Position numbers and translations under genes: made by a program
NCBI GenBank assembly: GCA_964434195.1
Contig: CAYSUI010000001.1
Span: 8,931 to 72,930, forward strand
Length of the DNA stretch: 64,000 nucleotides
Reading direction: 5' to 3'
DNA from: an uncultured Candidatus Saccharibacteria bacterium
Lineage (GTDB): Bacteria; Patescibacteriota; Doudnabacteria; UBA920
Shown: piece by piece, positions 1 through 64,000 of the stretch
How the letters are laid out: the number at the start of each line of letters is the position of its first letter
How positions within the stretch are numbered: position 1 is the first letter of the stretch
Notes under the pieces: model-generated
Database searches by the model: none
Seen by the model: only the letters and a program-made list of their open reading frames with translations
Told to the model about the DNA's origin: nothing

Positions 1-25
1 TACTATAAAACAGAAATCGTCAAGG

Positions 26-505
26 TTAGTTTTCCACAGAAGTAAAAATGCGAGGACTCTTTATTTCCGGAAAATTGGTCTGAATAAATTCATAAAAACC
101 ATTATGTGTTCTTTGAAGGTAGTCTGGTACTGCTATATACAACCCCACACTTTCTGTAAAAGACTCTTCGTACTTTAATTCTTCGTCTTCTGCGTATGTT
201 TCTTCTACATAACGAGTAACGAAAGAATTTTGGTCTACCAATTTCTTCCACTCCTCGCGCTTTTTTGCGGTCATAAGGTACGCAAAAATATGATGCGCTA
301 TTTCGTGAGAAAAATTTGAAAGTTTGTAAGCCCGCATTTTATCTTCTGGCTTTAAGTCGTCTAGATATTTATATTCATCTGTATTTTCGTTTTCAAAACT
401 ATAAAAACGGATTGGTGTAGGTATTACAACTTTGCCACAATCTGGATCGGTATTCCAGTTGGGAAAATATTCACCTACATATGTAAATTCACCTGCTTCA
501 GGCAC
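26..505 (-). CDS. Hypothetical protein with an HEIAHH (HExxH) zinc-metallopeptidase-like motif. GTG start. In the same frame as ORF 515..895, separated from it only by one TGA (515-517).
   Basis: ORF track. HEIAHH motif read in the translation. The frame relation was checked by coordinate arithmetic (517-505=12). Confidence 0.4.
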   Translation of the reverse strand: MPEAGEFTYVGEYFPNWNTDPDCGKVVIPTPIRFYSFENENTDEYKYLDDLKPEDKMRAYKLSNFSHEIAHHIFAYLMTAKKREEWKKLVDQNSFVTRYVEETYAEDEELKYEESFTESVGLYIAVPDYLQRTHNGFYEFIQTNFPEIKSPRIFTSVEN

Positions 506-514
506 TACACTTTT

Positions 515-895
515 TCATTTCTGAAACTTATCTTTGGCAAGTAAATATTCGTCATCATTAAATCTTACATTCACGAGGTTAGGATTATACGAAATTTTTG
601 ATATTAGAGCTTTTTGAAGCAACTCTTCACCGAAAGCTTTTTTCAATATTCCAGGAAAGTCTTTAGTTTCCACGTCTCTTTCGAATCCCGAAAATTCCAC
701 TGGATACTTATAACTTTCTGCAATTGCCGCATAAATATCTTTTGCTTTTAAAATTGCTTCTATTAATAGCTGGGCTTTTGTAATGTCTTTTTTTCTGGAC
801 TTTAGTATTTTTTTATAGTCTAAACCAACACGATCCATCATTGCTTCATATTCTGGGACCTCTTTCCCTTCCATAAGGTCTATTACACCGTCCAC
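515..895 (-). CDS. Hypothetical protein. Possibly the N-terminal part of one roughly 290-aa gene continuing into 26..505 across an in-frame TGA.
   Basis: ORF track. Collinear and in-frame with the downstream ORF. Confidence 0.35.
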   Translation of the reverse strand: MDGVIDLMEGKEVPEYEAMMDRVGLDYKKILKSRKKDITKAQLLIEAILKAKDIYAAIAESYKYPVEFSGFERDVETKDFPGILKKAFGEELLQKALISKISYNPNLVNVRFNDDEYLLAKDKFQK

Positions 896-988
896 ATACT
901 CCTCTAGTGCTTTGGGTAGTCTTTCTTTGCTGTGTGGGTCTACACTTTTTTTGAACGCTTAAATGAGCGTAGCTTGTTCTTCGTCTTC

Positions 989-1192
989 TTATGAGTCTAC
1001 TGCATACTCTTCTAGAAAAATTTCTGCGTATGGTGCGAATATTTCCTCTAGCTCTTCACGAGACTTTTGTGGACGGTCTTTTTTGCCCGGTGTAGTAAAA
1101 ACCACATCGTTTATACCTTCTTGCTCTATATATTCAATGACCTTTCTTCGTAGATCTAACTCTGCTTCAGGATTAAACTTTAAATTTTCCAT
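989..1192 (-). CDS. Small acidic hypothetical protein (67 aa). In a different frame from 515..895.
   Basis: ORF track only. Confidence 0.3.
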   Translation of the reverse strand: MENLKFNPEAELDLRRKVIEYIEQEGINDVVFTTPGKKDRPQKSREELEEIFAPYAEIFLEEYAVDS

Positions 1193-1250
1193 TTGTTTCT
1201 GTGTGTTATAGGTTATGTCTTAATTTTAGGCAATTCTAAGATATTATAAA

Positions 1251-1288
1251 AGACTAGTAAAACGCGCGCCCGCGCGTTTTACTAGTCT
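1251..1288. repeat. 38-bp GC-cored perfect palindrome AGACTAGTAAAACGCGCG-cc-CGCGCGTTTTACTAGTCT, copy 1 of 4. Hairpin with a 4-nt A-run before the stem and a 4-nt T-run after it, at the 3' end of gene 1316..1831 (terminator-like).
   Basis: Read directly. Reverse complement of the left arm equals the right arm. Near-identical copies at 49208, 49758 and 50127. Confidence 0.85.
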
Positions 1289-1315
1289 ATAAAAAAATAC
1301 CCATTTATTGGGTAG

Positions 1316-1831
1316 TTAATCCTCTTGGATACCAAACACACTCTCGATTTCTTGGGCGACGAGGAGCAGAAATCTGTCGTCTTCTCCGCTTCGCATAGAA
1401 GAGTACCAGCCGGATGCAAATTTTCCGGTACCGCGCGGGAGGGACATTATTTGGCCAAGTTCGGTGCCAAAATAGTCACACTCTTTTGCCCGTACTGGGA
1501 TGACTCGTGGCTTTGTTTGCACTCGTTTCATCATCTCATAAAGCTCGAGTTGGTGTTCGACGGATCTGGGAGTAAGCATAACGATAATGTTTTTAACTCC
1601 CAAGTAACAGAGTTGTGCGAGTAACTCTATTTCGTTGGGTCTAACGACTAGGTATTCGAGCGACAACCGTCGCCTTATTCCTGCCATCATTACCTTTAGC
1701 TCTTCCCAGCAACCCTCTTCGTCTTTTTCGTGGACGACTACCCCCAAAAAGTTTTTCTGAGGGTTGAGTGTTAACTCTTGGTTTTGACCAAAGTAGATCG
1801 ACCCGGGGAATCTTTGCGAAAGATCTTCCAT
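1316..1831 (-). CDS. Hypothetical protein (171 aa).
   Basis: ORF track. No family recognised. Confidence 0.5.
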   Translation of the reverse strand: MEDLSQRFPGSIYFGQNQELTLNPQKNFLGVVVHEKDEEGCWEELKVMMAGIRRRLSLEYLVVRPNEIELLAQLCYLGVKNIIVMLTPRSVEHQLELYEMMKRVQTKPRVIPVRAKECDYFGTELGQIMSLPRGTGKFASGWYSSMRSGEDDRFLLLVAQEIESVFGIQED

Positions 1832-1901
1832 TGAGACTTTTCCTTTTGAAACTAAAATAAAAAAGACTAAATATTTTACATATTTAAGTGTGTTTTGTCA
1901 A

Positions 1902-3608
1902 TTACCGATACTCCTTGGGTACGGTTGTAGGAATCTCATCCGCTGGTTCTATTGGTTTTTCTGTACGTTTGAAAACCAATACTTCGGGAGAGGTATATAC
2001 TTTGTTGAAATACTTATAAACTCTTCCTTGCATGGCTGGATTTTCGTAGAGCTTTGTCCATAGGGCGTCGTTTTTTTGCATAATAATCCAGGTGGCATAT
2101 TTTTCTGGAGCTATAAATGAGTCGTCCCAGTAACCACGGTTTCCAACGTAGATAATTCTATTCATAGGAATATTGGTCCTTATGATAGACATGGTTCTAG
2201 CATAGTCGTCTACCAGCACTAACCCGCTGTCGTAATTTGTATTTATCCACCCTTGGACATCTGGGATTTTTGCTACAGCTGATGAAAGCCCTCTAACTCC
2301 GTCTTCAAAAGTTATAACCTTACTGTAACCAACATAGTACAAACCGAGTTGGGCGAACATTAATCCACCAAGCAGAAGTTTTCCGTTGATGGTCGATTTT
2401 GAAAATAACCATCCTATGAAGAATGCAGCCGGGGGTACCATCATTATTCCGTAACGAACATTGAATAGCGTCCAGTCAAAGGTATATGGGGTTAAGTGTT
2501 TAATAAAAATAACAGACTGTCCTAAAAAGAGAGTTGTAACATTAAATATAAATGGGACAAGAAGCACAATAGCAATGAGCCAATTTTTTTTGTCTTCTCT
2601 TATGTTTAAAAAACTAACCAACCCGACTATGGCTGCTGCGTAAATAAAAACACCTACATTGCTCATGGCCGTCACAAAGTAATAAAGGAATGCGAGCGCA
2701 GGATTGTGATAAGCTGGTAATTCCCCTTTTCTGTGCCACTCAAGTTGCTGCGCTCTTGCTGAATATTCTGAACTAGAAAAATAGAGAGGATCTCCGAGAA
2801 TTAGATAACCCCATATGAACCATAGCAATATTCCAAAGAAAGCAATTGTGCAGAACATAATTAGCTTACCCTCCATTAGCAACCAACGATATCTTTGGAA
2901 AACGCGTTTTATATATTTTTTTAGAGATTCTCCCCTACTAGGCAAAGAAAATTTAATAGGTAAATAATAGAGAAATAGCAGACCAGCTTCGGCGGCGACC
3001 AGAAACCAGCCGTCGTAACGACTCATGGTTGCGCAGAAACCAAATATTCCAGCTAGTAATAACCAGAGAATATTCTTATCTTCTTTCAGGAATTTTACAA
3101 AATAGAAACTAGATAGAAGAAAAAACATAATGAGCAAAGTCTCTGTCATGGGAGTACTTTGCATATAGAGTAAATTTGGATTCGAGACCAACACAATCCC
3201 AGCTATGAATGCTGCGGTTTTATTTTGAGTTACTAAGTAAGTAAGCTTATAAATATAGCGAGTAGAAATTATAAATGCGATTCCAGAAACAATAGACCCA
3301 GCTAGGCCTGTTCGCCACAGAAAGTCGAAATACACAAAAGGCACCATAAGTAGGTGTGGCATAGGTAACCAAATACCGCCAAGCTGAGCAAAACCTGGAG
3401 TGAGAGAATCTATTACTCTTTTAGCTATGTTTAAATGCGACTCGCTATCTCCATAGGCGACTGTATAACCATGAATGGCCGACCAAGTTGTTACTAAAAC
3501 TGAAATAATAACTGAAATAACCAGAAGCCATTGTTCTGGAGAGAGAAAACTAAACCAACCTTTTACTTTTTGGATGGTTTCTATTTTTATAGTTACAGCT
3601 AGTTCCAT
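1902..3608 (-). CDS. Polytopic membrane protein, GT-C fold glycosyltransferase of the ArnT/PMT (GT39/GT83)-like type.
   Basis: 568 aa with many TM segments. Has an early-loop acidic motif (YGDSESH) typical of GT-C enzymes. Sits next to other glycan genes. Confidence 0.5.
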   Translation of the reverse strand: MELAVTIKIETIQKVKGWFSFLSPEQWLLVISVIISVLVTTWSAIHGYTVAYGDSESHLNIAKRVIDSLTPGFAQLGGIWLPMPHLLMVPFVYFDFLWRTGLAGSIVSGIAFIISTRYIYKLTYLVTQNKTAAFIAGIVLVSNPNLLYMQSTPMTETLLIMFFLLSSFYFVKFLKEDKNILWLLLAGIFGFCATMSRYDGWFLVAAEAGLLFLYYLPIKFSLPSRGESLKKYIKRVFQRYRWLLMEGKLIMFCTIAFFGILLWFIWGYLILGDPLYFSSSEYSARAQQLEWHRKGELPAYHNPALAFLYYFVTAMSNVGVFIYAAAIVGLVSFLNIREDKKNWLIAIVLLVPFIFNVTTLFLGQSVIFIKHLTPYTFDWTLFNVRYGIMMVPPAAFFIGWLFSKSTINGKLLLGGLMFAQLGLYYVGYSKVITFEDGVRGLSSAVAKIPDVQGWINTNYDSGLVLVDDYARTMSIIRTNIPMNRIIYVGNRGYWDDSFIAPEKYATWIIMQKNDALWTKLYENPAMQGRVYKYFNKVYTSPEVLVFKRTEKPIEPADEIPTTVPKEYR

Positions 3609-3672
3609 ATATCAGATATGTATTTTAGCATTTATGAGGCGATAAGAATACTGTAGGGGTTATAATTAGACT

Positions 3673-4542
3673 ATGAGTAATATAGGTATAATTTTCGCTG
3701 TGGGTGCTTTAGTGTCCTGGACTTTTGGAGATTTTTTTATTCAGAAAACTGTTAGGGCGGTAGGCAACATTCATGCACTGTTATTTATTTGTGGATTTGG
3801 CAGTTTAGCTATATTGCCTTTCGTTTATAAAGAGATCCCTTTAGCATTTGAAAGTGCTTCGTTTTTAATTTTATTTTTTACTTTTTTAATATCTTTAATA
3901 GCGGCAATATTAGATTTCGAAGCGCTTAAACTTGGAAAGTTTTCTGTAGTAGAACCTGTTTATGGAATTGAGTTACCTATTACGGTATTACTAAGCCTTG
4001 CTATAGCAAAAGAAAATCTTAGTATTTTGCAGATAGTCTGTATAATAGCTGCTTTTGTTGGAATAGTTTTAACTTCTACAAAAGCATTCAGACACCTACA
4101 CTTCCACAAAAGACTCATAGAGAAGGGTGTTATATTCGCGTTACTTGCTGCTACTGCCATGGGTGTAACAAATTTCCTTTATGGTTATTCTAGTGCTAAT
4201 ATTTCGCCTTTACTCACTCTTTGGTATGTGCATTTTTTCTTAGGAGTATTCAGCTTAATAGTCATTATATTTAGGAAGGAATTTGGGCTAATGATTTCGA
4301 ACTTAAAAACTTATCCTAAAATAATTTTTGCTGAAACTTTTTTTGATAATACTGCTTGGCTTTGTTTTGCTTATGCAAACACATACCTACCTATTTCCAT
4401 AGCCACAACAATTAGCGAAGCATACATTGGCTTGGCCGCTGTGGTGGGGGTAGTACTTAACAGAGAACGCCTACGAAAGCACCAATACGTTGGAATTTTG
4501 TTAATTTTTATATCCATAATTTCACTGGGTTTGCTGAGCTAA
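3673..4542 (+). CDS. DMT/EamA-like 10-TM permease.
   Basis: 289 aa, about 10 hydrophobic helices in two halves. Confidence 0.45.
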   Translation: MSNIGIIFAVGALVSWTFGDFFIQKTVRAVGNIHALLFICGFGSLAILPFVYKEIPLAFESASFLILFFTFLISLIAAILDFEALKLGKFSVVEPVYGIELPITVLLSLAIAKENLSILQIVCIIAAFVGIVLTSTKAFRHLHFHKRLIEKGVIFALLAATAMGVTNFLYGYSSANISPLLTLWYVHFFLGVFSLIVIIFRKEFGLMISNLKTYPKIIFAETFFDNTAWLCFAYANTYLPISIATTISEAYIGLAAVVGVVLNRERLRKHQYVGILLIFISIISLGLLS

Positions 4543-4615
4543 GTTATTTGGCAATAAGAAAAAATTTATGTATATTAGCTATTCGTATACTACTCGCTAA
4601 ACCTAGGAGGAAAAG

Positions 4616-4918
4616 ATGCTTACAATACTGAAGAAAGGGGTGACTTACAACATAGCTGTTGGAATGTATGACCAGTTAAAGGAACAAGTATTAACTCTTC
4701 AGTTCTTACACCTTGTTGTACATTACGATGCAGACAATGTATTCGGAATGATGGATGGTATAAATGAAAAACTTGCGACGTTTGACTACCCTAACTTGTT
4801 TGTATATTTAGATTTGAGTAGCAAACAAAATTTTGAAGAACTAAGCGAGTTTGAGCAGTCGGATATTACTGACATCTTTGTGAACTCTCAAACTCATTAC
4901 TATCTTACTACCAGTTAA
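4616..4918 (+). CDS. Hypothetical protein (100 aa).
   Basis: ORF preceded by a GGAGGA-type RBS (cctaggaggaaaagATG). Confidence 0.4.
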   Translation: MLTILKKGVTYNIAVGMYDQLKEQVLTLQFLHLVVHYDADNVFGMMDGINEKLATFDYPNLFVYLDLSSKQNFEELSEFEQSDITDIFVNSQTHYYLTTS

Positions 4919-4961
4919 TTAATAGACTGGTATTTTTTTATAAAAAAATAGGACATTTGTC

Positions 4962-5762
4962 CTATGGTATTAATTTATGAAGCCTTTCTACTCTCTGGTA
5001 GTAAGTAGGGTGACTTGCGTAAATTTTCTCTATCAAATTTCCCTTCTTACTTTTTTCTGAAAGATGTGAGCAAATTATGCGAAAAGCTTCCAAATACTTT
5101 TCCTTCCCTACGGTAAGGGCTGCTACCAAATCTGCCTGATACTCGTTTTGCTGCCTGTACTGGTTAAAAAATATTGGACAGAAAACGACAATGAAGACAA
5201 TATCCCAGAAGACTTTTAATAACCAAACACCGTCTGTGCCATGGGTAAGAATATCGTGGTATGTCGAGACTATCCAGATAAATGCTAGATATAACCCAGG
5301 CAAAAGAAGAGTAATTATTAACTGACTCCAAAGCGCATCATGACTAGCCACGTGCGCTTTCTCGTGAGCAAGAATGGCTTCTATTTGCTCTTCAGAAAGT
5401 TTATTTCCCCAGTAGATAACGACGGGTCTAAAAGGAAAATAACTTAATACTAGCATGTTACTATTTTCGGAATCCTTACTAATGAAAAAAGGTTGCTTAT
5501 AAACCGGAATTAAGCATGGTTTAGACAATTTAGCTTTTTTGAGATATGCGTAAAGATTCACAAGCAAACCTACTATTACTAAACTTGGCACTAGCATAAT
5601 AAGGAGTCGTGTCATAGATGCTTTAATTATCAGATTTATGAGCTCTGGAAATTTGGGGAGTACCATGAGGAATACCCATAGGTTAAACATAACTGCAACG
5701 AGCGCAAAAACTGATTTACGCTTGAAACCATTTCTTAAAACGGTTTTTATTTGCTGATCCAT
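4962..5762 (-). CDS. Membrane-embedded zinc metalloprotease, M48/M56-like (HEKAH motif).
   Basis: HExxH (AHEKAHVASHD) read in the translation, flanked by TM helices. Confidence 0.5.
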   Translation of the reverse strand: MDQQIKTVLRNGFKRKSVFALVAVMFNLWVFLMVLPKFPELINLIIKASMTRLLIMLVPSLVIVGLLVNLYAYLKKAKLSKPCLIPVYKQPFFISKDSENSNMLVLSYFPFRPVVIYWGNKLSEEQIEAILAHEKAHVASHDALWSQLIITLLLPGLYLAFIWIVSTYHDILTHGTDGVWLLKVFWDIVFIVVFCPIFFNQYRQQNEYQADLVAALTVGKEKYLEAFRIICSHLSEKSKKGNLIEKIYASHPTYYQRVERLHKLIP

Positions 5763-5873
5763 TTTTCACCTCCTATTTTTGTGAAATTTGTTTATACCAT
5801 ATTTATAAAAATAAGTCAAGTGTAAATAAAAAATCCTACATTCTGTAGGTTATAAATAGCAGGGTTTTATCTC

Positions 5874-6248
5874 TTAGTCTTTCGGGGAAATGTATACATC
5901 GTATACCTGTCCCCTTGGGGCGTTTAGCCATCTCCACACTTCATCTTTTGTGGGAGGTTTTTCGTTCTTGAGGTAAGCAATTTTTTCTCTCTCGATAGCC
6001 TCTTTTCGGAATCTGGGAAGGGTGGATTTTATTTCTTTTTCTAGGGTATGCAAATCTAAACCCTCTAAACCCACCTTCATTTCTTCGTACCCCGCTTCGA
6101 AGGCCTGATACTGAGCCTCCACTTTTTGCATTATAGATTCTTGCACCTCGGGGGGTAAGCCCTCGAGGAGCTGCGCGTCACTCATTTTGTAAATATTAAC
6201 AAAATGCTTTTCATTTTTCTCAACCTCTGAATTTTCCTTATCTGGCAT
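5874..6248 (-). CDS. Hypothetical protein (124 aa).
   Basis: ORF track. Confidence 0.4.
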   Translation of the reverse strand: MPDKENSEVEKNEKHFVNIYKMSDAQLLEGLPPEVQESIMQKVEAQYQAFEAGYEEMKVGLEGLDLHTLEKEIKSTLPRFRKEAIEREKIAYLKNEKPPTKDEVWRWLNAPRGQVYDVYISPKD

Positions 6249-6346
6249 ATCCCCTCCCTATTGCTATGGTTGTTCTGATAGAAGAAATAGTATACAAAAC
6301 ACATTATCTATGTGCAAGAAATAAAAAATAGCCTAGTATTGGCTAA

Positions 6347-6643
6347 TTATTCGTACTTTATGATTGGGGTATGGGAACAGATACCGGTTTCGAACACAAT
6401 ATCTACATAAGCAGTTTTGTAGCTTGACTGAAACTTGTCTACAAACTCGTTCCAGGGATATGACTTTGGAACATATTCACCCACACCTCGCTTGTCCGCA
6501 AAGTCGCGGAGTTTTTCTTCGGTAGAAAAAATATAGAGAACTTCTCCGTCGTCTGCCGAAAAGCTTTTAGTATCGGCAGGGTCACGGATGACCCATGCGA
6601 TTTCTGGGTGATCGAATTCAACATGTAGCTTGATAGTGCTAAT
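6347..6643 (-). CDS. Hypothetical roughly 98-aa protein missed by the ATG-only ORF track. Non-ATG start, candidate ATT at 6643 four nt after AAAGGAGG.
   Basis: Manual translation of the minus strand gives a continuous protein-like frame (..IKLHVEFDHPEIAWVIRDPADTKSFSADDGEVLYIFSTEEKLRDFADKRGVGEYVPKSYPWNEFVDKFQSSYKTAYVDIVFETGICSHTPIIKYE*). The overlapping 61-aa ATG ORF in another frame looks less protein-like. Confidence 0.3.
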   Translation of the reverse strand: MSTIKLHVEFDHPEIAWVIRDPADTKSFSADDGEVLYIFSTEEKLRDFADKRGVGEYVPKSYPWNEFVDKFQSSYKTAYVDIVFETGICSHTPIIKYE

Positions 6644-6709
6644 ATTGCCTCCTTTGTGAATTCTGAAAGTTTTTTAAACAGAAAAACAAAGCTTGCTTGT
6701 ATTCTGAAT

Positions 6710-7267
6710 TTAGCTTTCAGGATAGATTGCCTTTTGAATTATGACCAACGAACCCTTGGGGATACTTTGCTTAAGGAAACCCTCAAATTTATCTATTCGC
6801 TTAAAGTACTTCTGAATAAGATCCTCTGACCATCCTTCGTTTCTTTTTCTTGCGATCTTATATGCCCAATCGGTTTTCTCAATTAATATGTAGTAGTCGG
6901 GTTTAGGAAAAATAGCCTGAATTATTCTTCCAATAAAGATCAACGTTCTTGAATTATAGGAATATCCATAGGCAAGAACTTCGACTCCTGGATCATGCTC
7001 CCATATTTGTGTTTTATTATTGAAAACAAATACACAAAGTGGGAAAAGCAGAACGGCGAAAACTAAATAGAGACAATGAAGCCCCAAACCTTTTTTGAAC
7101 CTTGGGCTGAGAAATTCTTCTAACCTATTTCCAAAAATTCCTGGGTAGTAAGGGCAACGAATGCGCTTGGCCTTTACACCCACGGCTTTCATTTCTGCTT
7201 TCATTTTTCTTGCAAGCGGGGTCTTACCCACACCGTTTGTTCCCAAGACTGAGATTTTCATATTCAC
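6710..7267 (-). CDS. P-loop NTPase/kinase-like protein (GTNGVGKT Walker A) with an internal hydrophobic segment.
   Basis: Walker A motif at the N-terminus. Confidence 0.45.
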   Translation of the reverse strand: MNMKISVLGTNGVGKTPLARKMKAEMKAVGVKAKRIRCPYYPGIFGNRLEEFLSPRFKKGLGLHCLYLVFAVLLFPLCVFVFNNKTQIWEHDPGVEVLAYGYSYNSRTLIFIGRIIQAIFPKPDYYILIEKTDWAYKIARKRNEGWSEDLIQKYFKRIDKFEGFLKQSIPKGSLVIIQKAIYPES

Positions 7268-7416
7268 CTCCTTCTAAAAGAAAATATAGATGATTATATT
7301 TTCTTAGCTGGCTTTAGTCAAAATATACCTTAAGGATTATAAAGCCATTAGGAAACAAAAAAGCGTCGCAATATATAATTTACGATCGTAAAAATAGAAA
7401 ATTTTATTTTATTAAT

Positions 7417-7884
7417 TTAGTTGGTTTTTTTTGTGACCCTATAAATGTAATACAAAACCCAAAAGAGTAGAGCACCGGAAGTATTTGCTACTAGGTCCCA
7501 CCATGTGTCGTAAGAAGATAGACTAGCGAGTCCAGCCCGGGTAATAAAAAATTCAAAAATTTCGTTTGATACACCCAGCGCAGAAACTAACGCATAGGTA
7601 AAAACCAAGTCTTGGAGGGGTCTATATTTTAGCCCAAGTTGGTTTCGTATATATACCCAAACAATCCCACTAAATATTCCCCCGCCTACGAAGTGAGTCA
7701 GAAAAGCGGTCTGCATACCGTCCACCTTTGGCGAAGGTAAGTACCAGGAAACAAAATATATTAACCCTGCAAGAATTAAAGTAGTTCTTTTCACTGGAGG
7801 TTTTCCACTTAACCAGTGGGTAAGTATTGGTAGAAAAACATATACAACTACGGGCACACCTATAGATAGAATTTTTAAAATCAT
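7417..7884 (-). CDS. Small integral membrane protein (about 4 TM).
   Basis: Hydrophobic profile. Confidence 0.45.
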   Translation of the reverse strand: MILKILSIGVPVVVYVFLPILTHWLSGKPPVKRTTLILAGLIYFVSWYLPSPKVDGMQTAFLTHFVGGGIFSGIVWVYIRNQLGLKYRPLQDLVFTYALVSALGVSNEIFEFFITRAGLASLSSYDTWWDLVANTSGALLFWVLYYIYRVTKKTN

Positions 7885-7989
7885 AGACTTAGTTTAACCC
7901 CTAAACAGATACTTTACCACCCAAGTTGCAATTGCAACTGGAGTGGTAAAATTAGACTTTTTGAAAGTATATAAAAAAATGGCTGCGAA

Positions 7990-9246
7990 CTATTCACAGC
8001 CATTAACTTCCTTTCTTATGGAAGCTATAAACTCTTTATTGAACGACTCCACAAAACCCACATCGTAAAACAACTTAATTGGGATATGTAGAACTGACTG
8101 GTCTTTATCTGGCGGAAACTCAGTCTCGTTTTGTTGCAAAATTTTTGAAAGAGCTATGTACGCATGCTTGTCAGTAGAGCCTCCTAGAGTCTTATCTTTA
8201 CAATGCTCCCCTATTCCAGCACCACCCAAACAAGCATTGCAAATTGAGTCTGGTTCTGGAGTCAACACAACCACGAAGTCCGGATGGGTTTGCGAAAGTT
8301 TTAACCAATGCCAGTGAATGGCTATGTCCAACTCTACTTTCTTAAACAGACCAGGGGTTTCTTCTGGGAAAGTTTTTCCAAAAACATCTTTCAAGTAAAA
8401 CACTTGACGCCGACATTGTTGTATTTGTTTTTCGCAAATACTGCCAATATTCTGACTACCATTGGTTAGCGATTTTCGAATATCTTCCCAAAAGAAATAG
8501 ACATCTATACTCCTTTCGTCTTCCAGACTCGTACTTACTAACTCCCCGAAAATGTTTAGGAAGTCTATATACTGCTCCCAACTTGGATTCCAAAAGAATT
8601 CACTCAGGTCTTCTATCCTTAAAGCTAAATTGTTTATGCAGTCTAAGAAATCTAGGTAGGATTCACGATACACTTCTTCTACTACACCATCCCAGTCTTC
8701 GACACAACTTCTAACTTCTGACTGTTTCCTTGTTAGTAAAGATTTGAGTCCTTTAAGAATTTCCTTTGGATTATTTCCAGTTCTTAGAGCATTAGCTAAT
8801 TCCTTTTCGTCGTCTGTATAGAGAAATGCATTATTAGGATTTTTAGCATTTCTAACAGTTAGGTCCCAGATAGAGAACAGTATTAAGCATAGCCTCGAAA
8901 GCGCCACTGGGTTTTGATAGGCAGTCCTAAAACTTAACAGTAGATCTTGAGCGAGTTTTTCCGCATGACCCATATTTTTAATTTGAGCCACGGAACGTTT
9001 AAAAGTTAGAAGAATTCGCTTTTTAGAGAATTGTAAAAATAGCTCGTCGTTTGCCTTGGTAGATTCCAATTCCCGTGGGACCAAATGAATACCAGTTTTC
9101 TCATGTTTACTTATGTAAGATATTCCAAGCCAGTCGTAGCAGAAACGAGAAAATTTTTCGAAATGACGCAAACGCATAGTTTGAAAAAAACTTTTTGAAT
9201 CGGAACCAATTATTTCATTCAAGGTAAGCGACTCTAATTTACACAT
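7990..9246 (-). CDS. Hypothetical protein (418 aa) with a Cys cluster CNACLGGAGIGEHC.
   Basis: ORF track. No family recognised. Confidence 0.5.
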   Translation of the reverse strand: MCKLESLTLNEIIGSDSKSFFQTMRLRHFEKFSRFCYDWLGISYISKHEKTGIHLVPRELESTKANDELFLQFSKKRILLTFKRSVAQIKNMGHAEKLAQDLLLSFRTAYQNPVALSRLCLILFSIWDLTVRNAKNPNNAFLYTDDEKELANALRTGNNPKEILKGLKSLLTRKQSEVRSCVEDWDGVVEEVYRESYLDFLDCINNLALRIEDLSEFFWNPSWEQYIDFLNIFGELVSTSLEDERSIDVYFFWEDIRKSLTNGSQNIGSICEKQIQQCRRQVFYLKDVFGKTFPEETPGLFKKVELDIAIHWHWLKLSQTHPDFVVVLTPEPDSICNACLGGAGIGEHCKDKTLGGSTDKHAYIALSKILQQNETEFPPDKDQSVLHIPIKLFYDVGFVESFNKEFIASIRKEVNGCE

Positions 9247-9352
9247 GATTATTCCTCCTACTGAAAGTTTTGAATATTTGAATAAGGGTTATTTATATAT
9301 TATTTTGCCTATGCATTCAATTCTTGGGTAAATAAAAAATTCGTGGTTTTAT

Positions 9353-10171
9353 TTACCACGAATCACTTGCGCCACCTCCGCCAGAGCTTCCACCACCGTC
9401 ACCGCCGGAGGAACTTGAGCCTGATGATCCACCGCCCGAACCCCAACCACTGCCGCCAGAGCCGGAGCTGGATCCAGAGTAAGAAGAGCTTCGCCTGTAA
9501 GTTCCTGTAGCCAAACTATAGAAAAAGGCGATAACCATAATTAGAACAAACAACGCCACCAAGACAAAAATGACAAGAATAATTATCCCGACCACTTTTT
9601 CTGCGGTTGTGGGTGGGGGTTTCTGGGTTACTATTCCTGAACCATACACTCCCCTCCCTTGCTCTTTGTCTTTCTGGTCGAAGTGAGCGGCGAGCTCGTT
9701 TATAACCCCACGTACGGCTTCGGTTGGGTTCTTGCTCGCCATGAAGTGCTTGTTGTTGCGGAGAATTTCTCCGGCTTTGCCGTCTGGGAGATCGCCTTCA
9801 TTTCCGTAGCCGGTTTCTATTCTCCATTTCCGCTCCTTAAATACAACGAGCAGCAGCAAACCCATGTCTCTGCTTGGACCTTGCTTGTCTCCAATGCCCC
9901 AGGCACGGAAAGTATCTATTGCGGCGGTTTCGATATCCATGCCACCTAGCGTGGGAATGGTTATAACACAGATTGAGCGACCTGTTTTTTTGTAATAGTC
10001 GCTAAGTGTCTGGTTGTAGGTTTGTACCAACGCCGGGTCCAGGATATTGTCGAAATCGTTCACTGGGACGTAGGGTTGTGGTTTTTGAGGAACCTGAAAA
10101 CCCGTTTGTGCCTGCGTGAAGAGACTTGAACTTAGCAGAATTGCTAGTAGAAGAATCAATTTCAATCTCAT
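9353..10171 (-). CDS. TPM-domain (YgcG/DUF477-like) protein: signal peptide, TPM domain, one TM, then a Gly/Ser-rich C-terminal tail.
   Basis: Architecture read from the translation (LLLVVFKERKWRIETGYG.. then TM then GSGGSGWGSGGG..). Confidence 0.55.
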   Translation of the reverse strand: MRLKLILLLAILLSSSLFTQAQTGFQVPQKPQPYVPVNDFDNILDPALVQTYNQTLSDYYKKTGRSICVITIPTLGGMDIETAAIDTFRAWGIGDKQGPSRDMGLLLLVVFKERKWRIETGYGNEGDLPDGKAGEILRNNKHFMASKNPTEAVRGVINELAAHFDQKDKEQGRGVYGSGIVTQKPPPTTAEKVVGIIILVIFVLVALFVLIMVIAFFYSLATGTYRRSSSYSGSSSGSGGSGWGSGGGSSGSSSSGGDGGGSSGGGGASDSW

Positions 10172-10395
10172 CTTGTTGCCCCCTTTTTGAACTGAAGTAA
10201 GATTTTAGAATCAAGAAGAAATTATTTTACAATATTTTTATGTTTTTGTCCAGAGATATATGGAAATAGTAAAACTAATTCCATGGTTATAACCTAGGAA
10301 TAATTACTGACATAGCGCGACTTTAGGGACTTGCGTTGACTTAAGCAGTAACAGGCAAAGCCTTTTTGGAGCCTACCCTTCTTGCGACCTTGTCG

Positions 10396-13300
10396 CTATT
10401 GTTCGGAATATTTTAGAACGGCTCCACCATAGGCTTCGTAGTATTCTATTTTAATTTCGTGGGCGCCGGCGGTTAGGTTTTTGGTTGCTGTGTAGGTGGT
10501 ACTGCCTTGGTCTTTCCATTTGTCTATTACTAGTTCGCCGTCTATGTAGAGTCTTACGCCGTCGTCTGCGGTTACGGTGAAGGTTTTGTTTCCTGCTGGG
10601 TAGTTCTGCAGTTTAGTGAAGCGGCAAGAGAACTGGTCTACAGGCACACTTGCACTAGGACTACCCCCGTTCCAGACAAAATTAATATCTTGGTAATTGG
10701 CAATGTAAATTGGACTGCCTTGTAAGCTTGTTCCGTTATAACAGCTTGCAAAGAAACCAGCGGGACCGGTTTGTTTGTTTATGTTTAAAGCAAGTCTTGC
10801 CCAAAGAGTTCTGTCGTAAAATTCTACCTTTACTTCGTGGAGACCTGCTGACATTTGCTTGGTAGCTGTGTACGTAGTTGTACCGTGGTCGTTCCATTGG
10901 TCTAGTATTTTTTCTCCGTTTATATAGAGTCTTATACCGTCGTCAGAAATAGTTTCGAAATTATATAGACCGTCTTCGAAAAGTTTTTTTGCTTTGGCTT
11001 CCACTATAAAGAACTCTGGAGCTACTCCTGTGGCAGGTGCGTTGTTGCCCCAAGTGAAATCTATATTTGGACTTGTGGTTGTTGCGAGTGGTGGCGTAGT
11101 GGGAATTTGAGGAACGAGAGTGAAGGGTGCGTTTGGGAAGTTCCAAAATATTAGCGCGTAGTCTGTAGGAATATTTACCGGAGTTATGTCGCCTACTCTT
11201 TGGTAGTTAGCTATAAGTACTGCACCACCACTGGCTTCGTAGTATTCTACTTTTATTTCGTGTTCTCCGGTTTGCAAGTCTACTTCTCCACTGGTAGTTC
11301 TACTGCCGTGGTCGCTCCAATCGTCTACTACTTTTTTACCACCTACAAATATTCTGCAACCGTCGTCACAGGTTTGGGTAAATTTATACTTACCACTCTG
11401 TAGATTCACTTTTTTTGTAAAACGAGCGGAAAAAAAATCTGGTTGAATTTTAGGGTCTGGACTAAGAGCGTTCCAGACGAAATTTATTTCTTGGTCGTTT
11501 CTTACTAAAGCTGGTGTGCCCGTAAGATTTTTGTTGTTGAAAAATTCGGATGTAAAAGAATCTACTGGCGGTACTGTTGCGACTTTAAAGTTGGCAATGT
11601 AAGTAGTATCTGTGTTTGGTGTGGCTATAGTATGAGTCTGCGCTCCGCCGTCGCTCCAACTTTCGAATACGTAGTTTATGCCATTTAAGGTTTGATTTGG
11701 GGCTTCTAGAATTCTATTAATACCAACGACTCCAGAAAAAGTTTGTGGAGATACTTTTGGCTGACTGTCGATATTAATAATCATTCCCTCGGGATTACTC
11801 TTAACAACCAAATTACTAATTCTCGGAAAAATATCCAGTTCTTTAGTAGTAGTTAACCCAAATGAATCTTTTGCCGTAACAATTATTTTATACCAAACAT
11901 CAGGAGAAACCTCTCCTTCTGCAGGGATTACGAATGAGCCTTTTCTACCAGTGAAAGGTGCAATGAAAGGGTGAAAATGAACATTGTGATGAAATCTTAC
12001 TTCTGTAGTAAACGCAGAGTCAGGCAAAATTTTCCCGTCGCTATCCATAGCTGAAAACTCATAATTTATCGTATCACCCGCTTTATATAGAGTGCTTGGA
12101 TTTGGTGATATAAAGCTTAAGACTGGTGGATTACTTACTTTCACAACAATCGGAGAAGTACTCACAGAATTTACCCCATCGCTTACTGAAAGAGTCACAT
12201 TAAACTGACCCTTGTTTACATATAAATGTGAAGGGTTCGGTTGTGTAGAAGTTTGTCCGTCTCCAAAATTCCAACTAAAAGACAAAGGTTTGCCTTCTGG
12301 ATCAGAAGAACCGCTACTGGAAAAATTAACTGTTAGTGGTGGCTGACCTTGTAGAGTATCTGCGGAAGATTTTGCTATGGGTAACAAATTACCCGTCGAA
12401 GAAAATATCTTAACAAGACTCCCTTTAAGTAGAGACAGATAATATAAGGCTCCGTCTGGTCCCTGTTTGAGATCTATTATGCCTATTGCGTCGGTATCAA
12501 AAGGTGCTTCTGATTGAGCTTCTATTTCACCATCTTCGTGCTCGTGTAAAATTACCCTTCTAATAAAACCCAGTGTGAAATCTCCATAGTAGTAATTATT
12601 ACTGAAATCTGGAGGGAAATTACTCCCCCTGAATACGAACCCTCCCATTATTGAGCCTCCTAGACTTGAGTTAGCACTTACGTGTGCATATGCGAACAAT
12701 GGATCTGTTAGTCCAGCACAATTATTTTGACATTTACCTTCCGTTTTTGGCCAACCATAGTTTGCACCTTTCTTTACAATATTCATCTCTTCCCAGGAGA
12801 GTTCCCCCACATCCCCTAAAAACAATTCGCCACTCGATTTATCTACCTGAAAACGAAATGGATTACGAAAACCAAGCGCCCAAATTCTTGGATCTGCACC
12901 AGGGGTAGACACGTATGGATTGTCTGAAGGTACTGTTCCATCTTTATTTATTCTTAAAACCTTCCCATATAAATTGGATAGATTTTGAACACGCGATGAA
13001 ATACTTCCGTCACCAATCGCAAGATATAATTTCCCATCGTTCCCAAAATCCAAAGCACCGCCTGCGTGGAAAGGGCCTGAATCTGACTGAGAATTAAATA
13101 TGACCACAGGAGCTTGAAAATCTGTATCTCCCTGACTATTAAATCTCACCACCTTGTGAAAGCCATCGGGAGCAATATAGTAGACATACAAAAAGTGGTT
13201 ATTGTTCCAATCTGGATCAACCGCTATACCATATACACCCAAAGCGTCTGTGCCTTTTACCGCCAACTGTGCAAAAGGTGTACCTAACACATTTCCATTT

Positions 13301-14556
13301 TTTATTATTTTAATCTTGCCGAATAACTCTCCAACAAAAATTCTTCCGTCTGGTGCAAATGTAAAAGTAGTTGGCGAACTTAAACCTGAAGATATGACCG
13401 ATTGTTTCTGAAACATACCCGCTTGAACCGGAGCCAATGGACCCTTAGCTCTATATATTTTTCCTGGTGAGATCGTAACGTAATAAATATTACCATCTGG
13501 CCCTTGTACTAGGTCTGTAATTGTACTTACTCCCGAATCGAATGGAATCTCTGTTCCAATTACCCCTGTTGCTGTGTCGTTGATCTTTAGACGACTAATA
13601 CGAGCCTGCGAGAAATCTGCAAAAAAATATGAGCCGTCGTATTCAGGAGGTAGGTTATAGCTCCGACTAACAAAACCACCTACTATTGCACCAGTATTAT
13701 GACCATTGACCGTTGTGTGGGGGTATACATAAATAGGATCGATCAAGCCACCGCAATTAATAGTGCATTTACCCTCAGCTAGTGGCCAACCGTAATTCTT
13801 ACCTTTCTCTACTATATTTATTTCTTCCCATGTAGATTCTCCAACGTCTGCAAGCAATAGCGTACCTTTTACAGAATCGAACTGAAATCGGAATGGATTC
13901 CTAAAACCATATGCCCACACTCTTTGTTCTTTTCCTGCTTGTCCGAAATATGGATTGTCGCTTGGAATAGTTCCGTCTGAATTTATTCTTAGTAGTTTAC
14001 CTAGTGGTGAACTAAGGTCTTGGACTTTGAAAGTTAGACCACTGTCTCCTATTCCTATATAAAGTTTTCCGTCTGGACCAAAGTGTATTGCGCCACCAGC
14101 ATGGTTACTACCAGCAACTACACCGGACTTATAAACTTCTACCCAATTACCGGAACTTGCGTCTCCGCTTGCGTTTACTTTCCATACTTTATGGAAGCCG
14201 TCTGTTTTGTCTATGAAATAAATATATACAAAAGGACTAGTGTTCCAATTTGGATCAAAAGTTATACCCAAAGCTCCACGATCCGAATCCGCAAAAGCAG
14301 GAACACTGCCAAAAGGCGTTGCTAATAGAGTGTTGTTTTTATAAATTTTTATGCTTCCACCTTGCTCAACCACAAAGAGTCTACCGTCTGGTGTAAAACC
14401 AATTGCAGTAGGGTTGTTTAGACCAGCACCAACCAACGTGTCTGTAGTAAAACCACTTGGTGGAGCGGCTTTTGCTTGTGAACTAATAAGCAAAAAGAAA
14501 CCGAGTATGAGAGCAAAGGCTTCCAATGCTAAACGAGCTTTGAATTTCATATTCAA
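10396..14556 (-). CDS. 1386-aa secreted multidomain surface protein: signal peptide, 2x glucose/sorbosone-dehydrogenase-like beta-propeller, PKD domain, 3x PA14 domains.
   Basis: Duplicated GFRNPFRFQFD and GFRNPFRFQVD signatures. PKD-like WNFGDGQTS..HLYVNKGQFNVTLSVSDG. Three PA14-like DDGCRIFVGG, DDGIRLYINGE and DDGVRLYIDGE blocks. Confidence 0.75.
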   Translation of the reverse strand: MNMKFKARLALEAFALILGFFLLISSQAKAAPPSGFTTDTLVGAGLNNPTAIGFTPDGRLFVVEQGGSIKIYKNNTLLATPFGSVPAFADSDRGALGITFDPNWNTSPFVYIYFIDKTDGFHKVWKVNASGDASSGNWVEVYKSGVVAGSNHAGGAIHFGPDGKLYIGIGDSGLTFKVQDLSSPLGKLLRINSDGTIPSDNPYFGQAGKEQRVWAYGFRNPFRFQFDSVKGTLLLADVGESTWEEINIVEKGKNYGWPLAEGKCTINCGGLIDPIYVYPHTTVNGHNTGAIVGGFVSRSYNLPPEYDGSYFFADFSQARISRLKINDTATGVIGTEIPFDSGVSTITDLVQGPDGNIYYVTISPGKIYRAKGPLAPVQAGMFQKQSVISSGLSSPTTFTFAPDGRIFVGELFGKIKIIKNGNVLGTPFAQLAVKGTDALGVYGIAVDPDWNNNHFLYVYYIAPDGFHKVVRFNSQGDTDFQAPVVIFNSQSDSGPFHAGGALDFGNDGKLYLAIGDGSISSRVQNLSNLYGKVLRINKDGTVPSDNPYVSTPGADPRIWALGFRNPFRFQVDKSSGELFLGDVGELSWEEMNIVKKGANYGWPKTEGKCQNNCAGLTDPLFAYAHVSANSSLGGSIMGGFVFRGSNFPPDFSNNYYYGDFTLGFIRRVILHEHEDGEIEAQSEAPFDTDAIGIIDLKQGPDGALYYLSLLKGSLVKIFSSTGNLLPIAKSSADTLQGQPPLTVNFSSSGSSDPEGKPLSFSWNFGDGQTSTQPNPSHLYVNKGQFNVTLSVSDGVNSVSTSPIVVKVSNPPVLSFISPNPSTLYKAGDTINYEFSAMDSDGKILPDSAFTTEVRFHHNVHFHPFIAPFTGRKGSFVIPAEGEVSPDVWYKIIVTAKDSFGLTTTKELDIFPRISNLVVKSNPEGMIINIDSQPKVSPQTFSGVVGINRILEAPNQTLNGINYVFESWSDGGAQTHTIATPNTDTTYIANFKVATVPPVDSFTSEFFNNKNLTGTPALVRNDQEINFVWNALSPDPKIQPDFFSARFTKKVNLQSGKYKFTQTCDDGCRIFVGGKKVVDDWSDHGSRTTSGEVDLQTGEHEIKVEYYEASGGAVLIANYQRVGDITPVNIPTDYALIFWNFPNAPFTLVPQIPTTPPLATTTSPNIDFTWGNNAPATGVAPEFFIVEAKAKKLFEDGLYNFETISDDGIRLYINGEKILDQWNDHGTTTYTATKQMSAGLHEVKVEFYDRTLWARLALNINKQTGPAGFFASCYNGTSLQGSPIYIANYQDINFVWNGGSPSASVPVDQFSCRFTKLQNYPAGNKTFTVTADDGVRLYIDGELVIDKWKDQGSTTYTATKNLTAGAHEIKIEYYEAYGGAVLKYSEQ

Positions 14557-14614
14557 GGTAGTTAATTTTTGGTCTTTAATTATAACAAACTGAGCTGTTG
14601 ATAACTAAGCGACT

Positions 14615-16186
14615 TCAGAGTAACTTACTATTTTCTATTGAATATTCCTTCTTCAAGGGTACTACCCATAATGTGAAGACACATATAACTATTGACGTAC
14701 CTGCGAGCAGATAGTAGTAAGTTATCGGTCTCATCTTATCCCTTAGGAACGTGTTGTATAAAAAAGTACCATTCTCTCCTCTTTGAACAAATTTATAACC
14801 TGTCCAAAAATTTAGAGGTCTTATATACAAATCGAGTTCAGATTCTGGCTTAGGAATTATATGATTTTTCCCGACCACGCCGAGCAACGACACAGCTGAA
14901 GCATAGGAGAAAAGCAAGAGAGCTAATAACTTTCTACCCAAGACATATTTTCTTCCAGAAAGCCATACACCGAAATAAATAGCCGCGCATGGTATAGATG
15001 GTATTAGATATCTTGGGCCCCATCCCCACCCTCCCCAGGGATCATGAAAACTCGCATATAGAAATAGATTAACTAACATTATACCAAGTGGAATAATTAA
15101 ATCTGGATTTAAATTTTTTCTGAGCTTCCACAGACCCAAGAAACTAAAAAAATATATTGGATAAAAAATCCATAGACCCTTATTAGTCTGAAACAATATG
15201 ACCCATAGACCATTGATGAAACTAGTCTCGTTCAGGCTGTAGGATATGGCTTCTTTCTCAGAAGCAACTTTTTCAGTATCCTCTTTGGTAACTTCTTCAA
15301 ATGTATCTTTAAAATGAGGAGCATATCTTGGAAGAGAATTGCTAAATCTTTTCCAATTGTCGAAATTTTTATAGTTATAGACGACATGCATGCCAATCCA
15401 TACACTTATAACTAGCATACTGAGTAGAAATGAATTTCGCACCGACACTTTGTAAGAACTTGAAAAAATTGAAACCTTAACTCCTGATACCAAGAAATAT
15501 ATCAATATTGGCGACATCAAAATTAAATTCGGATAATCGAAAAATATCGAAGCGCCGAAACATGACCAGAATAATGAAGCCCAAAGAAATCCAAATTTTA
15601 TACTATTCCTATAACGATATACACTATAATATGCAGTTAGTAGGAAAAATACCGAAGGTACATGCTGGTAAAAAGTAATTACAAAATTTAGAAATGTAGA
15701 ACCTATACCTGTACTTATAACAACAAAGCAAGCAGTCCACACAGGTAGCTTAAATATTTCTTTTGAGATCTTAAAAAGCACTATTAGACTTAATACTGCA
15801 AAAATAATTTCTGTTGAGTAAACAAAGAATAAAGACAAATTAAAATATTGACCTAATTTATAAAACGGTAAACCTACATAAGCTATACCAGGCGGAAAAA
15901 AACTAAAGAACCTACCTTTATAAAATCCTGCGTCTGGAGCTGATACATCGGCTAATTCCCTAGTAAGATCCACCTTATTTCTTTCTGCTAAAGACAACAG
16001 AGTGGCATAAGATGAACGTTCGTGGGATAACTCGAAAGCACTTATTTGTCCGTTATACGGAGGTTGCAAAAGTGGAGACTTACTATCTACGTTCCCCCCC
16101 ACTGCTTTGGTTGAAGATAAATAAAACAGCACTATAACGATCAAGCCCAAACATGCGAATATATTTCCAAAAATTTTATTTTTCAT
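14615..16186 (-). CDS. Polytopic membrane protein, GT-C/PMT-like glycosyltransferase candidate.
   Basis: 523 aa, many TM helices, DPWGGWGWGPRY loop. Sits in the glycan cluster. Confidence 0.45.
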   Translation of the reverse strand: MKNKIFGNIFACLGLIVIVLFYLSSTKAVGGNVDSKSPLLQPPYNGQISAFELSHERSSYATLLSLAERNKVDLTRELADVSAPDAGFYKGRFFSFFPPGIAYVGLPFYKLGQYFNLSLFFVYSTEIIFAVLSLIVLFKISKEIFKLPVWTACFVVISTGIGSTFLNFVITFYQHVPSVFFLLTAYYSVYRYRNSIKFGFLWASLFWSCFGASIFFDYPNLILMSPILIYFLVSGVKVSIFSSSYKVSVRNSFLLSMLVISVWIGMHVVYNYKNFDNWKRFSNSLPRYAPHFKDTFEEVTKEDTEKVASEKEAISYSLNETSFINGLWVILFQTNKGLWIFYPIYFFSFLGLWKLRKNLNPDLIIPLGIMLVNLFLYASFHDPWGGWGWGPRYLIPSIPCAAIYFGVWLSGRKYVLGRKLLALLLFSYASAVSLLGVVGKNHIIPKPESELDLYIRPLNFWTGYKFVQRGENGTFLYNTFLRDKMRPITYYYLLAGTSIVICVFTLWVVPLKKEYSIENSKLL

Positions 16187-16198
16187 ATTTATTCAATT

Positions 16199-17458
16199 CT
16201 AACTTACATACTTGCTTATATACTCCAGAACGTGATCGTTACCCCCCGGTAACTTTTCCAACTTTGACTCTAAAATTTCTAAATAAGCACTTCGCTTATT
16301 AATAAGGCTCTGAAATAGGCTCAGTAGTTTTTCGTGACTTAATGAACCTATATCTACCACCCACTCACCCAGACCAAGTTCATCCATTATACCCTGGGTT
16401 TTGTATTCATAGGCAATAGCGATACAAGGAATACCTGAAGTTAATGCGAATATATTAGAGTGCATCCTGGTACCAACCAAATAATCCAGGTTATCATATA
16501 GCCCCTTCATCTCATCATAACTGAATTCATCTTCTATAAAAAATAATCTTTTATTATTTTTCAATTTTTCCGCTATTCTTTTTGAGGGAAACCTGTCATC
16601 GTCTTTACGCTCCGTGTCTGTAACTTGTGGCAATAGTAATATATTATGGGTTTTTGAAATTTTTTCTATGAATTTAGCTATCTCACTCTCATAATAATCC
16701 TGATCCTTCAAACTAAACCAATCCCTTACTGTAATACCGACCAAGGGAACACTTCGGTCTATGCTCATAGATTCTATAACTAAACTCATTAAATCTTTTG
16801 TATTGGTGTTGGAATAAAATGCAGCATCGAAAGCCCTATCAAACTTATCTTTATTAATACCCCAAACTAAAAGTTGCTGATTTGAAATATTTTCTCTTAC
16901 AAAAATCTTATCGATTCTGGAAACAGTAAACCTCACTACTCTTTCTTGGAATATATTTCCAAAAGGCCCTATTGATTGAGGATACGCAACTACTGGTTTT
17001 CCTAATACTTTTCCTAGAATAAAAGGGAGGGACTGCAAAATCAGTGCAACTGTATTATTGAAACCAGACTTGGCTGATAAATAACCCCCACCGACGGGGA
17101 TTATGATATCGCTATTAGCGTACTCTAGCATTACCCTATCCATACCTGAGGGTAAAATTATATTAAAATTTATATCCAACAATTTTTTTGCCGACGACCA
17201 TATAAAGACAGCAACAAATACATGAAGTGTGTGCATTGCTTTGAAGAGCTTGGCATCTGCCCTATAAACAGCATAGTAAAACATTGAATGAATTAATCTT
17301 CGTCCTTCGAAAAATTTATCATTCACAAAAGACTCGGAAGATTCTAATACTATTTCTGAGTTTGGAAATCTAGCCGATAGGTCACGGATCATGCACCCTA
17401 CTATTGCGGCATCTCCTTTATTTTTCGTTGTAGCTGCGTTTGTTAGTAAGATTTTCAT
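16199..17458 (-). CDS. Polysaccharide pyruvyl transferase family protein (CsaB/WcaK-like).
   Basis: N-terminal MKILL..KNKGDAAIVG motif typical of the family. Confidence 0.55.
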   Translation of the reverse strand: MKILLTNAATTKNKGDAAIVGCMIRDLSARFPNSEIVLESSESFVNDKFFEGRRLIHSMFYYAVYRADAKLFKAMHTLHVFVAVFIWSSAKKLLDINFNIILPSGMDRVMLEYANSDIIIPVGGGYLSAKSGFNNTVALILQSLPFILGKVLGKPVVAYPQSIGPFGNIFQERVVRFTVSRIDKIFVRENISNQQLLVWGINKDKFDRAFDAAFYSNTNTKDLMSLVIESMSIDRSVPLVGITVRDWFSLKDQDYYESEIAKFIEKISKTHNILLLPQVTDTERKDDDRFPSKRIAEKLKNNKRLFFIEDEFSYDEMKGLYDNLDYLVGTRMHSNIFALTSGIPCIAIAYEYKTQGIMDELGLGEWVVDIGSLSHEKLLSLFQSLINKRSAYLEILESKLEKLPGGNDHVLEYISKYVS

Positions 17459-18548
17459 AACTTAATACGGTCTGCAAAAATTCAGAATATCTATCAGAAA
17501 CCTTTTCCCAACTATAACTTTTTACATAGCCCCTCGCCGCACTGCCCATTATTTTTCTTTGTTCGGAGTTCTTTGAAAGATCTAACATAGCTTTAGATAG
17601 AACCTTAGGGTTTTCAACATCTACTTTAACACTGGCTATATCTGGAACCCAAGAAAAACCTGGTATTGACGATACCAAAATGGGTAAACCAAAAGCAAAA
17701 GCTTCATACACAATTAAGGGAAAATTCTCATAGCGGCTAGGTGCTACCAAGAATGCACTTTGTCTGAAAACTTGATGTTTCTCTTCTCCTTCTAAACGGC
17801 CGAGAATTTTTACCTTATTAACAAGATCCAGCTTTACTATTTTCTTTTTTAAGAAATCTTCATCCCCAGGAATACCTTTACCAACCAGAACCAAAGGTAG
17901 ACCAATTTCGTTCTCCACTAATTTATATGCATCGATCAAAATATCTAAACCTTTTTGATTTACGTCTATCCTGCCAATAAATAGTATGTGCTTATTTTCT
18001 GGTTCGGAATTTTCTTTTAGGAGTTCTGGATCTACCCCATTTGCGATTACTGCTGTGTCTATTCTTGGATTAATATACAGAACTTTTTTCTTCAAGCTTT
18101 CCGTAAGCACTATGCAGTATTTGTAATACTTTAGCCCTGTTTGCTCTATAATATGGAAAGGTAATTTGTATTTCTTTGCCATTTCCTCTCCACCCAACAG
18201 ATGGGTAAGACCAACAACTGGTTTTTTTGTGAATAGTGGTAGGAATGCAGTGGAAAATGGAGGAGTAAAACTCTCTAACCACACATCAAATTTCTCTTTC
18301 TTTACATAGAAAGGTAGTAGAAACTGAAATACTAATTGCGCAAGCTGCGGAGGGAGTGAAGCAATTCCGATTCGTTTATAAAGAACCCCATCTAGTGTTT
18401 CGTTTTTTGAATTGGGGTACTTACCTGTAATAATCATTACATCTGCATTCCCAGCTAGCCTCTTAGCTACTTCATGCACAGCAACAGCCCCACCACCACC
18501 ATAGTAAGGGTTATTTAAGGAATCATAATTTGAAAAAATTATTTTCAT
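17418..18548 (-). CDS. Glycosyltransferase family 4 (GT-B).
   Basis: GGGAVAVHEVAKRL near the N-terminus and E..FGLPILE-type C-terminal motif (YEAFAFGLPILVS). Confidence 0.75.
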   Translation of the reverse strand: MKIIFSNYDSLNNPYYGGGGAVAVHEVAKRLAGNADVMIITGKYPNSKNETLDGVLYKRIGIASLPPQLAQLVFQFLLPFYVKKEKFDVWLESFTPPFSTAFLPLFTKKPVVGLTHLLGGEEMAKKYKLPFHIIEQTGLKYYKYCIVLTESLKKKVLYINPRIDTAVIANGVDPELLKENSEPENKHILFIGRIDVNQKGLDILIDAYKLVENEIGLPLVLVGKGIPGDEDFLKKKIVKLDLVNKVKILGRLEGEEKHQVFRQSAFLVAPSRYENFPLIVYEAFAFGLPILVSSIPGFSWVPDIASVKVDVENPKVLSKAMLDLSKNSEQRKIMGSAARGYVKSYSWEKVSDRYSEFLQTVLSYENLTNKRSYNEK

Positions 18549-18550
18549 TT

Positions 18551-19453
18551 CTAATTCAGATCTTTAGTGGTAATATTTAACTCATACACATCCTTATAGT
18601 TTGCTTTAGGCAATAACTTATCTAATAGAATTGTAAAAACTTGAAGTACTAAATATAAAAATGTATAAAGTGGACTACTTATCAAAAAGTATATTAGCGC
18701 TCTAAGTTTTTCTTTAATTGAGGGAGTATATTTTTCTATGATATCTTTATCAAAAAATTTACTAATTGTATTAGGGGCATTAAAATACCTACGCATTTGC
18801 CTTATATAATCCATGCTTTTACTAGGTAACCTAAAATTAACGAGGGCTTCGGGAACATATCTAAATTTATAGTTATTAGTAATTGCAAAGAAGAAACTAT
18901 AAGTGTCTTCAACCCTATCAGCTTCTTTAGGTAATTTAAAATGCTTATAAAAATTCCGAGAGAACCCACGCGCTCTCCCTAAACACCTATGCATATCACT
19001 TCTTTCTTTTAGACTGATTAGCAATCGCTCCCAAATCAAAATCCCCTGAAATGCCAATCTCTCGATTAAAGTATTCGGTGGCAATGGATATATTTTGGGA
19101 GATACTATATCCGCACCATTTTTTATTTCACTTACTAAAGCATCCAGAACATTATTATCAGATAACTTAGTATCAGCATCAAACTGAATGAGTATATCGG
19201 TGTCTGCTGTACTTAATAATTCATTAAACCTAAAGGCTTTCCCCTGTCTGTCCTTGTGATCAATTAACTCCACCAACTCGTTATTGACCCTAAGGGCTTC
19301 CTTAACTGTTAAATCAGAGCTCCCGTCTGATATTACTACTATTTTTTTTAGATCGAAATTTCTTCGATCTTGTAGTAGAATCTGATTAATAAGATTGTAA
19401 ATATTTTTTTCTTCGTTATAGGCTGGTATACCAACAGTTAAATTTAACTTCAT
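18551..19453 (-). CDS. Glycosyltransferase family 2 (GT-A).
   Basis: VGIPAYNEEKNI, DGSSD and DAD motifs. Confidence 0.7.
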   Translation of the reverse strand: MKLNLTVGIPAYNEEKNIYNLINQILLQDRRNFDLKKIVVISDGSSDLTVKEALRVNNELVELIDHKDRQGKAFRFNELLSTADTDILIQFDADTKLSDNNVLDALVSEIKNGADIVSPKIYPLPPNTLIERLAFQGILIWERLLISLKERSDMHRCLGRARGFSRNFYKHFKLPKEADRVEDTYSFFFAITNNYKFRYVPEALVNFRLPSKSMDYIRQMRRYFNAPNTISKFFDKDIIEKYTPSIKEKLRALIYFLISSPLYTFLYLVLQVFTILLDKLLPKANYKDVYELNITTKDLN

Positions 19454-19460
19454 ATAATAA

Positions 19461-20393
19461 TCATTTACTCAATACTTTACTTGACTCTATGCTTTTCCAT
19501 TTAGCACTAAAATTCTTCGCATACTTTTTCTTAAATAATCTTAAATGCAAGGATTGTAAAAGAATCACCCCTACGGCGAGCGGGGATGTCAATATTTCAC
19601 TTAATAATGCTTCTCTATAATATCTATTTGGCTTGTAATAAAGTTCGTGAACTAAATTTCCAAAATTATTTTCCATAATACTTGATTGAGAATAGTTTCT
19701 TAAGTGCCAATCAAAAAACTCGCCCCAAGTTGTAGGGTTTCTGAAAAACACAACCGCATCTTTGACAAATGAATATTTAAGATTATTCGATTTGCAAAGT
19801 AGAAAAAAATATATATCTAAAGTTCCAAAACTCTCGTGGTTAATTGCCAATCCATTAATTATTTCAACTAATTTTTTTGATAATACAATAGCCTTACCAT
19901 CTACTGATATAGGATGATTTAAAGACCCTATCTTATCTCTAACTTTTTCCCAAATATTATGAATAGTTAACCCCACACTATCTATGAAATTCACCGGATC
20001 CAAGCATTTCCTATTTGCACATAACATCCCTAAAGACTCATCTAAATTGAACGGTTTAACTAGTTTATCTAAAAAAATATTATCTTCTATTTTTATATCA
20101 TCATTTAACAGAACCACCAGGTCGTCTTGTTTTGAGTGTTCTAGGAGTGCAAGGACTGAACCTGCGAAACCTTTTCTTTCTTTATTGTCTATAATCTGAA
20201 TCTTTTCAGATTTTATTGATTGAATAACTTCAATTGTGTTGTCAGTGCAGTCGTCGCAATGAACTATTATTTTTCTTAATTTAAAATTTATTGACTCCTG
20301 CGCAAGCATGCTTTGCAAGAGACTGCCTATATTTTTTTCAGCATTATAGGCTGCTATTCCAACTGTAATTGTGGGTTTGGTCTCTTGGGGCAT
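19461..20393 (-). CDS. Glycosyltransferase family 2 (GT-A).
   Basis: VGIAAYNAEKNI, DDCTDNT and LNDD motifs. Confidence 0.7.
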   Translation of the reverse strand: MPQETKPTITVGIAAYNAEKNIGSLLQSMLAQESINFKLRKIIVHCDDCTDNTIEVIQSIKSEKIQIIDNKERKGFAGSVLALLEHSKQDDLVVLLNDDIKIEDNIFLDKLVKPFNLDESLGMLCANRKCLDPVNFIDSVGLTIHNIWEKVRDKIGSLNHPISVDGKAIVLSKKLVEIINGLAINHESFGTLDIYFFLLCKSNNLKYSFVKDAVVFFRNPTTWGEFFDWHLRNYSQSSIMENNFGNLVHELYYKPNRYYREALLSEILTSPLAVGVILLQSLHLRLFKKKYAKNFSAKWKSIESSKVLSK

Positions 20394-20475
20394 TTTTCTA
20401 CGAAGTTATTTACTAGGATATTCATTTTAGCAGTTTTGGGGGGTGTGGGTCGAGGTGGGTGGGGTTTTTGTTTTA

Positions 20476-20505
20476 TTGACTACCAATATTGTTAGGGGGT
20501 AGAAT
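20476..20505 (+). promoter_or_regulatory. Sigma70-like promoter TTGACT-N18-TAGAAT.
   Basis: Hexamers read directly. About 40 nt upstream of the 20546 start. Confidence 0.4.
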
Positions 20506-20545
20506 ATTTTTTCTTTCTGTGAACAAAACTAAATTGGAGATGTTT

Positions 20546-20863
20546 ATGACACTATCTACTTATGCACGTGAACCAATCCAGAAGATTGGTATGTGCTTCT
20601 TTTACTGCTTTTCGGTGGTAATGGCTCTGGCAAGTTCTCTTAACCTGCTATTTACGGAGCCTACCCACCCTGGGCAAACTTTTGGGTATCTAGCACTACT
20701 TCTCACAGTACCTATGCTCGCTTTTGCTGGAGAGACCATCCGGCATGAAGGAGATAAGGAACGCGAAAGACTCGCTCTTGTTTTCTTCTTTTTGTCGGTA
20801 ATACTCTTTGCTGGCTTCCTGTATGCCGGGTTATTCTTAGGACTACAGAAAGGAAACATTTAG
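20546..20863 (+). CDS. Small membrane protein (about 105 aa, 3 TM). Start moved to the ATG six nt after GGAG.
   Basis: RBS ggag then ATG at 20546, in frame with the listed ORF. Confidence 0.4.
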   Translation: MTLSTYAREPIQKIGMCFFYCFSVVMALASSLNLLFTEPTHPGQTFGYLALLLTVPMLAFAGETIRHEGDKERERLALVFFFLSVILFAGFLYAGLFLGLQKGNI

Positions 20864-20993
20864 ACCTTAGTTTCTAACTTCGGTCTTTTTTTATTTTACA
20901 AAATGGAAGACTGAGCAACTAGCGGATAGATTCCCCTCTTCAGGGGAATGACAAAGGGGTACAGATGGGAGGTATTAATATTTAAAGAGATAA

Positions 20994-21032
20994 TAAAAAC
21001 ACTAGAAGTTATTTGCTTCTAGTGTAAAAAAA
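20994..21032. terminator. Bidirectional intrinsic terminator: 10-bp stem ACACTAGAAG/CTTCTAGTGT flanked by A- and T-runs.
   Basis: Read directly. Downstream of the minus-strand gene 21041..21853. Confidence 0.55.
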
Positions 21033-21040
21033 CTAATGCG

Positions 21041-21853
21041 CTAGGAAACATACCCAACCGTTATAACCAAGGGTGGCGGAACCAAAAAAAGTGTTTGGTG
21101 CTCAACCTCACCGAGCCAACTTTCCCACTCGTAGGCAAGAGAACTGTTCCCTCTCTCACCCAGCAATACAGAGTGGATGATATCGGCCACCTCTTGTAGC
21201 TCTGCGCAATACTCTCCGGCTGGTCTTTTAATCCTGACATTGTCCACATGCTGAAACTGCAGTTGCCGGAACAGGTAAGGGTTTTCTCCCCCCTGGAAAG
21301 GGTTAGCACCCAACCAACCACATGAGAGAAAATATAATCTCTTGAACTCACCCACGAGTCTCATGTTTTTCTCTCCTGGAATTGGCCAGAGAGCCTCGGG
21401 GTCGGAGAGGTCCCAGTTTATGGCTAATGCGGCCTTACCTGCTTGCGAAAGCGCTCTATTTACAATCTTTCTGCGGTCGGCTGTGTTTTCATGCATGAGA
21501 GAACCGTTCATCATGACGAACTCAGCATCGCACTCGTAGGAAGCCGTGGTATCGAGCCACGAAACTCCTTTATGTTCGACGGACCGAAGCTTGTGGATCT
21601 GGGCATCCACCTCTCTATGGTCTGCACCTACCGCACTGTAATGAACCCCTTTGTCCTTGAGTTCATTTACCACTTCAAGACTGATACCGCTATGGCCCAA
21701 AACTTCCATAACCCCTACCGGAGTATCCGAAAACCCTGTTCTCCCTTTTAGTAGTAACAAGGTTTTGAGAGCAACTTGGTTTACGAGCTCTCTACCATAT
21801 AGGTCTGACTCAATAAAGCCAAGATAGTCTTCCTGACGTAAATATTTATTCAT
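21041..21853 (-). CDS. Hypothetical protein, possibly a Rossmann-fold SAM-methyltransferase-like enzyme (weak).
   Basis: VMEVLGHSG..AVGADHREV resembles methyltransferase motifs I and II. This is inference. Confidence 0.4.
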   Translation of the reverse strand: MNKYLRQEDYLGFIESDLYGRELVNQVALKTLLLLKGRTGFSDTPVGVMEVLGHSGISLEVVNELKDKGVHYSAVGADHREVDAQIHKLRSVEHKGVSWLDTTASYECDAEFVMMNGSLMHENTADRRKIVNRALSQAGKAALAINWDLSDPEALWPIPGEKNMRLVGEFKRLYFLSCGWLGANPFQGGENPYLFRQLQFQHVDNVRIKRPAGEYCAELQEVADIIHSVLLGERGNSSLAYEWESWLGEVEHQTLFLVPPPLVITVGYVS

Positions 21854-21984
21854 AACGTTCTCCTATGGTTTGTGAATTGGGAAATAAGGTCGTATTATAC
21901 CATTTTTAATAAGGATGGTCAAATATTATATTTTAAACTTATTTAAAAACCCTTCTTTTGAAGGGTTTGGTTATTGTTTTAGTT

Positions 21985-24900
21985 TTATGGGACTTGGGTT
22001 ACTCGGTTAATAATGTCTAAGGCGTGATCTGAGGACTTCTCCCAGTCGAAGTTCTTTGCCCAGCTTAGGGCATTTCTACCCATTACAGTTCTTTTGTCTT
22101 CGTTTTCTAAAACGTGACTTATTTTTTCTGCAAACTTGTGATGGTCGCCGTGGGGCACGAGAAAACCAGTTAGTGGGTTTTTTACGCTATCTCTTAAGCC
22201 CGCTACGTTACTTGCTACTACCGGTACACCGCAAGCATTGGCTTCTATAGTTGTTATACCCCAGCCTTCCATAAAACTTGGGTTTACAAAGACCCAGGCT
22301 TTTTGGTACCAGTCTAGTTTTTCTTCTTCGGTTATTTTTCCGGTGAATTCTATTTTTTCTAGCACACCTAAATCTTCCGCGAGTTTTTTTAATGGTAAAA
22401 ATTCTTCTCCCCCACCTGCAATTACCAGTTTTGCGTTATCTACTTTTTTTGCAACTATAGCAAAAGCTTTTACTAGCACGTCTACAGATTTATATGCTTT
22501 TAGTCTTCCTAAGTACAAAATAGTTGGGTCTTCGCTTTTGGTTCCTGGTTGGTAAATTCTCGTGTCTATACCCGGGTTTACTACTTCTATGCCTGCACCA
22601 GTAATACCAAACTTTTCCATTTCGCTTTTACTGGACTCGGAAACGGTTATAAATTTTACTTTGCTGTAGACCCTAGGCATTAACCAGTTTTCCAAGACAC
22701 TCGCAAACCAAGCGAGTGGTTTTGGTAAGTACCTATAGAAGACATCTTGGTGGACATGGTGAAGTATTGTAACTATGGGTGGTTTTGCATATAGAGGTGT
22801 AAAGAATGGAATACCGTTATGACAGTCTACTAACACGTCGAAATTTTTTCTAAACTTAAGCATGTAGTATATGAATGCCCAAAAGTAGACTGTATAAAAA
22901 CCACCGTGGCGTATAATCTGAATACCGTCTATGGTTTCTTGTTGGGTGTTTTTCCCGTCTTGTCCGCAGAATTCCGTAACACTATTCCCCTCTTTTACCC
23001 AACGCTTCATTAGTTCATGGATATATATTTCTGCACCACCGGCGAAAGCGTGTTTGGTGTCGCGCCAGTTAAAAACTAGAATACGTTTACCTAATGGCGC
23101 GGATTGGACAGGAATGTCTTTAAACAGATACTTTAGGTCTCTGAGATTGGAATATATAGAGTAAGATTCTTTTTTTACTATGTGAAGAATAGAGACAAGA
23201 ATTAGATAACTAGCACTTATATATAATTCCGCATTAATAAAATCCCAAATTGTACTATGGTCTAGGAAAAGCAAAATACAAAGTCCCAGTGTATTTGCCA
23301 AGGAAACAATAACAAACGAGTAATGTTTTCTTACTAAGTGGTAACTGTTAATAAAAGCCGCCAAAGAGAAAAGGATCGTAGCGAATATGTATGTATTTAT
23401 ATATTGCATTACTGGTAGCACCTTGGCTCCAAACAAAATTGGAAGAGTTAAACTTCCAAGAGGCCCTAAGGCAATACCAGATGCAAGCGAAAGCATTGCG
23501 GTTCCCGCAAGCAAAAGGTAAAATTTTCTGTCCGGATTTTTTCCTAAAGCTATTTCTTTACTTACGATTGGCACTATGAATGTTATAAGCAATGTTCCTA
23601 TGGTAAACACCATTCTGCCAATGAGAGAGACCATACTGTACTGCCCCGCAATGTCTGGTGATAGATAGTGTTTGGCAAGTAAGACATCCGCACTTAAAAA
23701 TGCAGCGGTAGAAATACCTGTTGCCGTAACGGCGAGATAAAAACGTTTTGGGAAATTTTTAGCAAAGGGTTCCACGGGTAGTTTTTCTGTTTTAGTTTTA
23801 CCCAGTAGATACAAACCAGAAATTAAGACCGTAGAAAGCCCAGCGGCGATTGAGAAAGGAATAGAAGCAGATACCCAGTTAGACTTACCAACAAATACAG
23901 CACCCATACCAAACATTAATTTAGCGGAGGACTCTACTAACACACTCACGGCCACAAGACCGAATTTTAACCAGCCTTGTAATAAACCTCTGTAGGCGAC
24001 TAGAACTAGGACCAAAAAGAATGTTGGAGAGAAACTATAAAATACTAAATCTGCAGGCATTCTGAAAAATCCAGCTACTACTGGAGCGAACGCCACCCAA
24101 ACTACTGTAGCCATTAGACCTACAAGTAAAAAATATTTTTGGGAATTTTTGAAAAAATGCGAAGCCCAAGAGGCTTCATATTTATTTGTTAGGAAAGTCA
24201 CTCGGTGGTTTATGGATGCGTTTAACCCCCATGCGAATACGCTAAACAAACCGAGCATTGTATTGAACGCATTTACAACTCCAAATTCTGCATAAGAAAC
24301 TTTTCTTCCCAAATATGCACTAAAAACAAAATTTAAAAAGTTTGCTACTAACATAGCTGCAATAAGAGCCCCACCACTTCCTAAAGTTTTGTACTTTTTC
24401 CAGCCGATATTTTCTTCGTCTATTGCTCCCCCACTTTCTGCTGCTAGGTGAAGACCGTGGACGGTTTTGGCCCAGTAATGGGGTTTGGTTATTACTTCCC
24501 AGACACCTTTCCAGGCGGCAATACTCATACCTAACCAGTACAAAGGAACTAGAAATGCATATTTAATAAGATCCCAATAACCGCGTTTTGCCAGACCAAT
24601 CATGTAGTAGTACAGGTACAAGAAATTTCCGAATATTAGACAGACTACGCCAGTATATAAAACAGGTGCTGGGAAAAAACTTTCTATGAATGCACCGTAC
24701 TGACTTCTGAAGGCAAAATATAAAATAGTTACTAACCACATGAAGGGGTTAATAAAGAGGCTTAGAATTTTTCCACCAATTATAAACTGAAGAGAAATAA
24801 TATGTGGCTTTTTTACCCCATGCCATAGTTGCCCTGGCCTTCTCATGTGAACTAAGTAGGTCATTATGTAGCCCTTTATCCAGCGACTTCTTTGGCGGTA

Positions 24901-26031
24901 CCAGTTAAGCGCGTTACTGTTGGCTTCCTCGTATGTAGTACTTTCTATAATTGCTGTGCGGTAACCTCGCTTGGCCATACGAAGACCTAGGTCTGCGTCT
25001 TCGGTTACGTTGAATGCGTCCCATCCGGACATTTTTTTTACGTCTTTGGTGCGAAAGTGATTACTGGTTCCACCAAGTGGAATTGGTGCGTTAAGTGTTT
25101 GCAGTCCGGTTAAAACTAGGTCGAACCAAAGACTGTACTCGGCGACAAAAAGACGAGTGAGTAAGTTTTGGTGAGGGTTGTAAAAATTTAGTTTTGCTTG
25201 TACACAGATAACTTCTTCTGGGAGTTTTTTTAGTGCGAGGTATGCTTTTTTTAATTGGTCGGGTTCTGGTTTGTCTTCGGCGTCGTAGATAACTAAAAAT
25301 TCTCCGCGGGCTTTTGTGAGCCCGTAGTTCATAGCTTTAGGTTTGGTTTTGGGTTTACTATCCGGCACAACTACAACTTCTACATAACTAGGAAGATTCA
25401 TTTCGTTTACCTTGTCTATAGTTTTGGTGTCGTCTTCTTCTAGCAATAGCATTACCTGAAGTTTTTCTTTGGGCCAGTCGAGGGCTTCCATAGCTTCTAG
25501 GAACTGAGGGACGACTTGCCATTCTTTATATAGAGGGCAGAAGATTGTGTAGGTAGGGAGGGAATGGATTCCCGACTTCTCGGGAATGACACCTATATTG
25601 TCTAGTTCTTCTTGAGTGGATAGGATTTCTGATGGTTTTAGGAAGCTGCGGAGTATTAGGAATCCGTTAAAGAGTAAGTCGGCAAAATACAAGAAAGTTA
25701 TGAGGGCGAAAAATACCACTAGGGTTATATGCCAGTTTATTAGGAAAGCAATTATTAACAGAAGACCAAACCCGAGTAGGATAATTTTTTGTTCGAATGA
25801 AAAAACAAAAAAAGCGGTCTCTTCGTAACCAAGATCTGAGTGGAAAATAAAATTCTGATTTTTATATTTTAATCCCCTACCTTTTCTGCCGAAATGAAAA
25901 GGAGTAACTGTAGTGGGTTCTTTTTTGAACGTGTAAACAAACTTCTTTGTCTTTGAAAATAAATTTTCTTTTTTCAGAGATGAAGAAACTTGTGGTTCGG
26001 TATTTAGGTTTTTGTTTTTCCAGATGTGCAT
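21985..26031 (-). CDS. 1348-aa fusion protein: N-terminal TM anchor, processive GT2 domain (DAED, QRSRW), MOP/Wzx-like multi-TM flippase block, C-terminal GT4 domain.
   Basis: YDAEDKP and QRSRWIKG motifs, about 12 central TM helices, C-terminal EGWGITTIEANACGVPVVAS. Confidence 0.7.
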   Translation of the reverse strand: MHIWKNKNLNTEPQVSSSLKKENLFSKTKKFVYTFKKEPTTVTPFHFGRKGRGLKYKNQNFIFHSDLGYEETAFFVFSFEQKIILLGFGLLLIIAFLINWHITLVVFFALITFLYFADLLFNGFLILRSFLKPSEILSTQEELDNIGVIPEKSGIHSLPTYTIFCPLYKEWQVVPQFLEAMEALDWPKEKLQVMLLLEEDDTKTIDKVNEMNLPSYVEVVVVPDSKPKTKPKAMNYGLTKARGEFLVIYDAEDKPEPDQLKKAYLALKKLPEEVICVQAKLNFYNPHQNLLTRLFVAEYSLWFDLVLTGLQTLNAPIPLGGTSNHFRTKDVKKMSGWDAFNVTEDADLGLRMAKRGYRTAIIESTTYEEANSNALNWYRQRSRWIKGYIMTYLVHMRRPGQLWHGVKKPHIISLQFIIGGKILSLFINPFMWLVTILYFAFRSQYGAFIESFFPAPVLYTGVVCLIFGNFLYLYYYMIGLAKRGYWDLIKYAFLVPLYWLGMSIAAWKGVWEVITKPHYWAKTVHGLHLAAESGGAIDEENIGWKKYKTLGSGGALIAAMLVANFLNFVFSAYLGRKVSYAEFGVVNAFNTMLGLFSVFAWGLNASINHRVTFLTNKYEASWASHFFKNSQKYFLLVGLMATVVWVAFAPVVAGFFRMPADLVFYSFSPTFFLVLVLVAYRGLLQGWLKFGLVAVSVLVESSAKLMFGMGAVFVGKSNWVSASIPFSIAAGLSTVLISGLYLLGKTKTEKLPVEPFAKNFPKRFYLAVTATGISTAAFLSADVLLAKHYLSPDIAGQYSMVSLIGRMVFTIGTLLITFIVPIVSKEIALGKNPDRKFYLLLAGTAMLSLASGIALGPLGSLTLPILFGAKVLPVMQYINTYIFATILFSLAAFINSYHLVRKHYSFVIVSLANTLGLCILLFLDHSTIWDFINAELYISASYLILVSILHIVKKESYSIYSNLRDLKYLFKDIPVQSAPLGKRILVFNWRDTKHAFAGGAEIYIHELMKRWVKEGNSVTEFCGQDGKNTQQETIDGIQIIRHGGFYTVYFWAFIYYMLKFRKNFDVLVDCHNGIPFFTPLYAKPPIVTILHHVHQDVFYRYLPKPLAWFASVLENWLMPRVYSKVKFITVSESSKSEMEKFGITGAGIEVVNPGIDTRIYQPGTKSEDPTILYLGRLKAYKSVDVLVKAFAIVAKKVDNAKLVIAGGGEEFLPLKKLAEDLGVLEKIEFTGKITEEEKLDWYQKAWVFVNPSFMEGWGITTIEANACGVPVVASNVAGLRDSVKNPLTGFLVPHGDHHKFAEKISHVLENEDKRTVMGRNALSWAKNFDWEKSSDHALDIINRVTQVP

Positions 26032-26052
26032 GTAGTTTTATACCGGGAAACT

Positions 26053-26084
26053 AACCTCCTCCGCCCGTTTGAGCGGAGGAGGTT
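26053..26084. terminator. GC-rich hairpin AACCTCCTCCGC-ccgtttga-GCGGAGGAGGTT (12-bp perfect stem).
   Basis: Read directly. Lies between two minus-strand genes. Confidence 0.45.
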
Positions 26085-26106
26085 GTATTTAGTTTTTACT
26101 ATTTGT

Positions 26107-27144
26107 TTAGTAAGGAGACTGGGAAAGTTGGCTTAGAAGACCAATGAGAACTGCATAGTCTGCAGTATTGTTGTTTGCTAGTGCAAATTGTACCTGCATC
26201 ATAAGGTCTTTAAACATGGAATTTTGGTCTAGGGTTACTCCGTTAGAAAGAGTTACACTAGTAGTTCCCCATGTCGACCAGCAACCAAGGTTACCCCAAA
26301 GGATGTCCTGTACTGGAGCGGAACCTGCACCGCCGTTTTTATAAAGAGACATTTGCATTGCAAGATACCAACCGAGAAGCTTTCGCTGGTCGGTAGCATT
26401 AAAAGCTGTAGCTTTTTGGAGAGCAATGTTTACATGATTTGAATGACCGTTAACGTTGCTTGGAATGTTGTTTGGAATATTTACAGTTCCACCTGGACGC
26501 TTGTTTGGCCACAGTTTAAAATATAGCGCGTCGTTGAATTCGAAGGTGTGACATTTCCAGCTTAGAGATGGATCGCAACCAGCGTGTAGAGACTTAACTG
26601 CATCTAGGTCGAAAGCATCTGCAGTTGGTTCGAATGTTGCTGGGTTTGTAACGTCTGTTATTCTTACGAATTTTGCACAGGTAATGTTTGGGGAGAAGTC
26701 ATAAGAACTATCTCTTACATCTTGAACTGGTGTGGACAAGAACCAAGTAGAGCCGTCTTCGCTAGCTTCTACCATAATAGCTTCATCTTGATAGCCTGGA
26801 TTTGTGGATTCGAAAACGGTTACATCGAAACCAGCATCGTTTTTAATTCCACCGTCGAAACCAAGAACAATGCTTCCTCCAAAACCAAGACTGAAGAAAG
26901 TACCGTTTACTAAACCTGCATCGTCTGGTGTACCTGTTGTTTCGGCAGCACCTAGTGCTTGAGTAGCATCGCTTCTAATTACATCGACAGGACTACCGTC
27001 TTTTCTTAATCCTTGAGAAGCAGAGACTACTGTGTCTGCCCACGGACCAACGCCGTCTGGGGCTGCGGCGAGAGCCAAAGGAGCTACAGATGCAGAAAGT
27101 GAGGCAGCTGTAAGAGCTCCGGCGAGAATTCGCTTTAGATTCAT
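26107..27144 (-). CDS. Secreted hypothetical protein (Ala-rich signal peptide).
   Basis: N-terminal MNLKRILAGALTAASLSASVAPLALAAAPDG. Confidence 0.5.
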   Translation of the reverse strand: MNLKRILAGALTAASLSASVAPLALAAAPDGVGPWADTVVSASQGLRKDGSPVDVIRSDATQALGAAETTGTPDDAGLVNGTFFSLGFGGSIVLGFDGGIKNDAGFDVTVFESTNPGYQDEAIMVEASEDGSTWFLSTPVQDVRDSSYDFSPNITCAKFVRITDVTNPATFEPTADAFDLDAVKSLHAGCDPSLSWKCHTFEFNDALYFKLWPNKRPGGTVNIPNNIPSNVNGHSNHVNIALQKATAFNATDQRKLLGWYLAMQMSLYKNGGAGSAPVQDILWGNLGCWSTWGTTSVTLSNGVTLDQNSMFKDLMMQVQFALANNNTADYAVLIGLLSQLSQSPY

Positions 27145-27426
27145 AAACTTTTGCCTTTTGAGTTTTCGTTTTTTTAACTTAACTCTTAATTAATATTTGT
27201 TTCAAAAAATATATAATAAATAGCGCTTATGAGAGCGTTACTATCGGTAACCAGTGGGATTATTAATAATACACCCGCTACAGCACATAGGCAACTATTG
27301 CTTTTGTTTTTGAGAAATTTTGAGACTCTACGGAAACTTTCAGCGAGAGTCGGAAAGTTTACAAAATTACTAATCTTAGCTAGACTATTTTTTATTTCAA
27401 ATACTCTTTTGACCTTTAGGAGGACT

Positions 27427-28044
27427 ATGAAAAATTTTACCCAAAAGGCATACCAGCGGTATGAAATTACGAGGGGTATGAATGTGAATTTATTGGAGAT
27501 TTTAAGGAATGTTAAACGCTCCATTTCAGACGAGCCCCTAGACGCACCTTCGCTTAATATCTCTCTCGAGGACGGCGTCGTTCTAAAACCTGATTATGAA
27601 ATTTCACTGCGATATTGTCCACTAAGCAAATCGGTGGTCCCACTGTTTCTTAGTTTCAGACAACTTTCTTCTGGAACCCACTTCGAGGATATTCCTTTGA
27701 ACTTTGTTTACGACGGAAGTGAAAACGGTTCCGTAAAACAACAAAGGATTTGGTTCTCGAAAAATGGAAACGAACTGGTCTTCTTGGGAGAGGGTTCAGA
27801 TATGGGAACACACTTGAATTTGAAGTTCATAGTTCCCGCTGCTTCTGCTCTGTTTGAACAAATGAAACCAGAAGAGGCAATTCCTCAAATGATAGCGGCA
27901 GTAACTAATTCCCTAACTCTCAGAAAATTCACACCAACACCTGGCACTCATTATCTTGAACTAATTCTAAAGTGCCATAATGATTACCAGTTGGTAGGCT
28001 TTCTCGAGTGGGAAAAAGCCCAGAATTATTTATTAGCAAAATAG
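27427..28044 (+). CDS. Hypothetical protein (205 aa). Start moved to the ATG after AGGAGG.
   Basis: ttaggaggactATG, in frame with the listed ORF. Confidence 0.5.
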   Translation: MKNFTQKAYQRYEITRGMNVNLLEILRNVKRSISDEPLDAPSLNISLEDGVVLKPDYEISLRYCPLSKSVVPLFLSFRQLSSGTHFEDIPLNFVYDGSENGSVKQQRIWFSKNGNELVFLGEGSDMGTHLNLKFIVPAASALFEQMKPEEAIPQMIAAVTNSLTLRKFTPTPGTHYLELILKCHNDYQLVGFLEWEKAQNYLLAK

Positions 28045-28141
28045 ACAAAACTCTCCTTGAGAGTTTGTTTTTTTAAAACTATTTACAAGGTCTATATTTT
28101 TATGTATAGTTACTGAATATACAACTTTAGGAGGATATGAA

Positions 28142-28534
28142 ATGATTGGAAGCTCAGTTACTGCCAAAAAAATTTGTGACCTTACGGACACACATTTAAT
28201 TAGCATTAACGGGAGTCTGTTTTTTTATGGGCTTGCGTTGGAGTTAAAGAAACACGTGGACCAAATTACTGAGAATAATAATCCTAAGGTAATTCTGGAC
28301 CTAAGTGATTGCCCGATAGCCGACGCTGGCGGCTTAGGTGAAATTGTTAGGAGTTATACTAAAATCCTAAGGAATAACGGGAGCATCGTTATGGTGAATC
28401 CTGGAAAAAAAATGAGGGGGATGTTTAAACTCACCAAACTCGATATGATTTTTGAAATAACAGACGATATTGAATCCGCTGTAAACATGCTCAGCAATGG
28501 GCATAAAGCAGTCGGCAAAGCGGCTACACTCTAG
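28142..28534 (+). CDS. STAS-domain protein (SpoIIAA-like anti-sigma-factor antagonist fold).
   Basis: 130 aa with a KVILDLSDCPIADAGGLGEIV core. RBS ggaggatatgaaATG. Confidence 0.5.
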   Translation: MIGSSVTAKKICDLTDTHLISINGSLFFYGLALELKKHVDQITENNNPKVILDLSDCPIADAGGLGEIVRSYTKILRNNGSIVMVNPGKKMRGMFKLTKLDMIFEITDDIESAVNMLSNGHKAVGKAATL

Positions 28535-28683
28535 GTAACTAGGGTGTTTTTTTATTGACTTATATTTGACAATTAGACATGTTTATGGTAATGTATATAG
28601 TTTTCTCAGCTCTTGGAATATGTGCGGAAGACTTAGAGCTTTCCGCTGTTACTGACCGTTTCATAAAACTCATGGAGGACTAC

Positions 28684-29295
28684 ATGAGCGAATCAATCTT
28701 AAATCTGACCCCTGAAAGGGGTACGGCCTCAGTTTTTTGGGGAGTTATAAATGACGAGTTTTCGGGAACAAAAACCACGACCGGCGAGAGGGTTGAATTT
28801 CTGAAAATGCGTGAAGTCAGGAGACAACCTGGACTCTATGGTGCTTCTGAATTTCAAAGCACGGGAACGAATGCGGGGACTTCGGTTGAATTACTAAAAA
28901 TCCTAGGAGAAACGGTGAGTGGTTACGAAAAGACCTACGTCTGTGTGCAAGACACAGAAATAGGCTTAAGCCTGACTCTCATCCGTGTCTTCACTTCCGA
29001 GAAAGGCAGTATTGCGTTCTCGTATCGCGCATCAAACATCGAAAGTCCCAAATTTGTTTATGCTCAAAATGGGACCGAAGCGAGAATCGTTGACCGCATC
29101 GCGGCCAGTGTGAATTCTCGTGAGGAGAAATTTTGGATAGTGGGTTCTGTGCGGTGGTCACAAGTATTAGAACTCACTTCTGCGCTTTCCAATGCCGATT
29201 ACGACCTGGATTCGTTGGATGAAGATATCGATGATGCCAAATCGGCTGTTATAATAGCTATAGATAAAGCCAACGGTACCGTTGGCGATGAATAA
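28684..29295 (+). CDS. Hypothetical protein, paralog A of a tandem pair (PGLYGASEFQ .. LIRVF..AFSYRASNIESPKFVYAQNG).
   Basis: Start moved to the ATG after GGAGGA. Shares blocks with 29370..30041 by eye. Confidence 0.45.
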   Translation: MSESILNLTPERGTASVFWGVINDEFSGTKTTTGERVEFLKMREVRRQPGLYGASEFQSTGTNAGTSVELLKILGETVSGYEKTYVCVQDTEIGLSLTLIRVFTSEKGSIAFSYRASNIESPKFVYAQNGTEARIVDRIAASVNSREEKFWIVGSVRWSQVLELTSALSNADYDLDSLDEDIDDAKSAVIIAIDKANGTVGDE

Positions 29296-29369
29296 ACACA
29301 CTTGATTAGTGTGCTTTTTTTTGTTAAGTTTCAGGTTCTCTGGTTACGAAAATTTGAGGAGGAATATTT

Positions 29370-30041
29370 ATGGAAGTTGATCAGTATGACACCGATGAAC
29401 TAAAACAGCAAAGTAAACCAATTATTATTTCCAGATTCGACGAACTCTCTGGATCTAAGCGTGCGGCGATATTGTTCACCAGCTTGTTTTTTGGGACAGC
29501 ACTGGATGGAGCTCACCGCAAAGCACTTAAAAGACTGGAGTCTCGCACACCCGGACTTTATGAAGTGGCGGAATTTCAAGATAGCCCGCTTGGTACCAGT
29601 AGTCTACTTTCGGAAATTTTTACCGCAACAGAAACACCCCTGGCCACTGACTCGGTAACTTACGTTTATACTTCTGGAAGCCTTAACGTAAGGAAAACAC
29701 GACTGGTTCGTGTTTTCGTGGGACTTAGTGCGGTGATTGGTTTTGAGTATAGCGTTAGCAATCTTGAAACCCCGAGAAGAATATTTGCTCTGGACGGCCC
29801 TGAACCCAGTGGTAAAAAATTTGCCTGGACCCTAGGATTTAACTACTTTGGTTTTGAATTTGTAGGAAATATTCTTTGGTCCCAAAAAGAAGTTTTAGTT
29901 TCGAGACTTAGGGAAACAGGGAAATACTTTTTTGGCGAGGAAGAAGTGGAATGCTTCGACCTACCCAACGAGGGCTCAGCTATAAGAGACATTTTACAAG
30001 AGGTCATAAGGAAGGCTGGTGGGAATCTGTATAAAGACTAG
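29370..30041 (+). CDS. Hypothetical protein, paralog B of the tandem pair (PGLYEVAEFQ .. LVRVF..GFEYSVSNLETPRRIFALDG).
   Basis: RBS gaggaggaatatttATG. Shares blocks with the previous gene. Confidence 0.5.
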   Translation: MEVDQYDTDELKQQSKPIIISRFDELSGSKRAAILFTSLFFGTALDGAHRKALKRLESRTPGLYEVAEFQDSPLGTSSLLSEIFTATETPLATDSVTYVYTSGSLNVRKTRLVRVFVGLSAVIGFEYSVSNLETPRRIFALDGPEPSGKKFAWTLGFNYFGFEFVGNILWSQKEVLVSRLRETGKYFFGEEEVECFDLPNEGSAIRDILQEVIRKAGGNLYKD

Positions 30042-30133
30042 ACCGCATTAAGTATGCGGGTTTTTTATTGACAAAAACTCGCGGGGAATATAAAGTTAGT
30101 AATTCTCTGCTATTTTTTTTGGAGGTAAAAACT

Positions 30134-30772
30134 ATGGAGGAAACATTTAACGATTCAATTTCGCTGGGTGAGAAGATTTCTTACTTTCTCACTACTGAGT
30201 ACGGTGTTAATACTCTTATAGTATACTTAGCCATCTCTATCCCTTTCGTTTATTTTTTTGGAGAAAAATGGCATAACTGGGACAAACGAAACAGGGGTTA
30301 CTGGGGTTGCCAAAGGGCTCTAAAAGTCCGATCTATAACCATGCTAGTTTTAGCAGGGCTCGTGACATTCCTGGCTGGCGCTACACCCTATATTGAACGT
30401 TCTCTAATTCTCTTGGGCGTAGCGATTAATTTTGTTCTACTCGCTGTTTTCAACTTTCTCCTATCTCGGGAATTAAAAAGGAAGACCCCAGAAAGCGCAA
30501 AGAATGACTTAAGGTCTATTGCGGAAGAGCTTATGCATAATGTAATTTCCATGGGTGGCAGAGGTCGCAGCGTAAGCGCGATTTCTGAAGTTGAAGATTC
30601 TGCTCCACCTTTAATTGCCTATGAACTGCTTGAAGAAAGACGAAGACAGAGAGAGGCTCAAAAACAAAGGAATGAGGAACTTTACCTAAGTGGAGAAGCA
30701 GGTTTTCCTACACCCACCACACCTCAGGGTAGAGGTATTTTGGAAGATCTTAACCCGACCGATCAACAGTAG
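30134..30772 (+). CDS. Membrane protein (3 TM) with a charged coiled-coil C-terminus.
   Basis: Start moved to the ATG after GGAGG (30134). Followed by a hairpin plus T5 terminator at 30771..30793. Confidence 0.5.
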   Translation: MEETFNDSISLGEKISYFLTTEYGVNTLIVYLAISIPFVYFFGEKWHNWDKRNRGYWGCQRALKVRSITMLVLAGLVTFLAGATPYIERSLILLGVAINFVLLAVFNFLLSRELKRKTPESAKNDLRSIAEELMHNVISMGGRGRSVSAISEVEDSAPPLIAYELLEERRRQREAQKQRNEELYLSGEAGFPTPTTPQGRGILEDLNPTDQQ

Positions 30773-30832
30773 CTCGCATATGCGAGTTTTTATTTTTACC
30801 ATTACTCCTTGCGGTCGCGTAGGATTATAGTT

Positions 30833-30873
30833 GTAAAAAAAACACCAGCGATGTGTTTCGCTGGTGTTTTTTT
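30833..30873. terminator. Bidirectional terminator: A10, CACCAGCG-atgtgttt-CGCTGGTG, T7. Sits downstream of groEL.
   Basis: Read directly. Confidence 0.6.
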
Positions 30874-30883
30874 AAACTTATGT

Positions 30884-32530
30884 TTAGTACATGCCGTCCA
30901 TACCACCCATACCGCCTGGCATAGAAGGAGTTGGTGTTTTTGGCTCTGGCTTATCTACTACTATGCTTTCTGTAGTAACAAGTGTACTCGCTATGGAAAC
31001 TGCGTGTTCAAGTGCGAGTCTCGCAACTTTAAGTGGGTCTACGATACCTGCTTTTATCATATCTTCCACTGCTTCCATTTTACTGAAGTCGTAACCATTG
31101 TTTTTGTCCTGACCTACCTGAATGTCGTAAACAATACTGGTAACCTCTACTCCACTGTTGGCTGCAATTTGTCTTAGAGGAGCTTCAAGCGCAACTCGCA
31201 CAACTCGTACACCGGCTTTTTCTGCATCGTTCAAGTCTTTACCGAAAGAGTCTAGACGAGGAGCAATGCGAGCGAAGGCTGTGCCACCACCGGTGATAAT
31301 CCCCTCTTCTACCGCTGCTTTGGTTGCGTTTAGCGCATCTTCGATTTTAAACTTTTTAGCTTTCATCTCGGTTTCTGTGAAAGCACCAACTTTTATAACA
31401 CCTACACCGCCAGCGAGACGAGCCATTCTTTCCTGAAGTTTTTCTTTGTCGAAGTCGCTTGTGGATTCTTGGAATTCATTTTTAATTTGTGCTACACGAG
31501 CATCTACTGCAGATTTTTCACCCTGACCATCTACAATGGTAGTGAATTCTTTTGTAGCAATAACTTTTCTTGCACGACCTAACTGGTTGAGTTCTGTTTT
31601 ATCGAGCTTTAGACCTAAGTCTTCTGTAATTACCTGACCACCAGTTAGAACCGCGATGTCTTGCAACATTTCTTTTCTTCTATCACCAAAGCCAGGAGCT
31701 TTTACAGCAAGAACGTTGAAACTTCCGCGAAGTTTATTTAGAACGAAAGTTGCAAGAGCTTCGCCTTCTACTTCGTCGGCAATAATAACAAGTTCTTTTT
31801 TACCGGACTGAGCAACTTTTTCTAATACTGGTAGAACATCCTGAATGCTACCGATTTTTTTGTCGGTGATTAAAATGTAAGGGTCTTCCCATACTGCTTC
31901 CATTCTGTCGGAGTTAGTAACCATGTATGCGGAGACATAACCTTTGTCGAAGCGCATACCTTTTACAACTTCTTTTTCTATACCAATGGTCTGGCCTTCT
32001 TCTACTGTAATAACACCGTCGGTACCTACTTCTTCCATGGCTTCAGCTATGAGCTTACCAACTTCTTCGTCTAAAGAAGCAATGGTCGCAACTTGTTCTA
32101 CTTCGGCCCTGCCCTTAATATCTTTCTTCATTTTGCGCAATTCTTCGACTACGAAAAGAACTGCCTTATCCATACCTTTTTTGATATCGTTTGCACGCGA
32201 TGGGTTTAGACCTACTGCACCAATACCCTCTTCTATCATTTTCTGCGCAAGTACAGTGGCGGTTGTAGTACCGTCTCCAGCTTGCTCGTTGGTTTTGTTT
32301 GCTACTTCTGAAATGAGAGATGCACCGATGTTTTCGAATCTATCTTCTAGTTCGATATCTTTTGCTACTGTAACACCGTCGTCGGTTACTGTTGGACTAC
32401 CGAAGCCTTTATCTAATATAACTGCTTTACCTGTTGGACCGAGGGTAACTTTTACTACGTTTGCGGATTTGTCGACACCAGCTTTTATAGCTTTCTTGGC
32501 GTCGAAACCTGATAAAATTATTTTTGCCAT
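30884..32530 (-). CDS. groEL: Chaperonin GroEL (Cpn60).
   Basis: The N-terminus aligns with GroEL (..[56 protein letters not shown]..). C-terminal GGM repeats. Confidence 0.95.
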
Positions 32531-32622
32531 AAATTTCCTTTCTGAATGACGAATGAAGAATAATGATCAGTTGTAATGCAGTCTATTTGTGAGCCTATTC
32601 TCTATTCGTTATTCGTTATTCC

Positions 32623-32937
32623 TTATTCTATGATTGCGAGGACGTCGGATTCGTCTTTTTCTTTACCGACATACAGAACTTTGTATTCGACTTTCTCTCC
32701 ACTCTCTTCTACTTCGACTTCGTCACCGGAATATTTCCCAAAGACTACAGTGTCGCCTACTTTTAGTCCTAACTTAGAAATTTCTTCGCCGTTTCCTAGT
32801 GCGACAATTTTACCTTGTGCTTTTTTTTCTTTGTCTGCGGTAGCTGGTAGAACAATACCACTTTTTGTAACTTCTTCCGTGGAAAGCTGTTTTACCAGTA
32901 CGCGGTTACCTAAAGGTTTTACTTGCATATACATCAC
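32623..32937 (-). CDS. groES: Co-chaperonin GroES (Cpn10). The true start is probably the third ATG (32928).
   Basis: VKPLGNRVLVK..GIVLP..GKIVALG..GDTVVFGKY. Lies 92 nt upstream of groEL. Confidence 0.9.
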   Translation of the reverse strand: MMYMQVKPLGNRVLVKQLSTEEVTKSGIVLPATADKEKKAQGKIVALGNGEEISKLGLKVGDTVVFGKYSGDEVEVEESGEKVEYKVLYVGKEKDESDVLAIIE

Positions 32938-32977
32938 CTTTCTTTGATTAATTTTTGTTAATAAAAGAGCGATTTCG

Positions 32978-33004
32978 TTATCACTCTTGTTTATAGACTG
33001 CTAA
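32978..33004 (-). promoter_or_regulatory. CIRCE-like HrcA operator TTAGCAGTC-N9-GAGTGATAA (consensus TTAGCACTC-N9-GAGTGCTAA), sitting just after the -10 of the groES promoter.
   Basis: Read on the minus strand. Each half has one mismatch to the consensus. Confidence 0.5.
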
Positions 33005-33005
33005 T

Positions 33006-33033
33006 ATTGTAGCAAAAGCTTGGGGGCTGTCAA
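33006..33033 (-). promoter_or_regulatory. groESL sigma70 promoter TTGACA-N16-TACAAT.
   Basis: Hexamers read on the minus strand upstream of groES. Confidence 0.55.
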
Positions 33034-34049
33034 ATAGTTCTCACAACTGACTCCTCTACTTCTAAATATAGATCTTCAGATGTTACTACTACTTCCAATT
33101 TAGGCTCTAGGAGACGATTCAAATAACCGTAAAATTCTTCTAGTAAGCGTTTTTGTTTACCTACATGATGAAAGGAAAGCTCGTCTGAACCCACAAAAAT
33201 TAGGTCTTCTTTTTTTATTCTTTTTAACTGCCATGAAGCGAGCCATTCTTCGAGACGATTGCTAAAAAGTTTTTTAATAATGAACTCCAAAAATCTCTGA
33301 ATCCAAGGACGAGGGTGCGGGTAGGAAGTAATTTCATTATATAGAGCAAGATTGGGAAAAACTCTACCCAGCCATCTTTGATTTTTTATTTTAAATGCTT
33401 GAATGTATTCGAAACCCACTACCGGACGGAGGCGTAAGTATTCCATTGCGGTATATAGGTTCGTGTCCCTGTTTAATACTTTAGGACCTGAGACGTAGTG
33501 GTTTAGGCAAAAGCGGTTGGTAATAAAATTTTTGTATCTTCTAATACCCAATAATTGAAAATATAAGGTGAGCAGAGTTCTGGCTGTCCAAATATACTTA
33601 CTGTGGGTAATTACGAAAAGATCGATATCACTATCTGGCCCTTCTATACCCAAACTCTGCGAACCACCTATGGCAATCCCACGAATGAATGGAATGTATT
33701 TTGTATATGGAAGAAACCTTCTTATTCGACTCTCTCTTTTTATTCCGAAGCGGTATGAAGAGAGACGGTTATCTATTGTTTCCTTTCTGCCCGTTAGACA
33801 GAAGAAACCCTTGTAGGTTTCTACTTCCCCACTCTCTATTAAGCTGGCTAGAATTTCCTGTATAGTGGAAATTTTTTCTGACTCGTTGTGGTCTTCCGGG
33901 CTTATAGGACTTATGTCGAATTTACCATCTGCCCCACTACCTAGTAGACGCTTTTCAGCTAGTAAAAATTTATGAACTTCCAAAAGAGTGAGCGGTACAC
34001 TCTGTAGGTCGAAAAGCTTTAGAGTTGCAAGAACTCGTGTCTCCAACAT
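33030..34049 (-). CDS. Pol-beta superfamily nucleotidyltransferase with an N-terminal wHTH-like region.
   Basis: GGSQSLGIEGPDSDIDLFVITH (GS..SDxDL signature) at about residue 119. The preceding roughly 100 aa are helix-rich and wHTH-like. Confidence 0.5.
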   Translation of the reverse strand: MLETRVLATLKLFDLQSVPLTLLEVHKFLLAEKRLLGSGADGKFDISPISPEDHNESEKISTIQEILASLIESGEVETYKGFFCLTGRKETIDNRLSSYRFGIKRESRIRRFLPYTKYIPFIRGIAIGGSQSLGIEGPDSDIDLFVITHSKYIWTARTLLTLYFQLLGIRRYKNFITNRFCLNHYVSGPKVLNRDTNLYTAMEYLRLRPVVGFEYIQAFKIKNQRWLGRVFPNLALYNEITSYPHPRPWIQRFLEFIIKKLFSNRLEEWLASWQLKRIKKEDLIFVGSDELSFHHVGKQKRLLEEFYGYLNRLLEPKLEVVVTSEDLYLEVEESVVRTI

Positions 34050-34276
34050 TATTTAGTGTTTAGACCTTGAATGTTTTGGATTATTCCGTCCTGACCATAG
34101 ACGGAACTTAACGAACTCATAACCATTGGAACAATTGCAAGTGAGGCAAGTAAAGGCACTACCACAAGCGCAACAGTTATAATGAGTTGCCATTTTATAT
34201 AACGCTTGGTAGCGCGAGTATTCTCTAAAATTTCTAAAAGTATTTGTTCCTGGGTTGGTTTTTGATTTTCTTCCAT
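34049..34276 (-). CDS. 75-aa single-TM protein, translationally coupled (TAATG overlap) to the downstream nucleotidyltransferase.
   Basis: Its stop overlaps the next gene's start by 1 nt. One hydrophobic helix. Confidence 0.4.
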   Translation of the reverse strand: MEENQKPTQEQILLEILENTRATKRYIKWQLIITVALVVVPLLASLAIVPMVMSSLSSVYGQDGIIQNIQGLNTK

Positions 34277-34349
34277 GTGATTTTTGTTAGTACATTTAGT
34301 TTAGCGTAATTTCTTTGGAAACAAAAAAGCCTCCTAAATTTAGGAGATA

Positions 34350-34877
34350 TTAACAGACTTCAGCAAGAGTGTAACCACCTTGGGATGAAGGTACAATAAT
34401 ATGGAATTCGTCATCCTGATACAACAATGCTTTTGCCAATTCAACCGTACTGGAAATCATTTGTGGGGTACCATAGTAGACGGCCTGGAATGGGTCGTAC
34501 CCCACCCTTACCACACCAACAGTCCCCTCTGCTTCACCTAATATGAGAGCAAGAAGAGGCGTGTTCTTCTGGTAGTGAAAAGCCTCTAGCAGATAGCGAT
34601 TGCTCGAGGAGAATGTCCCGGCATCCTGATACCTACGAAGTACGGTATAAAAGACCTGGCCAGGTTTCCAGGTTGTCACAGAACGATCCCCGAATAACTT
34701 ATCGAAGAGTGCCACAATGCACTCTTCAAGATACTCTTCACCTGTAAACAGGTCTTCCGATAAAGCCCGGAGACTACTCTTCTTCCCGGGATCGAATATT
34801 ACTTGCATGGTTTTCTCCTTGAAAAAAGTAAGTTCTGAAATAAGTTGTATTATAATATAAATTAATAATTTTGTCAA
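34350..34877 (-). CDS. Hypothetical protein (175 aa).
   Basis: ORF track. Confidence 0.45.
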   Translation of the reverse strand: MTKLLIYIIIQLISELTFFKEKTMQVIFDPGKKSSLRALSEDLFTGEEYLEECIVALFDKLFGDRSVTTWKPGQVFYTVLRRYQDAGTFSSSNRYLLEAFHYQKNTPLLALILGEAEGTVGVVRVGYDPFQAVYYGTPQMISSTVELAKALLYQDDEFHIIVPSSQGGYTLAEVC

Positions 34878-34908
34878 TAAAAAAAACCCGCTTATCTGCG
34901 AGTTATTG

Positions 34909-35838
34909 TTACTCTACTTCGACATCGACGGATGCGAGTCGATTAAGTGTTTTAAAGTTACGTTTTCCTGTGACTTTGTGGAAAACGACTTTGGCTTGAT
35001 CGTTTACAGTAGCAGTGGCATCATTTACGACCGCTCCGCAATCTAACTTCGCTTGGTTCTGGAGATCCGCTTTAACCGACCCTAGACTCCCCTCACCTAA
35101 CACTACTCGTGTTTGGTTTTGTGAATTTAAAGACAAACTCTGGGAGTTTACTGAGCGGAAGATAAAGGATGCTTGGTTAGACAACTTAAGCGTGACTTGA
35201 TAATTTTTTATTTTTCCACCTTCAAGTCCAGAATTATCTTGCGCATCTAGGTAGATATCTCCGGTAAAAATATCTGTCTTTACCCTGACTTGATTCTGAA
35301 GCTTGGCTGTTAATAGCTTTGCATCCCCAATAGCACCCTTTGCTTGCCCTTCAAGGTTAAGAGAAATAGCAGCTGAGGTATCCTCTATTTCGAAAGACTG
35401 AGGTCTTCCGTTTAGCTCGATGTTGGTTCCTTTGGGTACGGTTATAACCACACGACAAAGTGGGAGTGCCACGTTTTTGATTCTTTCGGTATTTAACAAC
35501 CCGTTAATTATGGAGCAGCTAGTATTAAGACCGAGATCTTCAATAACTTCATTGCTCAGCGTTACGAAAAGGTTCTCACCTTCGTTTGTGACCTTCACAC
35601 CTTTTTGGTATCGGTCATGACCACAAGCCTGCACTTCGGTTGTACTTCCAAAGCGAACATGTATGTCTGCGTACCTCAAATTTACATTTAACTTTTCCAA
35701 ACTTTTTACCTCTACTCTGGTCGTTCCAGAGACCACTGAGCCCTTACCTTCTGGTTTATTTTTAGATTTTTTCTTGTTTCCTAAAGACAGAAAAAAATCT
35801 ACGATAAAGTCGAAAATTACGTCGACTATATAACTCAT
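34909..35838 (-). CDS. Hypothetical protein with a basic, membrane-proximal N-terminus and a repetitive beta-rich body (DUF4097 / putative-adhesin-like).
   Basis: Repeating V/T/N/Q-rich beta-strand pattern. Assignment is by resemblance only. Confidence 0.4.
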   Translation of the reverse strand: MSYIVDVIFDFIVDFFLSLGNKKKSKNKPEGKGSVVSGTTRVEVKSLEKLNVNLRYADIHVRFGSTTEVQACGHDRYQKGVKVTNEGENLFVTLSNEVIEDLGLNTSCSIINGLLNTERIKNVALPLCRVVITVPKGTNIELNGRPQSFEIEDTSAAISLNLEGQAKGAIGDAKLLTAKLQNQVRVKTDIFTGDIYLDAQDNSGLEGGKIKNYQVTLKLSNQASFIFRSVNSQSLSLNSQNQTRVVLGEGSLGSVKADLQNQAKLDCGAVVNDATATVNDQAKVVFHKVTGKRNFKTLNRLASVDVEVE

Positions 35839-35942
35839 TTATTTCCCCCTATTAGATTTTCTTAAGTAAGTTAATTGTCTTTATACTATTAAACAACAAT
35901 AAAATCAATTCTACCTTTTTACGTGCTGGCCTGAATTTACTC

Positions 35943-36869
35943 CTATTTCTGACAAGTGGGACAAAAGCTTCCGGTTCTTCCGCCTATTTTTATGGACTCG
36001 ATTTTATTGTTGCAGATTTTACAGCTCTGTTTTTTTCTACCGTAAACGAAATGGAATTTACCCATAGTTCCCCAGGTACCGTCTGTCCTAACGAAATCTC
36101 CCACACTTGAACCTTTAGCTTCTATACCCTTCTTTAATACCGGGGAAATATTTTCATAGATTGCTCTTATTTCATTTTCTTTTAGGGACTTTATTGTTCT
36201 GTCGGGTTTTATTTTGGCATGGAATAATATTTCGTCGCTATATATATTCCCTATTCCCACAACCACTTTGTTGTCCATAATAACTTGTTTTATTTTTCCT
36301 TTGGGGCGTTTACTGATACTAGATTTAAATACCTCGTAGGAGAAAGATTTATCGAGTGGCTCAGGCCCATATTCACTAAATTCTTTTACTTTAGCAATTT
36401 CATCTTCGTGTACTATTTTTAGATATGAAAATTTTCTTACATCGTTATAATAGAGTATTGAGCCGTCTGTAAAATAAAAAATAACATGCGTGTACTTAGA
36501 GGGTAATTCTAAAAGAGGAGCGCTTTTTTTATTTAATAACCGGTACTTACCCTTAGTTTTTTCTCTAAGTTTACTATCTTCGTAAATAAACTGGCCAGTC
36601 ATTTTTAAATGCACCAGCATTGACCACCCGTCTTCGAGATTGAAAATTAAAAGTTTAGATCTTCTTTTTACGGAAAGTATTTTTTTATTTTTGAGAGTGG
36701 AAATAAATTTCTCTAGTGTACTGCTAGATGTCGTACGTTTTGGTGAAAGAGTGACCGCGCCAAAACCGACAAGCTTAGGAACTCTAACCTCTACTTTTTT
36801 TATATTTTTACCTGCGAGCTTTTTATTTAGCTCTCTGACGACTGTTTCAACTTCTGGTAATTCTGGCAT
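35943..36869 (-). CDS. mutM: Formamidopyrimidine-DNA glycosylase (Fpg/MutM). Start set at MPELPEVE.
   Basis: Canonical PELPEVE N-terminus and a C-terminal CxxC..CxxC zinc finger. The listed ORF has 15 extra upstream codons. Confidence 0.8.
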   Translation of the reverse strand: MPELPEVETVVRELNKKLAGKNIKKVEVRVPKLVGFGAVTLSPKRTTSSSTLEKFISTLKNKKILSVKRRSKLLIFNLEDGWSMLVHLKMTGQFIYEDSKLREKTKGKYRLLNKKSAPLLELPSKYTHVIFYFTDGSILYYNDVRKFSYLKIVHEDEIAKVKEFSEYGPEPLDKSFSYEVFKSSISKRPKGKIKQVIMDNKVVVGIGNIYSDEILFHAKIKPDRTIKSLKENEIRAIYENISPVLKKGIEAKGSSVGDFVRTDGTWGTMGKFHFVYGRKKQSCKICNNKIESIKIGGRTGSFCPTCQK

Positions 36870-36980
36870 TCTCTCAACTTTACTCCGTTCTACGCTTGCA
36901 TACCTAGTATGCAAGCAAGTAATTTGGGAGTTTATTAAATTATTACAGTAAAGACATAGTAACAGTAGGTTAGTAACAAG

Positions 36981-37008
36981 TAAAAAAAATAACCTCTCTA
37001 GAGAGGTT
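36981..37008 (-). terminator. Intrinsic terminator: perfect 18-nt palindrome AACCTCTCTAGAGAGGTT followed by a U8 run on the minus strand.
   Basis: Read directly. Downstream of gene 37014..37535. Confidence 0.55.
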
Positions 37009-37013
37009 TGCTA

Positions 37014-37535
37014 TTAATCTTCATCTTCATCTTCATCTTCATCTTCATCGTCTTCATCGAAGATTACGAATAGAACTTTTTTCGAAGTCGTTTCAAGGTA
37101 TGTTGGCGTTTTTTCGTTGTAGAGGAGAACTTTTAATTCTCCCAACATGGAATCGAAATTCCCAACATCTTCCCTTGCCAAGTATAAAAAAATAAAATTT
37201 ATAGTAACTTCAATGACCTTTTTTAACCCATCGTAATCCACGGTGAAGAGCTCGATATCATCACCTTCTTTTGAACCGTATGTACCAACAGTAAGCTGTC
37301 TTGTTGGACCAATCGGTAAAAGCTCGTACCATATTTCGTCATCTCCGAATGACTCTGATCTTATCCTCGACGACTCTTCGGAGAAATCGCGCTCCACTTG
37401 TTTTAAGAACCCGGATAACCCAGGAAGAGACTCTGGTAATTCTTTGGCGAGTTTTTTTAGATCTAACATATTAACCCTCGTTTGTTGTGTTTGGAGACAA
37501 TAAAATACTTTACCCGAATTAACATTGCTGGTCAA
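37014..37535 (-). CDS. Hypothetical protein with a C-terminal poly-acidic DEDDEDEDEDEDED tail encoded by a (TCTTCA)n microsatellite.
   Basis: Translation and the direct nucleotide repeat at 37017-37058. Confidence 0.45.
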   Translation of the reverse strand: MTSNVNSGKVFYCLQTQQTRVNMLDLKKLAKELPESLPGLSGFLKQVERDFSEESSRIRSESFGDDEIWYELLPIGPTRQLTVGTYGSKEGDDIELFTVDYDGLKKVIEVTINFIFLYLAREDVGNFDSMLGELKVLLYNEKTPTYLETTSKKVLFVIFDEDDEDEDEDEDED

Positions 37536-37599
37536 TACAGAATTTGCTCATTAAAGTATTTAGATATAAAAATGTTGCGGGTTGTGTAATAATTAAGAT

Positions 37600-39105
37600 A
37601 TGAAAGATTTTTTGAAGTCGATTCCATTCAATTTTAGCCAAAAAGACCGCTTACTTATCAATAAAGCTGCGGATTTTTCTAGAACAGCACATGCAGGCCA
37701 AAAGAGGAAAAGTGGGGAGGATTTTGTAGAACACCCTATTGCCGCGGCTATCATTTTGGGTCAAATTTTTCCAGATGCCACTACCATAACAGCTACCCTA
37801 CTTCATGATATTCCGGAAGATACACAGGTTACTTTGGATCAAATAAAAAAAGAATTTGGTGAAGAGATAGCTAACCTGGTTGACGGCGTAACAAAGCTGG
37901 GACACGTGAGACTCCTGAATAGTAAGGATGAGTACTATGTGGAGAATTTAAGAAAAATGTTTATTGCAACCTCCACAGATGTGAGAGTACTACTTATTAA
38001 ACTTGCAGATAGACTTCACAATATAAGAACCATTAGATTCCTACCTCAGGACAAACAGATAAAAGTGGCAACAGAGACTTTGGGTATGTACGCACCAATT
38101 GCGGGAAGGCTAGGTATTGGATCCTGGAAAGACGAGTTGGAAGACGCGTCTTTTAAAGTTGTTAGCCCCGTTGAATTTGCAGAGACCAAAAAGATGCTAG
38201 ATGAACAACTAGCAATGCGAACCGAAAAACTGAGAGATATAGAAAAACAGATTGAACATATTCTTAGACTCGAAGGAGTTAAATTTCAGGAAGTAAATGG
38301 AAGGGTTAAGCGTGTACACGCCCTCTACCATAAGCTAAAAAAATACGACGGTGATATCACCAAAATTTATGATATTTTTGCGCTTAGAGTTATAACGAAA
38401 TCTACTGGGGACTGTTATGCCGCACTGGGAACTATACATAAACACTTCCAACCTGTCCCTGGAAGAGTTAAAGATTATATAGCCACACCGAAACCTAACG
38501 GCTACGAAAGCTTACATACTTCTGTTTTTGATAAAAGCAAATTTGTATTTGAAGTTCAAATACGTACAGATTTAATGCATGAACAATCCGAACGCGGTAT
38601 TGCTGCCCACTGGTTTTATTCTGAAAAAGGAAAACCACAGGAGATGAACCCTATGCAAGCAAAATGGATTCAGGAATTACATGCCTGGCAAGAAGAAATG
38701 ACAGATCCAGACGAATATTTGGAAAGCTTAAAAATAGATTTCTTTAAAGACAGAATCTTTGTACTGACCCCGAAAGGTGATGTTAAAGATTTGCCCAAAG
38801 GAGCAACTGTCATAGATTTTGCATTTTCGGTTCATAGTGATTTAGGTTATTTAATGATGGGTGCAAAAATTAATGGTAAAATGGCAAGTATCTATGACGA
38901 GCTAAGACAAGGTAATGTAGTAGAAGTTATAAAAAGTAAAAAACCCGTGACAATATCTCGGGACTGGCTAGAGGCAGCTAAGACGAGTGGTGCTAGAGTG
39001 AAAATTCGACATTATATAAAAGAACACGACCGAGGCGTGTGGGATAGAGTTAGAGAACTTAAACTACAAGATCTTTCGTTACCTAAGTTTTTCAGAAGAA
39101 AATAA
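37600..39105 (+). CDS. rel: Bifunctional (p)ppGpp synthetase/hydrolase, short RelA/SpoT homolog (HD, synthetase and TGS domains, no ACT domain).
   Basis: LLHDIPED (HD domain), DIFALRVI and YESLHTSV (synthetase), TGS-like IFVLTPKGDVKDLPKGATVIDFA. Confidence 0.85.
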   Translation: MKDFLKSIPFNFSQKDRLLINKAADFSRTAHAGQKRKSGEDFVEHPIAAAIILGQIFPDATTITATLLHDIPEDTQVTLDQIKKEFGEEIANLVDGVTKLGHVRLLNSKDEYYVENLRKMFIATSTDVRVLLIKLADRLHNIRTIRFLPQDKQIKVATETLGMYAPIAGRLGIGSWKDELEDASFKVVSPVEFAETKKMLDEQLAMRTEKLRDIEKQIEHILRLEGVKFQEVNGRVKRVHALYHKLKKYDGDITKIYDIFALRVITKSTGDCYAALGTIHKHFQPVPGRVKDYIATPKPNGYESLHTSVFDKSKFVFEVQIRTDLMHEQSERGIAAHWFYSEKGKPQEMNPMQAKWIQELHAWQEEMTDPDEYLESLKIDFFKDRIFVLTPKGDVKDLPKGATVIDFAFSVHSDLGYLMMGAKINGKMASIYDELRQGNVVEVIKSKKPVTISRDWLEAAKTSGARVKIRHYIKEHDRGVWDRVRELKLQDLSLPKFFRRK

Positions 39106-39130
39106 AAAAACACTTGCTAAGTGTTTTAAT

Positions 39131-39697
39131 TTACCCAAGAGCTTCGCCTAGTGCAAACATTGCAACCATAGGACGAATTTTTCTTTCTGCCAAAAATTGC
39201 TCTAGCATTTCTGAATGAATATCGTACGCGAGTGGCTGGTATCCGTCCAGAACTTTGAGTTCATCTATTTCTTTGTTTGGTTTGAATTGTGACAGATTAG
39301 GAACCTCGCGAAGTTCGCAGACTGTACACAGTACAATTTGCTTGTTGTCACTGGACTGCCTCACCGACTGAAACTTTAGTTGTCCCAAAGGGATTTGAAT
39401 TAACCCAGAGCTTTCTTCGTACACTTCACTCATCGCAACATCCATCCAATGACGACCAGATTCTATTAGTCCACCCAAGTGGACATACTCCCCTGCCATA
39501 GACTTTCCAGGGGCGCGACGACCAACTATGAATTTATTGTTTGGGGTTACGAGTAACACAGTAACTGATGTTTTGACGTGTTCGTAACTATAGAACTCAC
39601 ACCTTTCACAAATTGCGGGTGTTTCTGAGGGTAATCTATAACCACAATGTGCGCAATAATTAATCTCAAACATATACTTAGCCTCTTTCAAATTCAA
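39131..39697 (-). CDS. NUDIX hydrolase with an N-terminal C4 zinc ribbon (NudC-like architecture).
   Basis: Nudix box GGLIESGRHWMDVAMSEVYEESSG. CAHCGY..CERCEF zinc ribbon. Confidence 0.65.
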   Translation of the reverse strand: MNLKEAKYMFEINYCAHCGYRLPSETPAICERCEFYSYEHVKTSVTVLLVTPNNKFIVGRRAPGKSMAGEYVHLGGLIESGRHWMDVAMSEVYEESSGLIQIPLGQLKFQSVRQSSDNKQIVLCTVCELREVPNLSQFKPNKEIDELKVLDGYQPLAYDIHSEMLEQFLAERKIRPMVAMFALGEALG

Positions 39698-39888
39698 ATA
39701 TTCAGAAGAATAAGAAAGCAGATTACCAGTTAGTTGTTATCTAGTCAAAACACAAATTTGACAGCATAATAATTGTTATTTAAGATACGAATATGTCTTT
39801 TAAGAATTTTGCAATTTGTCTTCAGTACCCAACTATCCAAGATAGGGGTTTTGACAAATCTGCGTAAGAAATAGCGAAAGACAGATTA

Positions 39889-39918
39889 CAAAACCCCAAT
39901 CAGATGATTGGGGTTTTG
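39889..39918. other. Hairpin CAAAACCCCAAT-cagatg-ATTGGGGTTTTG (12-bp stem) just upstream of a small basic-protein gene. GGGGTTTTG occurs three times nearby.
   Basis: Read directly. Confidence 0.4.
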
Positions 39919-39955
39919 TATTAGTTTAAGACTAGTACAAATTTCAGGAGTAAAA

Positions 39956-40261
39956 ATGAAGAAGAAAAGAAACCCTGGTCCATATTTCCATGCGGATCTG
40001 AAAGTTCATCCGAACTTTGGGCCGGTGGCTGTAATGATTATTAGACACGAACTATCGCGTAATGCTTTTCGAAAAAAAATGCGTCTTCTGATGCGCGATG
40101 CGATAAGAGCTGAGAGAGCAGCCTTGGTTGTACTAGAAGAAACAGCCCAGAGTGATTTCGCAAGAAGAAATCTTACCCGGAGACAATTCTATCATACTGA
40201 TTCTGGATTTTTGTGCTCAGCGCAGACTGCCCAGAAATCTTTCTTACCTAGAGCGGACTAA
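39956..40261 (+). CDS. Small Arg/Lys-rich hypothetical protein (101 aa).
   Basis: AGGAG RBS 7 nt before the ATG at 39956. Overlaps the 3' end of the convergent REC gene by 14 nt. Confidence 0.3.
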   Translation: MKKKRNPGPYFHADLKVHPNFGPVAVMIIRHELSRNAFRKKMRLLMRDAIRAERAALVVLEETAQSDFARRNLTRRQFYHTDSGFLCSAQTAQKSFLPRAD

Positions 40262-40652
40262 CATGATGACCCGCTCTTTTTATTTGTCCTATTTTTTCTT
40301 TTATTCTAGTGACTAGAATTTTTAAATCCCACTGAGATTTTATGTAATAACCTATAACACCATGAAGTTTTGCGATTTGCATAGACTCTTGGTCTTTCGT
40401 ATTGCTTAAAATTATTATTCCAATTTTTTTACCCCATTCATAACTTCTAAGCTCTCTGAGCATTGTGAGTCCATCCATCTGTGGCATGTGAATGTCTGAA
40501 AGAATTATTTCAGGTAGTGTTCTAAAAGCGAGCTTCAAACCTTCGTCCCCGTTACAAGCTTTAAAGACACAAAAACCTTCGCTTTTAAAAAGCTGAGAGA
40601 GTTTGTTTCTTAGTACTGGTTCGTCCTCTACTATGAGGATACTTCTAGCCAT
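40248..40652 (-). CDS. Stand-alone response-regulator receiver (CheY-like REC) domain protein.
   Basis: ILIVEDEP..DIHMPQMDGL..K-containing REC motifs (acidic pocket, phospho-accepting Asp, Lys). Confidence 0.75.
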   Translation of the reverse strand: MARSILIVEDEPVLRNKLSQLFKSEGFCVFKACNGDEGLKLAFRTLPEIILSDIHMPQMDGLTMLRELRSYEWGKKIGIIILSNTKDQESMQIAKLHGVIGYYIKSQWDLKILVTRIKEKIGQIKRAGHHVSPL

Positions 40653-40876
40653 AGAACAAGAAAATAATTAATTCTTGATAACCAGGCAGTGTAGTCTAAA
40701 AAATGAATCTAGTAAAGCATTTCTTACTTAGAGTATATTCCTGTTGATTATTTTTTGTAAATATGGTATTGTTGTGTATAAATATTTTATGAAATTATTT
40801 TTGCGACAATCCATACATCACCACACCTATCCGCTTGTGCGAATGGGTGACTTTGGATTTTAGGTATTAAATGCAA

Positions 40877-40913
40877 CCTCCCCCCTTCTTGCAAGCGCAG
40901 GGAGGGTTTTTGT
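40877..40913 (+). promoter_or_regulatory. Attenuator/terminator-like hairpin CCTCCC..GGGAGG followed by a T-rich run, 25 nt upstream of the RBS of gene 40937.
   Basis: Read directly. No upstream plus-strand gene for it to terminate. Confidence 0.3.
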
Positions 40914-40936
40914 TTACTGTAACAAAAGGAGGAAAT

Positions 40937-41653
40937 ATGAAAATTCGAATTGGTTTACCGAAGGAAGAAAGACTTAGGAATAAAACTGCTTCTGTGCTTG
41001 AAGCAATAAGCAAAGAGTTTACAAATGAAAGCAGTCCTAGATGTGAGTTAACCACAATTAGAACTGGCGACATGTATACAGACTGCCTTTGCAGGTTTGT
41101 TGATATTGCAATACTGAGCACAGAAGTTTTAGTCGAATCCTCTCTCCAGTTTTCAGGACAGAGAATTCACTTATTTGATACATGCGATAGCCTAACTGTG
41201 GTACCTTTTCCTATTAAGCCTTGGTGGGTTGCGAATTACACATGGAAAGATCGTTATTTTGATAATGCTTTCCATACTGTCGGACCTGGTACTAGTATTG
41301 CGAGCGAATTTCCACTTCTTACACGACACCGTTATTTCTTTACTGATATCTATGCATTTGAGGGATGCGTAGAAGCGAGAGTGGCACAAAAAAATATCGA
41401 ACGACCACTTTGTGGCATGCATGCTTACGGAGTAGGAATTGTAGATTCCGGCAAAACACTAGAGGAGTACAATTTGAAAGTTATAGACTGGATTATGGAA
41501 GTCAGACCCATTTGGATATTTGGAACGCATCTACTCCGTAACCCAAAACCCAGAAAGCTAATAAAAAAACTTCTGTCCTTAAGCGGTAGTAGCTTAGGAA
41601 ATGCTATAGAGATAGAAAGATACAATCCTAACCTCAAACAGTTCTTCAGTTAG
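40937..41653 (+). CDS. Hypothetical protein (238 aa) with weak ATP-phosphoribosyltransferase (HisG)-like motifs (GIVDSGKTLEEYNLK).
   Basis: Start moved to the ATG after AAAGGAGG. HisG resemblance is by memory and low. Confidence 0.4.
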   Translation: MKIRIGLPKEERLRNKTASVLEAISKEFTNESSPRCELTTIRTGDMYTDCLCRFVDIAILSTEVLVESSLQFSGQRIHLFDTCDSLTVVPFPIKPWWVANYTWKDRYFDNAFHTVGPGTSIASEFPLLTRHRYFFTDIYAFEGCVEARVAQKNIERPLCGMHAYGVGIVDSGKTLEEYNLKVIDWIMEVRPIWIFGTHLLRNPKPRKLIKKLLSLSGSSLGNAIEIERYNPNLKQFFS

Positions 41654-41662
41654 TACGCGAAT

Positions 41663-41697
41663 AAAAAAACGTAGCTCTTTTGAGCTACATTTTTTTA
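41663..41697. terminator. Bidirectional terminator: A7, GTAGCTC-tttt-GAGCTAC, T7.
   Basis: Read directly. Confidence 0.55.
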
Positions 41698-41870
41698 TCT
41701 TCAGATTGATTTTTATTATCCTCATCTTCTTGAGCACCATAGACAGGCTCTTGGTCTCTTGGTACCTTCATATTACCCGAACTATCGAAACCATATTCAC
41801 CTGGTTGAAATTGTTTTCTTTCATTATCACTCATATATTTTAGCTAATTATAATTATTTAATAATTACTA

Positions 41871-42461
41871 TTAAAACATTATGTCTTCTTCTGCGCGCTT
41901 GTATTCGTTTATTTCTTTGTCTTCGAACCAGAGACTGATTTCGTTATTTGCCTCTTCTACTGTTTCGCTGGCGTGCATTATGTTGTGGATAGCGCGACCT
42001 TCTACATTGGCTACTGCTGGACTGTCTACCGAATAATCCCCTCTTACAGTTCCCATTTCAGCGAAAACTGGAAGAGTATGACCTGCGAGTTTTCTGACCA
42101 TATCTATAGCATGAATTCCCTGGATAACCATGGCTACTATTGGACCAGATTGCATGTATTCGAACAGAGATTCTTTTACCATTTTACCTAATTCCTTCGG
42201 ATCTCCGGTACCTTGAGCAGCTACTGGGTCTATACCATATTCAGTATAAGTCTTAAGGGTTTTCTGGCCAAGTCTTTCTACCCATTCTTCCGCTTTTGGG
42301 AAATGATTCTCCAAATGAGCCCTGTCTACCTGTGTCATTTTTAGAGCTATAACTTTTAAACCCCTTCTCTCTATTCTTCTAATAACCTCACCGATTAAAC
42401 CTCTTTTTACTCCGTCTGGCTTAACTAATGCTAAAGTTTTTTCTTCTTTAATGTGTTTCAT
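41871..42461 (-). CDS. ndk: Nucleoside diphosphate kinase (with an internal insertion). Start set at MKHIKEEKTLALVKPDG.
   Basis: LALVKPDGV, NIMHASETVEEANNEISLWF. The upstream 44 codons of the listed ORF are basic junk. Confidence 0.8.
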   Translation of the reverse strand: MKHIKEEKTLALVKPDGVKRGLIGEVIRRIERRGLKVIALKMTQVDRAHLENHFPKAEEWVERLGQKTLKTYTEYGIDPVAAQGTGDPKELGKMVKESLFEYMQSGPIVAMVIQGIHAIDMVRKLAGHTLPVFAEMGTVRGDYSVDSPAVANVEGRAIHNIMHASETVEEANNEISLWFEDKEINEYKRAEEDIMF

Positions 42462-42631
42462 TCGTCCAAATTTACTCCGACCTCCGTTACTAGTCCGATG
42501 CAGGACAAGCAACTGCAGTCTACATAAATTTCTCCTCTTCCCAAATTGCTTCTTTCTATGTTTTTTGAAAAATCCCTCTTCGGGCTTTTTCAAACAAACT
42601 CATAGGTAAGCAAGTAATTTGGGAGTTTTAA

Positions 42632-43429
42632 TTATTTGGTTACAATACTTGCTTTGTTTATAACAATTTTTTCTTTTGGGGCGCCGTCGGCTCCGCCCAT
42701 GTAGGGGTTGGGAATTATTTCTGCGTCGCCGATCTTATCTACTACATCTAGGCCTGTGGTTACTTTACCGAAAATTGTGTATTTGTGGTCTAGGGGGTAG
42801 TCTGAGAGTAGAATAAAAAACTGACTAGAGTTGGTGTTTGGACCGCGGTTTGCCATGGCTAGAACACCATGTTTATAACCTGCTTTATAGCTGGGGGTTT
42901 CAGGATTTAATTCATCTTCGAAATCAGCACCAAAAGCACTTATACCACCTGTTCCATCTCCTTTAGGATCTCCGCCTTGGATTACGAATCCTTTGGAGAT
43001 GCGGTGGAAAGTTAGACAATCGTAGAAACCAGAGTTCACGAGTCTTAAGAAATTCTCCACTGCTTTAGGAGCATCTTTCTCGTAGAATTCGAGACCGAGC
43101 TTTCCGTAGCCAGCGACATCTAATTCAACTTTTTGGTTTGCTAGCTCAACTTTTGCTGTCTTAAGCTTATTCTCGTCAAAATTCCTTGTGCAATTGGCCA
43201 TGCTTGTAGGATTTTCTCCAGGAACCTTACCTTGATCGGTTGTATCCTTTGATTCTCCCAAAACATCTCCTGTTGTTGTATCTTCTTTGGTCATTTCCTT
43301 GGATTCTGTTTGTGCGGCTTGCTCTTCTGCTACAGTACCTGACTTTCTTGTACTATTGTAGACGAAAATTCCACCGGCTATTAATAAAAACGCTGCTAGA
43401 GCGTAGACAATTTGGTTTTTGTTATTCAT
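42632..43429 (-). CDS. Cyclophilin-type peptidyl-prolyl cis-trans isomerase with an N-terminal membrane anchor.
   Basis: FHRISKGFVIQGGDP..GTGG..FEDE..HGVLAMAN..NTNSSQFFI. Confidence 0.85.
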   Translation of the reverse strand: MNNKNQIVYALAAFLLIAGGIFVYNSTRKSGTVAEEQAAQTESKEMTKEDTTTGDVLGESKDTTDQGKVPGENPTSMANCTRNFDENKLKTAKVELANQKVELDVAGYGKLGLEFYEKDAPKAVENFLRLVNSGFYDCLTFHRISKGFVIQGGDPKGDGTGGISAFGADFEDELNPETPSYKAGYKHGVLAMANRGPNTNSSQFFILLSDYPLDHKYTIFGKVTTGLDVVDKIGDAEIIPNPYMGGADGAPKEKIVINKASIVTK

Positions 43430-43446
43430 GCTTCTGGATTTAATGC

Positions 43447-44760
43447 TTAACGCTCAGGCATTTTAACATAGTGGTTTTTTTTGCGAAAGACTATAAAAAT
43501 ATAAGCGAAAAACATAAGTAAATAAGAGCAGATTAGGTATGGGATATTTATTGAGAATTGCACTTTTGCTATTTCTACACTACTTATTGAATTTAAAACA
43601 GGAATTATAAACTGTAAGATTAGAGAGGCTAGAAACCCGAATCCATAACCCAAAAATGGGATTAAACTTAAGAAGCCAGTGAGCATTATAATAGGTACTA
43701 CTGGAAGAATAACTAGATTTGCTAATAAGGAGAGAAAGCTAAATGTGCCGAAATAATAGAGCGTAAAGGGTAAGGTGGCAATTGTAGCCGAGAGCGTACT
43801 TGTTATTAAAAGTGCGAGGCTTGAATTTTGATTCTTGAAAACTTTCCCTATGAATGGACTTAAATAAATTATCCCAAGCGTAGCAAGGAAACTTAACTGA
43901 AAACCCGGGTCGTAAAATAGAATTAACGGGTTAAGTAAAACCATAACACCACCGGTAAATAAAATAATAGAACTCTGTGAATATGGCCTGCCTGAAACCC
44001 TCGCCAAACATAGAGCCAGACCCATTATACTTGCGCGCACAACCGAAGCACCAGCTCCTGTTATAAGAGCGAAGATAAACACTAGTAACGCTAGAAAAAT
44101 AAAACTTCTTCTTCTACCTATTAACTTCGCTAACCATTCACCTATTAGAAGCGTAATAATTCCGATATTGTAACCGGAAACCGAAAGAACATGACTTACC
44201 CCACTCTGCCTGAAGGACTCCTTTATTTCTTCTGGAATATTTTTAGCAGACCCTATGAGCATACCCATTACAATCTGATTTTCTGGAAAAGAAATTCTTT
44301 CTTCGATTGTCTCCGTAACATAATGCTTTAGTGAATATATGTAGTGTATTACCCTATTCCCCTGATGTTTTTTTAAGACAATTACTTTTGGATTCTTTAT
44401 GAGCGCAGTCACGTTTTTTGTTTGTAGATAGTGGGGATAGTCGAAGCCGTTGAAGGGTTGGGGTTTTTCTAGCTTACCTTGCACCCAAACTCGATCTCCA
44501 TATTCAAATTTAGCGTAACCTCTGTATTGCAGTAGAATATATTCGGAATAATTGTCTGGCTTCAGGGTAATTAGCTGGAGACTTTTCCTTGCATCTACAT
44601 CTTCTACTATTATTCCGTCTATGCTTACAAAGTTTTGGTACTTACTAGAAAATTGTGTAGTAGTAGTTGGAATATAACCAAAACAAAAAGCCAGGATTGC
44701 CCCGAGCAATATACTGGCTGATGTAATTTTTACTAACATATGCTTGGTCATACCGAGCAT
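43447..44760 (-). CDS. comEC: ComEC/Rec2-like DNA-uptake channel protein (no metallo-beta-lactamase domain).
   Basis: Polytopic. HVLSVSGYNIG competence-domain signature. Confidence 0.6.
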   Translation of the reverse strand: MLGMTKHMLVKITSASILLGAILAFCFGYIPTTTTQFSSKYQNFVSIDGIIVEDVDARKSLQLITLKPDNYSEYILLQYRGYAKFEYGDRVWVQGKLEKPQPFNGFDYPHYLQTKNVTALIKNPKVIVLKKHQGNRVIHYIYSLKHYVTETIEERISFPENQIVMGMLIGSAKNIPEEIKESFRQSGVSHVLSVSGYNIGIITLLIGEWLAKLIGRRRSFIFLALLVFIFALITGAGASVVRASIMGLALCLARVSGRPYSQSSIILFTGGVMVLLNPLILFYDPGFQLSFLATLGIIYLSPFIGKVFKNQNSSLALLITSTLSATIATLPFTLYYFGTFSFLSLLANLVILPVVPIIMLTGFLSLIPFLGYGFGFLASLILQFIIPVLNSISSVEIAKVQFSINIPYLICSYLLMFFAYIFIVFRKKNHYVKMPER

Positions 44761-44788
44761 ATTAGCCTAAGTTTTAAAAGGAATGCAA

Positions 44789-45493
44789 CTAGAGACCAGA
44801 ACTTAATTCCACCTGCTGATAAGCTTCCATTTTTTCTAAAATTGCTTTTTTCAACATTTCTGCATCTGCTTTTTTAAGCCCAGGAATATTAACCTTGTTT
44901 CTACTTGCACCTACAGAGTCGCCGTGCTGATTATAACCTGATGTAAGTCGAAAACTTCTCGTGTCTTCTCCCCCGCTCACACCTGCATTCTCGACAGTGA
45001 GGGAAGCGAGACCTGCGAGCCGATCAAAGAAATCTTGTTTAACATTCACATGCTGAATAACCCCATAAGGGAAGTTGCGCTGTTTTTTTGAAATAACGCC
45101 CTGATGTACGATGAAAAATTCTGGCTCGAGAGAATAATGAAAATTTTTGCGAATAAGTGGGTTGGCTATTAAGTAAATAGGCAACGCAATGAGTAAATAG
45201 ACATTTATACCACCAAAAAGAACCAATAGTAAAAACTGGATGATAATGATAATAATTGGCGCTTTAAATACCCAAAGGGTTGTTATAGGGTAGTTTTTTT
45301 CGGTGATACTTGCACCCGCAATACTGGGTTGCAGAAGACTCGCCTTATTTGGAGAGGTTTGGATTGCACTAAAAACTTCATCTACTAAAGTAGCCTGCCA
45401 ACCTGCCTGCAGAACTTGGTTCTTTATTGACTCCAAAGGTACACCTTTACTAAGTTCACCTTGTACGTAGTTTTGCAAATCTTGATTTACCAT
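44789..45493 (-). CDS. Membrane protein with a bacterial PH (bPH_2/YdbS-like) domain.
   Basis: TM hairpin plus NFPYGVIQHVNVKQDFFDRLAGLASL. Confidence 0.5.
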   Translation of the reverse strand: MVNQDLQNYVQGELSKGVPLESIKNQVLQAGWQATLVDEVFSAIQTSPNKASLLQPSIAGASITEKNYPITTLWVFKAPIIIIIIQFLLLVLFGGINVYLLIALPIYLIANPLIRKNFHYSLEPEFFIVHQGVISKKQRNFPYGVIQHVNVKQDFFDRLAGLASLTVENAGVSGGEDTRSFRLTSGYNQHGDSVGASRNKVNIPGLKKADAEMLKKAILEKMEAYQQVELSSGL

Positions 45494-45494
45494 T

Positions 45495-46109
45495 TTATTG
45501 TATTGGCGTAACTGGTGGGGGTGGTGGTACTGGCACTGGTGGAGGAGGTGGCGTACTCGCGAAACCTGAGTGCTGGGATTGAATATTCCTAACTCTATTT
45601 ATTTTTTCACTAACAGTCTGCAGAAGAAGACCTCTAAGACCGTCGGCTGCTGGCTTTTCTACTCCATCGATATGAGCTTGCATACCTGACGAAATGGTGG
45701 CACTTGAAATATGAACGTCGTAGATACCTAAAATTCTATCGAGTAGATCCTGGTCGACATAAACATCTTGAATACGCTCGTAAGGCATAGTAATTTCTTG
45801 AGGGGTAATTGGGCCTTTTTTTATTACTACATAATTAGCGTCTAGCTCATAGTAATAAGTGGCAAAATACCAACGTTGGTAGAAATATACCGAAAAGAAT
45901 AAAATCGCAGATAGTAAACCAAAAATCACAGTATCCACCACTACTATTGTCATTGTGCTAGTCTCTGATCCAAAGGCTGAAAGAAAGACGAGGGCCCAAA
46001 TTACAAAGAAAGCTACTAAGGGTACTAACGTTCCTCGAATGGTCTTTTTCCAAATTTTTTTATGACTCAGAGGATACATCTCTCTGGTCTTACTCATGGC
46101 TATTTTCAT
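45495..46109 (-). CDS. Membrane protein with a bPH_2/YdbS-like domain, tandem paralog of the downstream gene, with a Pro-rich tail.
   Basis: ITMPYERIQDVYVDQDLLDRILGIYDVHIS. Confidence 0.5.
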   Translation of the reverse strand: MKIAMSKTREMYPLSHKKIWKKTIRGTLVPLVAFFVIWALVFLSAFGSETSTMTIVVVDTVIFGLLSAILFFSVYFYQRWYFATYYYELDANYVVIKKGPITPQEITMPYERIQDVYVDQDLLDRILGIYDVHISSATISSGMQAHIDGVEKPAADGLRGLLLQTVSEKINRVRNIQSQHSGFASTPPPPPVPVPPPPPVTPIQ

Positions 46110-46141
46110 ATTGTTTTTTAATATTTGTTTCTGTACTAATA

Positions 46142-47452
46142 TTATTTATTTAGTTTTTTTTGAATGAAATCTGTTATGTTTTCCAAAGCTACGGACTCTT
46201 CTTCTCTGGAATTAATGTTTTTAACTTTAACCTGTCCTAGTTCTTTTTCCTCGTTACCAAAAATGAGCGCATAACGGATGGATTTGCTTTCGGCGTATTT
46301 AAATTGCTTTGGAAGTTTTTCTTCTTCGTAATAAATTTCAGAACTTATACCGTTGCTTCGTAATTTTTTTAGCATATCTAAATAATCCTCAGTAAGCGAC
46401 TTACTTAAGTTTAGTACCAAACAATCCGCGTTTGTGCCTGTTGGTAGGTTTCCAGCACTTTCTAATGCTTCGAAAAGTCGGTCTATACCTAAACTTGCAC
46501 CTACCGCGGGTAGGGGTTTGTTAGAGAATTGGTCTACTAAGCTATCGTAACGACCGCCGCCGGTTACGGAACCAAACTCTGGTTTGTCTTTTAGAACTAT
46601 TTCGAAAACCATACCCGTGTAGTAGTCTAAACCACGGGCTATAAAAGGATCGAATGCAAGCTTGTCTGCGCTTACCCCAAAACGCATGATGTTTTTCATA
46701 AGTTTTTGAATGTAACCAACCAGAGCTGAGCCTTCTTCAAACTGATTTTGGATTTCGGTGAAAATATTTTGCGAGTCTCGAATACTTAGGAATTTTTCTA
46801 CTTGCTCTAGTAGCTTGCCGGAGATTCCTTGGTTTTTTAGATACTCAAGAACCCCTTCCACTCCTATTTTCTCCACCTTATCTATACCGCGAATTATGGT
46901 AACAATTTGCTCTGGCGAACCTCCGGAAGCATTTTGAAAGATATTGAAAAGCTTACGATCGTTTATACGTGCTTCGAAATTTTTTATACCTAAAGTTTCT
47001 AAAACTTTACAGAAACAAGCTATTATTTCTGCATCTGCTAATTCTGAATCGGTCCCTACTATGTCTACATCGCACTGAATGAATTCACGACTTCTACCTC
47101 TTTGGGTATTTTCTGCTCTCCAAACTGGAGCGATTTGGTATCTCCTAAAAGGATATGTAAGAGTGGATTGATGCTCGGCCACAAATCTTGCTAGGGGTAC
47201 CGTTAGGTCGTAGCGAAGAGCTATTTCTCTTGCTCCATGGTCTGTGAAAGAATACACAAGTTTTTCATCCTCACCATATTTATTTAGTAAAATTTCTTTG
47301 TATTCTAAGGCTGGAGTGTAAATGGGTTCAAAACCAAAGGACTCAAAGACCTCTTGAATCTTATGTAACATTTCCTGTCTGGCTTTTTGTTCCTTAGGAA
47401 AAAAATCACGAAAACCCTTTAGGGTTCGGGGTTCAATCTTGTTTGTTGTCAT
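46142..47452 (-). CDS. hisS: Histidyl-tRNA synthetase.
   Basis: Class II motif 2 FRRYQIAPVWRAENTQRGRSREFIQCDVDIVG and an HisRS-like N-terminus. Confidence 0.9.
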   Translation of the reverse strand: MTTNKIEPRTLKGFRDFFPKEQKARQEMLHKIQEVFESFGFEPIYTPALEYKEILLNKYGEDEKLVYSFTDHGAREIALRYDLTVPLARFVAEHQSTLTYPFRRYQIAPVWRAENTQRGRSREFIQCDVDIVGTDSELADAEIIACFCKVLETLGIKNFEARINDRKLFNIFQNASGGSPEQIVTIIRGIDKVEKIGVEGVLEYLKNQGISGKLLEQVEKFLSIRDSQNIFTEIQNQFEEGSALVGYIQKLMKNIMRFGVSADKLAFDPFIARGLDYYTGMVFEIVLKDKPEFGSVTGGGRYDSLVDQFSNKPLPAVGASLGIDRLFEALESAGNLPTGTNADCLVLNLSKSLTEDYLDMLKKLRSNGISSEIYYEEEKLPKQFKYAESKSIRYALIFGNEEKELGQVKVKNINSREEESVALENITDFIQKKLNK

Positions 47453-47517
47453 GTTATTTATATTTTACCTATTTATTTATAAAAGAAAAAGCGCCTTTGC
47501 TTAAGGCGCTTTTCTTT

Positions 47518-49143
47518 CTACTGATTAACCAAAATAGTATCGAGAGTTTCTTTTTTTCTACGTAGACGTCTATAAACCCACATACCAGCTGTTACAGATG
47601 CGAGCCCTGCAAGCACTAACCAAGAAGACATTGTGGCTTTTTGTAGAGGAGTTGCTGGGCGATCTATATTTTCTGGATAATACCCTCCACTCATATAACG
47701 TGGGATATCTATACTTGCGAATTTAGTTACGGCACTACTGAGTTTTGTGGCAGCGGAAGCAAGAGACTTTGCGGCACCAGTTATGCCTGTTAACGAAGTG
47801 TTAGTAACTGGGGTTTTCCCAGTTGTAACTGCTTGTGTTGCTTTTGTTGTTTTACCTGAATCTTTCGTGTCTGAAGTTTGTTTAGCCTGTGAGACAGTTT
47901 TTGACGTACCTGAATTAGTTGCGCCTAGGTTAGAAACTATTTCTGGTTTTGATTCTTTGGTAGCAGCAACTTTACCAGTTTCTGTGTTTGTCATATTTAT
48001 AGCACCTGAGGGGTTGGTGCTAGTATTCAAATTTTTATCGATCTTCTGATTAGCAGTGCTAATAGATTCTTGCTTTGTGGTTGGTTGATTTTTAGGAGCG
48101 GGAGAATTTGCAGTGTTTTTTGTCGGACTCTTAGAACTGTCATTAGAATTTTGAACAATAACTACTGGACTTACAGGTTGATTAGACTGAGGAGAAACCA
48201 TACCCAAAATACTTAGTATATTGGGAAGCAAAGTAATGATAACCGGTCCCACAAATTTCTTTGCTGCTGATATTATTTTCCCCCATCCATTTATTTCTGT
48301 TCTAGCTTTCTTGGAAGTTTTTAAAACGCCTTCGATATTCTTAGAATTCTTTTTAAAGAACTTGAAGAATGCGGTTATGGATTTTTTTGTAGATTTCCAG
48401 ATTCTTCTCATGAAGCCCGTAGGGGTAACAAGTATTCTATTAAATAGCTTTATAGTCCAACGAGTAGCGTATTTAGCAGAACTTACGAACCGGCCGAGAA
48501 GTCTCGGTAAAGCAGCTCCGGAGATTGCCATATACCCATAACCAGCGATTGCACCTACGGCCAATGCTGAAGCTACTATTACTGTGGTTTTTAATACTAT
48601 AAAGCTTAGCTGTTTAAAGAAAACAGTAAAACTTCCTTGGTTTAAAGCGGTACTAAGCGCGGAGATGTTGCTACCGAAAATCCGGGTGAGTCCAAACCGA
48701 GATTCAATTCTTTGCATGCCTGAGGCAATAGAGTTAAGACTTGGATTCTCTATAGGACTATTCATGAAACGAATAAATCTATCGTAACCTGACCCAATTG
48801 TAGTCGTGACTTTGGAAAATAATTTTCCAAACCAAGATTTTTTTTCTTGCACACCCTGCTTTTCTATAGAAAGATTTTCGGAACTAGAAATTTCTCTGTT
48901 ATAGTTTTGAGTTTTAATATTGGGGACATAGTTTGAACCCGATGCTGATGATTCACCATATTGCTCCATTCCGGGAACCATGTTGGTACTTTGCCCCTGA
49001 GTCATTGGATATACAACTGAGTCTAATGCGAGAACAGTTTGCGCTCCAATTAAGAAGAAGATACCAGCCGAAAGAAGCGTACTTTTAAATAACTTATATT
49101 TTGCGAAATTACGCATATTCTTTAATTTAATTAAGAAAACCAC
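47518..49143 (-). CDS. Surface/membrane-anchored hypothetical protein: signal peptide, a central TM, an S/T/K-rich low-complexity region, a C-terminal TM and a basic tail (RRLRRKK).
   Basis: Translation features. No LPXTG or PEP motif. Confidence 0.45.
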   Translation of the reverse strand: MVFLIKLKNMRNFAKYKLFKSTLLSAGIFFLIGAQTVLALDSVVYPMTQGQSTNMVPGMEQYGESSASGSNYVPNIKTQNYNREISSSENLSIEKQGVQEKKSWFGKLFSKVTTTIGSGYDRFIRFMNSPIENPSLNSIASGMQRIESRFGLTRIFGSNISALSTALNQGSFTVFFKQLSFIVLKTTVIVASALAVGAIAGYGYMAISGAALPRLLGRFVSSAKYATRWTIKLFNRILVTPTGFMRRIWKSTKKSITAFFKFFKKNSKNIEGVLKTSKKARTEINGWGKIISAAKKFVGPVIITLLPNILSILGMVSPQSNQPVSPVVIVQNSNDSSKSPTKNTANSPAPKNQPTTKQESISTANQKIDKNLNTSTNPSGAINMTNTETGKVAATKESKPEIVSNLGATNSGTSKTVSQAKQTSDTKDSGKTTKATQAVTTGKTPVTNTSLTGITGAAKSLASAATKLSSAVTKFASIDIPRYMSGGYYPENIDRPATPLQKATMSSWLVLAGLASVTAGMWVYRRLRRKKETLDTILVNQ

Positions 49144-49207
49144 AATAAAAACCCTATTTCAGGGTTTTTGTTTGCCTATTAATATAGCTTCCTCTAAGAA
49201 TTTTGCA

Positions 49208-49245
49208 AGACTAGTAAAACGCGCGGGCGCGCGATATACTAGTCT
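49208..49245. repeat. GC-cored palindrome copy 2 (AGACTAGTAAAACGCGCG-gg-CGCGCGATATACTAGTCT, right arm imperfect).
   Basis: Read directly. Same family as 1251..1288. Confidence 0.8.
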
Positions 49246-49264
49246 GCTATTAAATTGAAAATTT

Positions 49265-49762
49265 ATGTCTAAAGGATTTTTAGTTGTTGAGATGCTTAAA
49301 ATGTTTGGCTTTGGTGAAGGCGACATGCCCATACCTTTTGAAACCCATTTTGATTATATGCGGAGGATAAGGAAGGACTTATCTGCAAAAAAGCATAGAG
49401 ATATGCTTTACTATCTCAGCAAACAAGGCTTGATAAAATCCAAGACAGTCCATAAGAAGAAATTAATATCTTTAACTAAAAAAGGAGTACTTAAGATTCT
49501 TTATATGAAAGCCTCTGAGGAGACGACCGGACCACGTATAGATGGACTAAAACAATTGATAATTTTCGACATCCCGGAATACCCTTTGGTCCGGAACAAA
49601 CGTGATGTACTGAGAAGGATTCTAAAGAAACTAGAATTCAAAAAACTTCAAGCTAGTGTTTACTACAGGGACAAACCACTTCCACTGGAAGCAAGACAAT
49701 ATCTTAAGGAGTCGGGATTAAATAAATTTATTATTTCCTTGCTAGCTAAATTTGAAAACTAA
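49265..49762 (+). CDS. Short PaaX-like protein: N-terminal winged helix plus a Cas2/VapD-like ferredoxin-fold segment (LIIFDIPE..KRDVLRRILKKLEFKKLQASVYYRD).
   Basis: wHTH-like YYLSKQGLI..LTKKG. The beta-alpha-beta block resembles the Cas2 core and the middle domain of PaaX. The stop codon lies inside palindrome copy 3. Confidence 0.4.
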   Translation: MSKGFLVVEMLKMFGFGEGDMPIPFETHFDYMRRIRKDLSAKKHRDMLYYLSKQGLIKSKTVHKKKLISLTKKGVLKILYMKASEETTGPRIDGLKQLIIFDIPEYPLVRNKRDVLRRILKKLEFKKLQASVYYRDKPLPLEARQYLKESGLNKFIISLLAKFEN

Positions 49763-49793
49763 TAAAACGCGCGGGCGCGCGTTTTATTAGTCT
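49758..49793. repeat. GC-cored palindrome copy 3 (ACTAATAAAACGCGCG-gg-CGCGCGTTTTATTAGT). Overlaps the stop codon of 49265..49762.
   Basis: Read directly. Confidence 0.8.
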
Positions 49794-49859
49794 ATTGCAC
49801 AATCCCCGTCGTTAGTGTATCCTTTTGTGTTTTATACACATTTAAGGGGGATTTGAGAG

Positions 49860-50096
49860 ATGAGTAGTTTAATTAGAACAGGACACGAAGCGTTCTTGGC
49901 GCAGGCGCAAGGTAACGATTCAGTGGTTAGAATTGTAACTTTCTCGGGAGAGAGAAGACTTGGAGTAGTCTCTCTTATCGAAAATGGCACAGTAACTATA
50001 TTGGATTCCAAGGAGCAGGAATCCAGAATTACTATTGATAGAATCGAAATTACTGAACAACTAGATTTTAACGGACTAATGCATGAATGGGACTAG
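49860..50096 (+). CDS. Small beta-rich hypothetical protein (78 aa), possibly an Sm-like or SH3-like barrel.
   Basis: RBS aagggggatttgagagATG. The fold guess is weak. Confidence 0.4.
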   Translation: MSSLIRTGHEAFLAQAQGNDSVVRIVTFSGERRLGVVSLIENGTVTILDSKEQESRITIDRIEITEQLDFNGLMHEWD

Positions 50097-50126
50097 ATAT
50101 GAATACCTCGGATGAGGTTTTTTGTT

Positions 50127-50162
50127 GACTAGTAAAACGCGCGGGCGCGCGTTTTACTAGTC
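50127..50162. repeat. GC-cored palindrome copy 4 (GACTAGTAAAACGCGCG-gg-CGCGCGTTTTACTAGTC). Lies between convergent genes (bidirectional terminator position).
   Basis: Read directly. Confidence 0.85.
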
Positions 50163-50165
50163 TTT

Positions 50166-50765
50166 TTAATAGTCGATCCCTCTCTGAGCGAGGATACCTT
50201 TGTAGTAGGGGTGTTGTACCATACGCATCTCGGTGACCATGTCACAGAGTTCTAGGATTTTTTCGTACTTATTGTGTCCGGTTATTATTAGATGGACTGG
50301 TTCGGGTTTTAACTTGATTAATTCGACAATTTCGTCTTCTGTTATTAAGCCGACTTCAAGTGCGGAAATTACTTCGTCTAGAAATACTACTTGGTATTCA
50401 CCGCTAGTAAGAATTTTTTTGGCTTTTTCTAACCCTTCTTTGGCGGCTTTTATATGTGTTTCTTTTTCCTTGGTATCACCTAGGATACCTACGAAACCTA
50501 AACCTACCTGTTCATTATGAATTTTTCCTAGGCCTTCCGGTATAGAAATTTTATTTAAAAATTCGATTTCTGCGGATAGAGGCCACTCCCCTTCTTTTGT
50601 ACGGTCTTGATCGTCTCTTTTTTTTGCTTTAACAAACTGCATTATGTAGACATTTAACCCTGCACCACTTGCGCGTATGCATGTTCCAATAGCGGCTGTA
50701 GTCTTTCCTTTTCCTGCACCTATATTACAAATAACCAAACCTTTTATAGGATTTAAATCTTTCAT
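50166..50765 (-). CDS. ATP:corrinoid adenosyltransferase (CobA/CobO/BtuR family).
   Basis: P-loop GAGKGKTTAAIG followed by RA.GAGLNVYIMQFVK, characteristic of BtuR. Confidence 0.7.
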   Translation of the reverse strand: MKDLNPIKGLVICNIGAGKGKTTAAIGTCIRASGAGLNVYIMQFVKAKKRDDQDRTKEGEWPLSAEIEFLNKISIPEGLGKIHNEQVGLGFVGILGDTKEKETHIKAAKEGLEKAKKILTSGEYQVVFLDEVISALEVGLITEDEIVELIKLKPEPVHLIITGHNKYEKILELCDMVTEMRMVQHPYYKGILAQRGIDY

Positions 50766-50900
50766 ATTTGCTTTTTTTATAATTACATGTTATAGTTAAA
50801 AGTCTATTCATTAGACTCGCGTGTGGTATTATCTACACACGTAAGAACATAGTTTGTCGCAACTCACCCGCGACACGGAAAGAATGTAGGTTACGGTAAG

Positions 50901-51179
50901 GTGGAACCAATACTTGGTTTTTTGGTGATTGGCGTTCTTATTTTTGTTTCCGGTATGGCTTGTCGGACTTTCGGAGGAATTATAGCAGTAATTGTAGGTG
51001 GGATTCTGGTTTGGATTATCACCCACTCTCTAACATCGGGGAACCCGATCGATGCACACACAATACCCCAAGTCGCCCAAGAGGCGAGCACTGAGTTAAC
51101 AAGAAATTCATTTAATTGGTTTCCTTCGGCGATGGCCGAAATGGCATTCCTGCTAGGATCGTTTTTCGCAAGAGACTAG
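50901..51179 (+). CDS. Small membrane protein (GTG start).
   Basis: ORF track. Two TM helices. Confidence 0.3.
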   Translation: MEPILGFLVIGVLIFVSGMACRTFGGIIAVIVGGILVWIITHSLTSGNPIDAHTIPQVAQEASTELTRNSFNWFPSAMAEMAFLLGSFFARD

Positions 51180-51253
51180 ACCGCAATTGAGCGGTTTTTT
51201 ATTTGACTCAACAGTTTACAAAGATTTATATTTTCTTAAAAGGAGGAATCGGG

Positions 51254-51490
51254 ATGATTGCTGGACTCTGTAACATGCAAACCAAATTGGTAAGTCAACG
51301 ACTTCTGAAACACTCTTGGACAGAGCTTAGTCAAGAAGAAAGATCAGAACTGATAAGGCTAATGATTTATGTAGAGCGAGAATCTCGGTGGGGCCAATGG
51401 CTCGACCTTGGGGTAACGTTTTTCCTCTGCCAAATTGGTCTTGGGGTTTTTTACTTTCTCTTCTACCAAGTTTCTAACCTCTTATATTGA
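51254..51490 (+). CDS. Small hypothetical protein with a C-terminal TM (78 aa).
   Basis: AGGAGG RBS, then ATG at 51254. A TTGACT promoter lies upstream. Confidence 0.4.
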   Translation: MIAGLCNMQTKLVSQRLLKHSWTELSQEERSELIRLMIYVERESRWGQWLDLGVTFFLCQIGLGVFYFLFYQVSNLLY

Positions 51491-51570
51491 CCGATTGACT
51501 ATTGGTCTTTTTTATATTAAAATATTTACTTATTTATACATTAAACTAAAATTTTTCAAGGGGGTGAGGA

Positions 51571-51906
51571 ATGAACAAGTTAATCCCAGCTGAGGTTTTC
51601 GATAAAACAACTTCAGAGATAAAAAACCTTTTAGAGACTATCGATGTCGGACTTAGAGCATCCGGTAGTTACAGCAACTCTGAAAGGATAGGTAAGGTTT
51701 TGTCTCTCTTAACTGCACTTATGAATTCGGCAAGCGTCTCAGATCCAGAAGAAGAAATTTCTCCTACAAACATTAAGAACGAGACTCTGATTGAACTACT
51801 AAGAGGTCATTGGTTAATGACTAACGTCTCTACTGGCAGCCATAGAACCAGAAGACTTGGCGCTGATATTTTTCAGAAGGCAAAAAAGATACTTTTTAGG
51901 AATTAA
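51571..51906 (+). CDS. Hypothetical protein (111 aa).
   Basis: RBS caagggggtgaggaATG. Confidence 0.45.
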   Translation: MNKLIPAEVFDKTTSEIKNLLETIDVGLRASGSYSNSERIGKVLSLLTALMNSASVSDPEEEISPTNIKNETLIELLRGHWLMTNVSTGSHRTRRLGADIFQKAKKILFRN

Positions 51907-52034
51907 TATACACACATTAAGTGTGTTTTTTTAATGAGCACAAAACAAACTATAATATGTTTAATTGACTTTTTTAAAAATAAATGCTATAATATGATTT
52001 ATTATCCAAATCTTTTTTAAATCGGAGAAATGGT

Positions 52035-52277
52035 ATGAGAATAGATAGTATTCAAGCATTACTCGACAAAAACAATTACTCTGGTGAGAAAATTAAGTTA
52101 GTAACTCCGGGGGGACTTATTGAAGTCACTGGAGTTGAGAAGAGTAATGCCGGCGAAGAACTCGGTTTTGAATTTAAAACCGAAGATGATGGTTGGGGGT
52201 TTTTGACCCCAGAAAGTATTTCCGGAATAATCTTCCCCCCTTCGCCGAAAGCCAACCCCTACGGCAAATTTCAATAA
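52035..52277 (+). CDS. Hypothetical protein (80 aa).
   Basis: ORF plus a weak hairpin/T7 terminator at 52283-52304. Confidence 0.4.
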   Translation: MRIDSIQALLDKNNYSGEKIKLVTPGGLIEVTGVEKSNAGEELGFEFKTEDDGWGFLTPESISGIIFPPSPKANPYGKFQ

Positions 52278-52335
52278 ACCCACAAGACCCACCGGTCTTT
52301 TTTTGTTTCCCATAGAGCAAAGTTTTTTATTACTA

Positions 52336-52432
52336 CACCGGGGTCCTGTCATTCGGCACCCCCACTGGGTGCTCGGATGCACTGCGCGCCCATTGGGGGT
52401 CCCCCGCCCAATGCCACCCCTTGCGTGTAGGA
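52336..52432. ncRNA. About 97-nt GC-rich (roughly 65-70 % GC) structured element with at least two strong local hairpins (52356-52372 and 52391-52413). Candidate small RNA of unknown class.
   Basis: Composition contrasts sharply with the AT-rich surroundings. Stems verified by complementarity. Not coding. Fits no tRNA cloverleaf that I could draw. Confidence 0.25.
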
Positions 52433-52437
52433 TTTTT

Positions 52438-52998
52438 CTAGTTTTTGCTATCCAACTTTTGAACTTCTAAAGTATGGACGGCAACGCTAATAATTCCTTT
52501 ATTATTGGAGACACTGACTCTATTCTTCATTAAATATCTCGTACCAAGAACGTTCCTTACAATAAAATTAATGTTTTTTGTTTGAACTTCACCTGTTTTA
52601 ATAGACTGTTCTAACATATTTCCAGTAAAACTATCCTGAAGCTCAAATACCCCTCTCCCCGATAAATAATAACTACCGGTGTAGCCGAACTTAATTCCTT
52701 CTTCTGGATCATTTTCAAACTCTACAAATACATGGGTATTACCAGTATTCTCGAGCTTAAATACGAGGTATATAACTCCATTATTTTGTATTCTTTCAGT
52801 TCTAAGATTCATACTGAAAGCATCTGCGGTCATTTTGTCCAATTCAACCTGTTCATTCATTAACCAAACCTGCCTGAACCCTATTTTATATGCAAGAAAA
52901 GCAGCTATAGTTGCCGCTATTGTGGTAAGAAAACTAGAATCTAAAAAACTATGTATACAGTGAATTAAAGGAGATGCGAAAAGACAAATTTCTTGCAT
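52438..52998 (-). CDS. Hypothetical protein with an N-terminal TM (186 aa).
   Basis: ORF track. Confidence 0.45.
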   Translation of the reverse strand: MQEICLFASPLIHCIHSFLDSSFLTTIAATIAAFLAYKIGFRQVWLMNEQVELDKMTADAFSMNLRTERIQNNGVIYLVFKLENTGNTHVFVEFENDPEEGIKFGYTGSYYLSGRGVFELQDSFTGNMLEQSIKTGEVQTKNINFIVRNVLGTRYLMKNRVSVSNNKGIISVAVHTLEVQKLDSKN

Positions 52999-53000
52999 AT

Positions 53001-53088
53001 ATTTAATAGCATATTCCCGGAGCTGGCTTTGCCGGGCCGGGAATATATCAGCGGAAAGGGTGAGTCATGAGAGGGAAAACCATTGTTT
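53001..53088. terminator. Two hairpins between the RNR stop and the next minus-strand gene: ATATTCCCGG..CCGGGAATAT (10-bp stem) and ATGAGAGGGAAAA-ccattg-TTTTCCCTCTCAT (13-bp stem).
   Basis: Read directly. Neither has a classic U-run on the minus strand. Confidence 0.4.
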
Positions 53089-53122
53089 TCCCTCTCATTA
53101 GCGAAGCGTAAGCGTAGCGTGT

Positions 53123-55789
53123 TTATCCACACTTCGAGTAACCACAGTTATCACACTTCATACAACCTTCTTGGAAGATAAGCATACCTGCGCAAGTAGG
53201 ACACACTGGGGCGTTACCTAGATTGGCGATAGAGATTTTCTCTGTTTTTTTGTAAGTTAGAGCTCCGTTTGTCTTAAGCACTTCCGAACTTACAGTTTGC
53301 ATAACTGGTTGTTTTTCTTCGGCTGGCGAATCTACCTGAATGCTTTCGGTGAGGAGATGTTCTTTTGGAGCGTCGTTTGGTTTGAGTGGGAGCTGGTTCT
53401 GACCGCGCTTGGCGTGCTTTTCTAAGATTTTACCAATTGCATCTGGAAGAGAGTAAATCATTTCTCCGTCTGCGAAAGATACATCTGGTCCACGAATACC
53501 TTTTAGCTGACCTATGACTTCTTCGACTGCGATATTAGAGCGGAGCGCGAGGCTTATCATTCTGGTTATGGCTTCGGTTTGAGCGGAGAAGAAACCACCG
53601 GTTTTACCGAGACTAGCGAAGACTTCAAATGGACCGTGATTGTCTTCGTTAACAGTTACATAGAGATGTCCGTATGCGGTGTTTAGTTTGTAAGTAGTAC
53701 CAGCAAGAACCGAGGGGCGTTCTCTTGGAGCGATTTTGAACTGAATCTCTCCACCTTGGACACTCATAACTTCTGCTACTGGTCTTTCGGTTTTTGTCTT
53801 TTCTTTACCTTCGAGTTGCTCCTGAACGTCTTTACCTAAGTTCTTGGTGTCGGTAGCGAGAATCTGTTCATCTCGGGATCCGTCTCTATAGATAGTTCCA
53901 CCCTTACAGCCGAGGTCGTACATAAGTTCGTAGAGCTGTTTGGTTTGTTCGATTGTATAGTCGTGTGGAGCGTTACAGGTTTTACTTATAGCTGAGTCTG
54001 TCCAGCGTTGAACAGCGGCTTGTACTCGAACATGTTCTTCTGGAGAGAGCTCCATTGCAGTAACAAAATAGTCTGGAAGCTCTTTACCTGGGTTTTTATC
54101 CATCCAGTCCTTAGCGAGTTTGATGTGTTCTTGGTGCACACCTAGCCTACTCTTTCTGAAGTATGTCCAAGAATAGTATGGCTCTATACCGGTAGATGTA
54201 CCAACCATGGTACCGACTGTTCCTGTAGGAGCTTGAGTGAGTATAGTAACGTTCCTTATACCGTATTGTTTAACCTGAGCTCTTATGTACTCTGGCATTC
54301 CTTTCATGAAACCGGATTCCAAGAATTTATCTGCATCGAACCTTCCAAATGCACCTTTTTCCCTTGCGAGCTCGATACTAGTTTCGTATGCGGTTATGGC
54401 AATGAATTGATAAATTTTATCTATGAATTTTGTAGACTCAGGACTTCCATAACGAACTCCAAGGTTAATCATCATATCTGCAAGACCGATAGTTCCCATG
54501 CCAACTCTTCTTTCGGACATTTGCTGGTCGAAATTTTCTTTGAAGAAATATGGTGTAGAATCTACAACGTTATCCTGGAAACGAACAGCATATTGAACTG
54601 TGGTTTTTAGCTTGTTCCAATCTACGTCAGTTTTATCTTCGTTGATGTGCTTGGCGAGGTTTACATGACCAAGATTACATACTCCCCAAGCAGGAAGTGG
54701 CTGCTCTCCACAAGGGTTAGTACTTGGTAGTGGTGCAAAGTAGTACGAATTACTAAAGTAGTTGGCACGGTCTATAAAGTACATTCCAGGTTCTGCGCTG
54801 GACCAAGCTGATTCGATAATGTTATTCCAAATCTCACGGGCTTTTACGGTTTTGTGTTTGATAATTTTACCACCGAGATTTTTCCATTTAGCCAGATTAC
54901 CATCCCATTCCTTTTCGTACATGGAGTCGCTGGAGTCTGGGAAAACTAGATCCCATTCTTTGTCGGCTTTAACCGCTGCCATAAAGTCGTCGGTTATACC
55001 TACGGAAATATTTGCGTTGGTAATTTTACCAGCTTCTTTTTTGGAGTTTATGAAATCTACAACATCTGGATGCCAGACATTTAAGATAAGCATAAGCGCT
55101 CCTCTTCTGGATCCGCCTTGTTCAATGAGACCGGTAACAAAACTATAGAGACTTGCCCAAGAAACAGAACCACTGCTTCTACCATTTACACCTTTTACAT
55201 AAGCGTAACGCGGTCTTAGAGAAGAAACGTTTATTCCTACTCCACCACCTCTGGACATTATTTCTGCCATTTGTCCGAGCGTTTCGAATATTCCATGACG
55301 ACTATCTTTTGGAGAAGGAATAACGTAGCAGTTATAGTAAGTTAAGTTTTGTCCGGTTCCAGCACCAGTAAAAATACGACCACCCGGTACGTATTTCCAG
55401 TCTTCCATAAGCTCTCTAAATTTTTCTGTCCAGAGAGTTCTTTTTTCTTCGGTAAGCTCTACACTTGCAATATGCTTAGCAATACGCTCAAACATTTGCT
55501 CTGGAACAGTTTCGAGTGGCTTATCTATGTGCTCAATGGATCTGGTTTCAACTGCACCATCTCTGAGTTTTACAGTAACTTCTTTTTTTTCTGTATCTAG
55601 AGTTTCTACAACCCCTATTTCTCTTTGGCCGGTTTTAAGATTTACATTAATAACCACTGTGTCACCCACAGCGAGAGTTTCTTTTTTCGCGTCTTTAATA
55701 GCGTAGCGGTCGAGGAAGATTTTTTCGCCGAGTTCAGCGAGGGCGTTCTTCGTTCTTGCCTGTAGATTGTCTTTGATTTGGGTGGACAT
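53123..55789 (-). CDS. nrdJ: Ribonucleotide reductase, class II (adenosylcobalamin-dependent, NrdJ-like) with a C-terminal Cys4 zinc ribbon.
   Basis: NPCGEQPLPAWGVCNLGHVNL active-site block (NPCGE is class II-type). C-terminal CPTC..CDNC. No NrdB-type gene nearby. BtuR adenosyltransferase 2.4 kb away. nrdR immediately upstream. Confidence 0.75.
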   Translation of the reverse strand: MSTQIKDNLQARTKNALAELGEKIFLDRYAIKDAKKETLAVGDTVVINVNLKTGQREIGVVETLDTEKKEVTVKLRDGAVETRSIEHIDKPLETVPEQMFERIAKHIASVELTEEKRTLWTEKFRELMEDWKYVPGGRIFTGAGTGQNLTYYNCYVIPSPKDSRHGIFETLGQMAEIMSRGGGVGINVSSLRPRYAYVKGVNGRSSGSVSWASLYSFVTGLIEQGGSRRGALMLILNVWHPDVVDFINSKKEAGKITNANISVGITDDFMAAVKADKEWDLVFPDSSDSMYEKEWDGNLAKWKNLGGKIIKHKTVKAREIWNNIIESAWSSAEPGMYFIDRANYFSNSYYFAPLPSTNPCGEQPLPAWGVCNLGHVNLAKHINEDKTDVDWNKLKTTVQYAVRFQDNVVDSTPYFFKENFDQQMSERRVGMGTIGLADMMINLGVRYGSPESTKFIDKIYQFIAITAYETSIELAREKGAFGRFDADKFLESGFMKGMPEYIRAQVKQYGIRNVTILTQAPTGTVGTMVGTSTGIEPYYSWTYFRKSRLGVHQEHIKLAKDWMDKNPGKELPDYFVTAMELSPEEHVRVQAAVQRWTDSAISKTCNAPHDYTIEQTKQLYELMYDLGCKGGTIYRDGSRDEQILATDTKNLGKDVQEQLEGKEKTKTERPVAEVMSVQGGEIQFKIAPRERPSVLAGTTYKLNTAYGHLYVTVNEDNHGPFEVFASLGKTGGFFSAQTEAITRMISLALRSNIAVEEVIGQLKGIRGPDVSFADGEMIYSLPDAIGKILEKHAKRGQNQLPLKPNDAPKEHLLTESIQVDSPAEEKQPVMQTVSSEVLKTNGALTYKKTEKISIANLGNAPVCPTCAGMLIFQEGCMKCDNCGYSKCG

Positions 55790-55942
55790 GGTTTTTATTA
55801 TTAATTTCTGTAAATTATGTTTTTAAATTTATAAGTCAAAATTCAAAGGTCAAAAATGAAATTCAAAATTTAAAATTATTTAAAAACTTTTTATTTTTTA
55901 TTTTAAACTTTGACTTTTGAATTATAATTTTTGATTTTGTAA

Positions 55943-56389
55943 TCATAGATTCTTTAGCTCTTGCTTAAACTCTTCTACGTCTTCGAATTGCCTATAGACG
56001 GAGGCGAAACGGATATAGGCAACCTTGTCGATTTTCTTAATATGATTCATAACTATCTCGCCAATACTACTGGAGCTTATTTCCCCATCTTTAGCTTTTT
56101 TCTGTATGTCTTGTTCGATTGCAGAGAGCAGTTTTCTAATACTTTGATCGGTATGTTCTCTTTTTTGAAAAGAGCTTCTTATCCCCCTTTCTAATTTTTC
56201 CCTGGAGTAGGTCTGCTGATTACCGTTTCGCTTCATAACAGTGAGGCCGAGAATTTCCATTTCTTCGTAGGTGGAGAAACGGAAACCGCATTTGTCGCAC
56301 TCACGCCTACGTCTTATAGCAGTACCTTCTTCTATGGGACGACTGTCTAAAACTTTTGTGTCTTCTTTCTGACAATTTGGACAAATCAT
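55943..56389 (-). CDS. nrdR: Transcriptional repressor NrdR (zinc ribbon plus ATP cone).
   Basis: MICPNCQ..DSR..CDKCGFRFSTYE then an ATP-cone region. Classic NrdR. Confidence 0.9.
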   Translation of the reverse strand: MICPNCQKEDTKVLDSRPIEEGTAIRRRRECDKCGFRFSTYEEMEILGLTVMKRNGNQQTYSREKLERGIRSSFQKREHTDQSIRKLLSAIEQDIQKKAKDGEISSSSIGEIVMNHIKKIDKVAYIRFASVYRQFEDVEEFKQELKNL

Positions 56390-56400
56390 TGCATAAGTTC

Positions 56401-56482
56401 CAAGTTTGTAAAGTTCATCAAGTTCATAAAGTAACCTCAGGTTGTACTTTAAGAACTTTATAAACTTTAAGAACTTTATAAA
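56401..56482 (-). promoter_or_regulatory. nrdR upstream region built from short repeats, including a perfect 18-bp tandem duplication (CTTTAAGAACTTTATAAA x2, 56447-56482) and CAAGTTTGTAAAGTTCAT. The same two motif blocks recur upstream of the HIT gene.
   Basis: Read directly. Compared by eye with 63870-63931. Confidence 0.45.
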
Positions 56483-56671
56483 CTAATAAGTTGTGGTCAC
56501 TAAAAAAGCCTCCTGGAAATTTCTCGAAATATAATTTGGTTTCTGATTTCTCTATATGTAGTGTACCTGTAAGGTATATTACTACTATATGTAGGGAGTG
56601 AGCAAATAAAAAAAGGCTTCTAAATAAGCCTAGTAGTTTTCATACTTGGTATGATATCCACAAATAGTGGA

Positions 56672-57085
56672 TTAGCCTACGAGAATATGAATCGATGGCT
56701 TTGCTTCTCTGTCAGTAGTCAACATTATGACATTCACACTTTCACATACCAACTGATTAAATTCTGCAAGGCTTATAAACCGGTTCTTTTCCCATGTTTC
56801 GAAAGCTTGTAGAATTGCACTTATATTATTTTCCCAGCCCAAAGCGTGAACCTGGTCCACCTTGAGATAGAAACCCTGAAATCCTTTAAGGACTGTCTCC
56901 TGAGAAATAACTTTTTTGGCATCCTCTTCTGTTTCTGCAAGGTAAACTTTACCGGTTTCACCATCTAAGAAGTTAATGTATTCAACGAGGAGCACAGAGA
57001 GCATACCCCCCGCTTTTACACAGAGATTATTTAGACTTGCCTCAATTTCAGCGCTTGCACCCCTACCCGAAACGACGATGTACAT
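56672..57085 (-). CDS. Hypothetical protein (137 aa), last gene of the ftsA-ftsZ-linked string. Weak resemblance to roadblock/LC7-type domains.
   Basis: ORF track. The resemblance is speculative. Confidence 0.4.
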   Translation of the reverse strand: MYIVVSGRGASAEIEASLNNLCVKAGGMLSVLLVEYINFLDGETGKVYLAETEEDAKKVISQETVLKGFQGFYLKVDQVHALGWENNISAILQAFETWEKNRFISLAEFNQLVCESVNVIMLTTDREAKPSIHILVG

Positions 57086-57119
57086 TTTAATTCTCCTCGA
57101 TATTTTTGTCCTAGAAGAT

Positions 57120-57677
57120 TTATCCTAGCTCAGGAGACGACTCAATGTACAGCCGGGCAATTACTTCAGGATCTATACGTTTTCCTGTGGCTGTGAAATA
57201 CCGGCGATTAGGAGACTCTTGTTCATTGCTTGTTATTCGCATAAGCTCTAATTCCGATTCTTTCACCTCTAGCACCAGCATAATTCTCGTTCTCAAACCT
57301 AAGTAATCTCCTCCGGCTAGGTAAATGGTGTCCATACCATCCCCTTCGTCATAATTTGAGTTTTTCTGCAGAACCTGAATAACATACTCCGTTGTTATCT
57401 GACCCCCATGAACAACAACGGGAATGGTCTCTGTTGAGCAAATATTAAAACTCTGTGCCAACAGATTTGGATTTGATGTGAGAATAAGAAACGGATCCTT
57501 AATAGAGTTACCGATGGAATGTCTAGTTGTGAAAGTAGCTCTTCCACCAGAGGATAGGAGCTCGTCATAGAGACTCGCCCTGAGGACCCACTGGTTTGTG
57601 TTTGGGGCAGCAATTAAGAGCGATAGCTTGCTTGTTTGTGAATTTGTCACCTTAATAACCTCCTTGTTATTCATCAT
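57120..57677 (-). CDS. Hypothetical protein (185 aa).
   Basis: ORF track. Confidence 0.45.
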   Translation of the reverse strand: MMNNKEVIKVTNSQTSKLSLLIAAPNTNQWVLRASLYDELLSSGGRATFTTRHSIGNSIKDPFLILTSNPNLLAQSFNICSTETIPVVVHGGQITTEYVIQVLQKNSNYDEGDGMDTIYLAGGDYLGLRTRIMLVLEVKESELELMRITSNEQESPNRRYFTATGKRIDPEVIARLYIESSPELG

Positions 57678-57762
57678 TTATTCCGAAACTGCAAAATATA
57701 CCACAAAACTACAACCATTACAAGAGTAAATAAAAAAACCGAGGGCATTCGGTTTAAATTTT

Positions 57763-58452
57763 TTAACCAATAAGTTCTTTGGTTCTTAGCGCTAGTTCGA
57801 TATGAGAAGTTGCTTTTAAGGTTTCTTCAGAAACAGGCGAAGCCTCAATGGTATTTTGAAAACCAAAATTTCCGCCCATTATATTTGCAACATATGCTAT
57901 ATCTGCGGGACTTAATTTAAAACCCTTATTCCAAGTCTCGAGCGCACTTATCAGCTCCAACTTGGATCTTTTAAGAGCAGGGAGAGCCTCCTCTTCCAGC
58001 TGGGTTTTAAACAGATCTGCTTTGGGATGCTTTATGGCATAAACCCATTCCAGAGTATCAGCAAGGAGTTTTGAGGCTCTATTTTGTTCTTGAATGGCTG
58101 CCCACAACTTTTCACTATCTTCACTTACCAGAGTATCGTCTGGCTTTACCGCTCTTGGACTCAGAATTCCCGGGCACATGAACACCCAGATGAACCCGGC
58201 AAAAACGATGAAAGTCAGTGGAAAAACCAAAGCATGAAAGCCCCTAGAAGAGAAGCGATCAAAAAAGGCCATGACTGAGAGAATAAAACCTAACACACCT
58301 AGAATCGTAAAGTATTTATCAAACAGTTCTCGTGATCTCCGGTAATTTTGATACTTTCTCGAGTCGTCAATGAACGACTCTAGGGCGCTACAATCGTTAG
58401 TTAAATTAATCTTTTGGTTCTTTAGCTCTGTTGCTAGATTATCACAATGCAT
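57763..58452 (-). CDS. Hypothetical membrane protein (229 aa, 2 TM) encoded just downstream of ftsZ.
   Basis: ORF track. Hydrophobic helices. Confidence 0.45.
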   Translation of the reverse strand: MHCDNLATELKNQKINLTNDCSALESFIDDSRKYQNYRRSRELFDKYFTILGVLGFILSVMAFFDRFSSRGFHALVFPLTFIVFAGFIWVFMCPGILSPRAVKPDDTLVSEDSEKLWAAIQEQNRASKLLADTLEWVYAIKHPKADLFKTQLEEEALPALKRSKLELISALETWNKGFKLSPADIAYVANIMGGNFGFQNTIEASPVSEETLKATSHIELALRTKELIG

Positions 58453-58549
58453 AGATTACCTCCTTTTTATCTGAGTTGAATGAATTTTATAACATGATCC
58501 TATTAAAAAAGCAATATAAAAGAGCTAGTATTTACTAGCTCTTTTATAT

Positions 58550-59779
58550 TTATTTCATTTTTTTCCTAATGAAGGCAGGAATATCCAATTCGTCGTCGTC
58601 TGCACCTGTATCCTGGGTTCTTGGCTGTTCTTTAGGTGGTATGGGCTCTATGGGCTTAGGGGTAAACAAAGGCCTTCTTACTTCCATTTTGGGCTCCTCG
58701 CGCTGAATAGGGGGAGGAGTTTGAACTGGAGGAGGAGTTGGTTGAGGGTTAAAAATACTTGGGCGTTTTGGTTCTTCTTTAAATTCTGGAAAAACAACTG
58801 GAGGACGTTTATTGGTTTCGTCGAAACCTGTGGCTATGACAGTAATCTTAATTTCGTCGTTTAGACTTTCGTCTATAACAGCACCGAATTTAACTTTGGC
58901 GTCTGGGTCTATGCTCTTTGTAATAACCTTTGCTGCTTCGTCTATTTCAAACATACCCAGGTCGCCACCACCGGTTATATTGAATAGCACACCTTTGGCA
59001 CCGTCTATTGCCAGCTCTAAAAGTGGGGAGTTTATAGCCTGCTTGGCGGCGTTCTCTGCCCTACCGTCACCACTTGCCCTACCTATACCCATGAGGGCTG
59101 TTCCTGCGTCTGCCATAATACTCCGCACATCTGCGAAGTCAGCGTTTACTATACCGTGGGTAGTTATAAGGTCTGAGATACCAGAAATACCTTGACGAAG
59201 CACTTCGTCTACGGTTTTAAATGCGTCTACCAGCGAGGTTTTCTTGTCTATTATCTGTAGTATTCGGTCGTTGTGAATAGATATAATAGCATCCACTTTG
59301 TCTTTTAAATTATCATAACCAACCTCTGAAATTTCTTTTCTCTTACTTCCTTCAAAAGTAAAAGGCTTGGTAACAACGGCAACTGTTAGTATTCCCCTAT
59401 TCTTAGCAAGTTCGGCAACAATTGGCGCAGCACCAGTACCAGTACCGCCACCAAGTCCACAAGTAATAAAAACCATATCGGCGTTACTGATAACTTCTTC
59501 AATTTCTTCCTGAGATTCTTCCGCTGCAGCCCGCCCGAGGTCTGGATTCATACCACTACCAAGACCCTTGGTAATTGTCTTACCAATGTGAACTTTTTTG
59601 TCTGAGTTGTTGTTATGGAGGGCCTGGGCGTCAGTATTTATTGATATAAATTCAACCCCACGAATTCCAAGCTCAGTCATCCGGTTGACGGCGTTTGTAC
59701 CAGAACCGCCTATACCGAGGACCTTAATTCGGGCGAATGTCTCGATTTTCGGTTTAACTTCCATAATGCTTTTTTTCAT
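58550..59779 (-). CDS. ftsZ: Cell-division GTPase FtsZ.
   Basis: [13 protein letters not shown], tubulin signature GGGTGTG, Pro-rich linker and conserved C-terminal DIPAFIRKK peptide. Confidence 0.95.
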
Positions 59780-59844
59780 AAAAATAGTGTACGTAGTCTA
59801 CCATGAACCTACAAGTGCCACAACTCACCCGAAATTGCGACTGT

Positions 59845-61086
59845 CTAGGGAAGGAAAGACTTAAACCATTTACCTATTTTGTCGAAGGATGGACTACTAA
59901 ATGCGCTTTTTACTGAAGAAAAGCCTCCCGAGGAAAGATTGTTATATTTATTTCCCCACAGAACCAAACCACAAGCGGTAGAAAAAATTGGATCTTCGAC
60001 AATATCGATTACCGAACTGATCCCTTGTAGTTCACTAAAGCTAGTAGGGAGTCTTGTTTGAGTCTTTGCAAATTCTAAAATACCAGGGAGATGACTTCCT
60101 CCACCCGTAAGAACTATACCTGCTGGAAGCTTGCCATCTCGGTTAATCTTCTTTAGTTCTTTATTCACCATATCAAAAATCTCTTCTAACCTAGCCTCTA
60201 TAATTTCACTTACCTCAGCTCTTAGAACTTTTTCGTTTTCTTCCGGATCGAAAGCAGATAAGTCTACTTCCTCTCTTCGGTCAATATTTCGACTAATAGC
60301 ATTCCCTGCGTGGACTTTTATTCTTTCAGCGGTTTCAATAGTTGTTCTAAGACCTATAGCAATATCGTTGGTTATATGTTGCCCCCCAAGAGGAATAACT
60401 GCGCTATGAATGAGATTATTTTCTTCATAAACAGCTAGCGAGGAAGTCCCAGCCCCGAGATCTAGCAATGCAACACCTAGCTCTTTTTGGCGTTTACTCA
60501 GAACAGCAGTACTAGCTGCTAGTGGGGCCAAAACTAAATCGTCTACTTCTAAACCTGCTTGGGTAATTGCTCTGGAGAGGTTTTTAATAAAGGGTAAACC
60601 ACCATGAATAATAATAGTTTCCACTTCTAGGCGAATACCACTCATTCCGAGAGGGTCTTTTATACCAACTTGTCCATCAAGGGTAAAAGACTTAGGGATT
60701 ACATGAATAACTTCCCTGTTTGGTGGAATTGATATTGCTTGTGATGCGTCTATAACCCTAATGACATCGTTTTCGGTAATTTCACCATCTGCCCGCGAAA
60801 CAGCGATAACACCTCGGCTATCCATACAGGAAATATGACTACCACCAACCGAGACGGTAGCATGAGTAACCGGCACACCGGTCATGCGCTCTACTTTTTC
60901 AAGCGCACTAGATATTGAAGAAACTGCTTCTTCTATGTCGACAATAACACCTTTTCTCATTCCGGAAGCAATACTGCTCGCTGCTCCAACTACGCTCAAC
61001 CCCCCTTCGGGAGTGAGCTTTGCTTGGACAACGCGAATACTGTGCGTGCCAATATCGAGACCTACGATGTATTGTTCTTTAGCCAT
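59845..61086 (-). CDS. ftsA: Cell-division protein FtsA (actin-like ATPase).
   Basis: Actin-fold motifs GLDIGTHSIRVV, DLGAGTSSLAV and LTGGGSHLPG. Position upstream of ftsZ. Confidence 0.9.
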   Translation of the reverse strand: MAKEQYIVGLDIGTHSIRVVQAKLTPEGGLSVVGAASSIASGMRKGVIVDIEEAVSSISSALEKVERMTGVPVTHATVSVGGSHISCMDSRGVIAVSRADGEITENDVIRVIDASQAISIPPNREVIHVIPKSFTLDGQVGIKDPLGMSGIRLEVETIIIHGGLPFIKNLSRAITQAGLEVDDLVLAPLAASTAVLSKRQKELGVALLDLGAGTSSLAVYEENNLIHSAVIPLGGQHITNDIAIGLRTTIETAERIKVHAGNAISRNIDRREEVDLSAFDPEENEKVLRAEVSEIIEARLEEIFDMVNKELKKINRDGKLPAGIVLTGGGSHLPGILEFAKTQTRLPTSFSELQGISSVIDIVEDPIFSTACGLVLWGNKYNNLSSGGFSSVKSAFSSPSFDKIGKWFKSFLP

Positions 61087-61172
61087 TTAGTATTTGGGAT
61101 TAGCGACTTTTTGCGAGTGACTAGGAAATTTTAATAAAAACTTACTAGTCGCTTGCCACTATTCCCTTGAAT

Positions 61173-61616
61173 CTATTTTGTTAGTTTTTCTTTTAGGATT
61201 TTTGAGAGAACAGAACCGTCTGCTCCTGCACCAAAGTGAGCCTTGAGTAAGCCCATAGCTTTACCAAAGTCACTTGTAGTAAAGGAGTTTTCGCTGACAA
61301 TTTTTTCTACAAACACAGAGATTTCTTCTTCCGAGACTTGAGCTGGAAGAAATTTCATTAACACTTCTATTTCTTTATTTTCCTTTTCGGCTAATTCTGG
61401 ACGTGAACCATTTGTATAGACTTCAGCTGCATCTTTTCTTTTTTTTACTTCAGATTTAACAAGCGAAAGATAATCTTCTTCTGTAAGATCTGTTCCTTTG
61501 CTTATTTTTTCGTTTTGAATTCGTGTTTTTAACGCACGCAGTGTATCGGCCTCGAGAGCATTTCTGCTCTTTAAGGCCGATATTAACTGTTGTTCAATTT
61601 CTGTTAGATTTACCAT
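61173..61616 (-). CDS. yqeY: GatB/YqeY-domain protein.
   Basis: 147 aa with a typical YqeY helical pattern (..ISALK..ALKTR..EVYTNGSRPELAEKE..). Confidence 0.75.
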   Translation of the reverse strand: MVNLTEIEQQLISALKSRNALEADTLRALKTRIQNEKISKGTDLTEEDYLSLVKSEVKKRKDAAEVYTNGSRPELAEKENKEIEVLMKFLPAQVSEEEISVFVEKIVSENSFTTSDFGKAMGLLKAHFGAGADGSVLSKILKEKLTK

Positions 61617-61637
61617 CTATTTATTATACAGGTTTAT

Positions 61638-61694
61638 TTCCTGAAGCGTCCAAATTTTTTGACTACAATTTTACCCATTTTTTTCGCTTCTTCT
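61638..61694. repeat. 57-nt direct repeat, a duplicate (56/57) of the 3' end of rpsU (61796-61852), located 17 nt upstream of the yqeY start codon.
   Basis: Aligned by eye. One A/G difference. On the minus strand the copy would encode ..EEAKKMGKIVVKKFGRFRK*. Confidence 0.8.
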
Positions 61695-61791
61695 GCTATA
61701 TATCGCCATGAAATGTATTCATGGCTGGAAGTTTTAACTGGCAAAGCCAGATTAAAACTTGATATGTATATAGTTTTTAGAATTGATAATT

Positions 61792-62034
61792 TTACTTCCT
61801 GAAGCGTCCGAATTTTTTGACTACAATTTTACCCATTTTTTTCGCTTCTTCTCTTTCTTCACGGGCGACAGAGCGTCTTCTTGCGGCTGCTCTTAACAAA
61901 TTTCTACTTTTTCTGGGTTCGTAATAACGAGTTTTTCGCGCACGAATAAGCACACCGCTTTGTTGGATTTTGCGGTTAAAACGACGGAGCAGATTTTCGA
62001 ATGATTCGTTATCTTTTTTCTTTACTTCTACCAA
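61792..62034 (-). CDS. rpsU: Ribosomal protein S21 with a short basic C-terminal extension.
   Basis: VEVKKKDNESFENLLRRFNRKIQQSGVL..RYYEPRKSRNL matches the S21 pattern. Confidence 0.8.
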   Translation of the reverse strand: MVEVKKKDNESFENLLRRFNRKIQQSGVLIRARKTRYYEPRKSRNLLRAAARRRSVAREEREEAKKMGKIVVKKFGRFRK

Positions 62035-62215
62035 TTCAACTCACCTCTTTCTATTAGATTTACCTATATATAGGTAGTTATGATTATTAGGCTGGCAAAT
62101 TTCCTTGCCAGCCTTTTTATACTATAAAAAAATTGAGCGCTTTAGTCAAACTGGATTTTATGGTATCCTACTTTCCACATATCGAATTTTTCGACTAGTG
62201 GAAATTGGAGGAAAA

Positions 62216-62521
62216 ATGAGCAATACACTTACAATGAATCACTTAAGTGTTACTAAGGGACATATTGTAACATCATTCTCAACAGAATCTGGGGATGACC
62301 GAGCAGAGCTTGCCACGTTGATAGATGATTGGTTAGTTAAAAAGTATGCAATTTTTATTCGTGTTGGGGAAGATGACCGAATAGTGAAGGGGTACGACTT
62401 TCAAAACAATGAATGGAAATTGCAGGGAGTAAGTACAGGAAGGGGTAGGAAAAAGACTGAAACGGTTTCAGCCGAAAGAACTGGCGAAATAACTGTGGTA
62501 CCACCTGTTTCGGGAGGTTGA
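62216..62521 (+). CDS. Hypothetical protein (101 aa), first gene of a two-gene plus-strand pair.
   Basis: GGAGGAAAAATG RBS. In frame with the listed ORF. Confidence 0.45.
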   Translation: MSNTLTMNHLSVTKGHIVTSFSTESGDDRAELATLIDDWLVKKYAIFIRVGEDDRIVKGYDFQNNEWKLQGVSTGRGRKKTETVSAERTGEITVVPPVSGG

Positions 62522-62526
62522 TTTAG

Positions 62527-63261
62527 ATGGAGACCCAAGGACTGGAAGGTATTGAAAAAAGCCTGGCAGAAATTAATGTTTATCATGGACTTCCGCTTGG
62601 AATTGGATCGGTAGATATTACCTCCGATTCGGAATTGGTCAGATTCCTTGGAAAAAAAATTAAAGAACTGAACAATCCTGAAGGGGTAGTAGACGAAGAA
62701 GTAACCCAAGAAGAATATCCGGAATGGAAAACGGTAAATACCTGGGTAATGAGCCGGAAGCGCAATGGGAAATGCTACCAGGTTTGGATTCAGAGAAACA
62801 AAATAACTGGCAAAACCAGATTAGTTAAAGAAAGTAGATTTTCACCGGATAAGGATAAACTAGAGTTCTTTATGATGAGTCTTTATAGAAGAATTCAGTT
62901 TACTTTACCGGAAGCTGAGATCACTGCTAGAGCAAAGCTGGAAAGTTATCTTAGCGAAAGCCAGAAAACAATGCTCATGCTGACCGGTTCGTTCTGTGAA
63001 GTTGGTAGAAGTGGAGTGGTGTACTACTTAAGGGAGAATAGACCGACACTCGCATACAGACCTTACCCTGACAAAAATGAGGGAGCTTTCTTATGCGCGT
63101 TGTGTCTACACCCTCTTGGTTACTACACCCGAACATGGGTTGGAGTACTAAGCCCTTCTGATGAGCTTTTGTCCCACCTGTTGTTTATTCGGGCGGATGA
63201 GTATGGATTTTGGAAAAAAGCTAACCATATATCATACCGGGAAACCGAAGCTGGGATATAA
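62527..63261 (+). CDS. Hypothetical protein (244 aa), 5 nt after the previous gene.
   Basis: RBS ggaggttgatttagATG. Confidence 0.5.
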   Translation: METQGLEGIEKSLAEINVYHGLPLGIGSVDITSDSELVRFLGKKIKELNNPEGVVDEEVTQEEYPEWKTVNTWVMSRKRNGKCYQVWIQRNKITGKTRLVKESRFSPDKDKLEFFMMSLYRRIQFTLPEAEITARAKLESYLSESQKTMLMLTGSFCEVGRSGVVYYLRENRPTLAYRPYPDKNEGAFLCALCLHPLGYYTRTWVGVLSPSDELLSHLLFIRADEYGFWKKANHISYRETEAGI

Positions 63262-63515
63262 AAGTAAAAAACCACAGAACGAGCTTGCTGGTTCGGGCAA
63301 TATGCTTAAATAACACACTTTGCATGGGTCTTATAAGAAGTCAAATTATGACTTCTTTTTTTTGAGCCTGATATCGCTAACAAGGATTAATCTCATTGCT
63401 TGAAAGATTTGCATTAACCACACTCAGAGAGTTTACATTTTCGTAAAATGTTAAATTATGTTTTATCAATACTTAAAAACAGGTTAAATACCTGTTTTAG
63501 TTTTTTAACTTTCTA

Positions 63516-63851
63516 CTACTCACCCATTTGTTTCCCACCCAGCACATGGAGGTGCAAGTGTGGTATCACCTGACCACCTTCCTTACCTACGTTATACATT
63601 AACTTATAGCCTGTATCCCCGATCCCCTTTTCATCGGCGATCCTATTAGCAGTGAATATCATGTTTGCAAGTAAGTTTCTATGTTTTTCTTCCACATTGT
63701 GCGCTGAAGGGATATGTTCTTTTGGGATAACCAAAAAATGCACTGGGGCTTTAGGCAAGATATCTGGAACAACATAGAGCTCGTCGTTTTCCATAATAAT
63801 ATTAGACTCTTGTTCGTGTTTTCCTATTCTACAAAATACACAATTATCCAT
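63516..63851 (-). CDS. HIT-family (histidine triad) nucleotide hydrolase. Start set at MDNCVFCRI.
   Basis: HLHLHVLGG histidine triad and CVFCRI N-terminal motif. Confidence 0.85.
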   Translation of the reverse strand: MDNCVFCRIGKHEQESNIIMENDELYVVPDILPKAPVHFLVIPKEHIPSAHNVEEKHRNLLANMIFTANRIADEKGIGDTGYKLMYNVGKEGGQVIPHLHLHVLGGKQMGE

Positions 63852-64000
63852 AGTAGTTAATAAAGTTATCAAGTTTATAAAGTTCATATAGTTTTTATTC
63901 TTGTAGTTTAATTTATAAACCTTAAGAACTAGATGAACTTTTCGTTTAGACTACTTACCTAATCTTTTCTTTACTTCGTTTACAATTTTATCATAGCTGA

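Follow-up and report, generated by a model that had tools for sequence, protein, structure and literature searches.

The closest described relatives of the locus analyzed here belong to several glycan synthesis and lipid export systems. Transmembrane (TM) helices number 6 in hyaluronan synthase (HAS) and 8 in the cellulose synthase BcsA. Three-component extracytoplasmic glycosylation consists of a GtrB/CsbB GT2, a flippase, and a GT-C, with the GacI-GacK-GacL system employing a Wzx-like flippase, and CsaB/WcaK-type pyruvyl transferases act on lipid-linked repeat units prior to flipping. In NfrB, the MshEN-GT2 combination is established as an EPS synthase under c-di-GMP control (PMC8669469), and MprF and PplT-glycosyltransferase provide precedent for an enzyme covalently joined to the flippase of its lipid product (10.1101/2022.03.11.483950). 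In the window, which is the whole 64-kb stretch of DNA that we analyzed from an uncultured Patescibacterium, a single gene joins known parts in a way that is unusual relative to these characterized systems.

The fusion gene and its three blocks

A sequence-only reading of this DNA had proposed that one 1348-aa chain combines three modules, which was borne out by an ORF lying exactly at 21985..26031 on the reverse strand, with an ATG start and a TAA stop.

21985..26031 (-): fusion ORF, 1348 aa, with GT2 synthase-like, MOP flippase, and GT4 blocks
25768..26031 (-): basic N-terminal tail, aa 1-88, poorly conserved, 15 K/R, predicted cytoplasmic
25639..25767 (-): predicted TM1-TM2 hairpin before the GT2 domain, aa 89-131
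24805..25638 (-): GT-A catalytic domain of GT2, aa 132-409
25273-25284 (-): DAED, aa 250-253
24997-25005 (-): TED (TED343)
24880-24894 (-): QRSRW, aa 380-384
24448..24804 (-): predicted TM3, TM4, and amphipathic helix, then HYWxKTxHGxH, aa 410-528
24448-24480 (-): HYWxKTxHGxH, near-invariant, located where BcsA/HAS have their gating loop
24379..24447 (-): GT2-MOP linker, aa 529-551, low-confidence and poorly conserved
23125..24378 (-): predicted 12-TM MOP/Wzx-type block with terminal amphipathic helix, aa 552-969
23083..23124 (-): short basic tether from MOP to GT4, aa 970-983, predicted to put GT4 on the cytoplasmic face
21988..23082 (-): GT4 (GT-B fold), aa 984-1348
22243-22269 (-): invariant EX7E motif, E1255-E1263

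The gene almost certainly did not arise as an artifact, whether through a missed stop codon or frameshift or through a chimeric assembly merging three adjacent genes. Related genomes do hold split versions (GT2 separate from MOP-GT4), and overlapping ORFs in one locus (L008) hint at a frameshift. Against this, the same 1348-aa product was present on at least 7 independently assembled contigs, and the alignment with a 93%-identical homolog spanned all 1348 codons with zero indels, revealing no stop or frameshift between the domains. Relative to this homolog, dN/dS was 0.04-0.18 in each block and both linkers, including 0.08 at the GT2-MOP junction and 0.06 at the MOP-GT4 junction. We discounted an assembly artifact because assemblies from at least 4 sequencing runs gave the identical ORF, Patescibacteria have more than 100 full-length fusion homologs (45-93% identity), and dN/dS was low throughout. 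Within Patescibacteria, the fusion has been conserved and is subject to selection.

All three blocks matched their expected Pfam families above gathering scores. For the GT2 block, these matches (aa 159-439) were Glyco_trans_2_3 at 76.7 bits and Glyco_tranf_2_3 at 67.3 bits, and the DAED, TED, and QRSRW motifs were all invariant among 32 homologs. E. coli BcsA was the nearest solved relative by sequence (E 1e-12), with DxD, TED, and QxxRW aligned, and Foldseek with the block and its TM helices retrieved XlHAS1, CvHAS, and BcsA (E 2e-10 to 1e-8, ~460-510 columns). By sequence and model, the GT2 block is BcsA/HAS-like. The sequence-only reading of a processive GT2 holds for the DAED and QRSRW motifs and the flanking TM helices, together with a BcsA/HAS-like fold; processivity itself we infer from motifs and fold in a core predicted to have only 4 TM helices.

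The roughly 12-helix Wzx/MOP middle of the earlier reading likewise stood. AF2 models predicted 12 TM helices, and a flippase-family match was present in Polysacc_synt (aa 555-825; 37 bits versus a cutoff of 28.2, and 40.4 bits when the block was scanned alone). The nearest solved fold was WzxE (TM-score 0.71, 430 columns, rmsd 5.2), and no sequence-level match to solved flippases was found, profile search included. Conserved polar residues were N564, N567, R576, E700, K704, D782, K787, and H788. This evidence assigns the block to a MOP/Wzx-type fold. The C terminus is, by sequence and model, a canonical GT4, as had been proposed: EGWGITTIEANACGVPVVAS is present at aa 1255-1274 and the EX7E motif is intact, Glyco_transf_4 matched aa 998-1157 and Glycos_transf_1 matched aa 1162-1322 at 155 bits, and the fold resembles MshA, BshA, and PimA (TM 0.78-0.79).

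The AF2 models (pLDDT 86.8 and 88.5) predict a basic tail inside, TM1-2, the GT2 domain inside, TM3-4, the amphipathic helix and gating-loop-like motif inside, the 12-TM MOP block with both ends inside, and GT4 inside. K and R made up 30 of the 165 residues in predicted cytoplasmic loops versus 3 of 61 in outside loops, and the modeled topology puts both catalytic domains on the cytoplasmic side. The placement of GT2 relative to MOP is uncertain in the model (pTM 0.61), with a disordered linker of pLDDT ~30 between them. This linker varies in length among homologs and has 17% column identity, yet it is under purifying selection.

Distribution of the fusion and its parts

The sequence-only reading had called the architecture unusual, which applies relative to characterized systems and does not extend to rarity. 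The fusion is not rare because clustering its Patescibacterial family at 90% identity yields at least 120 clusters, and among 80 species-representative loci, 12 were fused and 10 had GT2 separate from MOP-GT4. A further 4 loci encoded separate GT2 and MOP, and 1 (L046) contained a GT2-GT4 fusion without MOP. The order GT2-MOP-GT4 never varied among homologs, some of which append cytoplasmic tailoring domains past GT4 (Polysacc_deac_1 or APH). In other phyla, the GT2 core occurs alone, fused to c-di-GMP-binding MshEN (Firmicutes, Chloroflexota, and Actinobacteria), or fused to PMT_2, a GT-C (Ktedonobacteria).

Of the 58 closest MOP relatives, 22 carried 300-400 additional C-terminal residues, and those checked were MOP-GT4, MOP-GT2, MOP-GT4-GNAT, or MOP-GT4-GT2 proteins. 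That two-domain MOP-GT4 proteins were the most frequent fusion class is consistent with a Pel-like module, in which GT4 would be the polymerase (as PelF), MOP would act as the conduit for the polymer (the role proposed for PelG), and GT2 would separately produce another polymer. PelF and PelG likewise pair a GT4 with a 12-TM MOP protein (PMC7112168), and some homologs carry fused polysaccharide deacetylase domains. We nonetheless consider this reading improbable. The MOP block did not match PelG (PF16933) in Pfam scans of the whole protein or of the block alone, PelF was absent among the best 25 of 55 GT4 matches, WzxE is the nearest solved fold, and no PelD- or PelE-like genes lay nearby in five genomes. 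The many additional glycosyltransferases (GTs) and tailoring enzymes argue instead for a hetero-oligosaccharide.

Gene neighborhood and candidate pathways

Past the stop codon of the fusion gene, the window contains the following features.

21947..21968 (-): terminator-like hairpin AAACCCTTC-AAAA-GAAGGGTTT with a T-rich run behind it, 17 nt past the stop codon
19461..20393 (-): 310-aa soluble GT2; 24 related loci have homologs downstream of the fusion
18551..19453 (-): 300-aa soluble GT2; 28 related loci have homologs
17418..18548 (-): stand-alone GT4, 376 aa
16199..17458 (-): polysaccharide pyruvyl transferase, WcaK/CsaB-like, 419 aa
14615..16186 (-): polytopic membrane protein of 523 aa, probably a divergent PMT_2-like GT-C

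The fusion gene heads a putative surface-glycan operon; in this genome, the hairpin and two unrelated ORFs intervene between it and the GT cluster. Homologs of the stand-alone GT4 (38-44% identical) directly follow the fusion gene in many loci. The cluster described earlier held up for the pyruvyl transferase, the GT4, and both GT2 genes, and its GT-C call derives from weak profile matches. PMT_2 matched 2 of 22 and 8 of 34 members of the 523-aa protein's family, but not the window protein itself, and an hhalign comparison with the fused PMT_2 of Thermogemmatispora was not significant. Of the 19 three-module loci whose downstream sequence reached at least 6 kb, 16 encoded a GT-C-like partner there, compared to 0 of 3 loci with separate GT2 and MOP and 2 of 29 GT2-only loci. 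The 523-aa neighbor is probably a GT-C, with moderate support from sequence.

Comparison of this genome with four others added tailoring genes in homologous operons for PIG-L or NodB-type deacetylases, a DegT aminotransferase, an APH kinase, and a GNAT. Within 10 kb in these five genomes, we detected no initiating phosphoglycosyl transferase (Bac_transf or MraY/WecA type), Wzy, or LCP ligase, and the ORFs scanned across the 64-kb window likewise showed none of the three.

We tentatively favor, at somewhat less than even confidence, a model where this conserved Patescibacterial membrane enzyme works as an assembly line, producing a cell-surface glycoconjugate by a lipid-linked glycan route. The retaining GT4, held by a ~14-residue tether to the last MOP helix, would cooperate with the soluble GT4 and GT2s and the modifying enzymes of the operon (here the pyruvyl transferase) to assemble and tailor a lipid-linked oligosaccharide at the inner leaflet. 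Flipping of the completed unit would fall to the fused Wzx-type MOP block, and the co-inherited polytopic GT-C-like proteins may transfer or polymerize it outside. The N-terminal BcsA/HAS-like inverting GT2 may make a beta-linked glycan as backbone or acceptor or, alternatively, extend the same lipid-linked glycan. Fusion would enforce 1:1 stoichiometry and a synthesis-to-export handover in organisms with tiny genomes. In its favor are the motifs and folds of the three modules, the predicted topology, the conservation of the fusion and its modular variants, the GT-C-like partner and other operon content of related loci, the MshEN and PMT_2 fusions of the GT2 core in other phyla, and the action of CsaB/WcaK-type pyruvyl transferases on lipid-linked units not yet flipped. 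Arguing against this assembly line are a flippase superfluous for a channel-forming synthase, the lack of nearby genes for initiation, Wzy, and LCP ligation, the weak GT-C assignment, the separation of the fusion gene from the GT cluster here, and the uncertain GT2-MOP placement.

The missing initiating enzyme and Wzy would fit a self-contained hybrid pathway producing one lipid-anchored polymer, like the synthase-dependent O-antigen route (WbbE/WbbF, Salmonella O:54), which we regard as credible but unlikely. GT4 would put a priming or adaptor sugar on a lipid-linked acceptor, GT2 would elongate it processively, and MOP would move the lipid-linked reducing end across and/or supply the helices missing from the 4-TM core, such that priming, polymerization, and export occur within one chain. 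Stand-alone GT2 homologs terminate just past the gating-loop-like motif, where HAS and BcsA have two more channel helices and the fusion has its MOP block. The invariant module order and the direct joining of both transferases in L046 also favor this pathway. However, the GT2-MOP linker is disordered and variable with modest inter-domain confidence, 10 of the 22 cases have distinct genes for GT2 and MOP-GT4, and other phyla have the GT2 core without any MOP. With its conserved soluble GTs, tailoring enzymes, and GT-C-like proteins, the operon implies a glycan that is more complex and of the repeat-unit type.

With an ordinary membrane lipid as carrier, which the missing polyprenyl-phosphate initiating transferase would fit, the products could be lipoglycans or glycolipid anchors, as in PIM/LM/LAM, lipoteichoic-acid anchor, or early GPI synthesis. 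GT4 would glycosylate a phospho- or glycerolipid at the inner leaflet, MOP would flip it, and GT-C enzymes would extend it outside. The likeness of GT4 to PimB' as well as PimA, MshA, and BshA, the PIG-L deacetylase genes in homologous operons, the GT-C partners, and known lipid enzyme-flippase fusions such as MprF and PplT-GT (10.1101/2022.03.11.483950) are consistent with this possibility. We judge it quite unlikely, as the resemblances of GT4 are those of its family at large and reached no equivalog threshold, characterized MOP/Wzx proteins flip polyprenyl-linked glycans, and such pathways have no counterpart of the BcsA/HAS-like QxxRW GT2.

Comparison with characterized systems

Like BcsA, class I HAS, and NfrB, the fusion contains a GT-A domain with DxD, TED, and QxxRW, TM helices flanking the catalytic domain on both sides, and amphipathic interface helices, and its conserved HYWxKTxHG occupies the site of the FxVTxK/WGTR gating loop. 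Similar to NfrB, non-CPR orthologs of the GT2 core bear MshEN c-di-GMP receptors. In contrast, the fusion core has 4 TM helices instead of the 6 of HAS or 8 of BcsA, has no PilZ domain, and scored far under all NCBIfam equivalog cutoffs (76 versus 699 bits for CelA and 42 versus 422 for PgaC), and a flippase and a GT4 continue the same chain.

Like WzxE, which flips Lipid III in the synthesis of enterobacterial common antigen, the MOP block has 12 TM helices, begins and ends inside, and carries conserved charged and polar residues within helices, but sequence identity is ~14%, and the block is covalently flanked by two GTs in an operon with no Wzy or initiating transferase. With the Pel complex, the fusion has in common a synthase-type pairing of a cytoplasmic GT4 and a 12-TM membrane protein of the MOP superfamily, as well as associated deacetylases. 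It differs by having no PelG or PelF family matches, no PelD or PelE, an extra BcsA-like GT2, and an operon full of further GTs and GT-C-like proteins.

The logic of GT2 to flippase to GT-C transferase recalls three-component glycosylation, as the GT2 core is fused to PMT_2 in Ktedonobacteria and genetically linked to a GT-C-like protein here. Unlike that system, the fusion GT2 is of the QxxRW synthase type rather than GtrB/DPMS, and GT4 and tailoring enzymes are added. Finally, MprF and PplT-GT use PplT, a flippase fold unrelated to MOP, and act on aminoacyl-phospholipids or glycolipids.

Integrity and layout of the fusion protein

The gene at 21985-26031 on the minus strand is an uninterrupted ORF with an ATG start and a TAA stop, encoding a 1348-aa product in which a GT2 core, a flippase-like MOP block and a GT4 domain follow one another. 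It lies in what is ordinary chromosome of a low-GC (about 39%) bacterium, among genes including those for FtsZ/FtsA, HisRS, ribonucleotide reductase, ComEC, RelA/SpoT and GroES/EL; no tRNA genes or Rfam matches were found in the window. The identical 1348-aa product was recovered on at least seven independently assembled contigs from at least four sequencing runs, upholding the sequence-only reading of a single unbroken chain. A protein search with the fusion returned, among the matches listed, 120 clusters scoring 1284 to 2917 bits, most of them with 94-100% query coverage and 45-93% identity and the remainder aligned in more than one piece. All named sources of these clusters were Patescibacteria (Doudna-, Parcu-, Roizman- and Niyogibacteria). 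When we compared codons with L086, a locus whose homolog is 93% identical to the window protein, there were no indels across 1348 codons, and dN/dS was 0.18 for the GT2 catalytic domain, 0.04 for the GT2 membrane part, 0.08 for linker 1, 0.055 for the MOP block, 0.056 for the MOP-GT4 junction (aa 953-983, including the short tether) and 0.08 for GT4; all parts of the fusion are under purifying selection. Because the multi-run contigs, the full-length homologs and the codon comparison with its indel-free, selected junctions agree, a missed stop, a frameshift or an assembly chimera is excluded for practical purposes, and we regard an artefactual origin of the fusion as extremely improbable.

We derived the layout of the protein from hydropathy, alignment conservation and two AF2 models, one covering aa 60-990 (pLDDT 86.8, pTM 0.61) and the other aa 530-1348 (pLDDT 88.5, pTM 0.71).

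Predicted layout of the 1348-aa fusion protein
aa 1-88: basic N-terminal tail
aa 89-131: TM1-TM2
aa 132-409: GT-A domain
aa 410-482: TM3 and TM4
aa 486-515: amphipathic helix of the GT2 block
aa 517-528: near-invariant P-HYWxKTxHGxH
aa 529-551: disordered, poorly conserved linker
aa 552-954: 12 membrane helices of the MOP block
aa 956-968: amphipathic helix at the end of the MOP block
aa 970-983: basic tether
aa 984-1348: GT4

Lysine and arginine account for 30 of 165 residues in the predicted cytoplasmic loops versus 3 of 61 in the outside loops, which supports a topology placing both catalytic domains in the cytoplasm, as use of nucleotide sugars by GT2 and GT4 requires. Mean column identity to the window protein was 0.68 for the GT2 domain, 0.66 for the GT2 membrane part, 0.59 for GT4 and 0.38 for the MOP block, within whose helices the polar residues N564, N567, R576, E700, K704, D782, K787 and H788 are conserved.

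Identity of the three modules

Pfam annotation recognized GT2, Polysacc_synt and GT4 on the chain, each above its gathering score, and the protein carries every motif quoted from sequence alone: DAED (aa 250), QRSRW (aa 380) and EGWGITTIEANACGVPVVAS (aa 1255). For the GT2 core, Glyco_trans_2_3 and Glyco_tranf_2_3 matched aa 159-439 above gathering scores, and the best solved relative by sequence was E. coli BcsA (E 1e-12), with which DxD, TED and QxxRW align; DAED250, TED343 and QRSRW380 were invariant in sets of 32 and 45 homologs. Foldseek ranked Xenopus and Chlorella-virus hyaluronan synthases (HAS) and BcsA at the top, aligned over 460-510 columns including membrane helices (XlHAS1 8smp, E 2e-10 over 510 columns; BcsA 4p00 and 9b8v; CvHAS 7sp7). 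Motifs and modeled fold thus point to a member of the BcsA/HAS-like membrane-embedded synthases, which is predicted to be processive, and agree with the initial assignment to the cellulose/hyaluronan-synthase-like type. Since no NCBIfam equivalog threshold was approached (CelA, 76 bits against a cut-off of 699; BcsA, 60 against 992; PgaC, 42 against 422; NodC, 17 against 550), we consider the GT2 core an uncharacterised subfamily of these enzymes. A GtrB/DPMS-type polyprenyl-phosphate sugar synthase was rejected on the basis of the invariant TED and QxxRW and the HAS/BcsA-like fold.

Whereas BcsA and HAS build a complete channel from six to eight helices of their own, the GT2 core has only four TM helices (TM1-2 and TM3-4). 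Where BcsA and HAS carry the gating loop FxVTxK/WGTR after the third interface helix, the GT2 core has P517-HYWxKTxHGxH528, matched by position only. Stand-alone GT2 homologs of 480-500 aa terminate directly past the HYWxKTxHG motif.

Outside the Patescibacteria (CPR), the GT2 core occurs at 45-56% identity without MOP or GT4. Such homologs come from Chloroflexota, Ktedonobacteria, Actinobacteria and Firmicutes (among the last, Clostridium drakei and Paenibacillus thalictri), and their fusion partner is either a PMT_2 GT-C domain at the C-terminus or MshEN, in one to five copies. MshEN is a c-di-GMP receptor, and E. coli NfrB, an exopolysaccharide synthase activated by c-di-GMP, has the same MshEN-GT2 layout (PMC8669469). 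One highly conserved core (45-60% identity across phyla) is wired to c-di-GMP receptors in free-living Terrabacteria versus a flippase and a GT4 in CPR, and this difference makes its product and export directly testable by heterologous expression. A 1317-aa Chloroflexota protein has five tandem MshEN domains ahead of the GT2 core (locus L053, 7442-11395), and four further loci (L068, L060, L063 and L071) encode proteins in its length class. Separately, a Doudnabacteria locus (L087) carries a PAS-GGDEF-EAL protein (3702-5945), a response regulator and an ECF sigma factor 4-7 kb upstream of its fusion gene, neighbors that hint at c-di-GMP signaling in a CPR bacterium.

The middle block, initially described as flippase-like, indeed matched a flippase-family HMM: Polysacc_synt (PF01943) aligned at aa 555-825 with 37.0 bits against a cut-off of 28.2, or 40.4 when the block was scanned alone. 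The same family matched 11 of 24 relatives, others matching PF13440 or MatE. The AF2 models gave 12 TM helices, as in the first description, and together with the lysine-arginine count they put both termini in the cytoplasm. The closest solved fold was the Lipid III flippase WzxE (9g95, TM 0.71 over 430 columns), followed by MATE transporters (ClbM, TM 0.63). Searches of PDB sequences with the single sequence or a 24-member profile gave spurious GPCRs and no real match, and NCBIfam gave no match. Family match and modeled fold together mark the block as a Wzx/MOP-type fold, with the flipping of a lipid-linked glycan as its putative activity. An exhaustive representative search with the block found 1908 related clusters; among the best 58 of these, 25 were stand-alone, 22 had 300-400 extra C-terminal residues and 7 lay in the middle of a triple fusion. 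The fusions that we checked were MOP-GT4, MOP-GT2, MOP-GT4-GNAT and MOP-GT4-GT2.

The C-terminal domain proved to be a GT4 as first assigned, with both Rossmann-like halves (Glyco_transf_4, PF13439, aa 998-1157, 66 bits; Glycos_transf_1, PF00534, aa 1162-1322, 155 bits), an EX7E motif whose E1255 and E1263 are invariant among homologs, and an MshA/BshA/PimA-like GT-B fold (TM 0.78-0.79; MshA 3c4q, TM 0.79, rmsd 3.3). It stayed below the cut-off of every named equivalog, for instance MshA (129 bits, cut-off 462) and BshA (93, cut-off 274). The pairing of a GT4 with a MOP protein has a near conceptual precedent in PelF/PelG (PMC7112168), and the fusion could accordingly be read as a Pel-like pair of GT4 polymerase and MOP exporter. 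Against this stand the missing Pel signatures: PelG (PF16933) did not match the MOP block, PelF was not among the best 25 of 55 GT4 matches, and no PelD/PelE-like genes lay beside the fusion loci in five genomes. We rejected a bona fide Pel system on these grounds and consider a Pel-like pair very unlikely.

Module arrangements and gene neighborhood

We scanned one genome per species and sorted the resulting 80 loci by the three query modules.

Module arrangements among 80 loci
Fused GT2-MOP-GT4: 12
GT2 and MOP-GT4 as adjacent genes: 10
GT2 and MOP only: 4
GT2-GT4 without MOP (L046): 1
GT2 core only: 53

Fused and split forms were found in Doudna-, Woese-, Gottesman-, Roizman-, Parcu- and Saccharibacteria, and many CPR homologs carry extra domains, either an N-terminal soluble GT2 or a NodB-type deacetylase or APH kinase past the GT4. 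A Saccharimonadales locus (L017, 1157-18605) is a local expansion of the system: its 18 kb contain, besides one fused GT2-MOP-GT4, three more paralogs of the GT2 core, a MOP gene on its own and a GT4. On a Roizmanbacteria contig (L008, 365-5006), overlapping GT2-MOP and MOP-GT4 ORFs take the place of the intact fusion; this is a frameshift, a pseudogene or a sequencing error. Many MAG loci titled 'uncultured Gammaproteobacteria' or 'Pseudomonadales' in third-party records (L003, L013, L015, L019, L025, L026, L029, L031 and L037-L042) have typical Patescibacteria gene content, and these labels are probably wrong.

The window genes at 14.6-20.4 kb recur on the same strand downstream of fusion homologs in related loci.

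Homologs of window genes downstream of the fusion in related loci
523-aa polytopic membrane protein (window 14615-16186, minus strand): 22 loci
Stand-alone GT4: 29 loci
Two soluble GT2s: 28 and 24 loci
Pyruvyl transferase: 5 loci

For a tally of partners by module arrangement, we required a locus to have at least 6 kb of sequence downstream and left out stand-alone GT4s, whose count is inflated by self-matches to the fused GT4. The 523-aa partner tracked with the three-module system, fused or split, being present in 16/19 such loci, 0/3 loci with GT2 and MOP only, and 2/29 GT2-only loci. Pfam annotation of the neighborhoods in four other genomes gave one recurring pattern: the fusion gene, a GT4, tailoring enzymes (a pyruvyl transferase, a DegT aminotransferase, PIG-L or a protein combining APH, GT2 and GT4), small GT2s, a pair of polytopic 510-570-aa proteins, some of which matched PMT_2, and often a CarboxypepD_reg-domain protein. 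No initiating phosphoglycosyl transferase, Wzy or LCP ligase was found within 10 kb in five genomes or in the scanned window ORFs; these neighborhoods have GT-C-like proteins instead.

The glycosyltransferase cluster proposed from sequence alone stood with respect to its GT4, two GT2s and pyruvyl transferase; the GT-C assignment of its 523-aa protein is only moderately supported. The window protein itself had no Pfam match and scored 45.8 bits against a threshold of 200 for the NCBIfam LA_3751/2 putative GT. Among its relatives, PMT_2 matched 8/34 and 2/22 and a TMEM260-like family matched one, and one was named 'glycosyltransferase family 39' in its source. E52 and P84-D85 in the first outside loop are invariant in the family. 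None of phmmer, hmmsearch and hhalign gave a significant match between the family and the PMT_2 domain that GT2-core proteins of Thermogemmatispora and Ktedonobacterales carry, and a profile of the family found nothing in the PDB.

Between the fusion gene and this cluster, the window genome has a terminator-like hairpin directly 3' of the fusion gene and a small opposite-strand ORF. Several further features lie around them.

Other features near the fusion gene and cluster
1902-3608, minus strand: second polytopic PMT_2 (GT-C) protein, 568 aa, 20 kb from the cluster, beside an EamA transporter gene
10396-14556, minus strand: 1386-aa secreted protein directly past the GT-C-like gene, with two GSDH (glucose/sorbosone dehydrogenase) beta-propeller regions, PKD, three PA14 and Big_7
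21041-21853, minus strand: 270-aa ORF without family match, between fusion gene and cluster
21894-21922: sigma-70-like promoter (11/12) with extended -10, ahead of the 270-aa ORF
26052-26085: perfect 13-bp GC-rich hairpin (CAACCTCCTCCGC...GCGGAGGAGGTT) without Rfam match, ending 20 nt ahead of the fusion ATG
26107-27144, minus strand: 345-aa protein with signal peptide and no family match, immediately upstream of the fusion gene

The 270-aa ORF was seen only in the window lineage (also in L086), which suggests that it was inserted into an ancestral operon. Homologs of the 1386-aa protein (41-43% identity) adjoin the GT2-core loci L027, L028 and L037. In L086 the 345-aa gene lies at the corresponding position, and L009 has half of it; the hairpin between the 345-aa gene and the fusion gene could be the terminator of the former or a 5' regulatory structure.

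Proposed pathway and precedents

We infer that the tightest evolutionary unit consists of the MOP-GT4, the GT-C-like protein, the small GTs and the tailoring enzymes, a combination that has the grammar of a lipid-linked oligosaccharide pathway. Tentatively, and with confidence a little short of even, we favor an assembly line of this kind. A glycan would be assembled and decorated on a lipid carrier in the cytoplasm, flipped by the MOP block in Wzx fashion, and transferred extracytoplasmically afterward; pyruvyl transferases of the CsaB/WcaK type, like PIG-L deacetylases, do their work on the cytoplasmic face, prior to flipping. The tether of about 14 residues between flippase and GT4 may allow finished units to be passed straight to the exporter. 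As the GT2 core is evolutionarily more independent and resembles a regulated exopolysaccharide synthase in other phyla, we assign it the supply of a beta-linked backbone or acceptor, or the extension of the same lipid-linked glycan.

GT4 priming, GT2 elongation and export of the polymer's lipid-linked end by the MOP block could also make up one hybrid pathway. The four-TM GT2 core, the lack of an initiator and the fusion of GT2 to GT4 in L046 favor it; the disordered GT2-MOP linker and the frequent splitting of GT2 and MOP-GT4 genes argue against it, and we consider it unlikely. The genes might instead serve a lipoglycan or glycolipid-anchor pathway, which seems to us less probable still. To a similarly low degree, we entertain a fourth, hybrid route of glycan export in which a four-TM synthase unable to translocate alone uses the attached Wzx-type domain. 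If this were true, the Wzx domain would carry the GT4-primed, lipid-linked reducing end across the membrane or complete the synthase channel, and one chain would take a lipid-anchored surface polymer from priming through polymerisation to export, with no need of a separate initiating transferase, Wzy or ABC transporter, in a streamlined pathway specific to reduced Patescibacteria genomes.

Synthase-dependent and Wzx-dependent polysaccharide export are taught as alternative routes, and here hallmark proteins of both are found in one conserved chain, or in adjacent genes, across a phylum. By the 'Rosetta stone' argument, proteins so joined or adjacent are predicted to cooperate. The Patescibacteria envelope mediates an epibiotic, host-dependent lifestyle; the fusion operon offers a concrete, widely conserved candidate for the major surface glycan of the phylum and a conserved entry point to its envelope chemistry.

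On sequence comparison, each module is placed in a well-known superfamily and none reaches a named functional family. Full-text literature searches brought up no description of a GT2-MOP-GT4 protein. Because public databases already contain the fusion sequences, under such generic names as 'glycosyltransferase', we view the fusion as an uncharacterised combination of known parts and not as a new kind of system. Near conceptual precedents are the Wzx-like GacK, which acts in a GT2-flippase-GT-C glycosylation scheme, and the synthase-dependent O:54 antigen. Further conceptual precedents are the enzyme-flippase fusions MprF and PplT-GT (10.1101/2022.03.11.483950).

Follow-up and report, generated by a model that had tools for sequence, protein, structure and literature searches.

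Results

The stretch of DNA analysed here, a 64-kb window from the genome of an uncultured, ultra-small Patescibacteria (CPR) bacterium most closely related, among sampled genomes, to Candidatus Doudnabacteria, holds an island of five consecutive plus-strand genes, g1 to g5, which encode proteins of 205, 130, 203, 223 and 212 aa (coordinates are window positions on the plus strand unless stated otherwise). As described in an earlier note on this DNA, gene calls place nearly all other genes around the five on the minus strand. The island sits at a synteny breakpoint, with a conserved RelA/SpoT-Fpg-p339-groES-groEL block on one side and a cell-surface polysaccharide (glycosyltransferase) cluster on the other. 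On the latter side, ORF calls and Pfam point to a divergently transcribed gene (26107-27144, minus strand) for a 345-aa protein that has a signal-peptide-like N-terminus, belongs to no known family and had no match as a query against the genome collection. After this gene comes the ~16-kb cluster (~10.4-26 kb) of GT2, GT4, flippase-fusion and pyruvyl-transferase genes, whose near end is 2 kb from g2, on the opposite strand and with two genes in between, an arrangement known from one genus. The annotated neighbours of the island include no toxin, nuclease, integrase or phage gene.

The five genes are kept in the same order in a sister species (L004) that shares ~88% nucleotide identity with the host over the aligned region, and exact-sequence look-ups returned two lineages only, the window type and an L004/L073 type. 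Small-gene insertions and deletions nearby separate the two sister genomes. Synteny with 54 Doudnabacteria-like and other genomes extends no further than the groEL 3' end, and not one of g1-g5 lies within 10 kb at any of the 54 groEL loci (mostly from Doudnabacteria-like genomes). Co-conservation of the set was thus seen in the sister, the only related genome with it, but is confined to one genus; the island is a lineage-restricted accessory gene set, and no functional linkage can be concluded from synteny between two genomes at ~88% identity. Each of the five is a real coding gene subject to purifying selection, with dN/dS values of 0.09-0.30 for g1, g2, g4 and g5, versus 0.009 for groEL. Since the GC content and codon usage of these four genes lie within ~1 SD of host genes, the island is not recently foreign; the g3 slot alone is compositionally odd.

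Every gene of the island has GGAGG 3-8 nt 5' of its start, in line with the earlier claim of strong ribosome-binding sites, and this is a minority feature elsewhere in the window: within 20 nt of the start, GGAGG occurs at 11 of 57 mechanically called starts, i.e., five of five inside the island and six of 52 outside it (~9-10 when other in-frame starts are allowed). Longer ORFs of 271 aa for g1 and 238 aa for g3 were rejected, as the Shine-Dalgarno site precedes the shorter start and the upstream part is either not conserved or overlaps the promoter; the g3 frame is open from 28579, yet its GGAGG precedes 28684.

Each gene is also followed by its own hairpin and T-run terminator, as previously claimed. 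A terminator scan of the window gave 19 terminator-like sites, versus 5.8 ± 2.2 expected, and folding of the five island hairpins gave free energies of -7 to -12.5 kcal/mol; the sister genome retains all five. The g1 terminator (28048-28075, hairpin 28048-28066) has an 8-bp stem and a T-run (-8.2 kcal/mol), with a compensatory stem change relative to the sister, while that of g2 (28526-28554, hairpin 28526-28547) has a 9-bp stem overlapping the stop codon and a T-run (-12.5 kcal/mol, z = -4.3) and is conserved there. The g3 terminator (29297-29322, hairpin 29297-29313; -7.0 kcal/mol) is kept despite replacement of the coding sequence, as described below, and those of g4 (30043-30066, hairpin 30043-30059) and g5 (30771-30798, hairpin 30771-30788) fold at -9.1 and -9.3 kcal/mol, respectively.

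Promoter signals are less uniform. Scanning revealed promoter-like sites with 17-nt spacers for g1 (TTTACA/TAGACT, 27358-27386; hexamers conserved in the sister, spacer and surroundings diverged), g2 (TTTACA/TATAGT, 28082-28110; conserved) and g5 (TTGACA/TAAAGT, 30068-30096; hexamers conserved, spacer variable). Predicted -35/-10 pairs are therefore conserved in the sister genome for three genes, and in the g3 promoter region (28568-28601) alignment with the sister showed only the TTGACA -35 box to be conserved, the -10 candidates being lineage-dependent. Neither the scan nor the sister alignment revealed a promoter-like element in the 47 nt between the g3 terminator and g4. The earlier description of the genes as individually promoted hence stands for g1, g2 and g5, and for g3 as far as its -35 box, but not for g4, which has no recognisable promoter; likewise, the TTGAC(A/T) box said to follow most terminators is exact after the second and fourth, but reads TTTACA after the first and is absent after the third. 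Judged by these signals, the five units are predicted to be monocistronic or nearly so, with unusually strong Shine-Dalgarno sites.

g2 (28142-28534) encodes a 130-aa, single-domain, SpoIIAA-type STAS protein. The assignment made in the earlier note was upheld by a PF01740 match well above the gathering score (45.3 bits vs a cut-off of 22.6, E = 8.1e-12, profile positions 12-106 of 106), while the scores against the NCBIfam models TIGR00377 (ant_ant_sig; 38.3 vs 53.45 bits) and TIGR02886 (36.1 vs 114.75) were below cut-off, with similar scores for the sister ortholog. The g2 motif D61-A62-G-G-L-G aligns with D-S-A-G-L-G of TM1442 (PDB 1sbo), which puts Ala62 at the phospho-acceptor position; the sister ortholog also has Ala there, and dN/dS between the two is 0.16. 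With Ala in place of the phospho-acceptor Ser, g2 would not be phosphorylated at the canonical site or be controllable by a partner-switching kinase. The earlier note, whose description does not include this loss, had remarked on the lack of a partner kinase or anti-sigma gene, and among the genes examined in the 64-kb window Pfam indeed identified no HATPase-type kinase, PP2C phosphatase or sigma factor; a kinase or phosphatase gene may lie in another part of the genome. No STAS gene lay beside groEL or a glycosyltransferase cluster at the loci examined in relatives, and the one locus retrieved in a metagenome scan with g2, a high-GC PP2C+STAS locus, is unrelated and matches through a chance 7-mer.

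g3 (28684-29295), a 203-aa soluble acidic protein, and g4 (29370-30041), a soluble protein of 223 aa, are members of one orphan family, the former in a variable slot and the latter conserved. Their proposed tandem paralogy was verified (33% identity over 125 aa, E = 2e-12), and HMM searches of the six-frame ORFs of the window revealed no further paralogs. The family has no match in Pfam, NCBIfam, PADLOC or PHROGs, and a PDB sequence-profile search was empty, so that domain, profile and PDB-profile searches, with no housekeeping match, agree with the earlier statement that no family could be recognised. Word-indexed homolog searches returned only the proteins themselves and the sister ortholog; a HMMER profile search of 1.84 billion representative proteins placed the family only in the host and one sister species, the sister g3 allele being its sole addition. 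Two weak HMMER matches, P0007 and P0008, were dismissed as spurious because of their internal repeats. The family is thus known solely from one genus. AlphaFold2 run on g4 with three sequences gave a low-confidence model (pLDDT 42.1), as it did for g1 alone (pLDDT 47.8), and Foldseek comparison of the low-pLDDT models with the PDB yielded only noise (TM-scores < 0.25, probabilities < 0.2).

The two family members have fared differently between the sister species: g4 shares 88% aa identity with its ortholog (dN/dS 0.09), whereas g3 and the protein in the same slot of the sister are only 27.7% identical. Loss of DNA homology to the sister is confined to a cassette (28588-29288) that runs from just past the g3 -35 box to the g3 stop codon; the blastn alignment ends at 28587 and picks up again at 29288, and identity in 150-bp windows drops to 0.41-0.58 from a median of 0.91. 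The sister allele has a GC3 of 0.567, versus 0.349 ± 0.057 for the window genes, and g3 has the lowest codon-adaptation score of the island. These comparisons indicate that the slot has been swapped between the sister species by recombination, with the conserved promoter and terminator as flanks and a distant, high-GC family member as the alternative allele. The earlier note's description contains no mention of such an exchange.

g1 (27427-28044; ORF call and Shine-Dalgarno site) encodes a soluble protein of 205 aa and no known family, with no match in Pfam, NCBIfam, PADLOC or PHROGs, only noise in a sequence-profile search of the PDB, and no relation to g3/g4 by hhalign. It shares 88% aa identity with its ortholog (dN/dS 0.25), but divergence along the gene is uneven: dS is 0.155 over codons 18-163 and 1.27 over codons 164-205. 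The 3' end (codons ~164-205) is thus probably a divergent, recombinant segment, the raised synonymous divergence pointing to recombination rather than targeted mutagenesis; dN/dS in the variable patch is below 1. The C-terminus was also considered as a target of a diversity-generating retroelement and rejected, there being no second copy of 27880-28050 in the window; no reverse transcriptase occurs among the annotated window genes. The seemingly high between-genome identity of the g1 5' part and g2 is not unusual for these two genomes.

g5 (30134-30772) is a 212-aa membrane protein with three TM segments (27-45, 68-86 and 91-112), as noted earlier, and a charged tail of ~100 aa. Its predicted topology is N-out/C-in, which would place both a basic loop (47-67) and the tail in the cytoplasm. 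The loop is invariant in the sister (dN = 0), while the protein as a whole shows 80% aa identity (dN/dS 0.30). In both orthologs, the TM region bears a weak resemblance to that at the N-terminus of EPS polyprenyl glycosylphosphotransferases (E = 1e-3 and 5e-3). Matches confined to TM helices are often composition-driven, and g5 was rejected both as such an enzyme and as PspM: in each case the match covers the TM region alone and falls far below cut-off (TIGR03025, 18.2 vs 295 bits; NF047839, 16.1 vs 80), and Pfam detects no catalytic Bac_transf domain. No above-cut-off match to g5 was found in Pfam, NCBIfam, PADLOC or PHROGs.

Phage relatives of the island genes were sought as well. PHROGs held no match for g1, g3, g4 or g5, and IMG/VR scans (g1, g3/g4, g5) and tblastn against 50,697 phage genomes were negative.

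Discussion

We tentatively propose, as an interpretation that is possible rather than probable, that the island encodes a lineage-specific module associated with the envelope and built around a STAS adaptor that works independently of a kinase. Under this proposal, g2 would be an adaptor that is always competent to bind, a natural counterpart of SypA-S56A; transcription of its gene would set its activity, and it may dock at the membrane on a partner other than a sigma factor. The most likely partners would be g5, via its invariant basic loop or its tail, and the soluble g1, g3 and g4 proteins; the output would most likely be control of the adjoining envelope or polysaccharide functions, with g3 and the g1 3' end as the variable, specificity-determining parts. 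The one indication of a functional tie among the five genes is that they are neighbours, in two genomes that share synteny throughout, and as each has its own terminator, co-transcription is not implied.

g2 resembles the STAS antagonists SpoIIAA and RsbV (PF01740; TM1442) in its single-domain size (~110-130 aa), its above-cut-off profile match and its D-x-x-G-L-G loop, yet differs from them in having Ala for Ser and in the absence of a SpoIIAB/RsbW kinase, PP2C or sigma factor from the window. Other STAS proteins offer a precedent for the proposed role. SypA is active when unphosphorylated or as the S56A variant, and in these forms it promotes Syp polysaccharide biofilm via an unknown non-sigma target (PMC10120452), and cyanobacterial STAS domains are reported to regulate EPS glycosyltransferases directly (bioRxiv 10.64898/2026.04.08.717354). 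In SypA (Vibrio fischeri) and the cyanobacterial STAS-glycosyltransferase proteins (All4160, XssP), which act on a non-sigma target to control exopolysaccharide production, the unphosphorylated or S-to-A form is active, and g2, ~2 kb from a large polysaccharide cluster, may by analogy be comparable. Unlike these systems, however, the locus has no SypE-, HenR- or Alr3423-type kinase or phosphatase, and g2 carries no glycosyltransferase fusion and shares no operon with a glycosyltransferase gene, the connection being one of proximity and analogy.

It is also conceivable, though somewhat unlikely, that the island is no functional unit at all, but a set of unrelated orphan genes gathered at a recombination-prone breakpoint 3' of groEL, each with its own promoter and terminator because it is independent, the STAS protein being the decayed remainder of a partner-switching module since lost. 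Hypothetical genes abound in CPR genomes, every gene here has a terminator and most a promoter, synteny with relatives stops exactly at the groEL 3' end, and the nearby small-gene indels and several signs of recombination mosaicism fit this picture, as do the lost phospho-site of g2 and its lack of a visible partner. However, g2 is well conserved, a poor fit to a decaying relic; g3 was replaced by a member of the same family and not deleted, so the slot is maintained; and the GGAGG common to all five genes hints at a shared expression regime. An origin as moron-type remnants of a mobile element or prophage integrated beside groEL would account for the packaging of the genes as autonomous units, for their uniformly strong Shine-Dalgarno sites, unlike those of most host genes, and for their absence at this position from all relatives; prophage morons likewise come as units with promoter, strong Shine-Dalgarno site and terminator. 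Such an origin is nonetheless highly improbable, given that integrase, tRNA, repeats, phage genes and phage homologs were not found in this context, that the composition of g1, g2, g4 and g5 is host-like, and that the island is stable under purifying selection in two species-level lineages.

An unlikely alternative of a different kind is a biological-conflict locus (immunity, effector, anti-phage or anti-competitor), in which g3 and g4 would be polymorphic, exchanged immunity or specificity proteins, g5 a membrane effector or anchor, and the STAS protein a sensor or adaptor. Like the orphan immunity arrays of polymorphic toxins, g3 and g4 are tandem, deeply divergent, small intracellular paralogs of an extremely narrow, fast-evolving family, and between close relatives the whole of one slot has been replaced by an allele of foreign composition; the mosaic g1 3' end, the moron-like packaging and the predicted three-TM, N-out/C-in topology of g5, which is that of class I holins, also agree with it. 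Yet g5 is twice the typical holin length and no lysin is present, no toxin gene lies nearby, PADLOC, PHROGs and Pfam gave no defence, phage, toxin or immunity match, the IMG/VR pattern scans and phage-genome tblastn gave no relatives, and the family, unlike immunity arrays, is confined to a single genus. Moreover, dN/dS is below 1 wherever measurable, the variable g1 patch included, and g4 is strongly conserved. A related reading, in which a kinase-independent STAS adaptor and a membrane protein would form the basis of a CPR-specific conflict or recognition module, seems quite improbable to us: the g3 cassette, from a higher-GC gene pool yet to be sampled, and the C-terminal segment of g1 would be its specificity subunits, swapped by homologous-flank recombination, and g3/g4 would represent a new fold or family with which these episymbionts deal with hosts, phages or competitors.

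The locus resolves no long-standing question as yet, and our preferred reading of it as an envelope-associated module draws on anatomy and analogy. CPR genomes are small and host-dependent, with about half of their genes lacking an assigned function, and lineage-specific gene sets such as this one are presumed to be the seat of CPR biology. With its natural Ser-to-Ala change and no kinase, g2 could reveal how STAS adaptors act outside partner switching, and the family of g3 and g4 occurs, among about 15 billion predicted proteins, in one genus alone. The clean cassette swap between the sister species, in turn, exemplifies recombination-driven diversification in very small genomes.

Gene organization of the island

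Beside groEL, a long run of minus-strand genes is interrupted by five consecutive genes on the plus strand, read from the sequence as g1 (27427-28044, 205 aa), g2 (28142-28534, 130 aa), g3 (28684-29295, 203 aa), g4 (29370-30041, 223 aa) and g5 (30134-30772, 212 aa). A GGAGG motif lies 3-8 nt ahead of every ATG. For g1 and g3, mechanical calling gave longer ORFs (271 and 238 aa, respectively), which were rejected, since Shine-Dalgarno sites precede the shorter starts; the g1 extension shows little conservation and an indel relative to the sister genome, and the g3 extension overlaps the g3 promoter. Overall, GGAGG was found within 20 nt of 11 of 57 mechanically called starts, i.e., all five in the island and 6 of 52 outside it, the latter count rising to ~9-10 when other in-frame starts are permitted. 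The site is distinctive, setting the island genes apart in this genome. Full GGAGG sites also precede a further series of adjacent genes at 4616-9246 (encoding proteins of 100 aa, a Peptidase_M48, and 124, 183 and 418 aa), in a genome most of whose genes do not carry the full motif.

A short G+C hairpin and then a T-run close each of the five genes, with folding energies of -7 to -12.5 kcal/mol. A scan recovered 19 terminator-like sites where 5.8 ± 2.2 were expected, and alignment with L004, a sister-species genome, revealed that the stems are kept, with one compensatory change each in the g1 and groEL terminators. The earlier note, which had described five plus-strand genes each with its own GGAGG and terminator, thus gave a good account of a real island. 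Its further claim, that most terminators are directly followed by a TTGAC(A/T) box, held in part: the match is exact at two junctions, approximate at one (TTTACA) and absent at one. The -35 and -10 hexamers of g1, g2 and g5 are conserved in L004 with variable spacers, as is the TTGACA box of g3, just downstream of which divergence begins. The 47 nt that separate g4 from the g3 terminator are conserved, yet the scan detected no promoter match in them, so g4 may be expressed by read-through or from a weak promoter.

Distribution and synteny

Exact-sequence look-ups identified two populations, one of the window type (present in several Logan runs and on a 152-kb NCBI contig) and one of the type represented by L004 and L073 (JGI 3300006899, SRR12487045, DRR235452/3). 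Samples carrying the organism include SRR13287419/25/27, SRR10132684-6 and DRR235452/3. The window and L004 share 87.5% DNA identity over ~17 kb (89-91% in single blastn segments) and 99.6% GroEL protein identity. Amino acid identities are 88% for g1, 91.5% for g2, 27.7% for g3, 88% for g4 and 80% for g5, and dN/dS values of 0.25 (g1), 0.16 (g2), 0.09 (g4) and 0.30 (g5) indicate that these four are real genes under purifying selection, far less constrained than groEL (0.009).

A GroEL-anchored scan of 185,579 species genomes yielded 54 loci, the closest being Candidatus Doudnabacteria and Patescibacteria MAGs with GroEL identity of at most 81%. The order RelA/SpoT-Fpg-p339-groES-groEL (p339 being a 339-aa protein) is kept in ~40 of the 54, in Doudnabacteria-like MAGs, and conservation breaks exactly past the groEL 3' end (window 30884; loci L007-L057). 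Within 10 kb downstream of groEL, none of the 54 loci carries homologs of g1-g5, of the divergently transcribed 345-aa protein next to g1, or of the glycosyltransferase cluster beyond it, placing the island at a synteny breakpoint and making it genus-specific in the available data. Hence the co-occurrence raised in the earlier note is seen in L004, where all five genes keep their order, and in none of the groEL loci. Four relatives were screened for RNA genes: downstream of groEL, three carry a tRNA and two a SAM riboswitch. The 345-aa protein itself (26107-27144, minus strand) belongs to no known family, its N-terminus resembles a signal peptide, and it is well conserved (93% amino acid identity, dN/dS 0.06); a pattern scan of the 185,579 species genomes did not recover it.

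The g3/g4 family and exchange in the g3 slot

The products of g3 and g4 are true paralogs, as the earlier note had stated, sharing 33% identity over 125 aa (E = 2e-12); g1 is unrelated to them. Searches of Pfam, NCBIfam, PADLOC and PHROGs gave no match for g1, g3, g4 or g5. Among 5.8 billion clusters, word-indexed searches recovered only the g3/g4 queries themselves and one 88% ortholog, and a HMMER profile read against all 1.84 billion representatives picked up only this ortholog, g3, its counterpart allele in the sister genome and two repeat-rich proteins, rejected as false positives. The family is thus limited to one genus, in agreement with the earlier view that the paralogs match no recognized family. 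Structure prediction was unreliable because homologs are lacking (pLDDT 42.1 for g4 and 47.8 for g1) and fold searches gave noise, so that function could be approached by inference only.

DNA homology between the two lineages disappears at a single place, 28588-29288, a stretch that opens just past the -35 box of g3 and closes at the last two codons of the gene. Its occupants in the two lineages share 27.7% identity, and each shares 27-33% with g4, pointing to three deep lineages in the family. The L004 allele has a GC of 0.513, and its GC3 of 0.567 compares with a background of 0.349 ± 0.057 for the window genes; among the island genes, the codon-adaptation score is lowest for the window allele, which lies near the window minimum. 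We rejected in-situ divergence in favor of allelic replacement, which proceeded via the conserved flanks from an unsampled donor gene pool. The final g3 codons contain a perfect 18-bp palindrome, GCCAACGGTACCGTTGGC (29269-29286), which is 2 nt away from the cassette's right edge and on the minus strand reads as a terminator-like hairpin.

Over the last ~42 codons of g1, dS rises from 0.155 to 1.27 with dN/dS still at ~0.2-0.3, and this end looks like imported sequence. Positive selection and DGR mutagenesis are both disfavored, with no template repeat found in the window. The composition of g1, g2, g4 and g5, examined as the earlier note had suggested, deviates from that of host genes by no more than about 1 SD, indicating that the whole island is not a recent foreign insertion. 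Elsewhere, L004 carries extra ~150-aa genes beside similar-sized ones at two places (12947-13628 and 16095-16674, versus window 34327-34432 and 36899-37020), possibly tandem duplicates, indicating that gain and loss of small genes is common in this neighborhood.

A STAS protein with an altered phospho-acceptor site

The g2 product is a single-domain STAS protein (PF01740, 45.3 bits against a Pfam cut-off of 22.6), below the NCBIfam cut-offs for anti-sigma antagonists, whose best solved relatives are the SpoIIAA-like TM1442 and TM1081 and SpoIIAA itself. In the alignment to TM1442, the phospho-acceptor Ser of 'DSAGLG' is Ala in g2 ('DAGGLG') and likewise in its L004 ortholog. In line with the absence of a partner kinase reported in the earlier note, the annotated window genes include neither a HATPase-type kinase nor a PP2C phosphatase or a sigma factor. 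In contrast, an unrelated high-GC metagenome contig, matched solely via a common 7-mer (L069, 4128-6205), encodes a canonical FHA-GAF-PP2C phosphatase followed by a Ser-retaining STAS gene.

Since g1-g4 lack hydrophobic segments and are acidic to neutral, we take their products to be cytoplasmic. As had been noted, g5 encodes three TM segments, for which the positive-inside rule predicts an N-out/C-in topology that places in the cytoplasm a basic loop, invariant between the orthologs (residues 47-67, dN = 0), and a charged tail of ~100 aa. In both orthologs the TM region bears a weak, sub-threshold likeness to the TM portion at the N-terminus of EPS phosphoglycosyl transferases, which may serve as a lead only.

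Possible functions

What is surprising here is a Ser-to-Ala STAS protein without partners, a protein family of a single genus and a clean cassette exchange; the island is real, and its mechanism is a proposal. SypA is active when unphosphorylated, and SypA-S56A is constitutively active toward an unknown, non-sigma target (PMC10120452); in cyanobacteria, STAS domains are reported to regulate EPS glycosyltransferases directly (bioRxiv 10.64898/2026.04.08.717354). With Ala at its phospho-acceptor position, g2 would resemble SypA-S56A, held permanently in the 'unphosphorylated', active-type state. We tentatively suggest that g2 is a kinase-independent adaptor that would act at the membrane together with the products of neighboring genes and may control the adjoining polysaccharide machinery.

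Clusters of orphan genes are a common sight in CPR genomes. As an alternative reading, the five genes could be unrelated orphans gathered at a recombination-prone breakpoint, which we regard as somewhat doubtful. A conflict or immunity-type locus would fit the cassette swap and the tandem divergent paralogs, yet PADLOC, PHROGs and IMG/VR scans and tblastn against phage genomes gave no toxin, defense or phage signal, and we deem it unlikely. That the island is the remnant of a mobile element seems very improbable.

Within the window, two giant fusion proteins (10396-14556, 1386 aa, and 21985-26031, 1348 aa, both minus strand) each join GT2 and GT4 to a flippase-like Polysacc_synt domain, the island-side one varying in length between lineages (1348, 1364 and 1386 aa). 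Further along, two tandem bPH_2 (bacterial PH domain) genes (44789-45493 and 45495-46109, minus strand) are flanked by a histidyl-tRNA synthetase and a ComEC-like competence gene.

Follow-up and report, generated by a model that had tools for sequence, protein, structure and literature searches.

Palindromes that flank a mini-PaaX gene in a Saccharibacteria genome are probable cognate sites of its product, with a gene-palindrome pairing that recurs across ultra-small CPR bacteria

In a 64-kb stretch of a Saccharibacteria (CPR) genome, here called the window, four near-identical palindromes were found, three of which alternate with two small genes. We consider, with moderate confidence, that these palindromes are cognate cis-sites, i.e., proposed binding sites, of the 165-aa PaaX-like protein encoded between them. 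Most likely, they also serve as transcription stops. The pairing of gene and palindrome recurs across ultra-small CPR bacteria. The genomes of CPR/Patescibacteria are tiny and contain few regulators that can be recognised, and to our knowledge their transcription control is almost unstudied; no prior description of this pairing was found in the searchable literature.

The palindrome consensus is (AG)ACTAGT-AAAACGCGCG-GG/CC-CGCGCGTTTT-ACTAGT(CT). A search of the window with the 22-nt core AAAACGCGCGNNCGCGCGTTTT allowing up to three mismatches yielded four matches, while 0.00 were expected from 100 dinucleotide-preserving shuffles, and the 16-nt half-site had eight exact matches, namely both arms of the four copies and no others. 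The four positions given in the preliminary description were thereby confirmed, as was the order palindrome, PaaX-like gene, palindrome, 78-aa gene, palindrome. The stems comprise 16–18 bp with a 2-nt centre; they were described before as perfect in all copies, which does not apply to copy 2 due to its right arm. In each copy, the outer ACTAGT arms are 28 bp apart as measured between their centres. RNA folding, suggested there as a check, gave energies between −21.5 and −28.6 kcal/mol, and the z-scores ranged from −4.7 to −9.4. The palindromes of the three-copy locus are spaced by 512 bp and 333 bp, and genes fill both intervals. The features are as follows:

1251–1288, minus strand: palindrome copy 1, centre GG on the minus and CC on the plus strand, inverted relative to copies 2–4
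49208–49245, plus strand: palindrome copy 2, AGACTAGTAAAACGCGCGGGCGCGCGATATACTAGTCT, right arm with ATAT versus TTTT in the other copies
49265–49762, plus strand: 165-aa mini-PaaX gene, between copies 2 and 3
49758–49793, plus strand: palindrome copy 3, ACTAATAAAACGCGCGGGCGCGCGTTTTATTAGTCT, with the symmetrical double change ACTAAT...ATTAGT
49860–50096, plus strand: 78-aa orphan gene, between copies 3 and 4, ribosome-binding site AAGGGGGA upstream
50105–50118, plus strand: predicted intrinsic terminator hairpin of the 78-aa gene, ACCTCGGATGAGGT followed by TTTTTT
50127–50162, plus strand: palindrome copy 4, GACTAGTAAAACGCGCGGGCGCGCGTTTTACTAGTC, with the 78-aa gene on one side and the convergent BtuR/CobO gene (50166–50765, minus strand) on the other

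Copy 2 is located between a divergent 541-aa gene (minus strand) and the 165-aa gene, and abuts the −35 element of the promoter predicted by the scan for the 541-aa gene (TTGCAA-16-TATATT, minus strand, 49208→49181). The overlap of copy 3 with the stop codon of the 165-aa gene (TAA, 49760–49762), noticed before, was confirmed, and the copy ends 66 nt before the 78-aa gene. Since the latter has its own hairpin at 50105–50118, copy 4 is not needed for its termination. Copy 1 is located between the terminator of an orphan 171-aa gene (1316–1831, minus strand) and a 67-aa ORF (989–1192, minus strand), with a perfect TATAAT 2 nt past the end of the copy (1248→1243, minus strand). The 67-aa ORF is called by the gene caller in L032, and a homologue search with the 171-aa gene product retrieved the identical protein only.

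Copies 1, 3, and 4 are positioned after stop codons, and the elements of an intrinsic terminator (GC-rich stem-loop, U-tract, and location at the 3′ end of a unit) can be read from the sequence, so that termination is predicted. The terminator scan called copy 4 plus the inner cores of copies 2 and 3. With these calls and the folding energies, the earlier suggestion that the copies could act as bidirectional terminators is well in line.

The 165-aa protein matched Pfam PF20803 (PaaX_M) with 31.9 bits (cutoff 24). Its AlphaFold2 model (mean pLDDT 80) consists of a winged helix-turn-helix (wHTH) and a ferredoxin-like (Cas2-like) domain, and the best PDB match obtained with Foldseek was 8a39, the PaaX of E. 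coli W (E 9.6e-4, probability 1.0); the next matches were Cas2 and wHTH chains. According to this model, the protein is a mini-PaaX composed of a winged helix and a Cas2-like dimerisation domain. The chain ends at residue 165 directly after the Cas2-like domain, and PaaX_C, the C-terminal helical ligand-binding domain, is absent. In PaaX, this domain responds to phenylacetyl-CoA and the regulator is linked to paa genes; no paa genes were present among the neighbours or the scanned window ORFs. When ten small neighbouring proteins were searched against PHROGs and NCBIfam, the sole match was a sub-threshold Cas2 hit of the 165-aa protein.

The mini-PaaX family comprises more than 4,541 clusters at 90% identity, is confined to CPR/Patescibacteria in the sample examined, and its members are labelled in databases as 'Cas2', 'PaaX' or hypothetical. 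Our results suggest that this very large CPR protein family consists of minimal PaaX-type regulators, thereby correcting the Cas2 mis-annotations. A link to phages was not seen; a scan of 2.9 million viral contigs with the family alignment gave one partial relative only.

The 78-aa protein had no Pfam, PHROG or NCBIfam match, and an exhaustive search of 1.84 billion representatives revealed no relatives outside its own cluster. Four weak, probably spurious, matches to long proteins were also returned by this search. Its gene is a candidate target of the 165-aa regulator. Rfam searches with permissive E-values on the locus and on the insert of the sister genome L009 gave chance-level matches only, far below the gathering scores.

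For analysis of the pairing, the 250 bp upstream and the 250 bp downstream of each PaaX-like gene were compared by local alignment. A matched palindrome pair of 30–44 bp surrounds the gene in eight of 11 independent family members (window/L009, L011, L013, L015, L023, L025, and L028/L029, z 6.5–27; L034, z 9.5). Upstream and downstream regions matched in the core only for L012 and L027, and no matched pair was found for L019 within 250 bp on each side, which speaks against an operator function. As a control, scores of at least 17.5 were obtained for 7/10 PaaX-like genes versus 2/124 other ORFs of the same loci, and the two exceptions stem from PDDEXK_3 paralogue repeats. The loci fetched via the protein cover about 110 kb, and all long CGGCCG-centred palindromes in them are located no more than 500 nt from the PaaX-like gene. 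The palindromes are lineage-specific and usually centred on CGGCCG; across lineages, this centre is the most conserved part, and the outer arms and lower stems covary.

L011, L023, L025, and L034 are syntenic orthologues located just upstream of a TrbL_3/type IV secretion system cluster, and those of L013 and L027 are also in synteny, both located between smpB and argS. Among such orthologues the palindrome differs from genome to genome, yet the upstream and downstream copies match within each genome, which argues for co-evolution of site and protein and not for mobility. Related palindromes were also found in L001, L003–L005, and L007 with no PaaX-like gene within 8 kb. Since these palindromes, like that of L002, have no regulator gene nearby, some members of the palindrome family may be plain terminators. 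Scans of public collections with the 22-nt core gave five loci in genomes and three in metagenomes, and the genome of the window itself was not recovered; the metagenome matches L006 and L008 were discarded as plain (CG)n runs.

In the family members, the upstream palindrome copy overlaps or abuts a predicted promoter and the downstream copy is located at the stop codon. In L034, the palindrome core lies in the spacer of a promoter-like site matching 12/12 positions (TTGACA-18-TATAAT), and in L025 the upstream palindrome overlaps a 10/12 site. Weaker promoters were read with the same geometry in L015, L027, and the window. In L028, L023, and L013, a promoter-like site is located just upstream and the palindrome spans about +1 to +40. 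For the window, we read a candidate promoter of the 165-aa gene within copy 2 (TAGTAA-N17-TATACT, 49212–49240, plus strand), whose −10-like TATACT is created by the ATAT substitution. It is weak, below the threshold of the scan tool and not called, and this weakness also speaks against an operator. Copy 2 is proposed to be the promoter-embedded operator copy of the mini-PaaX gene. The placement of copy 2 in a divergent promoter region was correct, while the objection that a terminator makes little sense there would be answered by such an operator.

A comparison with PaaX of E. coli and Pseudomonas is obvious. E. coli PaaX binds TGATTC(N27)GAATCA, an inverted-repeat operator of 39 bp in total, and thereby blocks its own Px promoter sterically (PMC9493321). 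Shared features are the combination of wHTH and Cas2-like dimerisation domain (PF20803; Foldseek 8a39), a dyad-symmetric site of about 38–39 bp (the palindrome spans 38 bp here) compared to the TGATTC-N27-GAATCA site of PaaX (PMC9493321), and a candidate site that would overlap the regulator's own promoter. In contrast to PaaX, the mini-PaaX proteins have only 165–180 aa, without the phenylacetyl-CoA-binding domain at the C-terminus, and paa genes do not occur nearby. Their predicted binding site is one uninterrupted, near-perfect palindrome with a GC core instead of two separated hexamers, a second matched copy follows at the stop codon, and in the sample the family was restricted to CPR/Patescibacteria.

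As a mechanism, we propose that a mini-PaaX dimer would bind the dyad-symmetric site of about 38 bp as duplex DNA. Binding at copy 2 in the gene's own promoter would result in autorepression. Copy 3 at the stop codon would be a second operator and could also form a strong bidirectional terminator hairpin, thereby insulating or co-regulating the following 78-aa gene, and copies 4 and 1 would be further sites beside small lineage-specific genes. Since the sites are direct repeats of 36–38 bp, they could also be passive substrates for deletions, which would give rise to a sister strain without the two genes and with one palindrome. Some observations fit less well to operators: perfect palindromes of 36–44 bp are longer and more perfect than most operators need, copy 4 between convergent genes has no obvious operator target, and L002 keeps a palindrome without a regulator gene at the locus.

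A conserved centre with covarying arms would also suit recognition of an RNA hairpin apex or of a cruciform. We regard it as rather unlikely that the palindromes function at the RNA level, i.e., as transcript hairpins in the 5′ UTR and as 3′ terminators whose apex is recognised by the Cas2-like (RRM-like) domain, so that translation, mRNA stability, or termination and read-through would be controlled and not promoter access. The very stable hairpins would fit, and so would the CGGCCG apex conserved across lineages with covarying lower stems, the downstream copies at stop codons with their terminator-like character, and the ribonucleases among the Cas2-family proteins, going by the names of the PDB matches. 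Also, the palindromes of L028, L023, and L013 would be transcribed since they lie downstream of the promoter-like site, and the right arm of the upstream palindrome of L028 holds the Shine-Dalgarno sequence AAGAGG and abuts the ATG. However, the upstream copies of L034, L025, L015, L027, and the window overlap the −35/−10 region and would remain mostly untranscribed, upstream copies are usually imperfect palindromes and thus poorer hairpins with their sequence nonetheless kept, and the N-terminal domain is a DNA-binding wHTH, with characterised PaaX binding duplex DNA (PMC9493321).

Further information was provided by the sister genomes L009 and L002. Between the window and L009, the palindromes are 92–97% identical, while identity is only 79–83% for the two module genes (82.7% at the nucleotide level for the 78-aa gene) and 70% for the intergenic spacer; HisRS and BtuR in the flanks reach 88–92%. 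Copy 3 is identical at 37 of 38 positions in L009, including the compensatory ACTAAT/ATTAGT, and the ATAT variant of copy 2 is kept as well; preservation of these copy-specific variants in both genomes argues against simple homogenisation by gene conversion. The comparison suggests that the palindromes are under purifying selection. The centre dinucleotide is flipped between orthologues, with CC in copy A of L009 versus GG in copy 2 of the window. In the interval from copy B to copy C, the window has the 78-aa gene alone and L009 the 78-aa gene plus a 107-aa gene, and no palindrome separates these two L009 genes.

In L002, which is 98.2–98.8% identical to L009, both genes are absent and a single palindrome is kept at the 3′ end of BtuR. 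The breakpoints of this indel fall in the palindromes, and copy 4 is the right edge of the missing segment. The presence/absence comparison that had been recommended showed the genes in L009 and the window and their absence in L002. By parsimony, a deletion between repeats in L002 is the probable direction, although the single palindrome kept there (right arm TTTTATTAGTCC) does not represent a simple hybrid of the copies in L009. From window to L009, the divergence of the module roughly parallels that of its flanks, which points to vertical descent with a deletion in L002 later on. The sister MAG as a whole has a single exact-core copy, as revealed by the recommended search for the core.

The sister comparison also bears on the possibility, which we judge to be slightly less probable than an RNA-level function, that the palindromes are plain terminators without a trans-acting factor. 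They would then be the ordinary strong bidirectional terminator of the lineage, copied with local duplications or insertions, and their likeness would reflect recent common origin only. Rho-independent terminators share with them the GC-rich stem, the flanking A-tract and T-tract, and the location at 3′ gene ends (copies 1, 3, and 4). Other terminators of the window (39887–39920, 58513–58550, 30836–30873) have the same architecture of outer arm, A-tract, core, short loop, core, T-tract, and outer arm, the scan tool rates the copies as terminator-like, and L002 has its single copy at the BtuR 3′ end. Besides, about 25 nt following copies A and C are alike in L009 (z 6.8), suggesting that palindrome and flank were once duplicated as a unit. 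This likeness is significant in L009 only (window z 0.6) and is no conclusion.

What plain terminators leave unexplained are the matched pairs recurring beside one protein family in several phyla, and pairs that differ among syntenic orthologues yet match within the genome. The site identity of 92–97% versus 70–83% for the neighbouring sequence is well beyond the needs of a stem, as a 17-bp stem would tolerate single changes. Unlike usual terminators, the element is near-identical at four places with one copy in a promoter region, where a strong terminator 19 nt before the start codon would be harmful. As stated in the preliminary description, the copies are too alike for independent terminators, and the evidence favours its suggestion of a shared protein-recognition site.

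Its proposal of an integron-like cassette array was not supported. Integron arrays have in common with the locus that small genes of the same orientation alternate with palindromic sites, and that gene content varies among close relatives with boundaries at the sites (L002 versus L009 and window); this variation amounts to one indel plus the 107-aa gene without a bounding site. Integrons carry an adjacent IntI tyrosine recombinase with attI and Pc, and attC sites are imperfect palindromes with extrahelical bases and RYYYAAC/GTTRRRY boxes. In contrast, no IntI, attI or Pc was found here, with no integrase or transposase in a Pfam scan of 38 ORFs out of the 54 with at least 130 aa in the window, and the sites are perfect palindromes of 36–38 bp at low copy number without extrahelical bases or R/L boxes. 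Furthermore, each gene is equipped with a ribosome-binding site and apparently also with a promoter, and the first 'cassette' is a conserved regulator with homologues at fixed chromosomal positions elsewhere.

We consider mobile units or cassettes in general improbable, in which the palindromes would be attC-like or TIR-like sites and the units would be moved by a site-specific recombinase, a hairpin-specific enzyme encoded elsewhere, or the Cas2-like protein itself. The presence/absence polymorphism with breakpoints in the palindromes of nearly identical strains, the variable content between copies B and C, the flipped centre dinucleotide, the orphan nature of all bracketed or adjacent genes, and assemblies that break at the repeat would fit to such units. 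Mobility is at odds with the absence of integrases and transposases from the 38 scanned window ORFs, the one exact-core copy of the whole sister MAG, conserved syntenic positions of family members across deep divergence, the one partial relative in viral contigs, the divergence of the module in step with its flanks, the missing attC features, and the L009 107-aa gene that is not set off from the 78-aa gene by a palindrome.

A dispersed repeat of the REP/BIME type mobilised by a RAYT transposase, also proposed before, is very improbable. The copies are extragenic, GC-cored, and near-identical like such elements. REP/BIME elements occur in tens to hundreds of dispersed copies per genome, and RAYT is an IS200/IS605-like Y1 transposase. 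Here, the 64 kb contain only four copies, of which three belong to a single locus, and no degenerate extras, the sister MAG has a single exact-core copy, no conserved 5′ GTAG-type tetranucleotide is present, each PaaX-like paralogue has its own palindrome sequence, and the recommended check for a recombinase or Y1 transposase found none among the 38 window ORFs scanned. Mobility of the integron or REP type is unsupported because the palindrome type travels with one protein family and not with cassettes generally.

Three other candidates were considered. A CRISPR-like array would share with the locus a Cas2-fold protein beside repeated palindromes, and several databases name members 'Cas2'. CRISPR arrays have repeats of 23–55 bp, unique spacers of about 21–72 bp, and cas1 and cas2. 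Spacing and content rule this out here: the 'spacers' are 330–550 bp long and contain genes, only two or three repeats are present, the scanned window ORFs included neither cas1 nor another cas gene, and the Cas2-like domain forms one protein with a wHTH, like that of PaaX. The copies are far too few for a DNA-uptake sequence. For a parS-like centromere site the copy number is compatible, but nothing supports it, and the protein is PaaX-like and not ParB-like.

If the palindromes are the cognate sites of mini-PaaX, binding sites of a regulator could be read from the genome, since the gene lies between two copies of a palindrome specific to it, which provide operator predictions. The pairing thus offers a natural data set for co-evolution of protein-DNA specificity, and candidate regulators are nominated for the type IV secretion cluster of Patescibacteria and for other conserved neighbours. 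A different role, which we also consider improbable, is that of a DNA-structure module: the wHTH-Cas2-like protein would recognise an extruded hairpin or cruciform via the CGGCCG apex, and at the palindromes of CPR genomes, genes would actively be gained and lost, or transcription would be terminated with the help of the protein. Such a module could perhaps account for the indel between strains, the flipped centre dinucleotide, and the kept perfect symmetry over 36–44 bp, and would represent a Cas2-fold protein acting on palindromic repeats outside CRISPR. For genome comparisons, caution is advisable as such palindromes cause assembly breaks and strain-level deletions; the Logan contigs L030 and L031 both end within copy 1.

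The four palindrome copies of the preliminary description, (AG)ACTAGT-AAAACGCGCG-GG/CC-CGCGCGTTTT-ACTAGT(CT), were recovered, and the order palindrome, 165-aa gene, palindrome, 78-aa gene, palindrome was confirmed by sequence and ORFs. The perfect stem ascribed to the element holds except in copy 2.

Features of the window
1251-1288: copy 1, centre inverted (CC on the + strand)
47518-49143 (-): 541-aa gene, divergent from the 165-aa gene
49208-49245: copy 2, in the divergent intergenic region as proposed; right arm ATAT in place of TTTT
49265-49762 (+): 165-aa gene
49758-49793: copy 3, overlapping the stop codon of the 165-aa gene as proposed; symmetrical change ACTAAT/ATTAGT
49860-50096 (+): 78-aa orphan gene
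50105-50118: small terminator of the 78-aa gene
50127-50162: copy 4
50166-50765 (-): BtuR gene, convergent

In the window, the 22-nt core gave four matches at up to three mismatches (0.00 expected from shuffles), and the 16-nt half-site matched only the eight arms of copies 1-4. RNA folding of the copies yielded -21.5 to -28.6 kcal/mol. The window has a GC content of ~38% and comes from a CPR (Patescibacteria) bacterium, since the public sequences nearest to it belong to Candidatus Saccharibacteria MAGs. In a census of perfect hairpins, ordinary terminators at 39887-39920, 58513-58550 and 30836-30873 were built alike (outer arm, A-tract, core, short loop, core, T-tract, outer arm), each being unique in sequence. 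Thus, the architecture of the copies is ordinary for this genome, but their repetition is not. L030 and L031, Logan assemblies made independently for the same strain, both end within copy 1, at a point equivalent to 1258-1259; the repeat thus breaks short-read assemblies.

The 165-aa product scored above threshold for the Pfam family PaaX_M, which represents the Cas2-like central PaaX domain, with additional weak wHTH and Cas2 matches. For an AlphaFold2 model from 50 homologues (mean pLDDT 80), Foldseek returned E. coli W PaaX (8a39) as the best and sole significant PDB match, with Cas2 chains and small wHTH proteins ranking next; searching PDB sequences with a profile gave the same picture weakly. 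From the PaaX_M match and the PaaX-like predicted fold, the protein is a predicted two-domain mini-PaaX without the ligand-binding C-terminal domain, and the window encodes a single copy. Profile searching revealed a family of more than 4,541 clusters (~175 aa, PF20803 in all), variably labelled Cas2, PaaX or hypothetical by different sources; named matches belong to Doudnabacteria and the 'Patescibacteria group'.

Gene neighbourhoods were retrieved for ten additional family members, and for each gene the 250 bp upstream were aligned with the 250 bp downstream. Thereby, 11 independent members of more than 4,500 were covered.

Palindrome cores common to both sides of PaaX-like genes
Window / L009 (sister genome): AAAACGCGCGGGCGCGCGTTTT, z 16
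L011: TTGGTAGACAAAACGTGCGGCCGCACGTTTTGTCTACCAA, three copies, z 27
L023: GAAAATGAACGGCCGTTCATTTTC, z 22
L025: TTTTAGACGGCCGTCTAAAA, z 16
L013: AAACCGTACCTACGGTT, z 10
L034: AAAAAATGCGRCCGCA, z 9.5
L015: ATTTAGACGGCCGTCTAAAT, z 8.3
L028 / L029: TTTCTAACGGCCGTTAGAAA, z 6.5-7.5

Each of these loci has one lineage-specific palindrome common to both gene sides. In L012 (GACGATCGTC) and L027 (GCGCGGCC[GA]CG) the core alone is common, and in L019 the two 250-bp stretches shared no palindrome. A score of at least 17.5 was reached by 7/10 PaaX-like genes versus 2/124 other ORFs of the same loci, both explained by repeated PDDEXK_3 paralogues. In L023 (17778-20331), three PDDEXK_3 genes are interleaved with T4SS genes (PrgI, TraC-like) of a conjugation-like Patescibacteria cluster; their repeated flanks are the only high-scoring controls. 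In ~110 kb of loci fetched via the protein, all long CGGCCG-centred palindromes lie within 500 nt of a PaaX-like gene, and the window locus is an ordinary member of this gene-plus-matched-palindromes pattern. Within 8 kb of the related palindromes of L001, L003-L005 and L007 there is no PaaX-like gene, and these palindromes may be distant operators or plain terminators. Between tuf and rpsJ of L005, from an uncultured CPR-like MAG (7189-7265), two differing perfect CGGCCG-centred palindromes, GTTGATAAAACGCGCGGCCGCGCGTTTTATCAAC and TTTCTTAAACTCACGGCCGTGAGTTTAAGAAA, lie 11 bp apart, with no PaaX-like gene in the 8 kb examined. The sole partial relative in viral contigs carries CCACGGCCGTGG directly behind its stop codon. 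In L011 (Doudnabacteria), palindromes 2 and 3 are each followed by ~100 nt of conserved non-coding sequence (4609-4760 and 5015-5165; z 33), forming a ~400-bp direct repeat that separates the PaaX-like gene from the TrbL_3/T4SS gene and could be a repeated leader or small RNA.

Four loci (L011, L023, L025, L034) are syntenic, with DUF192 and three conserved hypothetical genes preceding the PaaX-like gene and TrbL_3 and a T4SS cluster following it; so are L013 and L027, with the PaaX-like gene between smpB and argS. Within each set, the palindromes differ among genomes and match inside each genome. On a single Doudnabacteria contig, the palindromes of the paralogues P0003 and P0058 are unrelated to each other. 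Such a pattern would be expected of binding sites tracking the specificity of their own protein and would be hard to obtain from neutral duplicates. By sequence comparison, the palindromes appear to co-evolve in place with the PaaX-like gene and not to be mobile. Plain duplicated terminators are unlikely, as they would leave unexplained the palindrome's travelling with the gene family, the differing yet genome-matched palindromes of syntenic loci and the placement relative to promoters.

Concerning this placement, the upstream-copy core of L034 fills the 18 nt between the TTGACA and TATAAT of a perfect promoter and the downstream copy overlaps the stop codon, and the upstream copy of L025 overlaps a 10/12 promoter. 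The same geometry was seen by eye, below the scan threshold, in L015 (TTGTTA-18-TAAATT), L027 (TTGCAA-17-TATTGT) and the window (49212-49240, TAGTAA-17-TATACT), where the -10-like TATACT arises from the ATAT variant of copy 2. The promoter-like site of L028, L023 and L013 is situated immediately upstream of the palindrome, which would span ~+1 to +40. Repressors classically occupy either position. In E. coli, PaaX recognises the 39-bp site TGATTC(N27)GAATCA and represses Px, its own promoter, through steric hindrance (PMC9493321); the window palindrome spans 38 bp.

The palindromes are therefore best described as probable cognate sites of the mini-PaaX encoded between them. A mini-PaaX dimer would bind the palindrome, as duplex DNA or as a hairpin, and copy 2 would mediate autorepression of the mini-PaaX gene. 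Because copy 2 abuts the -35 of the predicted 541-aa gene promoter, an effect on the 541-aa gene is also possible. At copy 3, transcription of the regulator gene would end ahead of the 78-aa gene, with copies 4 and 1 beside other orphan genes. Recognition as hairpins in the transcript would agree with the conserved apex, the covarying stems and a Shine-Dalgarno sequence within the L028 palindrome; this more novel outcome appears rather unlikely. For the locus as a whole, a PaaX-type repressor-operator pair is the reading we favour with some confidence. It differs from known PaaX pairs in its minimal two-domain form, in having a second, matching site at the stop codon and in the very wide CPR distribution of the family. 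A search of the accessible literature found no description of the family or its palindromes.

Copy 1 lies between the terminator of a 171-aa gene and a perfect TATAAT preceding a 67-aa ORF. The genes around it (171, 67, 126 and 159 aa; 1-1831) matched no family of Pfam, PHROGs or NCBIfam, and for the 171-aa protein a search of 5.8 billion proteins returned only the protein itself. The 541-aa protein has a long Ser/Thr/Lys-rich low-complexity region and no Pfam match; hydrophobic stretches seen by eye suggest membrane segments. At the annotated GTG start of its gene (49143) there is a terminator-like hairpin (49147-49169), and an ATG near 49116, downstream of the hairpin, is the more likely start.

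The HisRS / 541-aa / BtuR locus was compared in three genomes, and the bracketed genes indeed vary in presence.

Content of the locus
L002 (sister GTDB MAG): single palindrome, no genes
Window: palindrome, 165 aa, palindrome, 78 aa, palindrome
L009 (Logan assembly): palindrome, 165 aa, palindrome, 78 aa, 107 aa, palindrome

L002 and L009 are 98.2-98.8% identical, and the window is 87-94% identical to both. Between window and L009, module (165-aa gene 78.6%, 78-aa gene 82.7%) and flanks (HisRS 88.3%, BtuR 91.8%) diverge roughly in step; by parsimony, the simplest history would thus be that the module is ancestral and was recently lost from L002 by deletion between repeats. The palindromes are the best-conserved module parts (92-97%), and the spacer from copy 3 to the 78-aa start reaches only 70.5%. 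Copy-specific variants are kept in both genomes except for the centre of copy 2 (GG in the window, CC in L009). Only three observations speak for an integron-like or transposon-like cassette: the indel in L002, the variable 107-aa gene and this flipped dinucleotide. With no recombinase among 38 scanned window ORFs, low copy number (four in the window), conserved synteny and palindromes without attC features, the cassette array suggested in the preliminary description was not substantiated and is very unlikely; the REP/BIME-type element also suggested there fails on copy number and is hardly credible.

In L009 (5853-6130), ~53 bp of the BtuR 3' end are duplicated, flanking a ~170-bp GC-richer non-coding insert (~5906-6075) absent from the window and L002, with no Rfam match and no second copy among the sequences compared. 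The first PaaX-like codons just 3' of the leftmost L009 palindrome, copy A (4663-4687), match the sequence just 3' of the rightmost, copy C, a duplicate of the BtuR 3' flank (5876-5901), at 21/24 positions and equal distance from the palindrome (z 6.8). The corresponding window similarity (49246-49325 vs 50163-50242) was not significant (z 0.6). The L009 similarity hints that palindrome and flank were once duplicated as a unit. A second variable region adjoins the locus (window 50766-53005, 2.26 kb; L002 3310-4566, 1.26 kb), of which only ~170 bp are alignable (79% identity); its small ORFs (80-186 aa) had no match in Pfam, PHROG or NCBIfam. At 43447-44760 (-), 5 kb from the locus, lies the gene of a ComEC-type competence protein (PF03772), consistent with natural transformation as a route by which strains of this lineage gain and lose genes.
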